Shown here in pieces: positions 1 through 23,382 of a stretch of 23,382 bases of DNA. Both the position numbers and the translations under genes were made by a program. Where the stretch lies: positions 128,001 through 151,382 of IMG/VR virus record IMGVR_UViG_3300025853_000035; one strand, given 5' to 3'. The notes beneath the pieces are model-generated. The model was not told the DNA's origin. It worked only from the letters and a program-made list of their open reading frames with translations, and searched no databases. How positions within the stretch are numbered: the stretch's first letter is position 1; each line of letters begins with the position of its first letter. Origin of the DNA: a virus (Duplodnaviria > Heunggongvirae > Uroviricota > Caudoviricetes).

Positions 1-1809
1 CGGGGAGGTGCTGGAGAAGCGATCGATCTGGATCATGCACTTCGTCGCCGCGTCGCGGAACGCGGTGAACTCCATCGTCTCCATGACATCCTGATCGATG
101 CCGGCCGGAGCGATCGGGTCCGAGGAGACCTTGAACGCCGGGATGGTGAAGTAATAGGTGTTGTGATCAATATCGATGATCGGGAAGGCGAGGCTGACAG
201 TCTCGTGGCTGAGGAACTTGTCATACAGCGTGCCGTCGGCGAAGTAGGCTTCGATCGTGCCCGTCAGGTTCAGACGACCTGCCGCGATGCCCACCGGGAA
301 CTTGGAACCCACGGCGGTCTGGTTGCGGAGGTTGCCGTCGATCGAGAAGGTGATCGAGCGGATCGCCGTCGCCTGCTCAACGCCATCGACGCTCAGCATA
401 CCGACGTTGGCGGTCGCCGAGACGACTTCCGTGGCCGGCGCTTCCAGCGGCGTGTAGTTGACGCCCGTCAGCTTCTCCGTGTTCGCGCGCTTGGTCTCGC
501 GACCTTGCAGCGTGGTGGAGCCGGTGACGATCGAACCCGAGGTCACTTCCAGTCCGACGCTGCCGGTGCGCAGACCGTCAACGGTGAAGAACTGACCAAC
601 GTCATGGAAGCCGGTTTCGACCGAAGCCGACTGCGGCGTGATGGCGGCGTTGTTGCTCGGGTTGCGAAGCATCGAACCCTTGATCGTGACGCGCTTGCCG
701 GCTGCGAGCAGCGGGACTTCGCGGTCCACGGTGATCGCGTCGTTGGTGATCGCGAGGATCGTGTAGAAGCCGCCCAAGTCTGCGTTGCCGTCGGCGAAGT
801 TCACGACCGCCAGCGTTGCGTCCACTTCGGTGATCGTGCCGCCGACCTTGTTCAGGTTGGTCAGGGTGATCACAGCGGCTGCGGCCGAGGCGACGATGTT
901 CAGTTCACCGGCGTTGCGGAGGGCGTTGATCGCGGCGGCGAGATTGGCAGCGGTCTCGCTGTCATCCGCGCCCAGCGCGAACACAACGGCGCTCGCCGTG
1001 GCGTAGTCGCTGTCGGACTGTGCTTCGAAGGTGAAGGTGTTGCTGCCGTCCGAGATCGTGACCTGCTCGTTGTCGGCAGCAGCCGCGACCGTGATGGTGC
1101 CCGCTTCGTAGCCGACGCCTTCGACGAAGATGCGCTGGCCCGAGACAAGCTGCCCGGCGGCGATCGCAGCGGCGAACGCGTTGGTGCCGTTGGAGTCGAT
1201 CGTGTCCGAGAAGGTGCCGAAGCGGATCGCGGTGCTGTTCAGGATGATCACGTCGTTGGCATCAGCCAGCGTGGTGACAGCCGATCCGGCTTCTGCGACC
1301 AGCGACGTGCCGCTGACAACGACGTTGGTCTTGCCGTCGGTGAAGTCCACCGAGGCGATCTGGAGATAGTCGTTGTTCGAGCGAGCCAAGAAGCCGCTCG
1401 TCTTGACGCGGCGGCCGACCGTGAAATAGGCCGTATAGTCGCCGCCCGAGATCGTGATGGTGTTGTTGGCCGTGATCGCTACCGTCTTGCCACGGAACAC
1501 GTCCCACTCCATCGGACGCGACCAAGCGCCCATCAAGGCGCGCTGGAAGTCAAGGTCCGGGGTGCCGGCCGCGAATTCCCATGCGATGTCGCCGCCCGAG
1601 GTCGCAGCGGTCTCGATGACCGAGGAGACCATGCGGTCGTCGCGCAGTTCGTCCGAGGTTGCGGTTTCCTTGGTCGCGGTGATCGACGAAGAGGTGAAAC
1701 GACGAGCGCGCGTGCGGCCGACCTGCGGCGTTTCGCCCCAGAAGTTGTTGTCTTCGATGATCTCGCGGAGCGAGGCGCGATTGGAATCGGCCAGCAGCTT
1801 GTTTGCCAT
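1..1809 (-). CDS. Major tail tube protein (3' end truncated by the window edge; at least 603 codons)
   Basis: ATG at 1809 with AAAGGG upstream. The frame is open to base 1: MANKLLADSNRASLREIIEDNNFWGETP...SDELRDDRMVS...GGDIAWEF...AGRLNLTGTIEAYFADGTLYDKFL. These are siphovirus tail-tube motifs, and the gene follows the tail terminator. Absent from the ORF track because there is no stop codon in the window. Confidence 0.85.
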   Translation of the reverse strand, partial: MANKLLADSNRASLREIIEDNNFWGETPQVGRTRARRFTSSSITATKETATSDELRDDRMVSSVIETAATSGGDIAWEFAAGTPDLDFQRALMGAWSRPMEWDVFRGKTVAITANNTITISGGDYTAYFTVGRRVKTSGFLARSNNDYLQIASVDFTDGKTNVVVSGTSLVAEAGSAVTTLADANDVIILNSTAIRFGTFSDTIDSNGTNAFAAAIAAGQLVSGQRIFVEGVGYEAGTITVAAAADNEQVTISDGSNTFTFEAQSDSDYATASAVVFALGADDSETAANLAAAINALRNAGELNIVASAAAAVITLTNLNKVGGTITEVDATLAVVNFADGNADLGGFYTILAITNDAITVDREVPLLAAGKRVTIKGSMLRNPSNNAAITPQSASVETGFHDVGQFFTVDGLRTGSVGLEVTSGSIVTGSTTLQGRETKRANTEKLTGVNYTPLEAPATEVVSATANVGMLSVDGVEQATAIRSITFSIDGNLRNQTAVGSKFPVGIAAGRLNLTGTIEAYFADGTLYDKFLSHETVSLAFPIIDIDHNTYYFTIPAFKVSSDPIAPAGIDQDVMETMEFTAFRDAATKCMIQIDRFSSTSP

Positions 1810-1959
1810 GTGGTGTTTACCCTTTGGAGAATGCAGGGGAGCGCGGCCCCGATTCATGAGGGGCGGGACTGTCGCTGTGTTAAGCTAAAATGTCGGTGAC
1901 ATTCGCTCTTGGCACACAGTGATCCCCGATCACCGCACAAGAAGCGGAAATAGAGCGCA

Positions 1960-2004
1960 ATGGTAACTGAAAATGGTTAATATGTCAAGGGAGAATGTCG
2001 GTGG
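1960..2004 (-). promoter_or_regulatory. Sigma70-type promoter for the tail tube gene with upstream CCACCGACATT box
   Basis: Minus strand TTGACA(1988-1983)-N17-TACCAT(1965-1960). The spacer contains TTAACCAT. CCACCGACATT lies at 2004-1994. Confidence 0.65.
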
Positions 2005-2012
2005 ATGGCAAA

Positions 2013-2453
2013 TTAGATGCCGATCTGCACCTGCTCGATCGAGTCCCGCTTGAAGGGCACGCGGTAGACGAAGCACTCCCAGCCAGCCTTGGTTTCCGGG
2101 GTGTAGTCTTGGATCGAGCCGAACTTGTAGGTCTGGCCGGCGGTGTCGCGCCCCACCTTGAACTGGAACAAGTCCTTGAACGTGTCGCTGGACACGGTTC
2201 CGGTCTTCGTGCCCTTCTCCTTTGGAACCCAGACCGTCAACTGGACGAGACCGGCATAGCGCATACGGACCCGGCCGCGCCCCTCGCCTCCGACCACCAC
2301 GCCCTGCGGAGAGGAGATGATGTGGAACTCGGCGTAGGGCGCGTTGGTGGGGATGTCGAAGGGGAGGTTCGGATAGGCGATCGGGAAGGCATAGTTACCC
2401 TCTCCGGTCTTCATCTTGTTGGTCAGATAGACCCGCTCGGCTTCTTTGCTCAT
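2013..2453 (-). CDS. Tail terminator / tail completion protein (DUF4128-like)
   Basis: 146 aa, motif YPNLPFDIPTNAPY...R..GLVQLTVWVPKEKGT, immediately upstream of the tail tube gene. Confidence 0.7.
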   Translation of the reverse strand: MSKEAERVYLTNKMKTGEGNYAFPIAYPNLPFDIPTNAPYAEFHIISSPQGVVVGGEGRGRVRMRYAGLVQLTVWVPKEKGTKTGTVSSDTFKDLFQFKVGRDTAGQTYKFGSIQDYTPETKAGWECFVYRVPFKRDSIEQVQIGI

Positions 2454-2935
2454 TTGAGAATTCCTTGCGCCGCGACGAGAATGTTGAAGTGTTGCGAGGT
2501 GATGCCGAACATACCCTGTGGGGATCGCGAACGATAAGGCGGTCCCGGCAGGATGCCAAGCTCCAATCCGACGATGTCCTGTGCGACGTTGGACAGGTAG
2601 ATCGTAGCGAAGGGGTTGGCTTTCAGGTTGAGCGACTTGAGGCTTTCTGCCGCCGCCGCTTCATTGGCCGGCCGGCGCGGTTCGCTGCCCAGCCGCATAC
2701 TGTTGGTCGGACCGGTCGGGCCGTTTGCGATCGCCTTGTAGACGGTGCTGTTCGGTGTCCCGGTCGTCCAGATATAGTTGCGGACAGCCTCACCGGTGTT
2801 GACAGGGGTGAGCGCCTTGATGTGCTTGTCGATGTCCTCGCACAGGGTTTCGATGTTCTGTGCGAAGCGGGCTTCCAAGGCGTCGATCGAAGCCATGGCC
2901 GCCGCCCGCGCCTTGTCTTTACCGATGAGAGGCAT
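2450..2935 (-). CDS. Neck / tail completion protein (HK97 gp10-like)
   Basis: 161 aa, TPVNTG motif, synteny, ATGA overlap with the next gene. Confidence 0.6.
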   Translation of the reverse strand: MPLIGKDKARAAAMASIDALEARFAQNIETLCEDIDKHIKALTPVNTGEAVRNYIWTTGTPNSTVYKAIANGPTGPTNSMRLGSEPRRPANEAAAAESLKSLNLKANPFATIYLSNVAQDIVGLELGILPGPPYRSRSPQGMFGITSQHFNILVAAQGILK

Positions 2936-2938
2936 GGA

Positions 2939-3325
2939 TCAGGTCCGATAGATGAAGACGGTCCAGACGCCGCCGCCGGGCACGCCGACGACCTTGCGGA
3001 TGTCCCACTCCTCGCCGTTTGCTCGGATGACCTTGTCGGTATCGACCTGCGGCTCGGATGGGATGAAGGGGCCGGGGATGATGAGCTTGGCGTCGGAGAA
3101 GACGACGCCGTGATTCTTCACGTCGTCGAAGCCCGGCTTGGCGACGATGACCACAACGTCTTTCACCTCGTTGTAGATCGTCTCGGTCGTGTCGTCCTCG
3201 ACGTTGTGTGCGCCTTCGCTGACGAAATACTTGACCGTGATTTCCTCGGACAGGCCGTTGGGCGCAAGGATGTTCTTGAACGCGTTCGAGACCTGCTGTT
3301 TGATGAGATCGTTGTAGCCGGCCAT
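2939..3325 (-). CDS. Head closure / head-tail connector protein
   Basis: 128 aa, predicted beta-rich; D.KLII...D.VIRANGEEWDI pattern; lies between the adaptor and neck genes. Confidence 0.6.
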   Translation of the reverse strand: MAGYNDLIKQQVSNAFKNILAPNGLSEEITVKYFVSEGAHNVEDDTTETIYNEVKDVVVIVAKPGFDDVKNHGVVFSDAKLIIPGPFIPSEPQVDTDKVIRANGEEWDIRKVVGVPGGGVWTVFIYRT

Positions 3326-3327
3326 GA

Positions 3328-3837
3328 TCAGTGCTTCACGATGCGCTTGGGACCGCCACGGCCCATGGAGACGGAGCCAAGGCCACGCAGGGCGTAGCCG
3401 ATTTCAGCCGGATATTTCTCAGGCGCGAGGCGGGCGTCGAACTTGAGCGCGATCACGTCAACCTGCAACGAGGTCAGGTTCGATCCGGTGTTCGCGACTT
3501 CCGGGTTGCCGGCGATCAGGTGATCGGCGAGCAGCGCGGTCGCGATCTTGACGGCGCGCGGCACGACGGAGTCATCGACCAAGATGTTCTCCTTGTCGCG
3601 GATGTGCGACCGGGGCCACGCGAGGCCGGAGGTCTCGTGCGTCTTCTTGCCGAACCAACGCACGCGCTCGTCGAGGATGCGGCTGGCCCACATGATCAGA
3701 TTCTCTTTGGTCGTTTCGTCAGCAATGACGCTCCACTGCGAGTGGATGTTGACCGAGAGGATGTCGTCCACCTCTTCGACGGACGCATAGGCATTCGCCG
3801 TGACGCGGCCGGTGCCGTCTTCAACTAGGATGTCCAT
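3328..3837 (-). CDS. Head-tail adaptor (DnaT-like family of phage neck proteins)
   Basis: 169 aa, LVEDGTG...ANAYASVEE...GLAWPR...VP.AVK.A signature. Confidence 0.75.
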   Translation of the reverse strand: MDILVEDGTGRVTANAYASVEEVDDILSVNIHSQWSVIADETTKENLIMWASRILDERVRWFGKKTHETSGLAWPRSHIRDKENILVDDSVVPRAVKIATALLADHLIAGNPEVANTGSNLTSLQVDVIALKFDARLAPEKYPAEIGYALRGLGSVSMGRGGPKRIVKH

Positions 3838-4267
3838 GATGTGTAGCCTCTATGGAAATGGGCGTGGAATTGTTGAACCGATAAATTCCATCGCCATTCA
3901 GCTTCGTTTTAAGACGATGGCAATTGGCGCAGAGCGTCTGGAGATTGGCGGGATCATCGTTGCTGTGATCACCGTCGATGTGGTCCACATCTAATTGACA
4001 AGGGTCTTCTGCGACGAAGCCGCATTTGACGCATGAGTCCCCTTTTACGGACGTGTAACGGTATTTTTCCCATGCCCACCAATAATTTGGTGGGCGAATG
4101 CTTTTGGTCTTTTGCGGGTTTCGCTTATGGGAGCATACGCCGCAGAGGGCTGAATATGTTTGCTCACCTGCCGCGTTCAGTCGATTTTTTCTTTGAGGCC
4201 GCTCGTCGCAGGAAACGCAGATACCTTGGACTGTTTCCGACTCTCTTTTGCGCCGTTTCGCGCCCAT
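3821..4267 (-). CDS. HNH endonuclease
   Basis: CVKCGF...LDVDHIDGDHSNDDPANLQTLCANCHRLKT HNH core, extra N-terminal CxxC pairs, visibly more AT-rich than its neighbours. Confidence 0.9.
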   Translation of the reverse strand: MGAKRRKRESETVQGICVSCDERPQRKNRLNAAGEQTYSALCGVCSHKRNPQKTKSIRPPNYWWAWEKYRYTSVKGDSCVKCGFVAEDPCQLDVDHIDGDHSNDDPANLQTLCANCHRLKTKLNGDGIYRFNNSTPISIEATHHGHPS

Positions 4268-4283
4268 GTAATTCTCTGGAATG

Positions 4284-4317
4284 AAAAGCGCTCGACAAGC
4301 GGGGGCTTGTCGAGCGC
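4284..4317 (-). terminator. Intrinsic terminator
   Basis: 13-bp stem GCGCTCGACAAGC/GCTTGTCGAGCGC followed by TTTT on the minus strand. Confidence 0.7.
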
Positions 4318-4383
4318 GAAGCCGCCTGAGCGGTAATGGATGTCGGTGGCGCTTCTACGAGTGGGGCCGGTCCGACTGATGGC

Positions 4384-4827
4384 TTAGCCGTTGGTCAGTT
4401 CGACCAGCTTGGCGACGAGGCCGTCGCGGCTGGACTTGTGATGCGGCTTGAATTCCGGGAAATGTTCCGCGAGGTAGGCGACGACAGCGTCGCGGTCTTC
4501 GAGGTGGGCGAAATCTGCGTCGGTCACCGCGTCGTTTTCTTCGGCGGCTTCTTCGACGGCTTCGGTGCTGGTTTCAGCTTCGGCTTCGACGACCGGGGTG
4601 TCGGAAGCTTCGACGCTTCGTGCGCTGTCAGCGTTGCTCGGGGCATCGGCGGTTTCCTTGACCACCGGCGGAACGGTGCAGGCGGCGATTTCGGCCGGAG
4701 CCTTGATTTCGGTGGGAGCCTTGAACGACCAGCCGGCGTGGGTGGTCAGATCGTGCGCGTTGGCGCGGCTCATCTCAAACATCTCTCCCGACGGGGAGTA
4801 GACCTTGAGGTCGTTGGGGTTGCTCAT
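4384..4827 (-). CDS. Hypothetical head-module protein (acidic Ala/Glu-rich linker)
   Basis: 147 aa, AGGAG RBS, located after the capsid genes. Confidence 0.7.
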   Translation of the reverse strand: MSNPNDLKVYSPSGEMFEMSRANAHDLTTHAGWSFKAPTEIKAPAEIAACTVPPVVKETADAPSNADSARSVEASDTPVVEAEAETSTEAVEEAAEENDAVTDADFAHLEDRDAVVAYLAEHFPEFKPHHKSSRDGLVAKLVELTNG

Positions 4828-4857
4828 GCTTCGAAAGCTCCTGTTTCGTCAGCCGGG

Positions 4858-4889
4858 AAAGAAGGCGGGAGGTGTCGAGCCTCCCGCCT
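4858..4889 (-). terminator. Intrinsic terminator after the capsid genes
   Basis: AGGCGGGAGG/CCTCCCGCCT stem followed by a T-rich tail on the minus strand. Confidence 0.65.
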
Positions 4890-4906
4890 CTCATTCAGAT
4901 CAGGAC

Positions 4907-5347
4907 TTAGTGACCGACGATGCGGCCAGCGATCCACGCGTGCAGCGTGATCGACGGGGTCGTGCCACCGATGGTGCCCGCCAGACGGATCGCAGCGGCA
5001 TCAGCCTTCTGGGCCTTGACCGTGTCTGCGTCCACGAGGATCACATACTGGCCGGTGCCCGCGATCGTGACCTGACCCACGACGACCGAGGTGGCGAAAC
5101 CGACCGGGCCGGCTTCGAGTTCGAGGACGTAGGTTTCGTCAGCGGTCAGATCGACAGCGGTGACGTTGATGGCGACGGCGAAAACGTCATCGGCCAGTTC
5201 GCCCGAGGTCCAGTAGCCCTCCAGCACGTCGAGGACCTTGGCGGTGCCGTCGAACGATGCGGTCTTGGCGACGCCGTCCTTCGCGATCAGTTCCGATGCC
5301 GGCGCGGCATCATACATATACTTGAACTTGCTCTTCATCTTCGACAT
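4907..5347 (-). CDS. Minor capsid / decoration protein
   Basis: 146 aa, predicted beta-rich, directly after the major capsid gene as in phiCbK-like phages; GGAG RBS. Confidence 0.65.
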   Translation of the reverse strand: MSKMKSKFKYMYDAAPASELIAKDGVAKTASFDGTAKVLDVLEGYWTSGELADDVFAVAINVTAVDLTADETYVLELEAGPVGFATSVVVGQVTIAGTGQYVILVDADTVKAQKADAAAIRLAGTIGGTTPSITLHAWIAGRIVGH

Positions 5348-5423
5348 GGAAGATACTCCGAAAAGGGTTGGTGAGGGGAGGGTGGGAAGGGGTGACCCTT
5401 AGGACCACCCCCACCAACCAAAC

Positions 5424-6350
5424 TTAGCGGGTGACCGCCGCGTTGGTGATGCCCCAGACGCGGCTGACGGCCTTGCCGTGCATGACGGCCATCGAGACCA
5501 GCCACTCGACGCGGGTGCGGTAGACCGGCTGCGCGTCGATTTCGCCGAGGTCACGGACATCCATGATGCCGTTCTGGAGGCCGACGATCTTGCCGTCGCC
5601 GAAGCTCACGACATACAGCGACTGGCTCGCGGTGCCGCCGGCCGGACCGGCTTCGTTGAAGTCGATGATCTTCTCACCGGCTTCGTCGTCCTCGGTGATG
5701 AGGATCGGCAGGTCGTTGTAGAAGCCGATGCGACGACCGAAGTCATCCTTCGACCACTGGAGGTCGCCACCAACGTCCTTGTCCTTGGCCGCCTGCGACA
5801 GCAGGTTGCGCATACGCTTGGACATGATGATGTGCGTCGGGTTATCGACGCGGTCGATCGCTTCGTCCAGCGTGGCCAGCGACAGAGCGCCGTTCGCGTT
5901 CGGAGCGTCTTCGTTTGCCGCCAGAAGCTGGTAGCCGGTCACGCGCTTGCGCAGACCGTCGAACGACACGCCGTCGCCGCCGTCGCCGTTGATGAAGGCC
6001 GAGGTGATCTTGGCACCCATGGCCTTGACCTGCATGGCTTCCTGACGCGTGCGAACGCCGATGCCGTGGGTCTTGACCAGCGCGGTGTCAACGTCGAGTT
6101 CGCCGCCCGCGATGCGGAGGGTTTCGCTCTGCGGGTTGATCACGCCGATCGAGGCGTCGTAGCCTTGGTTGTAGCCACGGAAGCCGACGGACGGCAGCTT
6201 GGCTTCCTGAGCATAGCTATAGCTATTGCCCGGAATGTCCATCAGCGGGAGAGCGGCCATGAGGTCCGTCGAGCCGGCGAACATTTCGATGATCGCCTGA
6301 CGCTTGAGGTCCCCATCGACCAGCTTCGATGCTTCGTGAAGGGTCAACAT
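5424..6350 (-). CDS. Major capsid protein
   Basis: 308 aa, MLTLHEASKL...LPSVGFRGYNQGY...GGELDVD...FINGD...FDGLRKR...YRTRVEW; AGGAG RBS; follows the scaffold gene. Confidence 0.9.
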   Translation of the reverse strand: MLTLHEASKLVDGDLKRQAIIEMFAGSTDLMAALPLMDIPGNSYSYAQEAKLPSVGFRGYNQGYDASIGVINPQSETLRIAGGELDVDTALVKTHGIGVRTRQEAMQVKAMGAKITSAFINGDGGDGVSFDGLRKRVTGYQLLAANEDAPNANGALSLATLDEAIDRVDNPTHIIMSKRMRNLLSQAAKDKDVGGDLQWSKDDFGRRIGFYNDLPILITEDDEAGEKIIDFNEAGPAGGTASQSLYVVSFGDGKIVGLQNGIMDVRDLGEIDAQPVYRTRVEWLVSMAVMHGKAVSRVWGITNAAVTR

Positions 6351-6483
6351 TTGGAAAAACTCCTAAGTGAGTTCGGGGTGGTCGTCGGCCGCCTAGAGGT
6401 GGTGGTGGAACTAACACCCGACAGGCGGCCGAAAGCCGGGGTGTATCTCTTGGTGAACCGACGACCGACCTAAGTGGTGGAGA

Positions 6484-7266
6484 TCAGCGGTTACCGCTGG
6501 CCTTGTTCGCCAGTTCGAGGCGTTGCAGGGGGGACATCGCGGCGATCTGAGCAGCGGTGAAACCACCGATCTTCTCGTCCTTGCCGCCGGCAGCGCCACC
6601 GCCACCGTTGCCCTTGAAGTAGTGCGGCGCTTCGTCGCGGAGCTTGACCAGCCACTCGGTGACGGTCATCGCATCTGCGCCGTTTGCGCCGAAAATCGTT
6701 GCTTCGCCGCGCTTCGGGATGAGCTTTTCGTCCTCGACCTTGAACAGGCGGTAGGCACGCTCCAGCACGTCCGGCAGGGCTTCGGGGCGGACACCGCTCT
6801 CGGGGACGATCACGGCTGCGGTGACTTCCTTGTCGATCCGCGTCCGGTTCAGCCGCTCCACGAGGGTGACTGCCTTGGCATTCGCAGCGTCAAGCTCGCG
6901 CTTGAGGCTGCGGGAATTGTCTTCGTAGCCGTCGCGCATGACCTTGATGCGGTCCTGCACAGCCTGCTCGATCTGGTCGTCGGTCTTGAGTTCCCCGTCC
7001 TTCACGCGCTGCGAGATGTCGCGCAGACCGTTCAGGTCGTTGGCGAAGGCTTCGAGGTCGTCACCGGCGATTTCCTTGACGCGAGCGAGGATCGGAGCCT
7101 GCGCTTCCAGCTTCTTGGAAAGATCGATGTTCTTTTCGCGGAACTCGTCGAGCTTGACGGTCGCGGTCACATTGACTGCGAACTTGCCCGTTTCGTCGTT
7201 CTGCTTGGCGAACTCCTTGAGTCCCTCCGGGACTGCGTCGATGGAGTCGAAATTGATGATTGGCAT
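6484..7266 (-). CDS. Capsid scaffolding protein
   Basis: 260 aa, coiled-coil-like, C-terminal PHYFKGNGGGGAAGG...MSPLQRLE typical of scaffolds; directly before the major capsid gene. Confidence 0.75.
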   Translation of the reverse strand: MPIINFDSIDAVPEGLKEFAKQNDETGKFAVNVTATVKLDEFREKNIDLSKKLEAQAPILARVKEIAGDDLEAFANDLNGLRDISQRVKDGELKTDDQIEQAVQDRIKVMRDGYEDNSRSLKRELDAANAKAVTLVERLNRTRIDKEVTAAVIVPESGVRPEALPDVLERAYRLFKVEDEKLIPKRGEATIFGANGADAMTVTEWLVKLRDEAPHYFKGNGGGGAAGGKDEKIGGFTAAQIAAMSPLQRLELANKASGNR

Positions 7267-7478
7267 TTGAAGAAGTTCCTCACCGAGGGACTGGAGAAAG
7301 CACGCACGAAGTCGTGACCTCCGGGACCCTCCCAGAGGATTTCCTCATTCCGGCGTGTCGGACGCACGGAAGAAATCGAGTGGGGGAATAATTGGTGGTT
7401 CCCCCGGAACCGGATGTGATGGAGATTGGAAGAGCGAAATCGGTCCCCGATTTGGCTTCAATTCCGAATATGGCGACA

Positions 7479-7523
7479 AGGATACGAGAAATTAACCTTA
7501 ATGTCAAGCTAAAATGTCGGTGG
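7479..7523 (-). promoter_or_regulatory. Sigma70-type promoter for scaffold/capsid genes with upstream CCACCGACATT box
   Basis: TTGACA(7507-7502)-N17-TATCCT(7484-7479). The spacer begins with TTAAGGTTAA. CCACCGACATTTTAGC lies immediately upstream. Confidence 0.7.
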
Positions 7524-7547
7524 AGCCTAAAAAAGTGCCTGACTTAA

Positions 7548-7730
7548 TCACTTTCGGATGTGATTATAGCGTCGGCGCGGCCTTGTTGATCCCAACTCCT
7601 CCGCGATCGCGCGGTCGATGTCGTCAAGGTCTTCGCCGAAAGGGAACCCCTCGGACTCCCCGTCCCCTTGATCCAGCAGCCGTTCGTAGCGGTCTGGATC
7701 AAGGTGGATTTCGTAGTCCGGGGAGGCCAT
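7548..7730 (-). CDS. Small acidic hypothetical protein coupled to the portal gene
   Basis: 60 aa, TAATG stop/start overlap with the portal gene, GGAGG upstream. Confidence 0.6.
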   Translation of the reverse strand: MASPDYEIHLDPDRYERLLDQGDGESEGFPFGEDLDDIDRAIAEELGSTRPRRRYNHIRK

Positions 7731-9511
7731 TACTGATTACCTCCCGCCGGAGCGGCCGGCTTGGGCTTTGCCGGTGGGGTGGTGCTCCCCTTCTGCATCG
7801 CCTGCTGGGCTTGTGCCGGGACCGGAGGAATCTTCGGCTGTTCCTTGGCGACCTTCTCGGCGGACTTTCGGGAAGCCTCGGCCTGCTCGGCGTCGTGCTC
7901 CAGTTCGGTGTCCGCCCGGTCGGTCTCGTTGTCGTCGAGATCGCGCGCCAGTTCGTCCGAGCGCTGGGCGCGGGCATCCGGGAAGCCATCTTCCCGCGCT
8001 TCGAAGTCCGGGTTGTTCGGGAACTGCTTGGCGTCTTCCAGCATCTTGGTGAACATCTCCAGAGTCACATACTCCGGGATGACATCCGCCTTGAGGAAGT
8101 ATTCGTAGATGACCTCGATCGGCAGGATGCCTGCCTGATACATCATCGTGATGGCGCGGAACTCGCGGGCCGCAGCCGCGTCGATGAGGAAGTCCTGATT
8201 GACCCGGAACTCCATCTTGTCGGCCGGCTCGTTCAGCCACGCGGCGATGATGGCCAGAAGCTCGGTGAAGTTCTCGTTCATCACCGTGGTGACGTTGAGC
8301 AGCAGCGATTGCTCGTTGCGATCCTTCAACTTGATCTGGTTGTCGGACTGGCCGGCGGTCTTGGAATCGCCGAGCAGCCGGCCGCCGAGTGATGCGACCT
8401 GCGTCTCCTTGGCGATCAGCGCGTTCTCCAGAGTCTTGAGACCCTGTCCGTTGAACTCAAGGATGCCGGCCTTCTCGCCGTTGCCGATTTCCCACACGAC
8501 CGACGGGCCGATGTGATATTCGTCTTCTTCCTGCCCGCCCGTGACGTAATAGACCGGGTTGGCGGTGTAGAAGCGGCCATGCTCCAACTGCGCATAGGTC
8601 TTGTAATGCGACATGTTGAGCGTGAGGATGTCGAGGACCGGCGGCTTTTCGATGTCCGGCAGGTTGGTGGTGCCGTTGAAGAAGCGGAACGGGATGCGCT
8701 TCATCGGGACGCCGTAGACCATCGGCTTGGTGATGACCGGGGTTTCCGTCAGGTCAGCATCCTCGGCGTCGCGGGCATAGACTTCCTGCTGATATTCCCA
8801 GCGGAGGTCGGTGTCGTTCCAGATCAGGCGCAGGACGCGATAGCGCGCGAACAACTGGCCGTAGGAGGTGTTGGGCTTGGCTTCACTGCCCTCGAAGCGG
8901 AACAGGCGGCGATCGACCGTGAACTCGCGGAGCAGGATGTAGTCGTGCTCGTCGCGGCCATCGATCTCGACCGTCGTCCAGTCAAGGATGTTCTCGCAGG
9001 TATAGCCGGCAAGGTAGGGCTTCGCGAGCGGGTCGTTGGAATCGGGCTTGTCGGCGAGGATGCCGTAGCGTCCCACCGACAGCATTTCTTGGCTCACCAC
9101 CTTGGTGAAGACGCGCAGGGACAGGCCGTCCTTGCTGACCCGCTTGCACAGTTCGGTCAGCTTGGGGCCGGCACGCAGCAGGCGGGGGTCGCGGCGGAAG
9201 ATCGAGCCGGTGAGGCCCGTGACCGTGCGATAGACCATGTTGTAGAAGACCGCGCGATCGAGGTAGGCGACATACTGGCCGTCATCCATGCCTTCCGGCT
9301 GGGGCAGATATTCCTTGCCGTGCTTCTTGATCTCGACCTCGCCGATCATGGCGTGGCGGATCGCCTGCCAGATCATGCGCCAATTGTTGTAATCCCAATT
9401 GGTGTAGAGCGGGGCGGAGGAGAGCAATTCCTGCTTGTTGCGCTTGGTCGCATAGGCGGCCTGACGCTGGGCAAAGGTGCGCGCCTGTCGTTTGGTGATA
9501 TTGTCAGCCAA
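7730..9511 (-). CDS. Portal protein (DUF4055-like)
   Basis: YLPQPEG...Y.AYL.RAVFYN...GRYGILAD...IPF...KPP.LDI..LN.SHY motifs. The start is placed at TTG 9511 because the ORF-track extension to 9712 crosses a terminator; exact start uncertain. Confidence 0.85.
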   Translation of the reverse strand: MADNITKRQARTFAQRQAAYATKRNKQELLSSAPLYTNWDYNNWRMIWQAIRHAMIGEVEIKKHGKEYLPQPEGMDDGQYVAYLDRAVFYNMVYRTVTGLTGSIFRRDPRLLRAGPKLTELCKRVSKDGLSLRVFTKVVSQEMLSVGRYGILADKPDSNDPLAKPYLAGYTCENILDWTTVEIDGRDEHDYILLREFTVDRRLFRFEGSEAKPNTSYGQLFARYRVLRLIWNDTDLRWEYQQEVYARDAEDADLTETPVITKPMVYGVPMKRIPFRFFNGTTNLPDIEKPPVLDILTLNMSHYKTYAQLEHGRFYTANPVYYVTGGQEEDEYHIGPSVVWEIGNGEKAGILEFNGQGLKTLENALIAKETQVASLGGRLLGDSKTAGQSDNQIKLKDRNEQSLLLNVTTVMNENFTELLAIIAAWLNEPADKMEFRVNQDFLIDAAAAREFRAITMMYQAGILPIEVIYEYFLKADVIPEYVTLEMFTKMLEDAKQFPNNPDFEAREDGFPDARAQRSDELARDLDDNETDRADTELEHDAEQAEASRKSAEKVAKEQPKIPPVPAQAQQAMQKGSTTPPAKPKPAAPAGGNQ

Positions 9512-9528
9512 GGGGGAGGGAGTCCGGG

Positions 9529-9563
9529 AAAAAGCGGCCGGTGATCCGAAGATCGCCGGCCGC
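9529..9563 (-). terminator. Intrinsic terminator with cUUCGg tetraloop
   Basis: GCGGCCGGCGATC-TTCG-GATCACCGGCCGC-TTTTT on the minus strand. Confidence 0.75.
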
Positions 9564-10018
9564 AGGTCAGGAGGAGACAGGCTGATGTCGGAGCCACCCG
9601 CCGGAGGGAAAAGGACAAAGCCTCCGGGAACTAGGTCAGGAAGGACCGGCCTTTTGCACCATCGGTGTGCCGGACCATGACCTGAAACAATCCGTGCGCT
9701 TCGAGCGGCCACAGGGACCTACCACACATCGGAAAGGGCTTGCCCATCTGGCCCAACGAGGACCGGGCTTACCTACCACATCCGTCTCCAGCGCTTTGGA
9801 GGTTGGAAGCCTTCTCGATCGCATGACGGTTGGGTTCCGGGGGTCAGCCCGACCAAGGGCCTACTGTCCATTCCCGCGCGCCAAGTGGTCTCGATCTTAC
9901 GCCTTCCAGCCGCGAAGGGTCTGGGATGCTACATGAATGGGGTTGAGGCTCGCGAGATCGCCTAGTGCGGAAAGGAGACACACTTCGGGGGAGATCAGCG
10001 CTCATCACGAGCCTCATG
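9529..10018 (-). ncRNA. Putative ~490-nt structured non-coding RNA (or long attenuated leader of the portal gene)
   Basis: Bounded by a near-consensus promoter and a terminator, with no credible minus-strand ORF. Several stems, some with minus-strand G-U pairs (9945-9955/10005-10015; 9964-9969/9979-9984), and pyrimidine-rich loops. Confidence 0.55.
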
Positions 10019-10024
10019 ATTATT

Positions 10025-10053
10025 AAGCTACCACGTCTTTCTTGATTTGTCAA
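10025..10053 (-). promoter_or_regulatory. Sigma70-type promoter of the putative ncRNA
   Basis: TTGACA(10053-10048)-N17-TAGCTT(10030-10025) with an extended -10 TG. Confidence 0.7.
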
Positions 10054-10117
10054 GCCATACCGTATAGCGTGTCGTGCTAGAATGACTGTGAGTCGGATGG
10101 CTACGCCTTTGTCGCCC

Positions 10118-10148
10118 AAAGAAAAAGGGCCGGATCGCTCCGGCCCTT
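10118..10148 (-). terminator. Intrinsic terminator after phoH
   Basis: AAGGGCCGGA-GCGA-TCCGGCCCTT followed by a T-rich tail on the minus strand. Confidence 0.8.
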
Positions 10149-10152
10149 CCTA

Positions 10153-10962
10153 TCATGCTGCGTAGAGGTAAAGCACCTCTTCGATCACCGGGTGGCGGAC
10201 CACGTCGGCGCGGGTCAGGGCGTAATAGCCGATCCGCTCCCAGCGGCGGGGTTCGGCCGGCAGGCGCTCCTCGCCCGTGATGAAGCCCGGCAGTTCCGGC
10301 TCGAACGCTTCCTCCTCGGCTTCCTCGCGCTGCTTGAGACGGCGCGTGATGTCGGCCAGACCGCTGACGGTGGTGCCGAGTTCCTTGCGATCCCACTGCT
10401 CGGTGTCGCCGGTGACGATCATCTTGCTGTTCTCGCCGATGCGGGTCAGCAGCATCTTCATCTGGTCGGCGGTGGCGTTCTGCATTTCGTCGGCGATGAT
10501 GATCGCGTTCTTGAACGTGCGGCCACGCATATAGGCGAGTGGCGCGATCTCGATCTCCTCGCGCTGGAGCATCTGCTGGACGGCGATGACGCCGAAGCAT
10601 TCGTTCAGCACGTCCACGATCGGGCGGGTCCACGGAGCCATCTTCTCGTTGAGCGTGCCCGGCAGGTAGCCGAGGTCGTCGCCGGTCGCGACATTGGGGC
10701 GGGTAATGATGATCTTGTGGAATTCACCGGCGATGTATTTGTCCGCTGCTTCACGAACGGCCATGTAGGTCTTGCCGGTGCCGGCCGGCCCCTCGACGAT
10801 GAGGATGTCGTGCCGCATCTGGCGGAGCTTGCGCAGATAGCCTTTCTGGTTGGGAGTGGAAGCGGTGAGCTTGGGCGGGGCTTTGTGCTTGGTGGATTCC
10901 ATCTTCTCTGCGATGTGTGAGGCGTTGGTGGGGAAGAAGGTCTGCTTCTTGTTGCCGGACAC
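10153..10962 (-). CDS. phoH: PhoH-family ATPase
   Basis: Walker A GPAGTGKT, LGYLPG..EKM.PW, YMRGRTF, DEMQN, LLTRIG, TGD..Q.D, DVVRH. The GTG start at 10962 has an AGGAG RBS. Confidence 0.95.
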   Translation of the reverse strand: MSGNKKQTFFPTNASHIAEKMESTKHKAPPKLTASTPNQKGYLRKLRQMRHDILIVEGPAGTGKTYMAVREAADKYIAGEFHKIIITRPNVATGDDLGYLPGTLNEKMAPWTRPIVDVLNECFGVIAVQQMLQREEIEIAPLAYMRGRTFKNAIIIADEMQNATADQMKMLLTRIGENSKMIVTGDTEQWDRKELGTTVSGLADITRRLKQREEAEEEAFEPELPGFITGEERLPAEPRRWERIGYYALTRADVVRHPVIEEVLYLYAA

Positions 10963-11457
10963 AGAAAACTCCTGTGAGCGTGTGAGGGAGGGAGCAAAGG
11001 AACGCCCATCACTCGGCAAAATTTATATAACGTCGCGGCATAATGGCGGTGAAACGATACGGCCGATACGCCTTTGGGTCCCCGGCTATGCCGTGAACGC
11101 CTTCGGTGGTCCCCCTACGGGGTCGCAAAAATAAAATTTGCCGGGGTGGCTTTTGGGCGTGATGCTGCGATGGGGAGGTGGTCTGGGTCCCTCCGGGGGG
11201 TCCCAATTTTCATTCCGACCGGGGTGGCGTGATGCCGATAGGTGAAGGGGAGTGATGTTCCGGTGAAGGGTTGCCGGTTCGGAACGGAGTGGTTAACGGT
11301 TGAGGTGGCCGTTGGGCGTGATGGTAGCACAGCTATATGGGAAAGTCCACCTATTTTGATTCAGGTAGACACTTAGTGCGCCCAGAATCGGGGCAATGGG
11401 TATACCCCCAAAGGAACCCCGCCCGGCCAAAAAATTTCGCTAAAGGATGCGATCCGA

Positions 11458-11543
11458 ACAAAAAAGAGCGCGACTCGATCGAGTCGCGCTCAGTGATTCG
11501 CTTTCGCTTATGTGATTCGTTTGGTGATTCGTTATGCGATTCG
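11458..11543. promoter_or_regulatory. 26-bp perfect palindrome (possible terminator) plus GANTC cluster
   Basis: GAGCGCGACTCGATCGAGTCGCGCTC at 11466-11491 next to an A-tract; GANTC at 11472, 11481, 11495, 11514, 11526 and 11538. Confidence 0.6.
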
Positions 11544-11599
11544 TTTACGTTAATGCGATGGCATGGCCATGGGTAGGGCATGGCCATGCCATGGCTAGG

Positions 11600-11839
11600 C
11601 TATGCCATAGCGCCACGATAGGTCTGGCAACGGGTCACGCGCAGGGCTTGGCGGCCAGCGAAGGCAAGGGAGTCGCGCCATGCGCCTAGTTCCGCCTCAG
11701 TCAGGGCATAGCGTGCCGCCGCGTCCGCCAGCGTGATTGCGCCCGCGTCGATAGCGGCGACAATGGCAATCTTGCGCTTAGGCGTGAAACGCGCGTTTGA
11801 GGCGGGAAGGGCGTTCAAAAGGGTTTCGATGTTGTTCAT
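11600..11839 (-). CDS. sciP: SciP-like CtrA inhibitor (DUF1153, small HTH protein)
   Basis: LPASNARFTPKRKIAIVAAIDAGAITLADAAARYALTEAELGAWRDSLAFAGRQALRVTRCQTYR follows the recalled SciP pattern LP....RW..RRK..VV.AV.GG..S..EA..RY.L..EE...W......G...LR.TR.Q.YR. Confidence 0.8.
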   Translation of the reverse strand: MNNIETLLNALPASNARFTPKRKIAIVAAIDAGAITLADAAARYALTEAELGAWRDSLAFAGRQALRVTRCQTYRGAMA

Positions 11840-11987
11840 TGCCTGTCTCCATTTGGTTAGTGATTCGTTTATCTATTATTCCACCGATTCGGTCAAGCAC
11901 ATTATCCTTAATATCTCATGCCATTTCGTTAACCATATCTGTTAGGGTTAATATCCATGGCTTTGCTGTTAACCCTAACGCCTAGCA

Positions 11988-12109
11988 GGCACGGGCAGGG
12001 AAGGCCGCTAGGGCAGGCAGGGGCACGGGCAGGGAAGGCCGCTAGGGCAGGCAGGGGCACGGGCAGGGAAGGCCGCTAGGGCAGGCAGGGGCACGGGCAG
12101 GGAAGGCCG
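11988..12109 (+). repeat. 34-bp G-rich tandem repeat, ~3.6 copies
   Basis: Unit GGCACGGGCAGGGAAGGCCGCTAGGGCAGGCAGG; period 34 (ACGGGC at 11991, 12025, 12059, 12093). Confidence 0.95.
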
Positions 12110-12155
12110 GAATCGAAAGGGCCGCCCTAGGGCGGCCCTTTTGGGGTGGCGGCCC

Positions 12156-12434
12156 TTATGCTTGGGCCGCTTTCCACTTGGCAATTTCAGCCTGCCGACG
12201 GGCCTCAAAATCACCCGTTGCGTAGGGGCTGCGGCCATGGGTGAAGCTGGAGTCGGCCCGTTCGATCCGCGACTTTTTCGGCAGATTGCGGTCGCTGTTA
12301 TCGCTCAGCATGACTTCACAACGGCCATACTTGTAAAGCGCCGTTTCGTGAGCCTGACGCTCAGAAACCGCCGAAATGAAAGCCACGAAAACCTTGTTCT
12401 TGTAGATTGCGAAGGTGGGGATGTTCTTGGCCAT
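12156..12434 (-). CDS. Hypothetical protein, 92 aa (cassette 2)
   Basis: Start reassigned to the ATG after GGAGACAGAC (MAKNIPTF...). Confidence 0.75.
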   Translation of the reverse strand: MAKNIPTFAIYKNKVFVAFISAVSERQAHETALYKYGRCEVMLSDNSDRNLPKKSRIERADSSFTHGRSPYATGDFEARRQAEIAKWKAAQA

Positions 12435-12714
12435 TGTCTGTCTCCGTTTGCGTCTCGATGACTTACTTCTAGGGCCGATTTTTGATTCGGTCAAACACTT
12501 TCTGCAATTATTTTGGCGCGTCACTTCCTCCACCAAAACAGGCGGATTCATGATCTAGGCCGCTAGGGCGGGCGCGTCATGGCCCGCTAGGGGCGGCGCT
12601 GGGCGTCGATAGGCCGCGCCGGGCAGTCTGGCCGCGCTTTGCCGCTAGGCGCGCTCCTTGGGCGTCTGGGCGGCTCCTACGGGCGCAAAATGACCGCGAT
12701 CCATAATTAGGCCC

Positions 12715-12855
12715 TCAGAAACCGGCTTGCAGCTTGCTGAAAACCTCATTGACGAAATCCGCCACTTCCATCGCCACGAACACGGCACCGACCGCGACCG
12801 CAATCTTTACAGAAAATCCGCCGATCAGCAGGCCAACAATTCGGTTCATGTCCAT
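12715..12855 (-). CDS. Small membrane protein, 46 aa (cassette 3)
   Basis: MDMNRIVGLLIGGFSVKIAVAVGAVFVAMEVADFVNEVFSKLQAGF after GGAGACAGAC. Confidence 0.7.
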   Translation of the reverse strand: MDMNRIVGLLIGGFSVKIAVAVGAVFVAMEVADFVNEVFSKLQAGF

Positions 12856-13020
12856 GGTCTGTCTCCTTTCCAGACATAGGATGGACGCGGCGACCGATTC
12901 GGTCAAGCACTTTCTCCACTTATTTTTCGACTCGTTATGGTTAACGCGGCTGGGCAATTTATTAACCTTAACAGATTGTTGGGGCGCAAAAAAAGGGAGG
13001 CTTTCGCCTCCCTCCTTGGC

Positions 13021-13365
13021 TTAATGGCCGTAGTTGCAGCCGATATAGTAGAGCCGCCCGGCGACCAGATAAGCGATGTCCGCCGATCCGCAGCAGCCCG
13101 CATTAGCGGCTTCCTCATAGGCCGCCCATTCGGTGGCGCGGTCGGCGAAGGCGGCGCGATAGTTGTCGCGATAATCCTCGTCCGCAACCGCGTCATGGAA
13201 AAGCGCGTGCGCCTCTTCCACCGTGGCAACCGCTGCCAGCGCGCGGACCATGGTGCGCTCGCCCTCGAACGCGAGGAGGGCCGCAGCCGCCTCCGCAGCG
13301 GCGAGGTCCGCAGCCTCGATCACCGAAGCGGAGCAGTTGGAGCGGAGGAAGAGGAAGTAGTTCAT
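13021..13365 (-). CDS. Hypothetical protein, 114 aa (cassette 4)
   Basis: GGAGACAAG RBS; C-terminal GCCGS...IGCNYGH; terminator follows. Confidence 0.8.
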   Translation of the reverse strand: MNYFLFLRSNCSASVIEAADLAAAEAAAALLAFEGERTMVRALAAVATVEEAHALFHDAVADEDYRDNYRAAFADRATEWAAYEEAANAGCCGSADIAYLVAGRLYYIGCNYGH

Positions 13366-13437
13366 GGCTTGTCTCCTAGCCGGGTTGATGAGTGATGATT
13401 CTCATATTCCACCGATTCGGTCAAGCACTTTGTTTGC

Positions 13438-13638
13438 CTATTGGTATTGTCTTTTTGATGCGGACATAAGCACAACATGCCCAGCCATTTTCGCAATCAT
13501 GCCCAGCGCCAGCAGGCTGGCGGCGTTCATCTCCAGCGGCGTTTCTGGCCATGTCATATCAGGGGCGATTGTCGTGGCCGCCCAGACGCAAAGCAAGGCG
13601 AAGGCATAAAGGGCGGCGATCAGGATGGCTTTAGGCAT
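13438..13638 (-). CDS. Small membrane protein, 66 aa (cassette 5, second gene)
   Basis: GGAGACAA RBS; MPKAILIAALYAFALLCVWAA..., two hydrophobic segments. Confidence 0.7.
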   Translation of the reverse strand: MPKAILIAALYAFALLCVWAATTIAPDMTWPETPLEMNAASLLALGMIAKMAGHVVLMSASKRQYQ

Positions 13639-13657
13639 GGTATTGTCTCCGGTTCGA

Positions 13658-13885
13658 TCAGGCGGCCAAAGGCGCGGCATATTCAGCGAAAAGCGATTCC
13701 GCTTCCGCGAGCGTCAAGCCCTTGGCGACGCATTCCCAATCGTGGACCATTGCGCCCGAAACGGACTCGGCCCGATAGATCGGCGCGGCCTGCACCCACT
13801 TAGGCGCGCGGATGGAAACGGCGAAACCCGCCGCGCGCTGCACGATCATGACATTTTCGTTAGCTGACTTGCGAATGACTTTCAT
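13658..13885 (-). CDS. Hypothetical protein, 75 aa (cassette 5)
   Basis: MKVIRKSANE... after GGAGACAGAC; ends in LAA. Confidence 0.75.
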   Translation of the reverse strand: MKVIRKSANENVMIVQRAAGFAVSIRAPKWVQAAPIYRAESVSGAMVHDWECVAKGLTLAEAESLFAEYAAPLAA

Positions 13886-14042
13886 GGTCTGTCTCCATCG
13901 GCGCTGCGCCGTTGGACGGTAAGTCACATACTCCACCGATTCGGTCAAGCACTTTCGCAAGAAAAACGACGCCACAAGGGAAGCTGGCGTTAACCTTAAC
14001 AGATTGTTACCACCAAAAGAAAAGGGCCTTTCGGCCCTTCGC

Positions 14043-14429
14043 TCAATATGGCGAGCAACCATATTTGGCCCATTCCTTCACGGCGATTCCGCGCTTCCAT
14101 AGGGCGTGTTCGCGATCCTGCGCATCCTCGCAGCCTTCCGCCTCAAACCACCACCGGAGGGCGTCCGCACGGGCGATTCCGTGGTCGTGCTGGAGGTCGG
14201 TCAATTCCTCCTCCAGCTTGGCGATAGCGGCGGCAGAACGGACGGCCTCGCGGTCATTCTCTTCCGCGATCATCTTGCCCAATTCATCGAATGCGACGGC
14301 GTAGTCCTCCAGCGTGACAGGGCAATGCACGCCGCCATTGCGCGGGCGGAAACCGTAGGCGTCTTTGTGCATGTCCGAATAGATGACGGCGGCCTGTTCG
14401 AGGTCGGTGAGTGCGTTCCAGTCGGTCAT
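14043..14429 (-). CDS. Phage hypothetical protein, 128 aa (cassette 6)
   Basis: GGAGGAGACAGAC RBS; YSDMHKDAYGFRPR motif recalled from other phage proteins. Confidence 0.8.
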   Translation of the reverse strand: MTDWNALTDLEQAAVIYSDMHKDAYGFRPRNGGVHCPVTLEDYAVAFDELGKMIAEENDREAVRSAAAIAKLEEELTDLQHDHGIARADALRWWFEAEGCEDAQDREHALWKRGIAVKEWAKYGCSPY

Positions 14430-14569
14430 TGTCTGTCTCCTCCGGCACCGCGCCGGTGACTTCCTTCTAGAGTCGTTCCAGCGATTCGGTCAAGCACTTT
14501 GTTCGGTAGATAGTTGTTAAGGTTAACGCCGGGCCGGGCACAAAAGAAAAGGGCCTTTCGGCCCTTCCC

Positions 14570-15193
14570 TTAATCCTCCCTCCTTCCGTCTTCCCGGAAG
14601 GTGTAACCGTTCGCCTCCATAGCGTCGGCAATCTGTTCATCGCTTCGCAAATATTCGTCCTCGTCCCGGAGGCGATCATAGAGCCACCGGCCCAAATCCT
14701 TGGCGATCTCCTTGATCTCCTCGGCACGTTCATGCGCGCCGTCGGTCCAATCAAATTCGCTGGGTTCCGCTTGCGTGCCGTAATAGTGATGATAGGTGAC
14801 GACATAGGCGGAACGGTAGAAGGTCCGGGCGTGCAAGGCCGCGATGCGGTCCGCTAGGGCGTGTAAGACCGTATCCTGCGGCGCATAGTCCCGCACGGCC
14901 TTTGCCATCCCCTTGGCATAGGTCATCGTGCCTTCAAAGGCCGCATAATCGCTTTGCGAGTAGCCCAGCGACCACCAGATGTTTGCATCGTAGCGCGTTG
15001 CGCCCGACATCAGGGTGACAGGGTGCGTCTTGAAACTGACGCCCATAAGCTCGGCGATCGTCTTGAAGTCGTCGATCGTGGATTCATAATCCGTCTCGTC
15101 GCGGCAATCCAGCCACCACTGCTTGGCGGTCTCCTTGGCCGAGTCGCTCAATTCGTCATAGGTGTAAAGCGTGATCGTCGTTTCGGTCGGCAT
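14570..15193 (-). CDS. Mobile-element protein, 207 aa, resembling the family often labelled 'antitoxin of toxin-antitoxin stability system' (cassette 7)
   Basis: Y..DELSD.AKE.A..W...SQ.D.A.FEG...YAPQD..LH..AD...DL.RWLY..L..E.EYL.SDE......AN.YTF.E.G.R pattern, recalled rather than searched. Confidence 0.7.
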   Translation of the reverse strand: MPTETTITLYTYDELSDSAKETAKQWWLDCRDETDYESTIDDFKTIAELMGVSFKTHPVTLMSGATRYDANIWWSLGYSQSDYAAFEGTMTYAKGMAKAVRDYAPQDTVLHALADRIAALHARTFYRSAYVVTYHHYYGTQAEPSEFDWTDGAHERAEEIKEIAKDLGRWLYDRLRDEDEYLRSDEQIADAMEANGYTFREDGRRED

Positions 15194-15357
15194 TGTCTGT
15201 CTCCTCCGCATTGGTGCGGTAGGGCTGGAGTAGAGGGCTAAAGTGATTCGGTCAAGCACTTATTCCAGATCAAGAATGGTTAACGGGCTGGGGCGATTTC
15301 GTTAAGGTTAACGGATGAGGCGGGCGGAAGAAAAGGGAGGCTTGCGCCTCCCTTCGG

Positions 15358-15702
15358 TCATTCCGCCGGGGAGTAAATTACCCGCCCTTCGTCGCGCAGC
15401 TTCTCCAGATCGCATTCGATAGCGTAATTGTTGAAATACCAGCAGCGGCCGATGATTTCGTTTGCGCCGTCGTCGTGCGTCGTCATTTCCTCCGCAACGC
15501 ATGGGGCGGAAGTCAGCCCGACGAAAGGATTTGCCTGCCCCGCGTCAAAGTGGGTGAAAGAGCCATTGCAGGCGTAAGACTCGAACAAGTCCGCCATGAC
15601 AAGCCAGTAATTGCGGTCGGCGTGGTCGGCGATATATTCCCGCGCTTCTTCGTCGGCGGTGATCTCCAGATCGCCATTTTCGAGGATCGTGCATTCAATC
15701 AT
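15358..15702 (-). CDS. Acidic hypothetical protein, 114 aa (cassette 8)
   Basis: MIECTILENGDL... after GGAGACAGAC; terminator follows. Confidence 0.8.
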   Translation of the reverse strand: MIECTILENGDLEITADEEAREYIADHADRNYWLVMADLFESYACNGSFTHFDAGQANPFVGLTSAPCVAEEMTTHDDGANEIIGRCWYFNNYAIECDLEKLRDEGRVIYSPAE

Positions 15703-15807
15703 GGTCTGTCTCCGTTGTGATGATTCGTTTTGGCATAATCCATCGATTCGGGCAACCACTTTATCCATAAAAAGAAAGCCCCGGCGCGCTAGGCTCCGGG
15801 GCGATGA

Positions 15808-15873
15808 TTAGAAGCTGGCCGCAACGGTAATCAGCAGCAGGCCGGTAAAGAGGCGGGAAAGGGCTATCAGCAT
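15808..15873 (-). CDS. Hydrophobic micropeptide, 21 aa
   Basis: MLIALSRLFTGLLLITVAASF; TGATG coupling to the upstream gene; ends just before a terminator. Confidence 0.55.
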   Translation of the reverse strand: MLIALSRLFTGLLLITVAASF

Positions 15874-16178
15874 CAGGCCGCCGCGTCCTCCTCTTCGTCA
15901 AACTCCTCGGCAAGATAGACGCCGTGGCCGCTATGTTCCACCTGCCCGGCGGGCTGGATCGTCATGGCCGGGCTAAGGCTCATTTCGGGCATGTCAGGGC
16001 CGAACGCTTCGCCGGTGATGTAAAGGCCGTCCCCGACCTCCTGCCGCCTGTTGCTGAACTCGATAGCCGCCCCGTCAGCGGTGAGGGCGTCGGCCTTGGC
16101 CTGCGCCTCCTCCAGCGTGTCGGCCAAAATATAGAGGCTGGCGCAAATCATGATTTCGGTCTGGAACAATTTCTGCAT
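15873..16178 (-). CDS. Acidic hypothetical protein, 101 aa (cassette 9, second gene)
   Basis: Own AGGAGACAGAC RBS; ends in EEEDAAA. Confidence 0.8.
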   Translation of the reverse strand: MQKLFQTEIMICASLYILADTLEEAQAKADALTADGAAIEFSNRRQEVGDGLYITGEAFGPDMPEMSLSPAMTIQPAGQVEHSGHGVYLAEEFDEEEDAAA

Positions 16179-16205
16179 GGTCTGTCTCCTTGCGCGGTGT
16201 GCTGA

Positions 16206-16505
16206 TTAGTGGTGGCGGCGGTAGGCGGCGTTCAGGTCGCCATAGGGATCGTAGCGCACGGCGCGAGCCACTGCCCGGCGCTTCGCCTCCTCCAACGTCT
16301 CGCAATATTCCCCGCCGTGATAGCCGCCCAACTGTGTGTTGGCAAAGTGGACGGCGTAGGGGTGCATCTCATTGTGCGGAAGGTGGCGGATAACCACCGC
16401 GCCCGGCGCGGTCGCGCCTCGTCCGGCCATACCATAGAACTGGACGGATTCCTCTTTGGCCTTGGCAATCAGGGCAGGGCTTCCGTGGGTGAAAGGTGCG
16501 GTCAT
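16206..16505 (-). CDS. Hypothetical protein, 99 aa (cassette 9)
   Basis: GGAGACAGAC RBS downstream of the repeat promoter. Confidence 0.75.
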   Translation of the reverse strand: MTAPFTHGSPALIAKAKEESVQFYGMAGRGATAPGAVVIRHLPHNEMHPYAVHFANTQLGGYHGGEYCETLEEAKRRAVARAVRYDPYGDLNAAYRRHH

Positions 16506-16670
16506 TGTCTGTCTCCCTCCGGCTGGGTGCCGGTGATTCGTAACTAGGGGAGGGGACCGATTCGGTCAATCACTTATTCCAGAAAAGAAATGGTTAACGG
16601 GCTGGGGCTGGGCGTTAAGGTTAACAGGAAGGGCAAGCGAAAGAAAAAGGGAGGCTTTCGCCTCCCTCCC

Positions 16671-17033
16671 TTAGCGTGCCCAATAGGTTACGCCGTTGAA
16701 CTCGCCGCTTGTGTAATCCATCTGGAGGGCGCGGGCGGCGGCCTCCCAATCGATATGACAGGCAGGCCATGCGGACTCCTTCGGGATCGCGCCGATCTCC
16801 TCCGCCAACTCCTCGGCATAGTCCTTGAAATAGGAGTCACGAATGAAGGTGACAGGGAACCACGAATTTTCCCATTCATGATCGCCGCCGTATCCCCGGA
16901 ACTGCTCGATAAAGGCGCGCATGGCGGCGGCCTCTTCCTTTTCGTCGCTTTCCGGGTCCGCCTCGATCTCCTCGATCAGGTCGATGATGTCGCGGATGTC
17001 CATAACGTCTTGATATTCGTCGATGGTGGTCAT
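16671..17033 (-). CDS. ArdA-like acidic antirestriction / DNA-mimic candidate, 120 aa (cassette 10)
   Basis: Very D/E-rich; DYAEELAEEIG.IP......HIDWEAAARAL.MDY resembles the ArdA C-terminal domain. Confidence 0.6.
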   Translation of the reverse strand: MTTIDEYQDVMDIRDIIDLIEEIEADPESDEKEEAAAMRAFIEQFRGYGGDHEWENSWFPVTFIRDSYFKDYAEELAEEIGAIPKESAWPACHIDWEAAARALQMDYTSGEFNGVTYWAR

Positions 17034-17183
17034 TCGGTCTGTCTCCGTCGGCTCTGTGCCGGTGATTCGGAGATAGGGGAGGGGACCGATTCGGTCAAGC
17101 ACTTATTCCAGAAAAGAAATGGTTAACGGGCTGGGCCGGGGCGTTAACCTTAACGAATGATTACCAGCGAAAGAAACGCCGCC

Positions 17184-17258
17184 CTATTTGAGGGCGGCGG
17201 CTATGAGGATAAGGAAAAAGCCGGTTATCGCCCCGGCTATGGCGCGTAGCAGCGTCAT
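17184..17258 (-). CDS. Hydrophobic micropeptide, 24 aa
   Basis: MTLLRAIAGAITGFFLILIAAALK; ATGA coupling; similar to 15808-15873. Confidence 0.55.
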   Translation of the reverse strand: MTLLRAIAGAITGFFLILIAAALK

Positions 17259-17665
17259 CGGCTTGCCAGATCATCAAAGCGGCGTTGCATCAGGTCCGAT
17301 ACGTTGCCGTCGTCGGGCATGTCCGCAAAAGTGATGTCGGCAAAGTCATCCCACACCCAATCATAGCCTTGCTTCCACTCGCCCAGCACGGCGGGATTGC
17401 CCCGGCCCGTCTCGACAAATTCGCGGAAGGCGTCGCGGACATAGGTTTCCCCGTCGCCGGTCAGGGGATTGTCAAGGAAGGTCCGACAATGGCCGCAATG
17501 CTGCGGGCAATCCGCTTCCCCGCCGCCTTCCGAATAGGGGCCTTGCGGGAAGGAGTTGGAGTCCGGCTCATGCCCATCGGCCGCGCCTGAACGGATCAGG
17601 TCAGCCTTGATGTCGGTCGCGCAATTGTCGCAATAGATGTCGGATTGAAAGATGTAGGCGTCCAC
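17255..17665 (-). CDS. Hypothetical Cys-containing (possibly Zn-binding) protein, 136 aa (cassette 11)
   Basis: GTG start after GGAGACAGAC; CDNC and CPQHCGHC motifs. Confidence 0.8.
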   Translation of the reverse strand: MDAYIFQSDIYCDNCATDIKADLIRSGAADGHEPDSNSFPQGPYSEGGGEADCPQHCGHCRTFLDNPLTGDGETYVRDAFREFVETGRGNPAVLGEWKQGYDWVWDDFADITFADMPDDGNVSDLMQRRFDDLASR

Positions 17666-17820
17666 GGTCTGTCTCCTAGTTGCCTAGCCTGATTCGCATA
17701 GTCCACTGATTCGGTCAAGCACTTTGTTCGGCGACAAGTTAACAAAGGGTGCGATTTTGTTAAGGTTAACGGAAGCGTCCGGGTAAGGAAAAGGGGAGGC
17801 GTTTACCTTCCCTCTTTGGT

Positions 17821-18327
17821 TCATCCCCACATCCACACCTTGCCCGACTCATGGTCAAAGCCAAATTCAAGCCGGTTTGCCCGCGTCGCGTCGTTCAACC
17901 GTTCCAGACAATCGGCGTTGCCGTCGTCGGTGAAGGATACGCCATGCCCTACGGAAAGCATGTAGAGGGTGGAGCCGATGCGCTCATATGACAGGCCGTT
18001 GCTGGTATAGCGCAGGCCTTCGCTTCCGGGTTCCAGATCAAGCGCCGATTCGATGTCGGCGGCGTTGGCGGTCATGAACGCTTCGCAATAGGCCTTGCAG
18101 CGCTGATAGGTTTCGTCGTCCAGCGTGTAGATTGTGCCGGTGTCGCCTTCCTCGCGCTCTTCCTCGCAAGCTTCATCCATCTCGCTATATTGCAAATCCT
18201 GCAACATGGTCGCGACGAAGTCGGCAAGGATCGGGCAGGCCTTAAAGTCAGCCTTGCGGGCGGCTTCCCGTTCGCGGGTGGCGTCGTCGATTTCGTGGAA
18301 GCCGGTATAGTCGCGGGCGTCGGGCAT
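17821..18327 (-). CDS. Acidic hypothetical protein, 168 aa (cassette 12)
   Basis: GGAGGAGACAGAC RBS; GHGVSFTD motif. Confidence 0.8.
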   Translation of the reverse strand: MPDARDYTGFHEIDDATREREAARKADFKACPILADFVATMLQDLQYSEMDEACEEEREEGDTGTIYTLDDETYQRCKAYCEAFMTANAADIESALDLEPGSEGLRYTSNGLSYERIGSTLYMLSVGHGVSFTDDGNADCLERLNDATRANRLEFGFDHESGKVWMWG

Positions 18328-18505
18328 TGTCTGTCTCCTCCGGCTTGCTTGCCGGTGATTCGTTTCTGAAACATTCCGCTGATTCGGTCAAGCACATATT
18401 CCAGATTTAGATGGTTAACGGATCGCTCGATTTCGTTAAGGTTAACAAATGGTAGTGGTCAAAAAATTTGGTTAACGGGGAGGGCTTCCCCGTTAACCTT
18501 TGGTG

Positions 18506-18898
18506 TCAGGCCATTTCCTCCTCGGCCTTGTCGATGACGGGCCGGAGTTCTTCCCAGATCGCTTCCGCGAAGTCGTTGGCGCTGTAGTCGCTGATAACGT
18601 CATAGCCGTCATTCCCATAGACCAGATACCACTGGCCCAACAGGGTGCCTTCCGCGTCGCGGGCGACGATCCGGTCCTCGTCGGTCGTGAAGAGCGCGCC
18701 GATGATGGTGCCCTTGTCGGTCGAGCGCTTGACGGTCCATTCCTCGCCATCGTTGACGCTGACAGCGCAGCCCTTGGCCAGCAGGGCGTCCACCAGTGCG
18801 GCGCAGATGCGGCCTTCGATGCGGATGCGCTTGGCGAGGCGCTTTTCGCCCTTGGCTTCGGCGTTCTGGGCGTAGATGGTGAAGTTTCCGTAGTGCAT
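18506..18898 (-). CDS. Phage hypothetical protein, 130 aa (cassette 13)
   Basis: GGAGACAGAC RBS; V.DGEE and LVYGNDGYDVISDY motifs. Confidence 0.8.
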   Translation of the reverse strand: MHYGNFTIYAQNAEAKGEKRLAKRIRIEGRICAALVDALLAKGCAVSVNDGEEWTVKRSTDKGTIIGALFTTDEDRIVARDAEGTLLGQWYLVYGNDGYDVISDYSANDFAEAIWEELRPVIDKAEEEMA

Positions 18899-19055
18899 CG
18901 TCTGTCTCCGTTTGCGGTGATTCGTTCTTAGGACGGATCAGGTGATTCGGTCAAGCACTTCCTCCATTTTTCTTTTGGTTAACTTTTCCCGGCCGTTCGT
19001 TAAGGTTAACAGACGCGGGCGGTCAAAGAAAAAGGGAGGCTTTCGCCTCCCTCTC

Positions 19056-19448
19056 TTACTCGCCGAACCAGTAGCAGCGGATATAGGTTTCGATTGCGGA
19101 GTCTTCCTCGTTCGTCGTGGTGAGGTCGGTCCACGGCGTGCCCCAATCCTGCCATTGCAGCCGCCCATAGCTGGGCTGACAGTAGGCGTCCAGATCGCCC
19201 ACGATGCGAAGGGCAGGGCCGCCGGTCGAAAGGAGGATTTCAAATTCCTCCGGCGTGGCGTCTTCCTTCGCGCCGGGGGAATACCAGCCAGTCCGAACGG
19301 AAACCGAAAGGGCGTCTTGCTGGCATTCCTCGCGGAACGTGTCCGCCGCGTCGTGGTCGCCTTCCTGCTCCGCTGCGGTGAGGGCCTGCGCCTTCTCCAC
19401 GATGTCGGAAAGCCATGCTTTGGCGTTGGCGATTGCGTGCTGAGACAT
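19056..19448 (-). CDS. Acidic phage hypothetical protein, 130 aa (cassette 14, second gene)
   Basis: AAGGA RBS; ILLSTGGPALRI.G.L...LQWQDWGTPW motif. Confidence 0.8.
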   Translation of the reverse strand: MSQHAIANAKAWLSDIVEKAQALTAAEQEGDHDAADTFREECQQDALSVSVRTGWYSPGAKEDATPEEFEILLSTGGPALRIVGDLDAYCQPSYGRLQWQDWGTPWTDLTTTNEEDSAIETYIRCYWFGE

Positions 19449-19459
19449 TGCCGGTCCTT

Positions 19460-19591
19460 TCAGGCGAAAGTGAAGAGGTTGCGGCGGGCGTTCTTCGCCT
19501 TGCGCTGCGCCTTGCGGTCGCGCTTGTCGGCGCGCTCAACGCGCTTGAGTTCGCGGCCATAGCCCTTCTTGTCTTCCAGAATGATCTTCAT
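19460..19591 (-). CDS. Basic Lys/Arg-rich peptide, 43 aa (cassette 14, first gene)
   Basis: MKIILEDKKGYGRELKRVERADKRDRKAQRKAKNARRNLFTFA directly after GGAGGAGACAGAC; below the ORF-track size cutoff. Confidence 0.7.
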   Translation of the reverse strand: MKIILEDKKGYGRELKRVERADKRDRKAQRKAKNARRNLFTFA

Positions 19592-19758
19592 GGTGTCTGT
19601 CTCCTCCGCTTGATTGCGGTGATTCGTTTCTGGACCATTTAGATGATTCGGTCAAGCACTTATTCCAGAAAAAGAATGGTTAACTGGCTGGGGCGGTTTC
19701 GTTAAGGTTAACGCAGGTGGCCGGGCGAAAGAAAAGGGAGGCGCTGGGCCTCCCTTGT

Positions 19759-20016
19759 TCAAACGCCGCGCCCGTGCGGACCAGCCTGCTCGCAGAACAC
19801 GGCCCGGCCTTGCTCCGCGTTGGCCTTGGTCAGCCATGCGCAATCTTCGCCGGTCAGGCTATGGTCGATGACATATTCGTCCGCGCCCCGCGTCTCGATC
19901 AGCAGCCACAAGTCGGGCGCTTGTGCGATCTCCGGCGGGGCAGAGGGCTGGGCCTCCCCGCAGGCCGCCAGCGGCAGCAGGGAGACCATGGCGAGCGCGA
20001 TGACAAGGCGGCTCAT
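19759..20016 (-). CDS. Putative lipoprotein, 85 aa (cassette 15, second gene)
   Basis: Signal peptide MSRLVIALAMVSLLPLAAC with lipobox LAAC; ATGA coupling. Confidence 0.7.
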   Translation of the reverse strand: MSRLVIALAMVSLLPLAACGEAQPSAPPEIAQAPDLWLLIETRGADEYVIDHSLTGEDCAWLTKANAEQGRAVFCEQAGPHGRGV

Positions 20017-20255
20017 GCGTTCGCCTCAGCGGCGGCGTTCAGCGCCTCCTTGGCGTCGTCCGGGAAGCGATCCCAGAAGTCGGCGACGCAATCCATGCCG
20101 TAGCAGGGTTCTTCCGACACCTCCGGCGAAGGGGCCTTGTAATCGGCCACACAACCCCAAAGCATCTGATACAGGTCGGCGTTGATGCCGTCCCAGCATT
20201 CAGCCACTTCGTCCGGGCGGACGACTTCAAGAGCGGGGTGAGGTGCGATGGTCAT
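20013..20255 (-). CDS. Acidic hypothetical protein, 80 aa (cassette 15)
   Basis: GGAGACAGAC RBS downstream of the repeat promoter. Confidence 0.75.
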   Translation of the reverse strand: MTIAPHPALEVVRPDEVAECWDGINADLYQMLWGCVADYKAPSPEVSEEPCYGMDCVADFWDRFPDDAKEALNAAAEANA

Positions 20256-20424
20256 TTCGTCTGTCTCCGTGCGGCTTGCTTGCCGCTGATTCGGGGATAG
20301 ACAAGGGGACCGATTCGGTCAAGCACTTATTCCAGAAAAAGAAATGGTTAACGGGCTGGGCTTGGGCGTTAAGGTTAACAGGCGGCGGGCGGCGCGGAAA
20401 AGGGAGGCTTGCGCCTCCCTCCAG

Positions 20425-20631
20425 CTAGGCCGCCTTTACCGTCACCTTGACCGGGCCGCCGAGGTCGCACCGGCCATCGGTCAAGCCTTCGCTGATTTCG
20501 ATAAGCCCGGCGCGCAGCGTGTCGCGCCCGATCATGTCATCGGCGAAATAGTCGAAAAGTTCGGTCGCATAGCGCCGGGCGGTGGCGACGCATGGTTCGG
20601 CGCGGAAAGCGTCTTGGCGTTCGTCAAGCAT
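20425..20631 (-). CDS. Hypothetical protein, 68 aa (cassette 16, second gene)
   Basis: GGAGGT RBS before MLDERQDAF...; ends in KAA; terminator follows. Confidence 0.7.
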   Translation of the reverse strand: MLDERQDAFRAEPCVATARRYATELFDYFADDMIGRDTLRAGLIEISEGLTDGRCDLGGPVKVTVKAA

Positions 20632-20845
20632 GGGCGGGCACCTCCGTGATGACAAGAGCGCCTTTGCGGGCGGCGTTGTGTCCTACGGCCTTCGCCACGG
20701 CGGACGAATAGAAAAGGCTCTGCCCGATGAAGTCGCCGCAGAAGCGGGCGACGAAGCGCGCTTCGGGGTAGCCGCAAAATTCCGTGGTGATGGTATAGCG
20801 CCGATCCGGGCGACCGTCGTTCGTTACAGGGTGATTAGCGGGCAT
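20624..20845 (-). CDS. Hypothetical protein, 73 aa (cassette 16)
   Basis: MPANHPVTND... after AGGAGACAGAC; EFCGY...RFVARFCGDFIG. Confidence 0.75.
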   Translation of the reverse strand: MPANHPVTNDGRPDRRYTITTEFCGYPEARFVARFCGDFIGQSLFYSSAVAKAVGHNAARKGALVITEVPAHA

Positions 20846-21001
20846 GGTCTGTCTCCTTGTTGTGATTCGTGGATAGACAAGGGGACCGATTCGGTCAAGC
20901 ACTTATTCCAGAAAAAGAATGGTTAACGGGATAGGGCTGGGCGTTAAGGTTAACAGGAGGGGCCGGGTAAAGAAAAGGAGGCATAAGCCTCCCTATCTCC
21001 C

Positions 21002-21424
21002 TCATTCGTTGATAAAGAATGGCTTATACGCGCCCCGGTCATGGAACCCACCGCGATAGGGAACCACGCGGGGCCAGTAATGTCCGCGATTCTGGACTCG
21101 CCCATCGTCGGCATAGTCCGCCGGATCGATTCCATGCTTCCCATAGTAATCCTCGCGATTGCTATGGGTGGAATAAAACACGCCATCGAAGAATCCGCCG
21201 AAAATTAAATGGTCGCGGTAAAATTCGTCACGCCGGGCGGCCATATAACCATCCAGATAGGCCCATACCCAGCCGGGCGTTCCCTTGGGCGTGTCGGCGC
21301 GCATTGCCGACAGGGACGCTTGAATCTCAGCGTTAGGCAAGCCGCAAGTGATGGCCATGCTGCACAGGTCAGCCATCCGAGTCTTGAAAGAGTCACGAAG
21401 GGCGAGGGCGCGTTCAAGGCGCAT
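21002..21424 (-). CDS. Hypothetical protein, 140 aa (cassette 17)
   Basis: MRLERALALR... after GGAGACAGAC. Confidence 0.75.
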   Translation of the reverse strand: MRLERALALRDSFKTRMADLCSMAITCGLPNAEIQASLSAMRADTPKGTPGWVWAYLDGYMAARRDEFYRDHLIFGGFFDGVFYSTHSNREDYYGKHGIDPADYADDGRVQNRGHYWPRVVPYRGGFHDRGAYKPFFINE

Positions 21425-21571
21425 AGTCTGTCTCCAGCCGCTTGATTGCGGTGATTCTTTTCTGGACCTTTCGCCCGATTCGGTCAAGCACTTATTCCAG
21501 AAAAGCATTGGTTACTAAATGACCGCGCCGCGTTAAGGTTAACAGGTTCGGCACGGTAAAGGAAAGGCGGC

Positions 21572-21724
21572 CTAAGCCGCCATCTCCTCCAGAACCTTGT
21601 TAATCGCCGCTTCCCGGCTCATGCCGCCCTTAATCAGGGGCTGGGCTTTCGTTTCGATCTCGTCGGCCAGTTGGAAGGCAATGGCGCGAAGTTCGCGGGG
21701 CGATCGGCGGGTCGGCTGGGTCAT
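21572..21724 (-). CDS. Hypothetical protein, 50 aa (cassette 18)
   Basis: MTQPTRRSPRELR... after GGAGACAGAC; ends in MAA. Confidence 0.7.
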   Translation of the reverse strand: MTQPTRRSPRELRAIAFQLADEIETKAQPLIKGGMSREAAINKVLEEMAA

Positions 21725-21825
21725 TGGTCTGTCTCCGGTTTCGATGATTCGGTTTCTCATATCCCACCGATTCGGTCAAGCACTTATTCCACAAAAAGAA
21801 AGGGAGGCTTTCGCCTCCCTCCTTT

Positions 21826-22086
21826 TCAGGCCAGCCGCCCGACATAACAGTAACTGTTATATTGTTCGGGGTGAATCTCACCGTCCTTGCAAAGCATGTC
21901 GGTCCAGTTGTTGAACGCTTCGGAAATGGCCGGTTCGTCGTCCTCGCCATATGCCTCGATAACGTCGGGCAGGACTTCGGAGTCGAAGCGTGCGCTCAAC
22001 TCCTCTTCGCTGGCGATTCCGCCAAAATCCACGGCGTAGGATTCGACCATGTCCAGCAGGTCCACGCGGTTCCAATTAATGGCCAC
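21826..22086 (-). CDS. Acidic phage hypothetical protein, 86 aa (cassette 19, second gene)
   Basis: GTG start with GGGAGG RBS; AFNNWTDMLCKDGEI motif. Confidence 0.75.
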   Translation of the reverse strand: MAINWNRVDLLDMVESYAVDFGGIASEEELSARFDSEVLPDVIEAYGEDDEPAISEAFNNWTDMLCKDGEIHPEQYNSYCYVGRLA

Positions 22087-22174
22087 GGCGCGTCCTCCCC
22101 TTGGCGATCCGCTGGGCGAGGGCGGCGATGCGCTTGGCGCGCTCCTCGCGGGCTTTTTTCTGGCGGGCGGTCAT
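22076..22174 (-). CDS. Basic Arg/Lys-rich peptide, 32 aa (cassette 19, first gene)
   Basis: MTARQKKAREERAKRIAALAQRIAKGRTRRGH directly after AGGAGACAGAC. Confidence 0.6.
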   Translation of the reverse strand: MTARQKKAREERAKRIAALAQRIAKGRTRRGH

Positions 22175-22337
22175 GTCTGTCTCCTTGGCGGCTTGATTGC
22201 CGTTGATTCGTTTCTAGGGCAGGGGACCGATTCGGTCAAGCACTTATTCCAGAAAAAGAATGGTTAATGGGCTGGGCCGCCGTGTTAACCTTAACGAATG
22301 GTGAGGCCCAAAAGAAAAGGGCCTTTCGGCCCTTCCC

Positions 22338-22589
22338 TTAGAAGGAACGGTCAGCCATATCCTCCAACGTGCAAACCAGCCCGTCGAAGTCTTCTTCCGG
22401 TCCCAGCAATTCGGCCATCTCGATAGCCATGGGCAGATCGACGCCGTGGTCGTCCGCCAAGTCGCGGATATAGCCGTAGCGATCGAAGCAGCCGTCCTCT
22501 TCGTAGCGTTCGAGCGGGATGGTGCGCGCCGCGTTAAGCCGGAGGACGGTGGCGAGGGGGATGCCTTCCGGCGAGCGAAGATTGGTCAT
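22338..22589 (-). CDS. Acidic phage hypothetical protein, 83 aa (cassette 20)
   Basis: MTNLRSPEG... after AGGAGACAGAC; LLGPEEDFDGLV..LED motif. Confidence 0.75.
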   Translation of the reverse strand: MTNLRSPEGIPLATVLRLNAARTIPLERYEEDGCFDRYGYIRDLADDHGVDLPMAIEMAELLGPEEDFDGLVCTLEDMADRSF

Positions 22590-22755
22590 CTGTCTGTCTC
22601 CTTGCAGCTTGCTTGCTGCTGATTCGTTTCTGGCATTGTCAGATGATTCGGTCAAGCACTTATTCCAGAAAAAGAAATGGTTAACAGGCTGGGCGATCCT
22701 GTTAAGGTTAACGGGAAGGCCGGGCGCAAGAAAAGGGAGGCGAAAGCCTCCCTCC

Positions 22756-22968
22756 TTAGTGGACCTTGTTGCCGCGCGCGTCGCGCTGAAAGCGTCCCTT
22801 GATATTGGACCGGGCCAGATTGGAATGGAGCCGGGCCAGATGGTCGGCGGCTTCCCGGCACGTCCGACTCCATGTCGTCGTGCCGACATATTCCCACCGC
22901 TTGAGAGCTTCGCTGAATACGAAAAGGTCAATCTTGGGATAGTCCCGCTTGTCGCCATAGCTTACCAT
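22756..22968 (-). CDS. Hypothetical protein, 70 aa (cassette 21, second gene)
   Basis: GGGAG RBS, overlaps the upstream stop, terminator follows. Confidence 0.7.
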   Translation of the reverse strand: MVSYGDKRDYPKIDLFVFSEALKRWEYVGTTTWSRTCREAADHLARLHSNLARSNIKGRFQRDARGNKVH

Positions 22969-23252
22969 GCGACGACTCCCTTTTCCTTGGCGTCGTGGAA
23001 GTCGGGCAGGACGGCTTCGCTGATAGGGCGCAGGCCGCTAACCGGGCTGCAACGGCTATAGCTTTCGCCCTTGAAAAGCTGGAAGCCCAACAGGCCGGGC
23101 TTGACGAAGCGCAGGCGGTGCGCCTGTTCGCGGGCGGCAGCGCTGGCGCGCTCCTTGCTGAAACGCCCGTCAATCTGGACAACGCCATCCGAGCCGCATG
23201 TGGGCGAAAGCTGGCCGGAAAGGTTGGCGTGATAGAATACGGCGAAAAACAT
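22962..23252 (-). CDS. Hypothetical protein, 96 aa (cassette 21)
   Basis: MFFAVFYH... after GGAGGAGACAGAC; CGSDGVVQIDGR. Confidence 0.75.
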   Translation of the reverse strand: MFFAVFYHANLSGQLSPTCGSDGVVQIDGRFSKERASAAAREQAHRLRFVKPGLLGFQLFKGESYSRCSPVSGLRPISEAVLPDFHDAKEKGVVAW

Positions 23253-23351
23253 GGTCTGTCTCCTCCGGCTTGCCTGCCGGTGATTCGTTTCTGTCATTGT
23301 CCGCCGATTCGGTCAAGCACTTATTCCACAAAAAGAAAGAGGGGGCGTTAG

Positions 23352-23382
<31 letters not shown>

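Follow-up and report, generated by a model that had tools for sequence, protein, structure and literature searches.

A covarying structured RNA between phoH and the portal gene of CbK-like phages, and its complementarity to phage ribosome-binding sites

The RNA unit and its neighbours

The window analysed here is a stretch of 23,382 nucleotides, positions 128001-151382, which forms the final 23.4 kb of a 151,382-bp IMG/VR virus record. On its minus strand phoH (10153-11019) is followed by a unit of about 490 nt (9529-10018), and this is followed by the portal gene (DUF4055), which extends from about 9511 to 7730. Further downstream, the scaffold and capsid genes have a promoter of their own (TTGACATTAAGGTTAA..., 7479-7507). 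Among cultured phages the closest relatives are Erythrobacter phages XM05 and vB_EliS-L02, Sphingobium phage Lacusarx and Citromicrobium phage RXM, all of them CbK-like siphoviruses of alphaproteobacteria; the phage carrying the RNA is a sphingomonad phage. An earlier, sequence-only reading had proposed a non-coding RNA of about 490 nt between phoH and the portal gene. Our analysis agrees with this proposal: the region is a separate unit with its own promoter and terminator and no conserved open reading frame (ORF), and it occupies the same place in relatives.

The promoter lies at 10025-10053 on the minus strand. It consists of a -35 hexamer, TTGACA (10053-10048), a 17-nt spacer and an extended -10 element, TGgTAGCTT (10033-10025), in which the hexamer TAGCTT occupies 10030-10025 and TG stands one base ahead of it. 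Transcription is predicted to start at about 10017-10019. The description of this promoter as near-consensus is right for the -35, which is the consensus hexamer, and the architecture is well conserved, as 22 of 26 related loci have TTGACA-N17-TGnTAGnnT in the corresponding position, often after GTTATTTTnGC. It is not right for the -10, which agrees with TATAAT at only three of six positions and departs from the E. coli consensus, being alphaproteobacterial in type. The spacer of this promoter contains a TTAAC box in some relatives, as in other late-type promoters.

The unit ends in an intrinsic terminator at 9529-9563 (minus strand), with a stem-loop at 9563-9534, a 13-bp stem interrupted by one C·A mismatch, the UUCG loop already pointed out in the sequence-only reading, and U5 at 9533-9529. 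Every relative has a terminator ahead of the portal gene; its sequence is variable and it ends 17-40 nt before the portal start. A generic promoter and terminator scan listed neither the promoter nor the terminator of the RNA, because of the non-E. coli -10 element and the one stem mismatch. Upstream, phoH has its own intrinsic terminator, read from the sequence at 10120-10146 on the minus strand (GGGCCGG-loop-CCGGCCC, then U5), and the RNA unit thus stands alone.

The likely start codon of the portal gene is a UUG at 9509-9511 on the minus strand, where the alignment of relatives ends in a conserved UUGGCUGA. It has no Shine-Dalgarno sequence and lies 17 nt past the RNA terminator, which leaves no room for a promoter between them. 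Portal starts in relatives are UUG, GUG or AUG, also in a context free of a Shine-Dalgarno sequence. The starts assigned by gene callers vary among relatives, and in at least one of them (L044) an ATG well downstream of the aligned start was called.

Stop-free stretches of 40-116 codons are present on both strands of the region, and such open frames are expected at 60% G+C. The four longest ORFs (91, 89, 62 and 67 aa) had no match in Pfam or PHROG. Translated similarity among relatives extends over all frames of both strands, and the relatives differ by 1-2-nt indels, changes of loop length and insertions of whole hairpins, with every frame broken. These results bear out the earlier remark that the region has no convincing ORF.

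Searches for known RNA families were negative. At gathering level Rfam 15, whose families include tmRNA, RNase P, 6S, GOLLD, ROOL, HEARO, riboswitches, the alpha-r sRNAs and sX13, had no match in the whole window, and no Rfam aptamer appeared at gathering or permissive level. A permissive Rfam cmscan (E up to 10) returned only terminator noise, at no more than 20.5 bits against thresholds of 45-80. The best of these weak look-alikes are small RNAs (sRNAs) with C-rich loops, such as sX13 (E = 0.23, 20 bits against a gathering score of 50), and the terminator-like 3' halves of the weak matches fall on the phoH terminator at 10120-10146. ARAGORN found no tRNA or tmRNA. Thus the Infernal search against Rfam that had been suggested as a check was empty, as was ARAGORN, in keeping with the statement that the RNA is not a tRNA and belongs to no recognized family. 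We also weighed tmRNA, RNase P and mimicry of the 16S 3' end and found no supporting match for them. With its own promoter, a Rho-independent terminator and no coding capacity, the unit has at the level of sequence the attributes of a trans-encoded sRNA.

A covarying core and its distribution

Homologous loci were gathered by blastn against phages and by portal-based scans of IMG/VR and metagenomes; further loci came from portal homologues in a large protein collection, with look-ups of their contigs, from a phage collection and from phiCbK as an outgroup. About 25 relatives, including XM05, vB_EliS-L02 and Lacusarx, have a homologous unit in the same place, always upstream of the portal gene and usually after phoH. 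The unit measures 350-430 nt in the close clade, about 290-470 nt in Lacusarx-like loci (L017, L018, L038, L039 and L045) and about 130-260 nt in RXM-like and L047-like phages. The RNA of the window reaches about 490 nt because of two insertions specific to the window phage. A DNA pattern scan of IMG/VR returned only loci that were already known, plus one chance match; the same scan of GTDB species genomes gave eight matches, all of which were rejected by the covariance model described below. The published description of Lacusarx does not mention the RNA (PMC5648845).

Covariation was assessed in two ways. Over the full length of 12 RNAs, the 30 pairs called by RNAalifold were paired in 94% of cases, compared with 30-49% when the partner column was slid, and 13 pairs had double changes; in this MAFFT-based count none of 500 shuffles reached the observed values. 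A covariance model, R1, was then built on a 107-nt core. R1 scores 108 bits in the window (9681-9786, minus strand) and detects the core in 18 loci, including Lacusarx; it found no core in RXM, the L047 group, phiCbK or the IMG/VR relative L008. In the 19-row R1 alignment, compensatory changes affect 21 of 24 core pairs, and the proportion of paired cells is 95.5%, compared with 33-50% in slid controls; this alignment was fitted to R1 and hence leans to the structure, and the independent MAFFT-based count agrees with it in direction. The covarying helices of the core thus identify a structured RNA family that has not been described, and we are highly confident that it is real, new and absent from Rfam. 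The covariation test on homologous regions of relatives, which the sequence-only reading had put forward, therefore gave a strong result.

The covarying helices contain many U-G pairs, which on the other strand would become A·C mismatches. The fold is thus strand-specific, and the earlier assignment to the minus strand was correct. The folding energy of the single sequence was not distinctive compared with shuffled sequences (z = -0.66 and -1.37 for the two strands, the former being that of the RNA fold). As the energy is unremarkable, the evidence for structure is covariation and not stability.

From its 5' end, all on the minus strand, the RNA begins with a hairpin insertion (9944-10016) that is seen in the minimum free energy (MFE) fold and occurs in the window phage only, being absent from all aligned relatives. 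It is followed by a 5' domain (9778-9929) closed by helix P1, in which GCAUCC (9929-9924) pairs with GGAUGU (9783-9778). P1 was found by RNAalifold among seven close relatives, with A-U in the relatives where the window has C-G, and the L02 subclade forms the helix with a different sequence. Inside this domain the helix GCCC (9861-9858)/GGGC (9851-9848) is the window version of the relatives' GUCC-UUGGUC-GGAC and covaries; the internal helices of the 5' domain are weakly supported. The conserved core recognized by R1 (9681-9786) is made up of helices Pa and Pb and the enclosed hairpin Pc. Pa is a three-part hairpin (9773-9737), and Pb (9732-9724 with 9699-9692) encloses both Pc and an invariant internal loop, GGUA (9723-9720) and CUCGAA (9705-9700). 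A variable region (9600-9680) follows, which forms two hairpins here and other hairpins or none in relatives. The last helix, Pd (GGCU-CCGACAUC-AGCC, 9580-9595), stands just before the seed discussed below and has covarying pairs (CG/UA and UA/CG).

The stems listed in the sequence-only reading can now be placed in this fold. Two of them, 10016-10005/9955-9944 and 9984-9979/9969-9964, do appear in the MFE fold; they belong to the insertion of the window phage, however, and not to the conserved fold. Likewise CCGGAGG/CCUCCGG (9627-9601) is present as one of the two hairpins of the variable region but is specific to the window phage, the conserved helices being P1, Pa, Pb, Pc and Pd. The internal repeat GAUG(UG)UGGUAGGU was found as described, at 9782-9771 and 9730-9717. 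Each copy corresponds to one strand of a helix together with GGUA, the 3' strand of P1 in the first and the 5' strand of Pb in the second; the second copy alone is invariant in the family.

Complementarity to phage ribosome-binding sites

Just before the terminator the RNA carries an invariant block of the clade alignment (A4), CCUGUCUCCUCC, at 9570-9581 on the minus strand. We refer to this block, of which CUGUCUCC is a stretch, as the seed. In its 3' part, UCCUCCU is predicted to be unpaired (p about 1.0), and its part CCUGUC is predicted to be paired. The seed is complementary to the ribosome-binding site (RBS) (A/G)GGAGACAG. This word is by far the commonest GGAGNNNN word ahead of start codons in this genome, where it precedes 36 genes; it precedes 23 genes in XM05 and 34 in vB_EliS-L02. 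Across 62 RBSs of the GGAGAC type, the perfect complement to the seed is at least 8 nt long in 44, where it ranges over 8-12 nt, and at least 9 nt long in 26. Six copies of the 11-mer CUGUCUCCUCC are present in the 151-kb genome. One is in the RNA, and the other five, in reverse complement, each lie at an RBS. One of the five, GGAGGAGACAG at 14433-14443 (minus strand), is followed by aca and the AUG of an early-cassette gene and is an 11-nt perfect complement to the seed; the other four, identical to it, are at 15197-15207, 18331-18341, 19597-19607 and 23256-23266, also on the minus strand. All five stand 3-5 nt before an AUG.

The window phage has a second such element. The anti-RBS stretch GUGUGUCUCCUUUCC lies at 9983-9969, in the apical loop of the 5' hairpin insertion. 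This loop, UCUCCUUUC, is predicted to be unpaired (p about 1.0) and displays the anti-RBS stretch UGUCUCCUU; it is perfectly complementary over at least 9 nt to 16 of the 62 GGAGAC-type RBSs.

The GGAGAC sites are unevenly placed in the genome. Among the 61 sites listed, the cassette array at 139.8-151.3 kb accounts for 22, and others belong to further modules, including stretches at 0-7 kb and 16-47 kb. Only three are found at 91-137.7 kb, and the part of the window at 128-137.5 kb holds structural genes. Structural genes are thus largely without a GGAGAC-type RBS. In this phage group, as seen in L091 and L093, a terminator-like, G+C-rich hairpin with a C/U-rich tail often lies ahead of structural genes, and these are without a GGAGAC RBS.

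The cassettes themselves form an array of small genes at 11600-23310 of the window (minus strand), which share near-identical promoters (GTGCTTGACCGAATC...), upstream GTTAAC/TTAAC boxes and, as their standard RBS, GGAGACAGAC. Homologous arrays are found in XM05 (about 77 blast pieces), in vB_EliS-L02 (25 cassettes defined by a regular expression) and in the terminal repeat of Lacusarx. There are other phages in which the terminal repeats carry the genes expressed first. The Lacusarx cassettes occupy a terminal repeat of 10.5 kb (PMC5648845). By analogy, this DNA would be expected to be the first to enter the cell, which would fit a set of targets made up of early genes.

Two general measures of pairing gave no further resolution. 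RNAduplex energies of the whole RNA with 38 RBS regions were -26.8 kcal/mol, against -24.8 ± 1.3 kcal/mol for shuffled RNA and so not clearly better, a comparison that is not discriminating for a sequence so rich in G+C. Similarly, counting RBS windows with any 9-nt complement against random genome segments was uninformative, as chance matches are frequent and segments antisense to the cassettes score trivially.

A more specific comparison is provided by the two bases after GGAGAC, which vary by lineage. The RNA changes correspondingly in three lineages (AG/CU, GA/UC and AC/GU) and at best in part in two more. In the window phage, XM05 and vB_EliS-L02 the dominant RBS is AGGAGAC-AG and the RNA has CU-GUCUCCU, giving 9-12 nt of perfect complementarity. 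On the JGI contig Ga0642623_00771 (L047/L093) at least 15 cassettes have the RBS (C)AGGAGAC-GA(A/C), and the RNA has GGGUC-GUCUCCUGCCC in a hairpin loop (UC-GUCUCCU), complementary over 9-11 nt; on this contig no cassettes lie in the nearest 10-kb flank, and they are found a further 10 kb upstream. In Lacusarx the dominant RBS, GGGAGAC-AC, and the RNA stretch CCGU-GUCUCC are complementary over 8 nt. The correspondence is partial in RXM, where about seven genes have GGAGCGAauc and the RNA loop GUCGCUCCUCCC (UCGCUCC) is complementary over 7-8 nt; the commonest RBS of RXM, GGAGUGAC, has no complement in the RXM RNA. It is absent from G002 (L017), in which 15-20 genes have gGGAGACAC and the RNA has CCGUCUCCC, complementary over 7 nt with the dinucleotide mismatched. 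Three clean dinucleotide matches, each with a chance of about 1/16-1/8, together with one partial match and one failure, are supportive of base pairing and not proof of it.

GUCUCC-type motifs, between one and three in number, stand close to the 3' end of nearly every homologue. In L008 (2400-2500) only hairpin Pd, the seed and the terminator are kept before the portal gene; unrelated sequence resembling a gene on the opposite strand takes the place of the other parts of the RNA. This suggests that the 3' module is able to stand alone. In distant relatives, phiCbK among them, all that is left is a short CU-rich leader. In phiCbK (L092:1290-1440) about 500 nt of non-coding DNA with a TTGACA promoter look-alike precede the portal gene, and a hairpin, GGGGAGGA...UCCUCCCC, is followed by UCCUUCUCC just ahead of a possible earlier portal start; there is no match to R1.

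The opposite strand of the seed also resembles an RBS. In several relatives it reads as a cassette RBS plus AUG, an indication that the seed may derive from a cassette initiation region that was inverted. In the window the plus strand at 9570-9680 reads GGAGGAGACAGgctgATG and then an ORF of 31 codons, a look-alike of a cassette start. We rejected this ORF, which lies behind the RBS look-alike at 9570-9587, because neither its ATG nor its frame is conserved in relatives.

Proposed role and alternatives

Based on these observations, we propose a model in which the terminated form of the RNA works as a one-to-many antisense silencer directed at the standardized RBS of early and middle genes. We give this model a probability of roughly 0.5. 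The non-coding, structured RNA of about 490 nt would be made from a strong promoter of its own and terminated 17 nt short of the portal gene. As the terminated RNA accumulates, its exposed C/U-rich seed CCUGUCUCCUCC would pair with initiation regions of the form (A/G)GGAGACAG; in the window phage the second copy of the seed, in the loop of the 5' hairpin, would also be available for pairing. The Shine-Dalgarno sequence would be masked by this pairing, so that translation of about 36-44 early and middle genes would stop as a class, and the structural genes, most of which have no such motif, would escape. Portal, a low-copy protein, would be expressed by read-through, so that the transcript doubles as an attenuated portal leader. 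That the transcript probably is also such a leader follows from the lack of room for a promoter between terminator and portal start, and the two roles are compatible. The analysis shows the non-coding status, the conserved promoter and terminator, the covarying structure and the complementarity of seed and RBS with its changes between lineages; that the RNA is expressed, and when, that it pairs in the cell, that it represses its targets and does not activate them, and what the large core domain does are inferred.

The silencer model is favoured by the complementarity to the RBSs and its co-variation across lineages, by the scarcity of the motif among structural genes, by the second anti-RBS loop and by the classic sRNA architecture of a seed that is invariant, predicted to be unpaired and adjoining the terminator. 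Other features count against it. The near-consensus -35 could fire early, and a conserved, covarying core of about 300 nt is surplus to what a simple antisense seed needs. The mismatched dinucleotide of G002, the unmatched commonest RBS of RXM, the hybridization energies and the predicted pairing of CCUGUC within the seed weigh against it as well. In addition, a single RNA that titrates about 40 mRNA species would have to be very abundant. A wider and more tentative form of the model, which we think somewhat less likely than not, takes in the core as well. According to this form, the RNA at the boundary of early and structural genes in CbK- and Lacusarx-like phages would be a genome-wide timer that combines antisense silencing of roughly 40 early and middle genes and portal read-through with a core whose invariant GGUA/CUCGAA loop serves as a platform for a protein or the ribosome. 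Such a timer would be an RNA counterpart of RegB/RegA in T4 and a new class of large phage RNA.

The alternative that survives best is that the RNA acts purely in cis, as a long structured 5' leader with an attenuator by which the level of read-through into portal is set, or its timing is governed through an antiterminator protein or another signal, the match to the RBS being incidental. A C/U-rich tract before a terminator and upstream of a gene without a Shine-Dalgarno sequence could have such a role. The terminator is directly upstream of the portal gene in the same transcription unit with no intervening promoter, as expected of an attenuator; in all relatives it ends 17-40 nt before the portal start and no promoter fits between them. 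The weak start codon of portal (UUG or GUG), the separate promoter of the scaffold and capsid genes (7479) and the TTAAC box in the promoter spacer of some relatives point the same way, and the invariant GGUA/CUCGAA loops could be protein-binding sites. Because phiCbK and the distant relatives keep a short CU-rich leader, a purely cis role stays alive. However, it leaves unexplained both the complementarity of 9-12 nt to about 40 RBSs and the way in which this changes from lineage to lineage. There is free variation in the terminator stems, and alignment A3 showed no covarying anti-terminator partner or conserved alternative pairing with them. We consider a purely cis role possible but distinctly less probable than the silencer model, with which a cis function can in any case hold together.

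It is doubtful, in our view, that the main job of the core is a different one, such as binding a phage or host protein, a component of the ribosome or the packaging machinery, and that the seed is a relic of an inverted cassette RBS. The size and covariation of the core and its invariant loops would be accounted for in this way, as would the full cassette-type RBS plus AUG on the opposite strand of the seed in several relatives. A relic is difficult to reconcile, however, with a seed that is invariant while its flanks vary, with the lack of conservation of the opposite-strand AUG and ORF, or with the retention of a GUCUCC loop and terminator in distant relatives that have no core.

Slightly less probable still is a trans-acting anti-Shine-Dalgarno sRNA directed at host mRNAs, which would mimic the alphaproteobacterial sRNAs with C/U-rich loops and remodel host translation. 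CUCCUCC is a generic anti-Shine-Dalgarno core, the weak cmscan look-alikes have C-rich loops (sX13, above), and promoter and terminator belong to the unit itself. Against this, the complementarity runs 4 nt beyond the Shine-Dalgarno sequence into the phage-specific spacer ACAG, where in other lineages it changes with the phage RBS, and no Rfam family was found at threshold. Finally, we regard it as very improbable that the region encodes one or more small proteins, since its stop-free stretches are expected from base composition, its relatives share similarity in all frames and break every frame by 1- and 2-nt indels and loop-length changes, its substitutions compensate base pairs, and Pfam and PHROG gave no match.

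The silencer model combines elements of several known systems. In the alphaproteobacterial 'cuckoo' RNAs CcsR/alpha-r14 and in sX13 of Xanthomonas, C/U-rich motifs that lie in unpaired loops or linkers before a Rho-independent terminator pair with the Shine-Dalgarno regions of many mRNAs. The RNA described here likewise has a C/U-rich motif, predicted to be unpaired, ahead of its terminator; unlike these RNAs, it matches no Rfam model, is phage-borne and much longer, and has a seed that reaches into a phage-specific spacer. In phage lambda, the PR'-6S RNA-tR' unit places a strong promoter and a short terminated transcript upstream of the late genes, which are expressed only by read-through. 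The arrangement directly upstream of the structural genes is similar here, but the 6S RNA of lambda is not known to be conserved as a structured RNA or to have targets in trans.

In the c4 RNA of P1 and P7 and the sar RNA of P22, translation is blocked when sequences displayed in loops pair with the RBS region of an mRNA of the same phage (PMC12197685). Pairing with the RBS region of the phage's own mRNAs is also what we propose. The c4 and sar RNAs, however, measure 68-77 nt and have a single target operon (ant), whereas the present RNA is 350-490 nt long, has a large covarying core and about 40 predicted targets, is equipped with its own promoter and terminator by the portal gene, and shares no sequence or structural homology with them. 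Nor is it of the c4 type in its context: c4 RNA, of about 77 nt, is processed from the immI operon transcript and has its target sites a' and b' upstream of ant, and around our RNA, a separate unit between phoH and the portal gene, there is no ant or icd. The RegB endoribonuclease and the RegA repressor of T4 recognize an extended Shine-Dalgarno motif (for RegB, GGAG plus downstream bases) that is common to many early mRNAs, which are inactivated as a class (PMC3014915). Class-wide recognition of an extended GGAG motif on early mRNAs is what we propose as well; in T4, RegB and RegA are proteins, and here recognition would be by RNA-RNA base pairing.

To our knowledge, post-transcriptional shut-off of early genes in virulent phages is understood in molecular detail for very few systems, chiefly T4 RegA/RegB. 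A review of phage sRNAs does not mention early genes (PMC12197685). If the silencer model is correct, it would mean that RNA-based early shut-off can be read directly from sequence, as a shared RBS and a mirror-image RNA that change together across lineages. Whatever its function, the new covarying family, with a core of about 110 nt and a total length of 350-490 nt, would allow better annotation of a widespread group of alphaproteobacterial phages. XM05, vB_EliS-L02 and Lacusarx are in culture together with their hosts, and the prediction is thus directly testable.

Two minor observations concern the surroundings of the unit. On a related phage contig a homologue of ribosomal protein L11 (PF03946 and PF00298; L093:14316-14711, minus strand) adjoins phoH. 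The record of the window phage ends in a long poly-C run (about 23340-23382 of the window), which may be a genome terminus or an assembly artefact; a related JGI contig (L091, about 600-700) has a poly-G run there.

Follow-up and report, generated by a model that had tools for sequence, protein, structure and literature searches.

A portal-proximal phage RNA with segments complementary to a standardised early leader: a candidate off-switch for early translation

A predicted non-coding RNA encoded just upstream of the portal gene of a Lacusarxvirus-like phage carries segments complementary to the ribosome-binding site shared by its early genes and, as far as sequence comparison can tell, segments and cassette leaders largely change together across phages. 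The RNA is, on the same comparative grounds, a real, conserved and uncatalogued feature of one family of phages of aquatic bacteria. Because its segments complement the shared ribosome-binding site and change with it across relatives, it probably shuts the early genes off simultaneously. The original prediction, a phage RNA complementary to a standardised early leader, thus gains comparative support from a conserved 3' segment, from the antisense orientation and from covariation.

The locus and its leader

The DNA analysed here (the window, 23,382 nucleotides) comprises bases 128001-151382, the end of a 151-kb Lacusarxvirus-like phage record. Its portal shows 80% identity to that of Erythrobacter phage XM05, 74% to L02, 69% to Sphingobium phage Lacusarx and 63% to Citromicrobium phage RXM, and because of these identities the host is presumably a sphingomonad. 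The minus strand runs through a cassette array, phoH, a 640-bp gap, portal, scaffold and capsid. The phoH-like gene (10153..10962, minus) has its own terminator-like hairpin downstream (about 10120-10150), and the portal gene (7730..9511, minus) starts with TTG, without a Shine-Dalgarno match. Structural-gene leaders in general (window 9512-9528 and others) are C-rich, with a weak or absent Shine-Dalgarno match. A tRNA and tmRNA search of the window found none.

The cassette array (11600..23356, minus), which goes on at genome positions 1-2600, combines class I (GANTC-containing) promoters with GGAGACA leaders, the predicted targets. The cassettes also carry orientation-independent TTAAC boxes, two of them are separated by a 34-bp perfect tandem repeat (11988-12109), and a poly-C run at the record end (23357-23382) is probably a sequencing artefact. 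Elsewhere in the genome (88496-89725), a stretch of about 730 bp that includes two small genes along with a class II promoter occurs twice in exact copy, either a duplication or an assembly artefact.

The window holds 22 copies of the leader word GGAGACAG; 21 belong to the cassette array, on the minus strand, and the remaining one lies at 9573 on the plus strand. Shuffled sequences averaged 0.81 copies and never exceeded 5. By our own gene calls, in which start choice favours GGAG and is neutral to the spacer, the GGAGACA leader precedes 25 of 35 cassette-arm genes versus 0 of 26 structural genes (Fisher p=3e-9), as had been proposed for the structural genes, and is found at 12 of 91 left-arm and 5 of 78 replication-region genes. 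All five cassette leaders credited with an 11-nt match to the RNA (14433, 15197, 18331, 19597, 23256) were recovered. The target set, first put at more than 20 early mRNAs, does share a leader but extends beyond the cassettes to 42 genes genome-wide, including those for RtcB, DNA ligase and a tyrosine recombinase. The same leader pattern is seen at about 31 sites of a 3.7-Mb Erythrobacter chromosome, roughly 1% of its genes.

The predicted RNA

The predicted RNA (9529..10018, minus, about 490 nt) doubles as the portal 5' leader and has no Rfam match at the gathering score; in relatives its length is 90-430 nt. Its predicted promoter (10025..10053, minus) consists of TTGACA and TAGCTT 17 nt apart, lacks a GANTC site and falls into class II, the structural-gene type in relatives; the start site would be at about 10018. 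The promoter's position is identical in all relatives with an intact locus. At the other end lies an intrinsic-terminator-like hairpin with a U tract (9529..9563, minus), retained in position in most relatives despite unrelated stem sequences. Since the portal starts 18 nt past the U tract, which leaves no space for a promoter of its own, portal expression should need read-through. In L005, probably a chimeric contig, inverted structural-gene sequence takes the place of the RNA's 5' part, some 120 nt ahead of the portal.

Apart from a structured core and the 3' end, the RNA sequence is poorly conserved. The core (9680..9788, minus) comprises four helices with tandem purine pairs and an asymmetric internal loop; 95% of its cells are paired and six pairs show two-sided changes. 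A core model built from nine sequences matches, in position, four phages outside the training set (Lacusarx, L151, L130, L127), and a further match in L021 (19 bits), inside a gene region, was taken as chance. The core is missing in several lineages that retain anti-leader segments. Two pattern scans of viral contigs for core motifs returned known members and chance matches only, and Rfam at a relaxed threshold gave the window nothing above chance level; a likeness between certain core words and RNase P or tRNA loops was considered but dropped for want of Rfam support. RNAs of the RXM clade begin with another conserved domain of about 85 nt, again with no Rfam match, which was seen in L022:3597-3690 (RXM), L152, L153, L128, L085, L187, L188 and L196 and is the sole remnant in L187. 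Distant Roseobacter- and Rhizobiales-type relatives have no counterpart of the portal-proximal RNA. The folding z-score of the whole RNA (-0.36) is uninformative; the proposed structure is supported by covariation, not by folding energy.

The 3' end is ordered as a 4-bp hairpin, UGUCUCCU, a short tail and the terminator. The weak hairpin (9580..9595, minus) directly precedes the 3' segment; its 4-bp stem is 95% paired, with two-sided (compensatory) changes in two pairs. A long-range helix that rivals it in the energy minimum is broken in L004 and L009, as judged by eye, whereas the local hairpin is retained. The 3' segment UGUCUCCUCC (9570..9579, minus), with an opening cost of 3.1 kcal/mol, is the main predicted seed, and its UGUCUCCU is unchanged in 10/10 close relatives. 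Under unconstrained folding the seed is partly buried in several close relatives (unpaired probability 0.04-0.5); with the hairpin held fixed, its opening cost in close relatives is 1.3-4 kcal/mol. The 5' hairpin (9945..10017, minus) displays in its loop a second anti-leader segment, UGUCUCCUUUC (9970..9980, minus; predicted opening cost 3.8 kcal/mol), and both segments contain UGUCUCC, the complement of GGAGACA.

The original prediction placed two such segments on the minus strand at 9582-9570 and 9980-9970. These coordinates hold, and the 3' segment is conserved, but the 5' segment has no counterpart in the nine closest relatives and sits in a hairpin insertion; L010 has a short version of the hairpin without it. 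Distant lineages (L194, L185, L190, L151, Lacusarx) have analogous 5' hairpin loops with CU-rich segments. Shuffling of a 490-nt RNA produced two TGTCTCC words in 12 of 3000 cases and one word in 221; the case for the segments is one of conservation and covariation, not of word count. The DUF1153/SciP-like gene (11600..11839, minus; Pfam PF06627, E=1.6e-17) had been singled out for a 10-nt match at 11841-11850. The match is there, but special targeting is not borne out, as its extra three nucleotides would pair with stem bases: GCC at 9582-9580, part of the 13-mer first proposed, is the 3' arm of the 4-bp hairpin, so that the sciP-specific extension is not meaningful and the free 3' segment is 9579-9570. 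Furthermore, the sciP leaders of two relatives differ, and the gene is one predicted target among many, not a privileged one. Genes of this type stand in the cassette arrays of three lineages (window 11600-11839, L189:4121-4357, L194:1567-1779).

The plus-strand copy at 9570 might instead have a simpler cause, being the ribosome-binding site of a 31-codon ORF (9585..9680, plus), whose ATG at 9585 lies at a usable distance, or the relic of an inverted cassette, for which the 23256 leader, matched in inverted orientation at 72% over 29 nt, could speak. However, the ORF is not conserved: it has 7 to 90 codons where present, its start codon is absent in L003, L009, L010, L011, L013, L127 and L129, and there is no class I promoter on the plus strand; the longer cassette match, for its part, enters the terminator stem, the sequence of which is not conserved. 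We therefore reject the ORF, named at the outset as a possible refutation, as the cause of the motif, and regard this explanation as largely refuted, with next to no probability left.

Pairing, timing and origin

When accessibility is taken into account, 22 of 25 cassette leaders and all 12 left-arm leaders have their best predicted site in the 3' segment, while the 5' segment fits AAGGAGACA-type leaders best, beating the 3' segment for 9 of the 25 leaders and faring worse for 8. The predicted duplex between RNA and leader has a median of -13.0 kcal/mol versus -8.3 kcal/mol for the 16S tail, and is the stronger of the two for 25/25 leaders; many predicted duplexes span just 7-8 bp. The tail after CUCC matches only five leaders in full and resembles a host sRNA motif. 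Such pairing could in principle stabilise or activate the mRNAs, by shielding GGAG from a nuclease or by handing them to ribosomes, given that the large core might recruit a factor and that nuclease sites overlapping the Shine-Dalgarno sequence exist (RegB, PMC1702504). Yet the duplex spans both Shine-Dalgarno sequence and spacer, its predicted stability exceeds that of the 16S duplex, and a late-type promoter suits shut-off rather than activation, which we hold to be highly improbable.

The decisive question was whether the segments follow where leaders differ between lineages, and for the most part they do. In the RXM clade, leaders of the form GAGGAG(C/U)GACG face the segment CGUCGCUCCUC with up to 11 bp: the (C/U)GAC that follows GGAG in the leaders corresponds to a GUCG before CUCC in the RNA, and in 15 of 16 leaders a G meets C or U. 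In L185, of a fourth clade, the leader GGAGACGAA goes with the segment UUCGUCUCC, giving 9-11 bp to GACGAA-type leaders; in L194, GGGAGACAGAC goes with GUCUGUCUCCC, with 11 bp to 7/7 leaders; Lacusarx combines GGAGACAC with GUGUCUCC, and L129 AAGGAGACA with UGUCUCCUU. L190 has distinct segments, each fitting a different leader variant.

The co-variation of segment and leader, originally suggested as a check, was assessed by scoring each CUCC of every RNA against every phage's leaders. Over 22 phages the segments largely follow the leaders, a phage's own RNA pairing better than others (naive p<1e-5); the difference persists without the RXM clade (16 phages, p=0.0013), in eight phages added after the hypothesis was fixed (p=0.004) and with shuffles within clades only (p=0.036), p-values that overstate independence, as the permutation tests treat related phages as independent. 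A first test on 14 phages was driven by the RXM clade (other 10 phages, p=0.12), and the Lacusarx clade gave no internal covariation signal (p=0.79). There are also individual misfits: no complement of the top leader hexamer is present in the RNAs of L189, L196 and L153, L192 pairs over about 6.6 bp only, L018 is mismatched at +3, and the L187 RNA has no CUCC anywhere. L187 is not a clean loss test, because its leaders remain fairly uniform (majority share 0.83).

Covariation of this kind would likewise arise if the motif, inverted ahead of the portal relative to the early leaders, were a double-stranded DNA operator recognised by a phage or host protein of drifting specificity, and the orientation-independent TTAAC boxes of the cassettes might be seen in that light. 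An operator, however, fits poorly with the fixed orientation, 19 of 23 RNAs holding the complement of their own commonest leader hexamer and 1 of 23 the direct word, with many copies lying in predicted loops, and with C/U variation opposite a G, which wobble pairing permits. We consider an operator very unlikely.

Timing has to be judged from gene content and promoter class. GGAGACA genes stand behind 35 of 38 GANTC promoters versus 1 of 12 class II promoters (TTGACA, without GANTC; p=1e-7). The RNA and scaffold promoters have an upstream word in common in XM05, Lacusarx, L127 and the RXM clade; the RNA promoter of the window is without the class II upstream word, and late timing there is taken from the relatives. 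Class II promoters (window 1988, 7507, 10053) carry directly upstream of TTGACA a conserved word that varies from lineage to lineage, which suggests a phage-encoded activator. The scaffold-gene leader (window 7267-7475, minus), 200 nt long, is a second candidate structured RNA. Its conserved blocks, seen throughout the relatives examined, are a G-run hairpin that may form a pseudoknot with a matching C-run downstream (lacking in the RXM clade), a second hairpin, and a short hairpin burying the scaffold Shine-Dalgarno sequence.

In distant CbK-like phages this promoter lies directly at the portal gene, in some with a terminator-like leader, and because it adjoins the portal there, the RNA looks like an expanded portal leader, reminiscent of the origin of StxS. 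Upstream of the portal, the distant relatives L113, L114, L116 and L143 have promoter, hairpin with U tract, and portal in succession, an arrangement that suggests an old attenuation of portal expression. The phiCbK portal leader (L024:7880-8000) is short, with two hairpins and a CU-rich stretch and without a terminator, and is possibly a minimal or ancestral form; phiCbK lacks a standard leader.

Such a history would also fit a portal leader acting in cis only, or a protein-binding RNA, which sets read-through or portal translation and whose CU-rich segments bind a protein rather than mRNAs. Besides the CbK-like arrangement, it is favoured by a portal without Shine-Dalgarno match or space for another promoter, by late leaders being generally C-rich, and by the core and the RXM-type 5' domain, which are otherwise unexplained and of which L187 retains the latter alone. 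But a cis-only leader has no reason to complement distant leaders or to covary with them, and a cis role is compatible with a role in trans; we rate the cis-only reading as unlikely.

Proposed action and known systems

We regard repression in trans of the phage's own class I mRNAs, a use in lysogeny or deferment included, as fairly probable from the comparative sequence evidence; for the narrower claim, a late trans-acting translational off-switch for early mRNAs, we see the balance as even. In this scheme the RNA promoter would fire together with the structural promoters; most transcripts would end at the terminator and accumulate, and read-through would yield portal mRNA. The exposed CUCC would nucleate on GGAG and extend into the ACA spacer (7-11 bp), probably assisted by Hfq, and the duplex would out-compete the 16S rRNA tail, blocking translation of about 40 early and middle mRNAs together. 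Shut-off would then free ribosomes for virion proteins.

The same pairing might be timed differently, keeping early lytic mRNAs silent in lysogeny or lytic deferment and giving immunity to related phages. An Erythrobacter chromosome contains, flanked on either side by housekeeping genes, an entire RXM-type prophage, L152 (OZ245896, about 231-335 kb), which carries an integrase at one of its ends, although cultured relatives are reported as lytic. RXM encodes integrase and repressor proteins (PMC8953757), StxS is produced from a late promoter during lysogeny (PMC7547250), and CtrA-linked deferment has been proposed for this phage group (PMC9437464). Conversely, the RNA promoter is of the structural-gene type, the tyrosine recombinase gene is itself a predicted target, no lysogens were obtained with Lacusarx (PMC5648845) and L02 was described as lytic. 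Lysogeny as the main use thus seems rather unlikely, and we keep to late shut-off as the working model.

Taken as a whole, we lean slightly towards a coevolving, lineage-specific code, in which a standardised leader on dozens of early genes is read by one RNA with retunable segments, grown from a portal leader and silencing the whole class. If true, this would be an RNA-based temporal switch with class-wide translational shut-off via base-pairing, a task that falls to a nuclease in T4. Such a switch would account for the standardisation of cassette leaders past the Shine-Dalgarno core, and would suggest a testable function for the unexplained terminal-repeat gene arrays of these phages. XM05, RXM and Lacusarx, all cultured, offer natural compensatory pairs for a direct test, and the seed-leader pairs could act as near-orthogonal repressors in Sphingomonadales. 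The literature searched, with incomplete coverage, yielded no phage RNA aimed at its own early leaders; the type of mechanism is familiar, but the coevolution of a leader code and a phage's own repressor RNA seems unfamiliar.

The first comparison drawn, with AbcR and cuckoo RNAs, is apt as to the anti-Shine-Dalgarno type, but the 3' end is closer to alphaR8/suhB than to either. The alphaR8/suhB RNAs (MmgR of Sinorhizobium, SisA-D of Caulobacter; RF00519) and SorX (RF02784) have the same layout as the phage 3' module, and SisA represses many mRNAs via its anti-Shine-Dalgarno stretch (PMC12559287). AlphaR8 is defined by a weak hairpin, a single-stranded anti-Shine-Dalgarno stretch UUUCCUCCCU and an intrinsic terminator (PMC12559287). 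The window has the weak hairpin, a CU-rich stretch and, by sequence only, the 3' terminator; UUUCCUCCCU is matched at 7/10 positions, as against 9/10 in XM05 and L010, the tails of which align closely with the suhB consensus of Rfam. At RF00519, with a gathering score of 41 bits, the window gives no match and relatives stay below (XM05 23.7, L003 18.6, L010 27.7, L151 27.8), host suhB copies scoring 43-57 bits. AlphaR8 RNAs stand alone with about 75-80 nt, one copy beside an FGase gene, whereas the phage RNA is predicted at 490 nt between phoH and portal; a short 3' species may yet arise from it by processing. The phage RNA further differs in an altered, lineage-specific seed, in a length of 300-490 nt with extra domains and in its predicted targets, which belong to the phage itself. 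The alphaR8-like tail is missing from RXM-clade and L185-type RNAs, whose segments are displayed in hairpin loops, closer to the cuckoo type. By analogy, the 3' module would work like an alphaR8 seed, but we do not file it as a member.

This likeness is also what speaks for a host-directed sRNA of the alphaR8/MmgR kind, captured or convergent, which represses host mRNAs or titrates Hfq and for which pairing with phage leaders would be secondary. The alphaR8 architecture is joined here by sub-threshold matches to suhB/MmgR, SorX and RF02278 (from the 3' ends of XM05, L003 and L010), by the near-complete 10-mer of XM05 and L010, by a C-rich tail that exceeds what most phage leaders require, and by host-type genomes holding 1-4 suhB copies above the cut-off plus some matching leaders. 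It nevertheless fails to explain why the seed tracks each phage's own leader, including the switch of three bases that separates XM05-type from RXM-type phages, both of which have Erythrobacteraceae as hosts, and the matching leader is found on about 1-3% of host genes versus most class I phage genes. We judge a primarily host-directed role doubtful, and prefer the phage's own leaders as targets.

Other RNAs share single traits with the phage RNA. The Betaproteobacteria toxic small RNAs (RF02278), chromosomal Burkholderia RNAs of 57-92 nt with unknown native function (PMC4603805), open in the Rfam consensus with nine bases, UGUCUCCUC, and end in a terminator; the identical nine bases occur at window 9579-9571, internally, whereas the RF02278 seed is 5'. 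Relatives score 24.3-30.5 bits and the window gives no match, against a gathering score of 50 bits, and the likeness is probably convergence on the same anti-RBS word. Cuckoo RNAs (RSs0680/CcsR, SmelA075, SmelA099) have 2-4 adjacent hairpins, each with CCUCCUCCC (PMC4615179), and RXM-clade RNAs resemble them in presenting several anti-Shine-Dalgarno modules in hairpin loops; the window RNA has no exact CCUCCUCCC, with 400 nt between its two segments and a main seed that lies outside any stable loop; one exact copy occurs in one loop of L153.

Among phage RNAs, Sar (P22), OOP (lambda) and STnc6030 (BTP1) repress phage mRNAs by pairing; according to the parts of the review consulted (PMC12197685) they are cis-encoded with one target each, unlike the predicted multi-target RNA, and those parts describe no RNA addressing a whole class of the phage's own genes via a shared leader. 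StxS of Shiga-toxin lambdoid phages is a trans-acting regulatory RNA terminated just past the late promoter, upstream of the late genes (PMC7547250); the phage has this order of late promoter, RNA, terminator and late gene, with "late" inferred from promoter class, but StxS has 74 nt, two known targets and no shared leader code. The closest functional precedent is, in our best reading, T4 RegB, which inactivates early mRNAs via GGAG and a conserved downstream extension, 11 nt in total (PMC1702504). RegB is a protein nuclease activated by S1, whereas here the reader of the tag would be a base-pairing RNA, the RNA counterpart of RegB.

What the first reader, a model, noticed from the sequence alone, without database searches (positions are those of the whole stretch)
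11600..11839. Phage-encoded SciP homolog (inhibitor of the master cell-cycle regulator CtrA)
Seen: a 79-aa protein matching the recalled SciP/DUF1153 pattern along its length, including R-x4-RK and LR.TR.Q.YR. It is the last cassette in the transcription direction and has several TTAAC words upstream (11928-11979). Known: SciP binds CtrA and blocks activation of CtrA-dependent genes such as flagellar and chemotaxis genes. Inference: the phage reprograms host development or receptor production, and may feed back on its own TTAAC-bearing promoters.
Basis: partly seen in the sequence, partly recalled or inferred. Interest (0 to 1): 0.85.

Follow-up and report, generated by a model that had tools for sequence, protein, structure and literature searches.

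The report
Phage-borne divergent SciP-family regulator gene
A large phage of Erythrobacter/Sphingobium-type bacteria carries a small, conserved gene for a divergent relative of SciP, the host protein that silences the cell-cycle master regulator CtrA, and the gene sits in a promoter array full of CtrA/SciP-type DNA words, so the phage probably tampers with that host circuit, although this has not been tested.

Summary
The ORF at 11600-11839 (-) encodes 79 aa, hits Pfam DUF1153 at 63.8 bits (cut-off 23.5), and has the R-x4-RK and LR.TR.Q.YR patterns. It has its own promoter, RBS and a strong terminator. Three metagenomic phage relatives keep it (78-94% aa; dN/dS 0.12-0.20).

It is a family member, not a SciP equivalog. 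NCBIfam CtrAInhibSciP gives 64.8 bits against a cut-off of 100, while true SciP from Croceicoccus and Brevundimonas scores 137-139. It lacks the canonical N-terminal V-I-G-P-x-G motif. It is at most 45% identical to any of 301 Sphingomonadales genomes and sits on a long phage-only branch.

The window belongs to a 151-kb siphovirus related to Erythrobacter phage XM05. XM05 also has an unannotated DUF1153 gene; its relatives L02 and Lacusarx have none. Twelve of 24 cassette promoters carry TTAACCAT, the published SciP ChIP-seq motif and CtrA half-site, 27-29 nt upstream of the -35. The SciP-like cassette alone has it inverted. The phage has no GcrA, CcrM-type methylase or CtrA of its own.

Most likely (about 0.45) it is a SciP-like modulator of CtrA-dependent transcription, acting on both host and phage promoters. 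CtrA binding is not shown; the complex prediction gave no verdict. I found no paper describing a phage-encoded SciP.

The parts
11600..11839 (-). CDS of the 79-aa DUF1153/SciP-family helix-turn-helix protein (stop codon included)
   Evidence: ORF. Pfam DUF1153 63.8 bits. NCBIfam SciP 64.8 bits, below the cut-off of 100. PDB sequence matches to the DUF1153 NMR structures 2oa4 and 2jrt. AF2 model pLDDT 79.6 with helices 3-9, 20-32, 37-43 and 48-66. dN/dS 0.12-0.20 against L003 and L004.
11841..11850 (-). Ribosome-binding leader GGAGACAGGC, a variant of the GGAGACAGAC shared by the other cassettes
   Evidence: Sequence; cassette table.
11861..11896 (-). Core promoter of the cassette: -35 TTGACC abutted by GAATC, then TAGATAAACGAATCAC; 100% identical in the two metagenomic relatives
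   Evidence: The generic E. coli-type promoter scan did not call it, so this is inferred from 24-fold repetition in front of the RBS, not shown.
11928..11979 (-). Upstream TTAAC-word region: GGTTAAC, ATTAACCCTAAC and ATGGTTAAC. The TTAACCAT word is inverted relative to all other cassettes and sits 40 nt rather than 27-29 nt from the -35
11466..11491 (-). Intrinsic terminator (11-bp stem, 8 GC pairs, T-run) ending the cassette array
   Evidence: conserved in L003 and L004.
11988..12109 (.). Perfect 34-bp tandem repeat (3.6 copies) separating this cassette from the preceding gene; function unknown
   Evidence: partly conserved in L003, absent in L004.

Best explanation
The gene encodes a divergent, phage-adapted member of the SciP (DUF1153) family. 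It is a small basic three-helix HTH protein made from one of about 24 near-identical phage promoter cassettes. The most likely mechanism follows host SciP: it joins host CtrA at promoters carrying the TTAACCAT half-site and blocks productive transcription there. This would silence the host's CtrA-activated late-S-phase genes (flagellum, pili, chemotaxis). It would also feed back on the phage's own TTAACCAT-bearing cassette promoters, helping to switch the early array off or to re-time it. Shown here: family membership, purifying selection, phage location, the motif architecture, and that the likely host family (Erythrobacteraceae) has both CtrA and a canonical SciP. Inferred: CtrA binding, the direction of the effect (repression), and which promoters are targeted.
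For: Family: Pfam DUF1153 63.8 bits. The best NCBIfam hit is CtrA inhibitor SciP, E 6e-18. PDB sequence and fold matches are to the DUF1153 structures 2oa4 and 2jrt. Residues kept: R17, R22, K23, R43, Y44, L46, E50, W54, G62, L66, R67, T69 and Q72 are retained out of the columns at least 90% conserved in 80 canonical SciPs. R17 and R22 align with the R-x4-R pair that I recall as required for CtrA binding in Caulobacter SciP (Gora et al. 2010; that paper is not held here, so not verified). Real gene: it is conserved at 94, 90 and 78% in three metagenomic phage relatives in the same position, with dN/dS 0.12-0.20. Motif link: the SciP ChIP-seq consensus in Caulobacter is (G/A)TTAACCAT(A/G), a CtrA half-site (PMC4083442). 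GTTAACCAT occurs 14 times in this phage against 0 for the reversed control, and at 27-29 nt upstream of the -35 in 12 of 24 cassettes. It also follows the -35 directly in two late promoters. Host CtrA control of such regions in phiCbK-like phages, including the relative Lacusarx, was proposed, and shown by EMSA for three other phages (PMC9437464). The phage encodes no OmpR-type DNA-binding domain, GcrA or CcrM-type methylase, so any CtrA involved must come from the host. Croceicoccus (Erythrobacteraceae) has CtrA (411 bits) and SciP (139 bits). The nearest bacterial relative of the phage clade (G177) lies directly beside a CtrA-like response regulator. TTAAC words are enriched upstream of host sciP in Sphingomonadales: 8 of 17 loci against 11 of 400 background windows.
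Against: It scores below the curated SciP equivalog cut-off, 64.8 against 100 bits. It lacks the N-terminal V-I-G-P-x-G motif that is at least 90% conserved in canonical SciP, and it differs at about 18 conserved columns, several of them in helix 3. It sits on a very long branch, so its specificity may have changed. The TTAAC/TTAACCAT architecture is equally present in L02 and Lacusarx, which have no DUF1153 gene, so the protein is dispensable for that architecture. No canonical TTAA-N7-TTAA box occurs in the window; half-sites are 6, 22 and 28 bp apart. Whether SciP itself contacts DNA or only CtrA is disputed in the literature. No expression or interaction data exist for this protein.
Confidence: 0.45

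Rival explanations
1. It is a phage transcription factor that binds the phage's own TTAAC / GTTAACCAT boxes directly through its HTH, independently of CtrA. In this reading it has been recruited from the SciP family as a conventional repressor or activator of the cassette or late promoters.
For: It has a three-helix HTH fold and net charge +4. One school holds that SciP binds DNA itself, and the ChIP motif GTTAACCAT equals the phage box. Helix 3 differs from canonical SciP, which fits a retuned specificity. Its own promoter carries the box in the opposite orientation, as expected for an autoregulated gene.
Against: L02 and Lacusarx carry the same boxes without any DUF1153 gene, so another factor must read them there, and host CtrA is the published candidate. 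The CtrA-contact arginines, as I recall them, are conserved.
Confidence: 0.25
2. It is a SciP mimic acting as a decoy or antagonist. It occupies CtrA, or competes with host SciP, without repressing. This would keep CtrA-dependent phage promoters active or protect CtrA from ClpXP, thereby holding the cell in a state favourable to the phage.
For: It retains the conserved core but lacks the canonical N-terminal motif and differs along helix 3, the pattern expected of a partial-function mimic. The phage promoters appear to depend on CtrA-type sites.
Against: Nothing here distinguishes repression from antagonism. The function of the missing N-terminal motif is unknown.
Confidence: 0.12
3. It is an HTH protein of unrelated function, for example a transposase-type or packaging-related DNA-binding module, and its DUF1153 similarity reflects only the fold.
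For: Weak secondary hits to HTH_Tnp_1 (E 1e-3), IS66 TnpA (E 8e-4) and phrog_151 transposase (E 1e-3).
Against: The DUF1153 and SciP hits are 14 orders of magnitude stronger and cover the whole domain with all invariant residues. No transposase or terminase partner lies adjacent.
Confidence: 0.08

Closest known systems
SciP (CC_0903 / NCBIfam NF051866, Pfam DUF1153) of Caulobacter and other Alphaproteobacteria
   Same: Same domain along residues 8-75, same three-helix HTH fold and the same invariant residues (R17, R22, K23, R43, Y44, E50, W54, G62, L66, R67, T69, Q72). It is associated with TTAACCAT-bearing promoters, the motif found at SciP ChIP-seq peaks.
   Different: It scores 64.8 bits against 137-139 for genuine SciP, and is only 36-45% identical to any Sphingomonadales homologue. 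It lacks the N-terminal V-I-G-P-x-G motif and is 79 aa long rather than about 90-100. It is encoded by a lytic-type phage rather than a chromosome and is driven by a phage cassette promoter. CtrA binding is untested.
DUF1153 gene of Erythrobacter phage XM05 (XM05_97, annotated as hypothetical protein)
   Same: It is a phage-borne DUF1153 (65.1 bits) in the small-gene cassette array of a related 152-kb siphovirus, with a similar C-terminal ...TYRxAM[AG] ending.
   Different: It lies at a different position in the array, not last. Only about 47% identity over 36 residues is detectable with the window protein. It replaces the R22, R43 and Y44 equivalents, and it does not group with the window clade in the tree.
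Host-regulator mimicry and CtrA wiring in phiCbK-like phages (phiCbK GcrA homologue; CtrA sites in terminal small-gene regions; Mascolo et al. 2022, PMC9437464)
   Same: These are phages of Alphaproteobacteria whose terminal small-gene regions are dense in CtrA-type sites, and which may carry a homologue of a host cell-cycle regulator.
   Different: Here the homologue is of SciP, not GcrA; no GcrA was found. That study scanned for SciP binding sites but reports no phage-encoded SciP.

Membership tests
Pfam DUF1153 (PF06627) | Score above the gathering threshold over the whole domain | tested here: met
   63.8 bits against 23.5, residues 9-75 on profile positions 20-87.
Pfam DUF1153 (PF06627) | Family-invariant residues and the three-helix HTH fold of the solved members 2oa4 and 2jrt | tested here: met
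   Invariant and near-invariant columns are kept. phmmer gives 2oa4 E 3.5e-11 and 2jrt E 1.9e-10. The AF2 model's best PDB fold match is 2jrt, TM 0.61.
SciP equivalog (NCBIfam NF051866, CtrA inhibitor SciP) | Score at or above the curated equivalog cut-off of 100 bits | tested here: not met
   64.8 bits, matching model positions 22-90 only. Croceicoccus and Brevundimonas SciP score 139 and 137.5.
SciP equivalog (NCBIfam NF051866, CtrA inhibitor SciP) | Conserved N-terminal V-I-G-P-x-G segment of canonical SciP | tested here: not met
   It is absent from all four phage-clade proteins and from XM05, and present in at least 90% of 80 canonical sequences.
SciP equivalog (NCBIfam NF051866, CtrA inhibitor SciP) | The arginine pair (R-x4-R) reported as needed for CtrA binding (recalled from Gora et al. 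2010; that paper could not be read here) | tested here: met
   R17 and R22 are present, and both columns are at least 90% conserved in the family. The functional meaning rests on recalled literature.
SciP equivalog (NCBIfam NF051866, CtrA inhibitor SciP) | Direct binding to CtrA and inhibition of CtrA-activated transcription | not testable with these tools
   This needs biochemistry or genetics; see Tried and rejected for the one modelling attempt.
SciP equivalog (NCBIfam NF051866, CtrA inhibitor SciP) | Association with (G/A)TTAACCAT(A/G) promoter sites | tested here: inconclusive
   The motif is abundant in the phage's promoters and matches the published ChIP motif. However, it is also abundant in relatives without the gene, and no binding was measured.

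The most novel reading that the evidence does not exclude
A lytic phage uses its own SciP-like protein as a promoter-class switch on host CtrA. Host CtrA drives, or gates, the approximately 24 early cassettes through upstream TTAACCAT half-sites. The phage SciP-like protein, made from the last cassette, then converts CtrA at those sites into a repressor. Promoters with the box in the spacer (tail and capsid promoters) would respond differently. This would copy the host's S-to-G1 promoter switch as a viral early-to-late timer, and at the same time shut off flagellum and pilus synthesis.
Probability: 0.2. Interest if true: 0.85.

Novelty: new variant of a known kind. Interest (0 to 1): 0.6.

Why it matters
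SciP is a core component of the alphaproteobacterial cell-cycle circuit, and how it acts (through CtrA, through DNA, or both) is still disputed. A natural, minimal, fast-evolving phage version would be a compact test object for that question. It lacks the conserved N-terminus and sits next to two dozen near-identical promoters that carry the SciP/CtrA half-site at a fixed distance.

It would also extend the idea of phage control by host CtrA ('lytic deferment'). Phages would then not only read CtrA but actively manipulate it, with likely consequences for motility, receptor display and superinfection.

In the collections searched such genes are rare. Only XM05 among 50,697 phage records matched, plus one temperate IMG/VR contig. 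I found no paper in the held library that describes one.

Tried and rejected
1. Complex prediction of the phage protein (alignment A4) with Croceicoccus CtrA (alignment A3) returned 'no answer' (score 0.00, controls not run). I treat this as neither for nor against binding.
2. tblastn of the phage protein against 50,697 phage records found nothing at E<=1e-3. At E<=10 it found only a partial XM05 hit. The XM05 gene became clear only with an HMM, so the first 'no match' was a sensitivity limit.
3. The search for related loci with the single protein in IMG/VR found nothing. Alignment A1 was too diverse for a genome-contig scan.
4. The 'recent capture from the host' idea is rejected. The best identity in 301 Sphingomonadales genomes is 45%, and the typical value is 37-42%.
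5. A full CtrA box (TTAA-N7-TTAA) is absent from the window.
6. Foldseek against the PDB gave no hit at E<=1e-3; the top hit was 2jrt at E 0.046, which is usual for a 79-aa HTH.
7. The Gora 2010, Gora 2013 and Tan 2010 papers are not held. Searches for R35A and R40A gave nothing useful, so the CtrA-contact residues rest on memory.
9. The generic sigma-70 scan called no promoter in 10900-13200. The cassette promoter is inferred from its 24-fold repetition.

Full report
OBSERVATION

The minus-strand ORF 11600-11839 exists and encodes 79 aa. Pfam DUF1153 matches at 63.8 bits (gathering score 23.5, E 1.6e-17) over residues 9-75. phmmer against the PDB finds the two solved DUF1153 proteins, 2oa4 (E 3.5e-11) and 2jrt (E 1.9e-10). 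An AlphaFold2 model built from an 83-sequence alignment has mean pLDDT 79.6 and a short N-terminal helix followed by a three-helix HTH. Its best PDB fold match is 2jrt.

The gene has the cassette RBS (GGAGACAGGC, 11850-11841) and the cassette core promoter (-35 TTGACC at 11896-11891). A strong intrinsic terminator follows at 11491-11466, and then comes non-coding DNA up to phoH. TTAAC words lie at 11928-11973. Across the window TTAAC occurs 84 times against 17 expected.

SETTING

The window is bases 128001-151382 of a 151,382-bp IMG/VR virus rated 100% complete. Its portal-to-tail genes are 76-79% nt identical to Erythrobacter phages XM05 and vB_EliS-L02 and to Sphingobium phage Lacusarx. The host is therefore probably a member of the Sphingomonadales. 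A Croceicoccus genome (Erythrobacteraceae) has both CtrA (NF045991, 411 bits) and a canonical SciP (139 bits).

IS IT A REAL, MAINTAINED GENE?

A search of 5.8 billion proteins found three close relatives at 94, 90 and 78% identity. Two of them lie on 6-kb metagenome contigs with the same small-gene order, the same promoter core and the same terminator. Pairwise dN/dS of the window gene against these two is 0.12 and 0.20. That indicates purifying selection, although the counts are small.

IS IT SciP?

It belongs to the family but is not an equivalog.
- NCBIfam NF051866 (CtrA inhibitor SciP) is its best hit, but at 64.8 bits against a curated cut-off of 100, and only on model positions 22-90. 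Genuine SciP from Croceicoccus and Brevundimonas scores 139 and 137.5 bits.
- An exhaustive HMMER search of 1.84 billion representatives gives 1,070 hits. Apart from the phage relative, all have E>=1.6e-10 and 31-52% identity.
- In 301 Sphingomonadales genomes, 277 have a homologue, but the best identity is 45% and the typical value 37-42%. This is therefore not a recent host capture.
- In a maximum-likelihood tree of 100 sequences, bacterial SciP follows taxonomy on short branches (median 0.09). The four phage proteins form a clade with 99% support on a branch of length 4.4.
- Against 80 canonical SciPs, the phage protein keeps R17, R22, K23, V27, A29, G33, A40, R43, Y44, L46, E50, W54, G62, L66, R67, T69 and Q72. 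It changes about 18 other conserved columns, many of them conservatively (W18F, R21K, V to I). It also lacks the N-terminal V-I-G-P-x-G motif entirely.
- R17 and R22 correspond to the R-x4-R pair that I recall from Gora et al. 2010 as essential for CtrA binding. I could not read that paper here.

THE PROMOTER CONTEXT IS THE STRONGEST FUNCTIONAL CLUE

The phage has 24 co-oriented cassettes with the core GCTTGACCGAATC. They run from the SciP-like gene (the last one) through the record's end and wrap to its first 2.5 kb.
- Twelve cassettes have TTAACCAT 27-29 nt upstream of the -35.
- Seventeen have a TTAACCTTAAC/GTTAAGGTTAA double box at 51-56 nt.

GTTAACCAT is exactly the consensus found at SciP ChIP-seq peaks in Caulobacter, (G/A)TTAACCAT(A/G), and it contains a CtrA half-site (Fumeaux et al. 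2014, PMC4083442). It occurs 14, 34, 22 and 8 times in this phage, XM05, L02 and Lacusarx respectively, against 0-1 for the reversed control word. Two late promoters (tail, about 1980-2010; scaffold/capsid, about 7495-7525) carry TTAACCAT or TTAAGGTTAA directly after a TTGACA -35.

Mascolo et al. 2022 (PMC9437464) reported CtrA-type sites concentrated in the terminal small-gene regions of phiCbK-like phages, including Lacusarx. They showed CtrA binding for three other phages. They scanned for SciP sites but describe no phage-encoded SciP.

The SciP-like cassette is the only one in which the word is inverted (ATGGTTAA, 40 nt from the -35) and the double box is missing. This suggests it is regulated differently from its neighbours.

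There is no full TTAA-N7-TTAA box in the window; half-sites are 6, 22 and 28 bp apart. TTAAC words are enriched upstream of host sciP in Sphingomonadales, in 8 of 17 loci against 11 of 400 background windows. The presumed host order therefore uses such words at a known CtrA target.

WHAT THE PHAGE DOES NOT HAVE

No GcrA (PF07750), no CcrM-type N6/N4 methylase (PF01555) and no OmpR-type DNA-binding domain (PF00486) were found in the 151-kb record. Any CtrA acting on these promoters must be the host's. The SciP-like protein is the only cell-cycle-regulator homologue found.

DISTRIBUTION IN PHAGES

An HMM built here, and then PF06627, showed that XM05 also has a DUF1153 gene. It is annotated as hypothetical protein XM05_97 and scores 65.1 bits. 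It lies in the cassette array but not at the end, and it is highly diverged from the window protein: about 47% identity over 36 aa, with the R22, R43 and Y44 equivalents replaced and a similar ...TYRxAM[AG] tail. L02 and Lacusarx have none.

A canonical SciP query finds only XM05 among 50,697 phage records. In IMG/VR, four canonical-looking hits lie at contig ends and are probably host flanks; I did not check this. One internal hit lies on a 68.7-kb contig with an integrase. Phage-borne DUF1153 genes are thus rare and patchy, and the TTAAC architecture does not depend on them.

A HINT FROM BACTERIA

The closest bacterial relative of the phage clade (genome G177; 45% identity; weak tree support of 70) is a divergent DUF1153 gene. 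It scores 90 bits on the SciP model and lies immediately next to a CtrA-like response regulator, which is 64% identical to CtrA and scores 335 bits against a cut-off of 350. Even divergent family members therefore stay linked to CtrA-type regulators.

INTERPRETATION

- Most likely (0.45): a SciP-like modulator of CtrA-dependent transcription that acts on host late-S-phase genes and on the phage's own TTAACCAT promoters.
- Rival (0.25): a CtrA-independent DNA-binding regulator of the phage boxes.
- Rival (0.12): a decoy or antagonist of host SciP/CtrA.
- Rival (0.08): an unrelated HTH protein.

The remainder is unassigned. CtrA binding is not shown.

NOVELTY

I found no paper in the held library describing a phage-encoded SciP. 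The closest precedents are the phiCbK GcrA homologue and host-CtrA control of phage promoters. I rate this a new variant of a known kind: phage copies of host cell-cycle regulators, and the DUF1153 family.

No claim in this report rests on the unpublished genome G345; its locus L137 was left out of alignment A3.

Noticed in passing
window 11988-12109: A perfect 34-bp tandem repeat (3.6 copies; unit GGCACGGGCAGGGAAGGCCGCTAGGGCAGGCAGG) lies just upstream of the SciP-like cassette. It is present in relative L003 and absent in L004.
   Followed up: partly
window 11500-11599: Between the stop codon and the terminator lie a 22-bp ATGGCATGGCCATGG-type repeat (11558-11599) and four phased (A)ACGAATCAC words, each containing a GANTC site. 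These are conserved in L003 and L004.
   Followed up: no
window 1980-2010 and 7495-7525 (minus strand): Two late promoters share CCACCGACATTYT..CTTGACAT, followed immediately by TTAACCAT or TTAAGGTTAA. The CtrA/SciP-type word therefore sits in the spacer, unlike in the early cassettes.
   Followed up: partly
G000:C1:2592-2786 (+) and 3834-3952 (-), outside the window: Arrays of 6-8 and 5 TTAACCTTAAC boxes, the second array at exact 27-bp spacing, lie at the far end of the cassette region. This could be a control region or an origin.
   Followed up: no
L001:20503-20839 (XM05 record 79914-80250): XM05_97, annotated as hypothetical, is a DUF1153 protein. A canonical SciP query aligns across XM05_97 and into XM05_98, so the annotated start or gene split may be wrong.
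   Followed up: partly
L094:635-1752 (genome G177): A divergent DUF1153 gene lies directly upstream of a CtrA-like response regulator (64% identical to CtrA, just under the CtrA equivalog cut-off). This may be a paralogous SciP/CtrA pair.
   Followed up: partly
L153:4803-5378: A temperate-looking 68.7-kb IMG/VR contig (integrase, DUF5131) also encodes a DUF1153-domain protein (65.8 bits).
   Followed up: partly
window 23352-23382: A run of 31 C at the end of the record is probably an assembly or sequencing artefact. The cassette array continues at the start of the record, so the record is circularly permuted or has unrecognised terminal repeats.
   Followed up: no
window 11862-23310: Every cassette has GAATC (a GANTC site) abutting the -35, and most have a second one near the presumed start site. 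Yet the phage has no GcrA or CcrM-type methylase.
   Followed up: partly

Follow-up and report, generated by a model that had tools for sequence, protein, structure and literature searches.

Layout of the early-gene array

Why does every promoter of an early-gene array in a Sphingomonadales phage contain a GANTC site of the methylase CcrM, and is the site there for the sigma70 cofactor GcrA? The source is a virulent Lacusarx/phiCbK-like siphophage with a genome of 151 kb. The window, i.e. the whole stretch of 23,382 nucleotides that was analysed, is the end of the 151-kb record, and an array of about 25 cassettes runs across the two ends of the record. Judged by synteny, this array probably makes up the terminal repeat. 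In each cassette a terminator, TTAAC boxes, the promoter, a 5' hairpin, a ribosome-binding site and a small ORF follow one another, and also the upstream tract, the ribosome-binding site and the terminators are near-identical from cassette to cassette.

11600-23382, minus strand: early-gene array of 21 cassettes, syntenic with the early regions in the terminal repeats of Lacusarx, XM05 and L02
G000:409-2546: continuation of the array at the other record end, with four more promoters
11603-11839, minus strand: last cassette gene, encoding a 79-aa DUF1153 (SciP-family) protein (PF06627, E 1.6e-17, 63.8 bits, cut-off 23.5)

Promoter anatomy

The core GATTCGG[T/G]CAA has 21 matches in the whole window, all on the plus strand, and the promoters are therefore read on the minus strand; with up to two mismatches, the 11-mer has 28 matches, against 8.3 +/- 2.5 in shuffles. 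The promoter coordinates below come from one core and box scan of the window, box 1 being the GANTC next to the -35 and box 2 the usual second one.

11862-11896, minus: promoter 1 (SciP-like gene); first T of the -35 at 11896; box 1 11886-11890, box 2 11862-11866
12460-12494, minus: promoter 2; box 1 12484-12488, without box 2
12872-12906, minus: promoter 3; box 1 12896-12900, without box 2; the sole -10 ending in T
13390-13424, minus: promoter 4; box 1 13414-13418; second GANTC 13397-13401 at the -10 position, after TGN
13914-13948, minus: promoter 5; box 1 13938-13942, without box 2
14459-14493, minus: promoter 6; box 1 14483-14487; GACTC at offset 19 (14470-14474)
15221-15255, minus: promoter 7; box 1 15245-15249, without box 2
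15721-15755, minus: promoter 8 (degenerate -35, TTGCCC); box 1 15745-15749, box 2 15722-15726
16535-16569, minus: promoter 9; box 1 16559-16563, box 2 16535-16539
17064-17098, minus: promoter 10; box 1 17088-17092, box 2 17064-17068
17684-17718, minus: promoter 11; box 1 17708-17712; second GANTC 17691-17695 at the -10 position
18357-18391, minus: promoter 12; box 1 18381-18385, box 2 18357-18361
18919-18954, minus: promoter 13; box 1 18944-18948, box 2 18919-18923 (25 bp away)
19621-19655, minus: promoter 14; box 1 19645-19649, box 2 19621-19625
20288-20322, minus: promoter 15; box 1 20312-20316, box 2 20288-20292
20864-20898, minus: promoter 16; box 1 20888-20892, box 2 20864-20868
21453-21487, minus: promoter 17; box 1 21477-21481, box 2 21453-21457 (flank A for C)
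21746-21779, minus: promoter 18; box 1 21769-21773, box 2 21746-21750
22205-22239, minus: promoter 19 (consensus: TTGACC, 17-bp spacer, TAGAAA); box 1 22229-22233, box 2 22205-22209
22621-22655, minus: promoter 20; box 1 22645-22649, box 2 22621-22625
23282-23316, minus: promoter 21; box 1 23306-23310, box 2 23282-23286

An earlier note on this DNA had described a GcrA-type word abutting the -35 of all cores, a frequent second GANTC and variable bases in between, and the scan bears this out. The -35 is TTGACC in 20 of the 21 promoters and, as had been said of the degenerate unit, TTGCCC in one (first T at 15755), and the hexamer is in all 21 directly followed 3' by non-template CGAATC[A/G] (YGATTCG if read on the plus strand, the template). 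A second GANTC lies within 45 bp downstream in 17 of the 21, and in 14 it starts 23-25 bp past the first one, at offsets 29-31 counted from the leading T of the -35; the remaining ones are at offset 23 in two promoters (13397, 17691), a minority class with GANTC inside the -10, and at offset 19 in one (14470). Box 1 thus lies at about -29 to -25 and box 2, in two thirds of the copies, at about -5 to -1, and the two have the same oriented word in direct repeat. The 12 spacer positions from box 1 to the -10 occur in 19 distinct sequences with a mean pairwise identity of 0.39, and box 1 is invariant (100% conserved; 21 of 21 copies in the window, 26 of 26 in the genome). As the spacer is only 39% identical while box 1 is invariant, the boxes are no duplication artefact. 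Box 1 is GAATC in all copies of the source phage, so that within this phage a requirement for the plain sequence and one for GANTC are inseparable.

The -10 hexamers (offsets 23-28) are TAGAAA, CAGAAA, TATCTC, TATCCC, TAGTTA and similar, and 20 of the 21 have no T at -7. The earlier note had been right about this and had taken it as a sign that the promoters need an activator, an argument that fails because more than 80% of a sphingomonad's sigma70 promoters lack the -7T; the known general helper there is CarD, not GcrA.

Four of the 16,384 heptamers (eight on both strands) match YGAKTCG, and the promoter holds one of them twice. Counted by region, as had been proposed, YGAKTCG occurs 54 times in the 14.8-kb array, where dinucleotide shuffles give 12.5 +/- 3.2, whereas GANTC is depleted in the remaining 137 kb, where 305 sites compare with 811 +/- 28 in dinucleotide shuffles, 400 expected from a maximal-order Markov model and 486 from base composition. 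A like contrast of a rich array and a poor rest of the genome is found in XM05.

Conservation among related phages

The cassette copies are paralogues, which is why the 21 do not count as 21 independent events and independent evidence has to come from the comparison across phages. Erythrobacter phage XM05 has 24-27 copies with box 1 at offset 6 and box 2 at 30, vB_EliS-L02 has 25 copies with box 1 moved to offset 5 and box 2 at 30, and Lacusarx has eight copies with a box at offset 5 and a mid-spacer box at 15-16 that reads GACTC, GAGTC or GAATC; in Citromicrobium phage RXM the boxes are at offsets 2 and 14. Such a mid-spacer box, at offsets 14-16, is present in RXM, L035, Lacusarx and L042. 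The early regions themselves have no megablast alignment beyond 1% coverage with XM05, the sole record matched. In the pooled set of 223 unique candidate promoters from about 15 phage contigs of the clade, GANTC starts at offsets 5-6 (127), 14-16 (51) and 29-30 (105) and nearly nowhere else in 0-33. Among 200 spacer sites, 169 (85%) read CGAMTCR on the non-template strand, i.e. YGAKTCG on the template, and the middle letter is A at 163 of the sites, C at 30, G at 6 and T at 1. Sister phages differ in the central base and in the position, which jumps among discrete windows, and they keep GANTC and its Y...G flanks. By this comparison the boxes are under constraint across the phage clade, positionally fixed and endowed with the flank that GcrA prefers.

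Fit to GcrA and proposed mechanism

Sphingomonadales are known from the literature to have CcrM, GcrA and GANTC methylation, and in a Sphingomonas methylome GANTC was the main m6A motif (PMC8067484). GcrA has TGATTCG as its best motif, or YGAKTCK in a broader form (PMC4647560), and upstream GcrA boxes centre at -20 +/- 1 and -30 +/- 2 (PMC9976885). Box 1 starts at about -29 and so matches the GcrA-activated ctrA P1 promoter with its GANTC at -29/-28 (PMC4287350), although the specificity of GcrA in Sphingomonadales may differ. With the transcription start assumed 7 nt past the -10, the centre of box 1 at -27 is 1 bp outside the published -30 window, and the boxes in mid-spacer (offsets 15-16) miss the -20 one by 1-2 bp. 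The centre of box 2, at about -3, falls in the discriminator, a place nearly devoid of GcrA boxes in Caulobacter; GcrA-regulon sites are almost absent near the -10 (Haakonsen et al.). The GcrA reading of the earlier note is supported by the fixed sites, the preferred flank and the ctrA P1-like box 1, but not by box 2, which is outside the known positions. Alphaproteobacterial phages, Lacusarx among them, had been scanned for GcrA sites with a PSSM in a published study, which reported no positional asymmetry (PMC9437464), and we found no publication describing GcrA-type boxes at fixed places in phage promoters.

As the promoters hold the methylase/GcrA word at fixed places, the earliest transcription of the phage is probably coupled to the cell-cycle machinery of the host. 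The full explanation, to which we give an even chance, is that the early promoters would be GcrA-boxed sigma70 promoters linked to the host cell cycle. Every small gene has a strong promoter to itself, of the type used by host RNA polymerase with the primary sigma factor, which consists of an A-rich UP-like tract, a TTGACC -35, a 17-bp spacer and a weak -10; downstream of it are a 5' hairpin and a ribosome site of consensus sequence. The CcrM sites are built into the promoter such that their flank and strand orientation are those best bound by GcrA. Box 1, and likewise the alternative mid-spacer box of the sister phages, would be the GcrA box; GcrA on sigma70 domain 2 would bind box 1 on the spacer face away from the polymerase and raise polymerase binding and open-complex formation where the -10 is poor. 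Early transcription would then depend on how much GcrA there is and on how the incoming DNA is methylated, and the upstream TTAAC (CtrA-type) boxes and the SciP-like gene of the phage may help to couple early expression to the cell-cycle circuit of the host. Box 2 is under constraint as well, and it may give GcrA a further contact in the closed complex, mediate an m6A effect on discriminator melting, or be an operator. As for the direction in which methylation acts, fully methylated, hemimethylated or unmethylated promoters could each be the active ones.

Alternative readings

The words could also be cis-elements for a factor other than GcrA, such as operators of an early or middle regulator encoded by the phage, sites of another host protein or, in case of box 2, an intrinsic discriminator or start-site element belonging to a strong promoter, and the likeness to GcrA sites would then be coincidental. 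The place of box 2 at -5 to -1 is a classic one for operators and discriminators, and the direct repetition of one oriented word as well as the constant central base of box 1 in the source phage fit this reading, as does the end of the array, where the box word recurs in tandem outside any promoter.

11465-11545, minus strand: junction cluster downstream of the last cassette, with four tandem box-2 words and then a terminator-like hairpin

The 10-bp box-2 word is repeated here three to four times like an iteron or operator, three of the four copies being in 12-bp phase, and the hairpin has GACTC and GAGTC within its stem. At the matching place, XM05 has five overlapping GANTC sites and a hairpin of like type, and Lacusarx has two GANTC. 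That the word comes back outside a promoter also counts in favour of the GcrA reading. The XM05 sites, however, alternate in orientation, which better suits a palindromic methylation site than an oriented operator, no candidate regulator was found, the word is the top GcrA motif and one that few heptamers match, and sister phages swap the central base and shift the position yet keep GANTC with its flanks. A non-GcrA factor thus appears rather unlikely.

Unsupported and clearly less probable is the epigenetic early-to-late timer proposed by the earlier note, by which fully methylated virion DNA turns the promoters on and hemi- or unmethylated replicated copies are off. The fixed places of the CcrM sites in the promoters, their GcrA context and the preference of GcrA for methylated DNA speak for it, and an orphan NPPY amino-methyltransferase encoded by the phage is a candidate that could in principle methylate virion DNA. 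The search for homologs elsewhere in the genome, which the note had suggested, found neither a CcrM-family (PF01555) methylase gene nor a GcrA gene. In Caulobacter, CcrM occurs for just a short time late in the cycle, and the DNA of a fast-replicating phage therefore need not be fully methylated at packaging. Moreover, ctrA P1, the closest architecture, reaches its highest activity in the hemimethylated state and is shut off when fully methylated, which is the opposite polarity, and the sequence says nothing on timing.

Just as improbable is that methylation acts directly, by m6A of spacer and discriminator affecting DNA melting or sigma contacts without GcrA, or that the sites have a role outside transcription, in replication, packaging or restriction avoidance. 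Box 2 and the minority of sites overlapping the -10 do fall in the melting region, the remaining genome is depleted of GANTC, and the dense cluster at the array end is near the presumed repeat boundary, but a model without a reader does not predict the asymmetric flank and the one-strand bias (169 of 200 sites; central base A or C in 193 of 200). Finally, that the words have no function and ride along with duplicated, recombination-homogenised cassettes is already disfavoured and highly improbable. The copies are indeed paralogous with near-identical surroundings, but the spacers diverge next to an invariant box 1, phages with early regions too diverged to align still have the boxes, and the register of the boxes to the -35 varies by lineage.

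Comparison with known systems

Like ctrA P1 of Caulobacter crescentus, the phage promoters are of the sigma70 type with GANTC directly 3' of the -35. That promoter has one site and a repressing CtrA half-site over the -10, whereas the phage promoters usually have two sites and their TTAAC boxes lie upstream of the -35; its dependence on hemimethylation was shown experimentally, whereas the phage promoters are known from their sequence. The GcrA-TACU cryo-EM class with the PcsM scaffold (PMC9976885) shares the non-template GAATC, the 17-bp spacer, the orientation and the preceding C. Its box is at offset 13 and those of the sister phages at 14-16 on the same strand, i.e. 1-3 bp downstream, whereas the promoters of the window use the -30-type position (offset 6) and not the -20 one; the class is from Caulobacter and the phage host is a sphingomonad. 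The PmipZ downstream-box class (boxes at +4 and +12) also has two close high-ranked boxes in one promoter and has boxes on the transcribed side of the -10, but box 2 of the phage, at about -3, is upstream of the published range (+2/+5 to +30), and the mipZ boxes have the opposite strand orientation.

The CtrA-box early promoters in the terminal repeats of the related phiCbK-like phages (Mascolo et al. 2022, PMC9437464) are in the same genome region. These phages and the source phage alike have small early genes in arrays, with sites of host cell-cycle regulators in the promoters, and the source phage also has TTAAC/TTAACCAT boxes upstream. In the Caulobacter phiCbK-like phage CcrRogue, however, the CtrA box replaces the -35 and GANTC is absent from the terminal-repeat promoters, whereas in the source phage the -35 is of sigma70 consensus and the embedded word is of the GcrA/CcrM type. 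An adenine-methylation site in the core promoter is also found in the Dam-sensitive promoters of enterobacterial phages and insertion elements (IS10 pIN, phage P1 cre and Mu mom), whose activity follows the replication or methylation state. These depend on another methylase and site (GATC), have no dedicated methyl-reading sigma cofactor and are single promoters, whereas in the source phage a whole early regulon is concerned.

Genome context of the early-gene array

The window covers the final 23.4 kb of a virus record that is 151,382 bp long and has a G+C content of 60%. Its left half (1-11,000) carries genes for tail, head, portal and PhoH proteins, and this DNA is 76-79% identical to that of the Erythrobacter phages XM05 and vB_EliS-L02 (L02) and of the Sphingobium phage Lacusarx. 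The hosts of the relatives are Erythrobacter, Sphingobium and Citromicrobium, and XM05, L02, Lacusarx and the window phage all belong to the phiCbK-like siphophages that infect Sphingomonadales. Small genes on the minus strand form an array in the right half, and four more promoters lie at the opposite end of the record (G000:409-2546, G000 being the whole record). In Lacusarx, the stretch that is syntenic to the array sits between terminase and phoH, in the order terminase, array, phoH, portal gene, and this region of about 10.5 kb with doubled coverage has been taken as a direct terminal repeat. As no terminal repeat is present in the record itself, which finishes in a run of 31 C, the array is only a presumed terminal repeat. 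The 31 C (window 23352-23382) directly follow a terminator stem that is also found at G000:~430-480, and the run is probably an assembly artefact at this repeated terminator. Cassettes 1 and 2 are separated by a stretch that contains a perfect 34-bp tandem repeat of about 3.6 copies, G-rich on the plus strand (window 11988-12109).

Promoter anatomy

The promoter core occurs in 21 copies in the window, all on one strand, and each copy, read on the minus strand, consists of an A-rich tract followed by TTGACC (20 of 21; TTGCCC once) and an abutting GAATC. The cores are of the sigma70 type, with TTGACC, a 17-bp spacer and a -10 hexamer whose second base is A in every copy. The GANTC at offset 6 from the first T of the -35 hexamer (box 1) reads CGAATC plus A or G throughout, which corresponds to YGATTCG on the template strand. 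At least one GANTC lies within 40 bp of the inferred start site in 21/21 and two in 17/21, and in 14 of these 17 the second one starts 23-25 bp past the first, just after the hexamer that is 17 bp from the -35 (box 2); the exceptions are two copies in which it falls within the -10 position itself, after TGN, and one copy in which it is at offset 19. The counts in the earlier note, which had been made from the sequence alone, are exact for the 21 cores, the single TTGCCC unit, the 17 copies with a second GANTC and the 14 with 23-25 bp between the sites. The flanks agree with YGAKTCK/G at all 21 copies of box 1 and at 13 of the 14 copies of box 2 at 23-25 bp.

The 12 spacer positions between the boxes come in 19 versions with a mean identity of 39%, which bears out the earlier claim that the intervening bases vary, and box 1 is always kept. 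A terminal T is found in just one of the 21 candidate -10 hexamers, as had been noted, but as an argument for GcrA this carries no weight: more than 80% of the sigma70 promoters of Novosphingobium have no -7T, its absence being the rule in the host order, and CarD is known to activate promoters of this kind in general.

The conserved bases that precede the -35 are best taken for a proximal UP-like A-tract; an EcfG-type or DnaA-box reading was rejected by eye, as spacing and words do not fit. The leaders of many cassettes (offset ~36-55) have a short GC hairpin of the CCGGCA...GCCGG type right after box 2, which precedes the invariant GGAGACAGAC ribosome site and likely stabilises the 5' end. 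Outside the array, the plus strand of the replication region has five more promoters of this family (G000:C1; -35 at 10148, 25609, 29273, 45390 and 46356); three of them retain box 1, and the promoter at 46356 is without box 1 and has TGAGTCG directly after its -10.

GANTC distribution and conservation in related phages

The 14.8-kb array contains 94 GANTC (6.4 per kb), and its 54 YGAKTCG sites compare with 12.5 +/- 3.2 in dinucleotide shuffles. In the remaining 137 kb there are 305 GANTC (2.2 per kb), only 17% of them with the preferred flank, whereas 811 +/- 28 would be expected from dinucleotide shuffles, 400 from a maximal-order Markov model and 486 from base composition. The count by region that the earlier note had proposed thus shows that the word is enriched in the early promoters and avoided in the rest of the genome, and XM05 has a like contrast between its array and the rest of its genome.

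As the cassette copies are paralogues, the weight of the evidence lies on the comparison across phages. Only 1% of the early region of XM05 can be aligned with the window phage by megablast, yet XM05 has 24-27 promoters with both boxes, at offsets 6 and 30. In L02 (25 promoters) and Lacusarx (8), box 1 shares one base with the -35 (offset 5); L02 retains box 2, Lacusarx is mostly without it, and six of the eight Lacusarx promoters have a mid-spacer GANTC at offset 15-16, which can be GACTC, GAGTC or GAATC. The Citromicrobium phage RXM has a GACTC that overlaps the -35, at offset 2, and also CGAATCG, at offset 14, and IMG/VR contigs with a portal protein at least 66% identical add the offset pairs 6+14, 2+15 and 7+15. 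When 223 unique candidate promoters were pooled across the clade, the GANTC starts were found at offsets 5-6 (127), 14-16 (51), 29-30 (105), 23 (8) and 2 (10), and almost none at other offsets between 0 and 33. A strand flip of boxes located downstream of the start, such as PmipZ has, was considered and dropped, being seen only in RXM and the clade contig L042 and absent from the pooled data.

No GANTC pile-up was found in about 40 contigs of portal relatives at 25-46% identity. The promoters in the terminal repeat of the Caulobacter phage CcrRogue (1-10321) have no GANTC, and the trait is therefore not general to phiCbK-like phages.

Host methylation system

The m6A motif that dominates in a Sphingomonas is GANTC (PMC8067484), and in a survey that covered five orders every putative ctrA promoter of Sphingomonadales had a GANTC; gcrA and ccrM were also sought there in Sphingomonadales, with no figures given for the order. 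A GcrA match is present in 197 of 301 genomes sampled from the class to which a MAG titled Alphaproteobacteria belongs; the genomes come without taxon names, and the one that is unpublished (G033) bears on no conclusion drawn here. A scan of genome contigs with the PhoH protein returned only unrelated MAGs, none from sphingomonads. The presumed host order would fit a reading by CcrM and GcrA.

CtrA-type boxes and the end of the array

Most of the promoters are preceded by TTAAC/TTAACCAT words, which are CtrA-type half-sites. At window positions 11928-22712 (minus strand), GTTAACCTTAAC or its variant GTTAAGGTTAAC is found together with TTAACCAT, which stands some 25 bp before the -35; the spacing is not the canonical N7, and the words are also present in XM05, L02, Lacusarx and RXM. 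Two features mark the end of the array:

Window 11603-11839, minus strand: gene of the last cassette, 79 aa, DUF1153/SciP family (PF06627, E 1.6e-17)
Window 11465-11545, minus strand: junction cluster of four tandem box-2 words, three of them in 12-bp phase

The DUF1153 protein is a phage version of the small protein that inhibits CtrA-dependent activation. The junction cluster lies just downstream of its gene and is followed by a GC hairpin, the stem of which contains GACTC and GAGTC, and by a T-run; at the same place, XM05 has five overlapping GANTC sites in alternating orientation and Lacusarx has two. The cluster may be a GcrA sink, a repeat boundary or an origin. Together, the CtrA-type boxes, the junction cluster and the gene for a SciP-like protein are a context that points the same way as GcrA boxes in the promoters.

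Possible function of the promoter boxes

The explanation that we favor, and to which we give an even chance, is that these are early promoters for the host sigma70 in which the spacer box is a GcrA box. The box would make up for the poor -10, and early transcription would then track the GcrA level and the methylation state. What the sequences show directly is how the promoters are built, that they are conserved, that flank and strand are biased and that the boxes fall into set windows; the start site, methylation, binding by GcrA and any timing are inferences from this. It is rather unlikely that the boxes belong to an unrelated operator or are a discriminator element, a position that box 2 does occupy. 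The GcrA flank is found on the template strand in 169 of 200 pooled spacer sites, and the central base of the non-template strand is A or C in 193 of 200. Such an asymmetry of flank and strand is predicted by the asymmetric GcrA motif.

The earlier note had gone further and proposed a timer, in which methylated virion DNA is on and newly replicated DNA differs. This is improbable: genes for GcrA (PF07750) and a CcrM-type methylase (PF01555) were sought throughout the phage genome, as the note had advised, and none was found, and the proposed polarity is unsupported, since ctrA P1 of Caulobacter is most active when hemimethylated (PMC4287350). The phage does encode a methyltransferase of its own, the target of which bears on the methylation state of virion DNA:

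G000:C1:78703-79473 (L023:1204-1974), plus strand: amino-methyltransferase, motif I (AAGKG) before NPPY, phrog_799

As motif I precedes NPPY, the enzyme is of the gamma class. It is 66% identical to a 'DNA methyltransferase' of XM05, has no Pfam match, and a PDB sequence search was uninformative. A direct effect of methylation on the promoters, with no GcrA as reader, is about as improbable as the timer, as the palindromic methylation site alone does not predict the asymmetry of flank and strand. That the boxes have merely hitch-hiked and have no function is very improbable indeed.

If GcrA does read the boxes, a broader picture can be drawn, tentatively: the entire early regulon of a clade of sphingomonad phages might be wired to the host CcrM-GcrA system, combined with CtrA-type boxes and a phage SciP homolog. 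The cell-cycle phase of the host, along with the past methylation of the DNA that is injected, would then gate the first minutes of infection, the box cluster that closes the array would be a GcrA or methylation sensor or sink, and GcrA boxes would be a general, unpublished design rule for early promoters in phages of Alphaproteobacteria.

GcrA and CcrM together are a textbook case of epigenetic cell-cycle control in bacteria, and to our knowledge this control is known only from chromosomal promoters. GcrA homologs and CcrM-like methylases have been noted in some phage genomes. No publication was found in which GANTC or GcrA is linked to the early promoters of phages. Host CtrA sites have been shown in the terminal repeats of phiCbK-like phages, and the same study scanned alphaproteobacterial phages including Lacusarx for GcrA sites and reported no asymmetry (PMC9437464), which also shows that the promoter feature has not been described previously. 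That scan does not contradict the present counts, because Lacusarx has just eight promoters and XM05 and L02 were perhaps left out, but its negative result for these phages would be revised if the boxes are what they seem. Phages would then read host methylation and cell-cycle state via a sigma cofactor, and about 25 natural variants of one promoter would be available for dissecting box position, flank and number. The idea is directly testable, as Lacusarx, XM05 and L02, which have the same promoters, are in culture, their respective hosts being Sphingobium sp. IP1, Erythrobacter sp. JL475 and E. litoralis DSM 8509.

Comparison with known GcrA and CtrA promoters

GcrA rides on domain 2 of sigma70 and activates promoters with methylated GANTC, preferring TGATTCG or, more broadly, YGAKTCK (PMC4647560). 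Its spacer boxes are centered at -20 +/- 1 and -30 +/- 2 (PMC9976885). With the start assumed 7 nt after the -10, box 1 spans -29 to -25, its center being -27 or -28 depending on the start chosen, and the boxes of the sister phages, with starts inferred likewise, are centered at -31, -28 and -19 to -17, the mid-spacer ones spanning about -21 to -16. With such a start, box 1 and the mid-spacer boxes of the relatives would lie within 1-3 bp of the published GcrA offsets and windows, and the box centers within 1-2 bp of the windows. In the scaffold used for cryo-EM, the non-template strand has the -35 hexamer, 7 bases, GAATC, 5 bases and the -10, which corresponds to offset 13 (PMC9976885), and GAATC is in the same strand orientation as the boxes here; the box positions appear to mirror this geometry. 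Likewise, ctrA P1 has its GANTC beside the -35 at -29/-28 (PMC4287350), and box 1 starts at about -29. The other GcrA boxes known are located downstream of the start, from +2/+5 to +30, and are nearly absent around the -10 (PMC4647560, PMC9976885), whereas box 2 lies in the discriminator at about -5 to -1 and a minority class (2 copies) in the -10 hexamer; both are outside the known GcrA positions.

The arrangement of CtrA sites differs as well. In ctrA P1, a CtrA half-site covers the -10 for feedback repression, whereas the TTAAC/TTAACCAT boxes of the array are upstream of the -35. The promoters in the terminal repeat of CcrRogue have a full CtrA box, TTAAC-N6-TTAAG, in place of the -35, followed by CTAGTGT, while the window phage has TTGACC as its -35 and keeps the TTAAC boxes further upstream. 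The Caulobacter and the sphingomonad branches of these phages thus appear to have recruited different host regulators in the same region of the genome.
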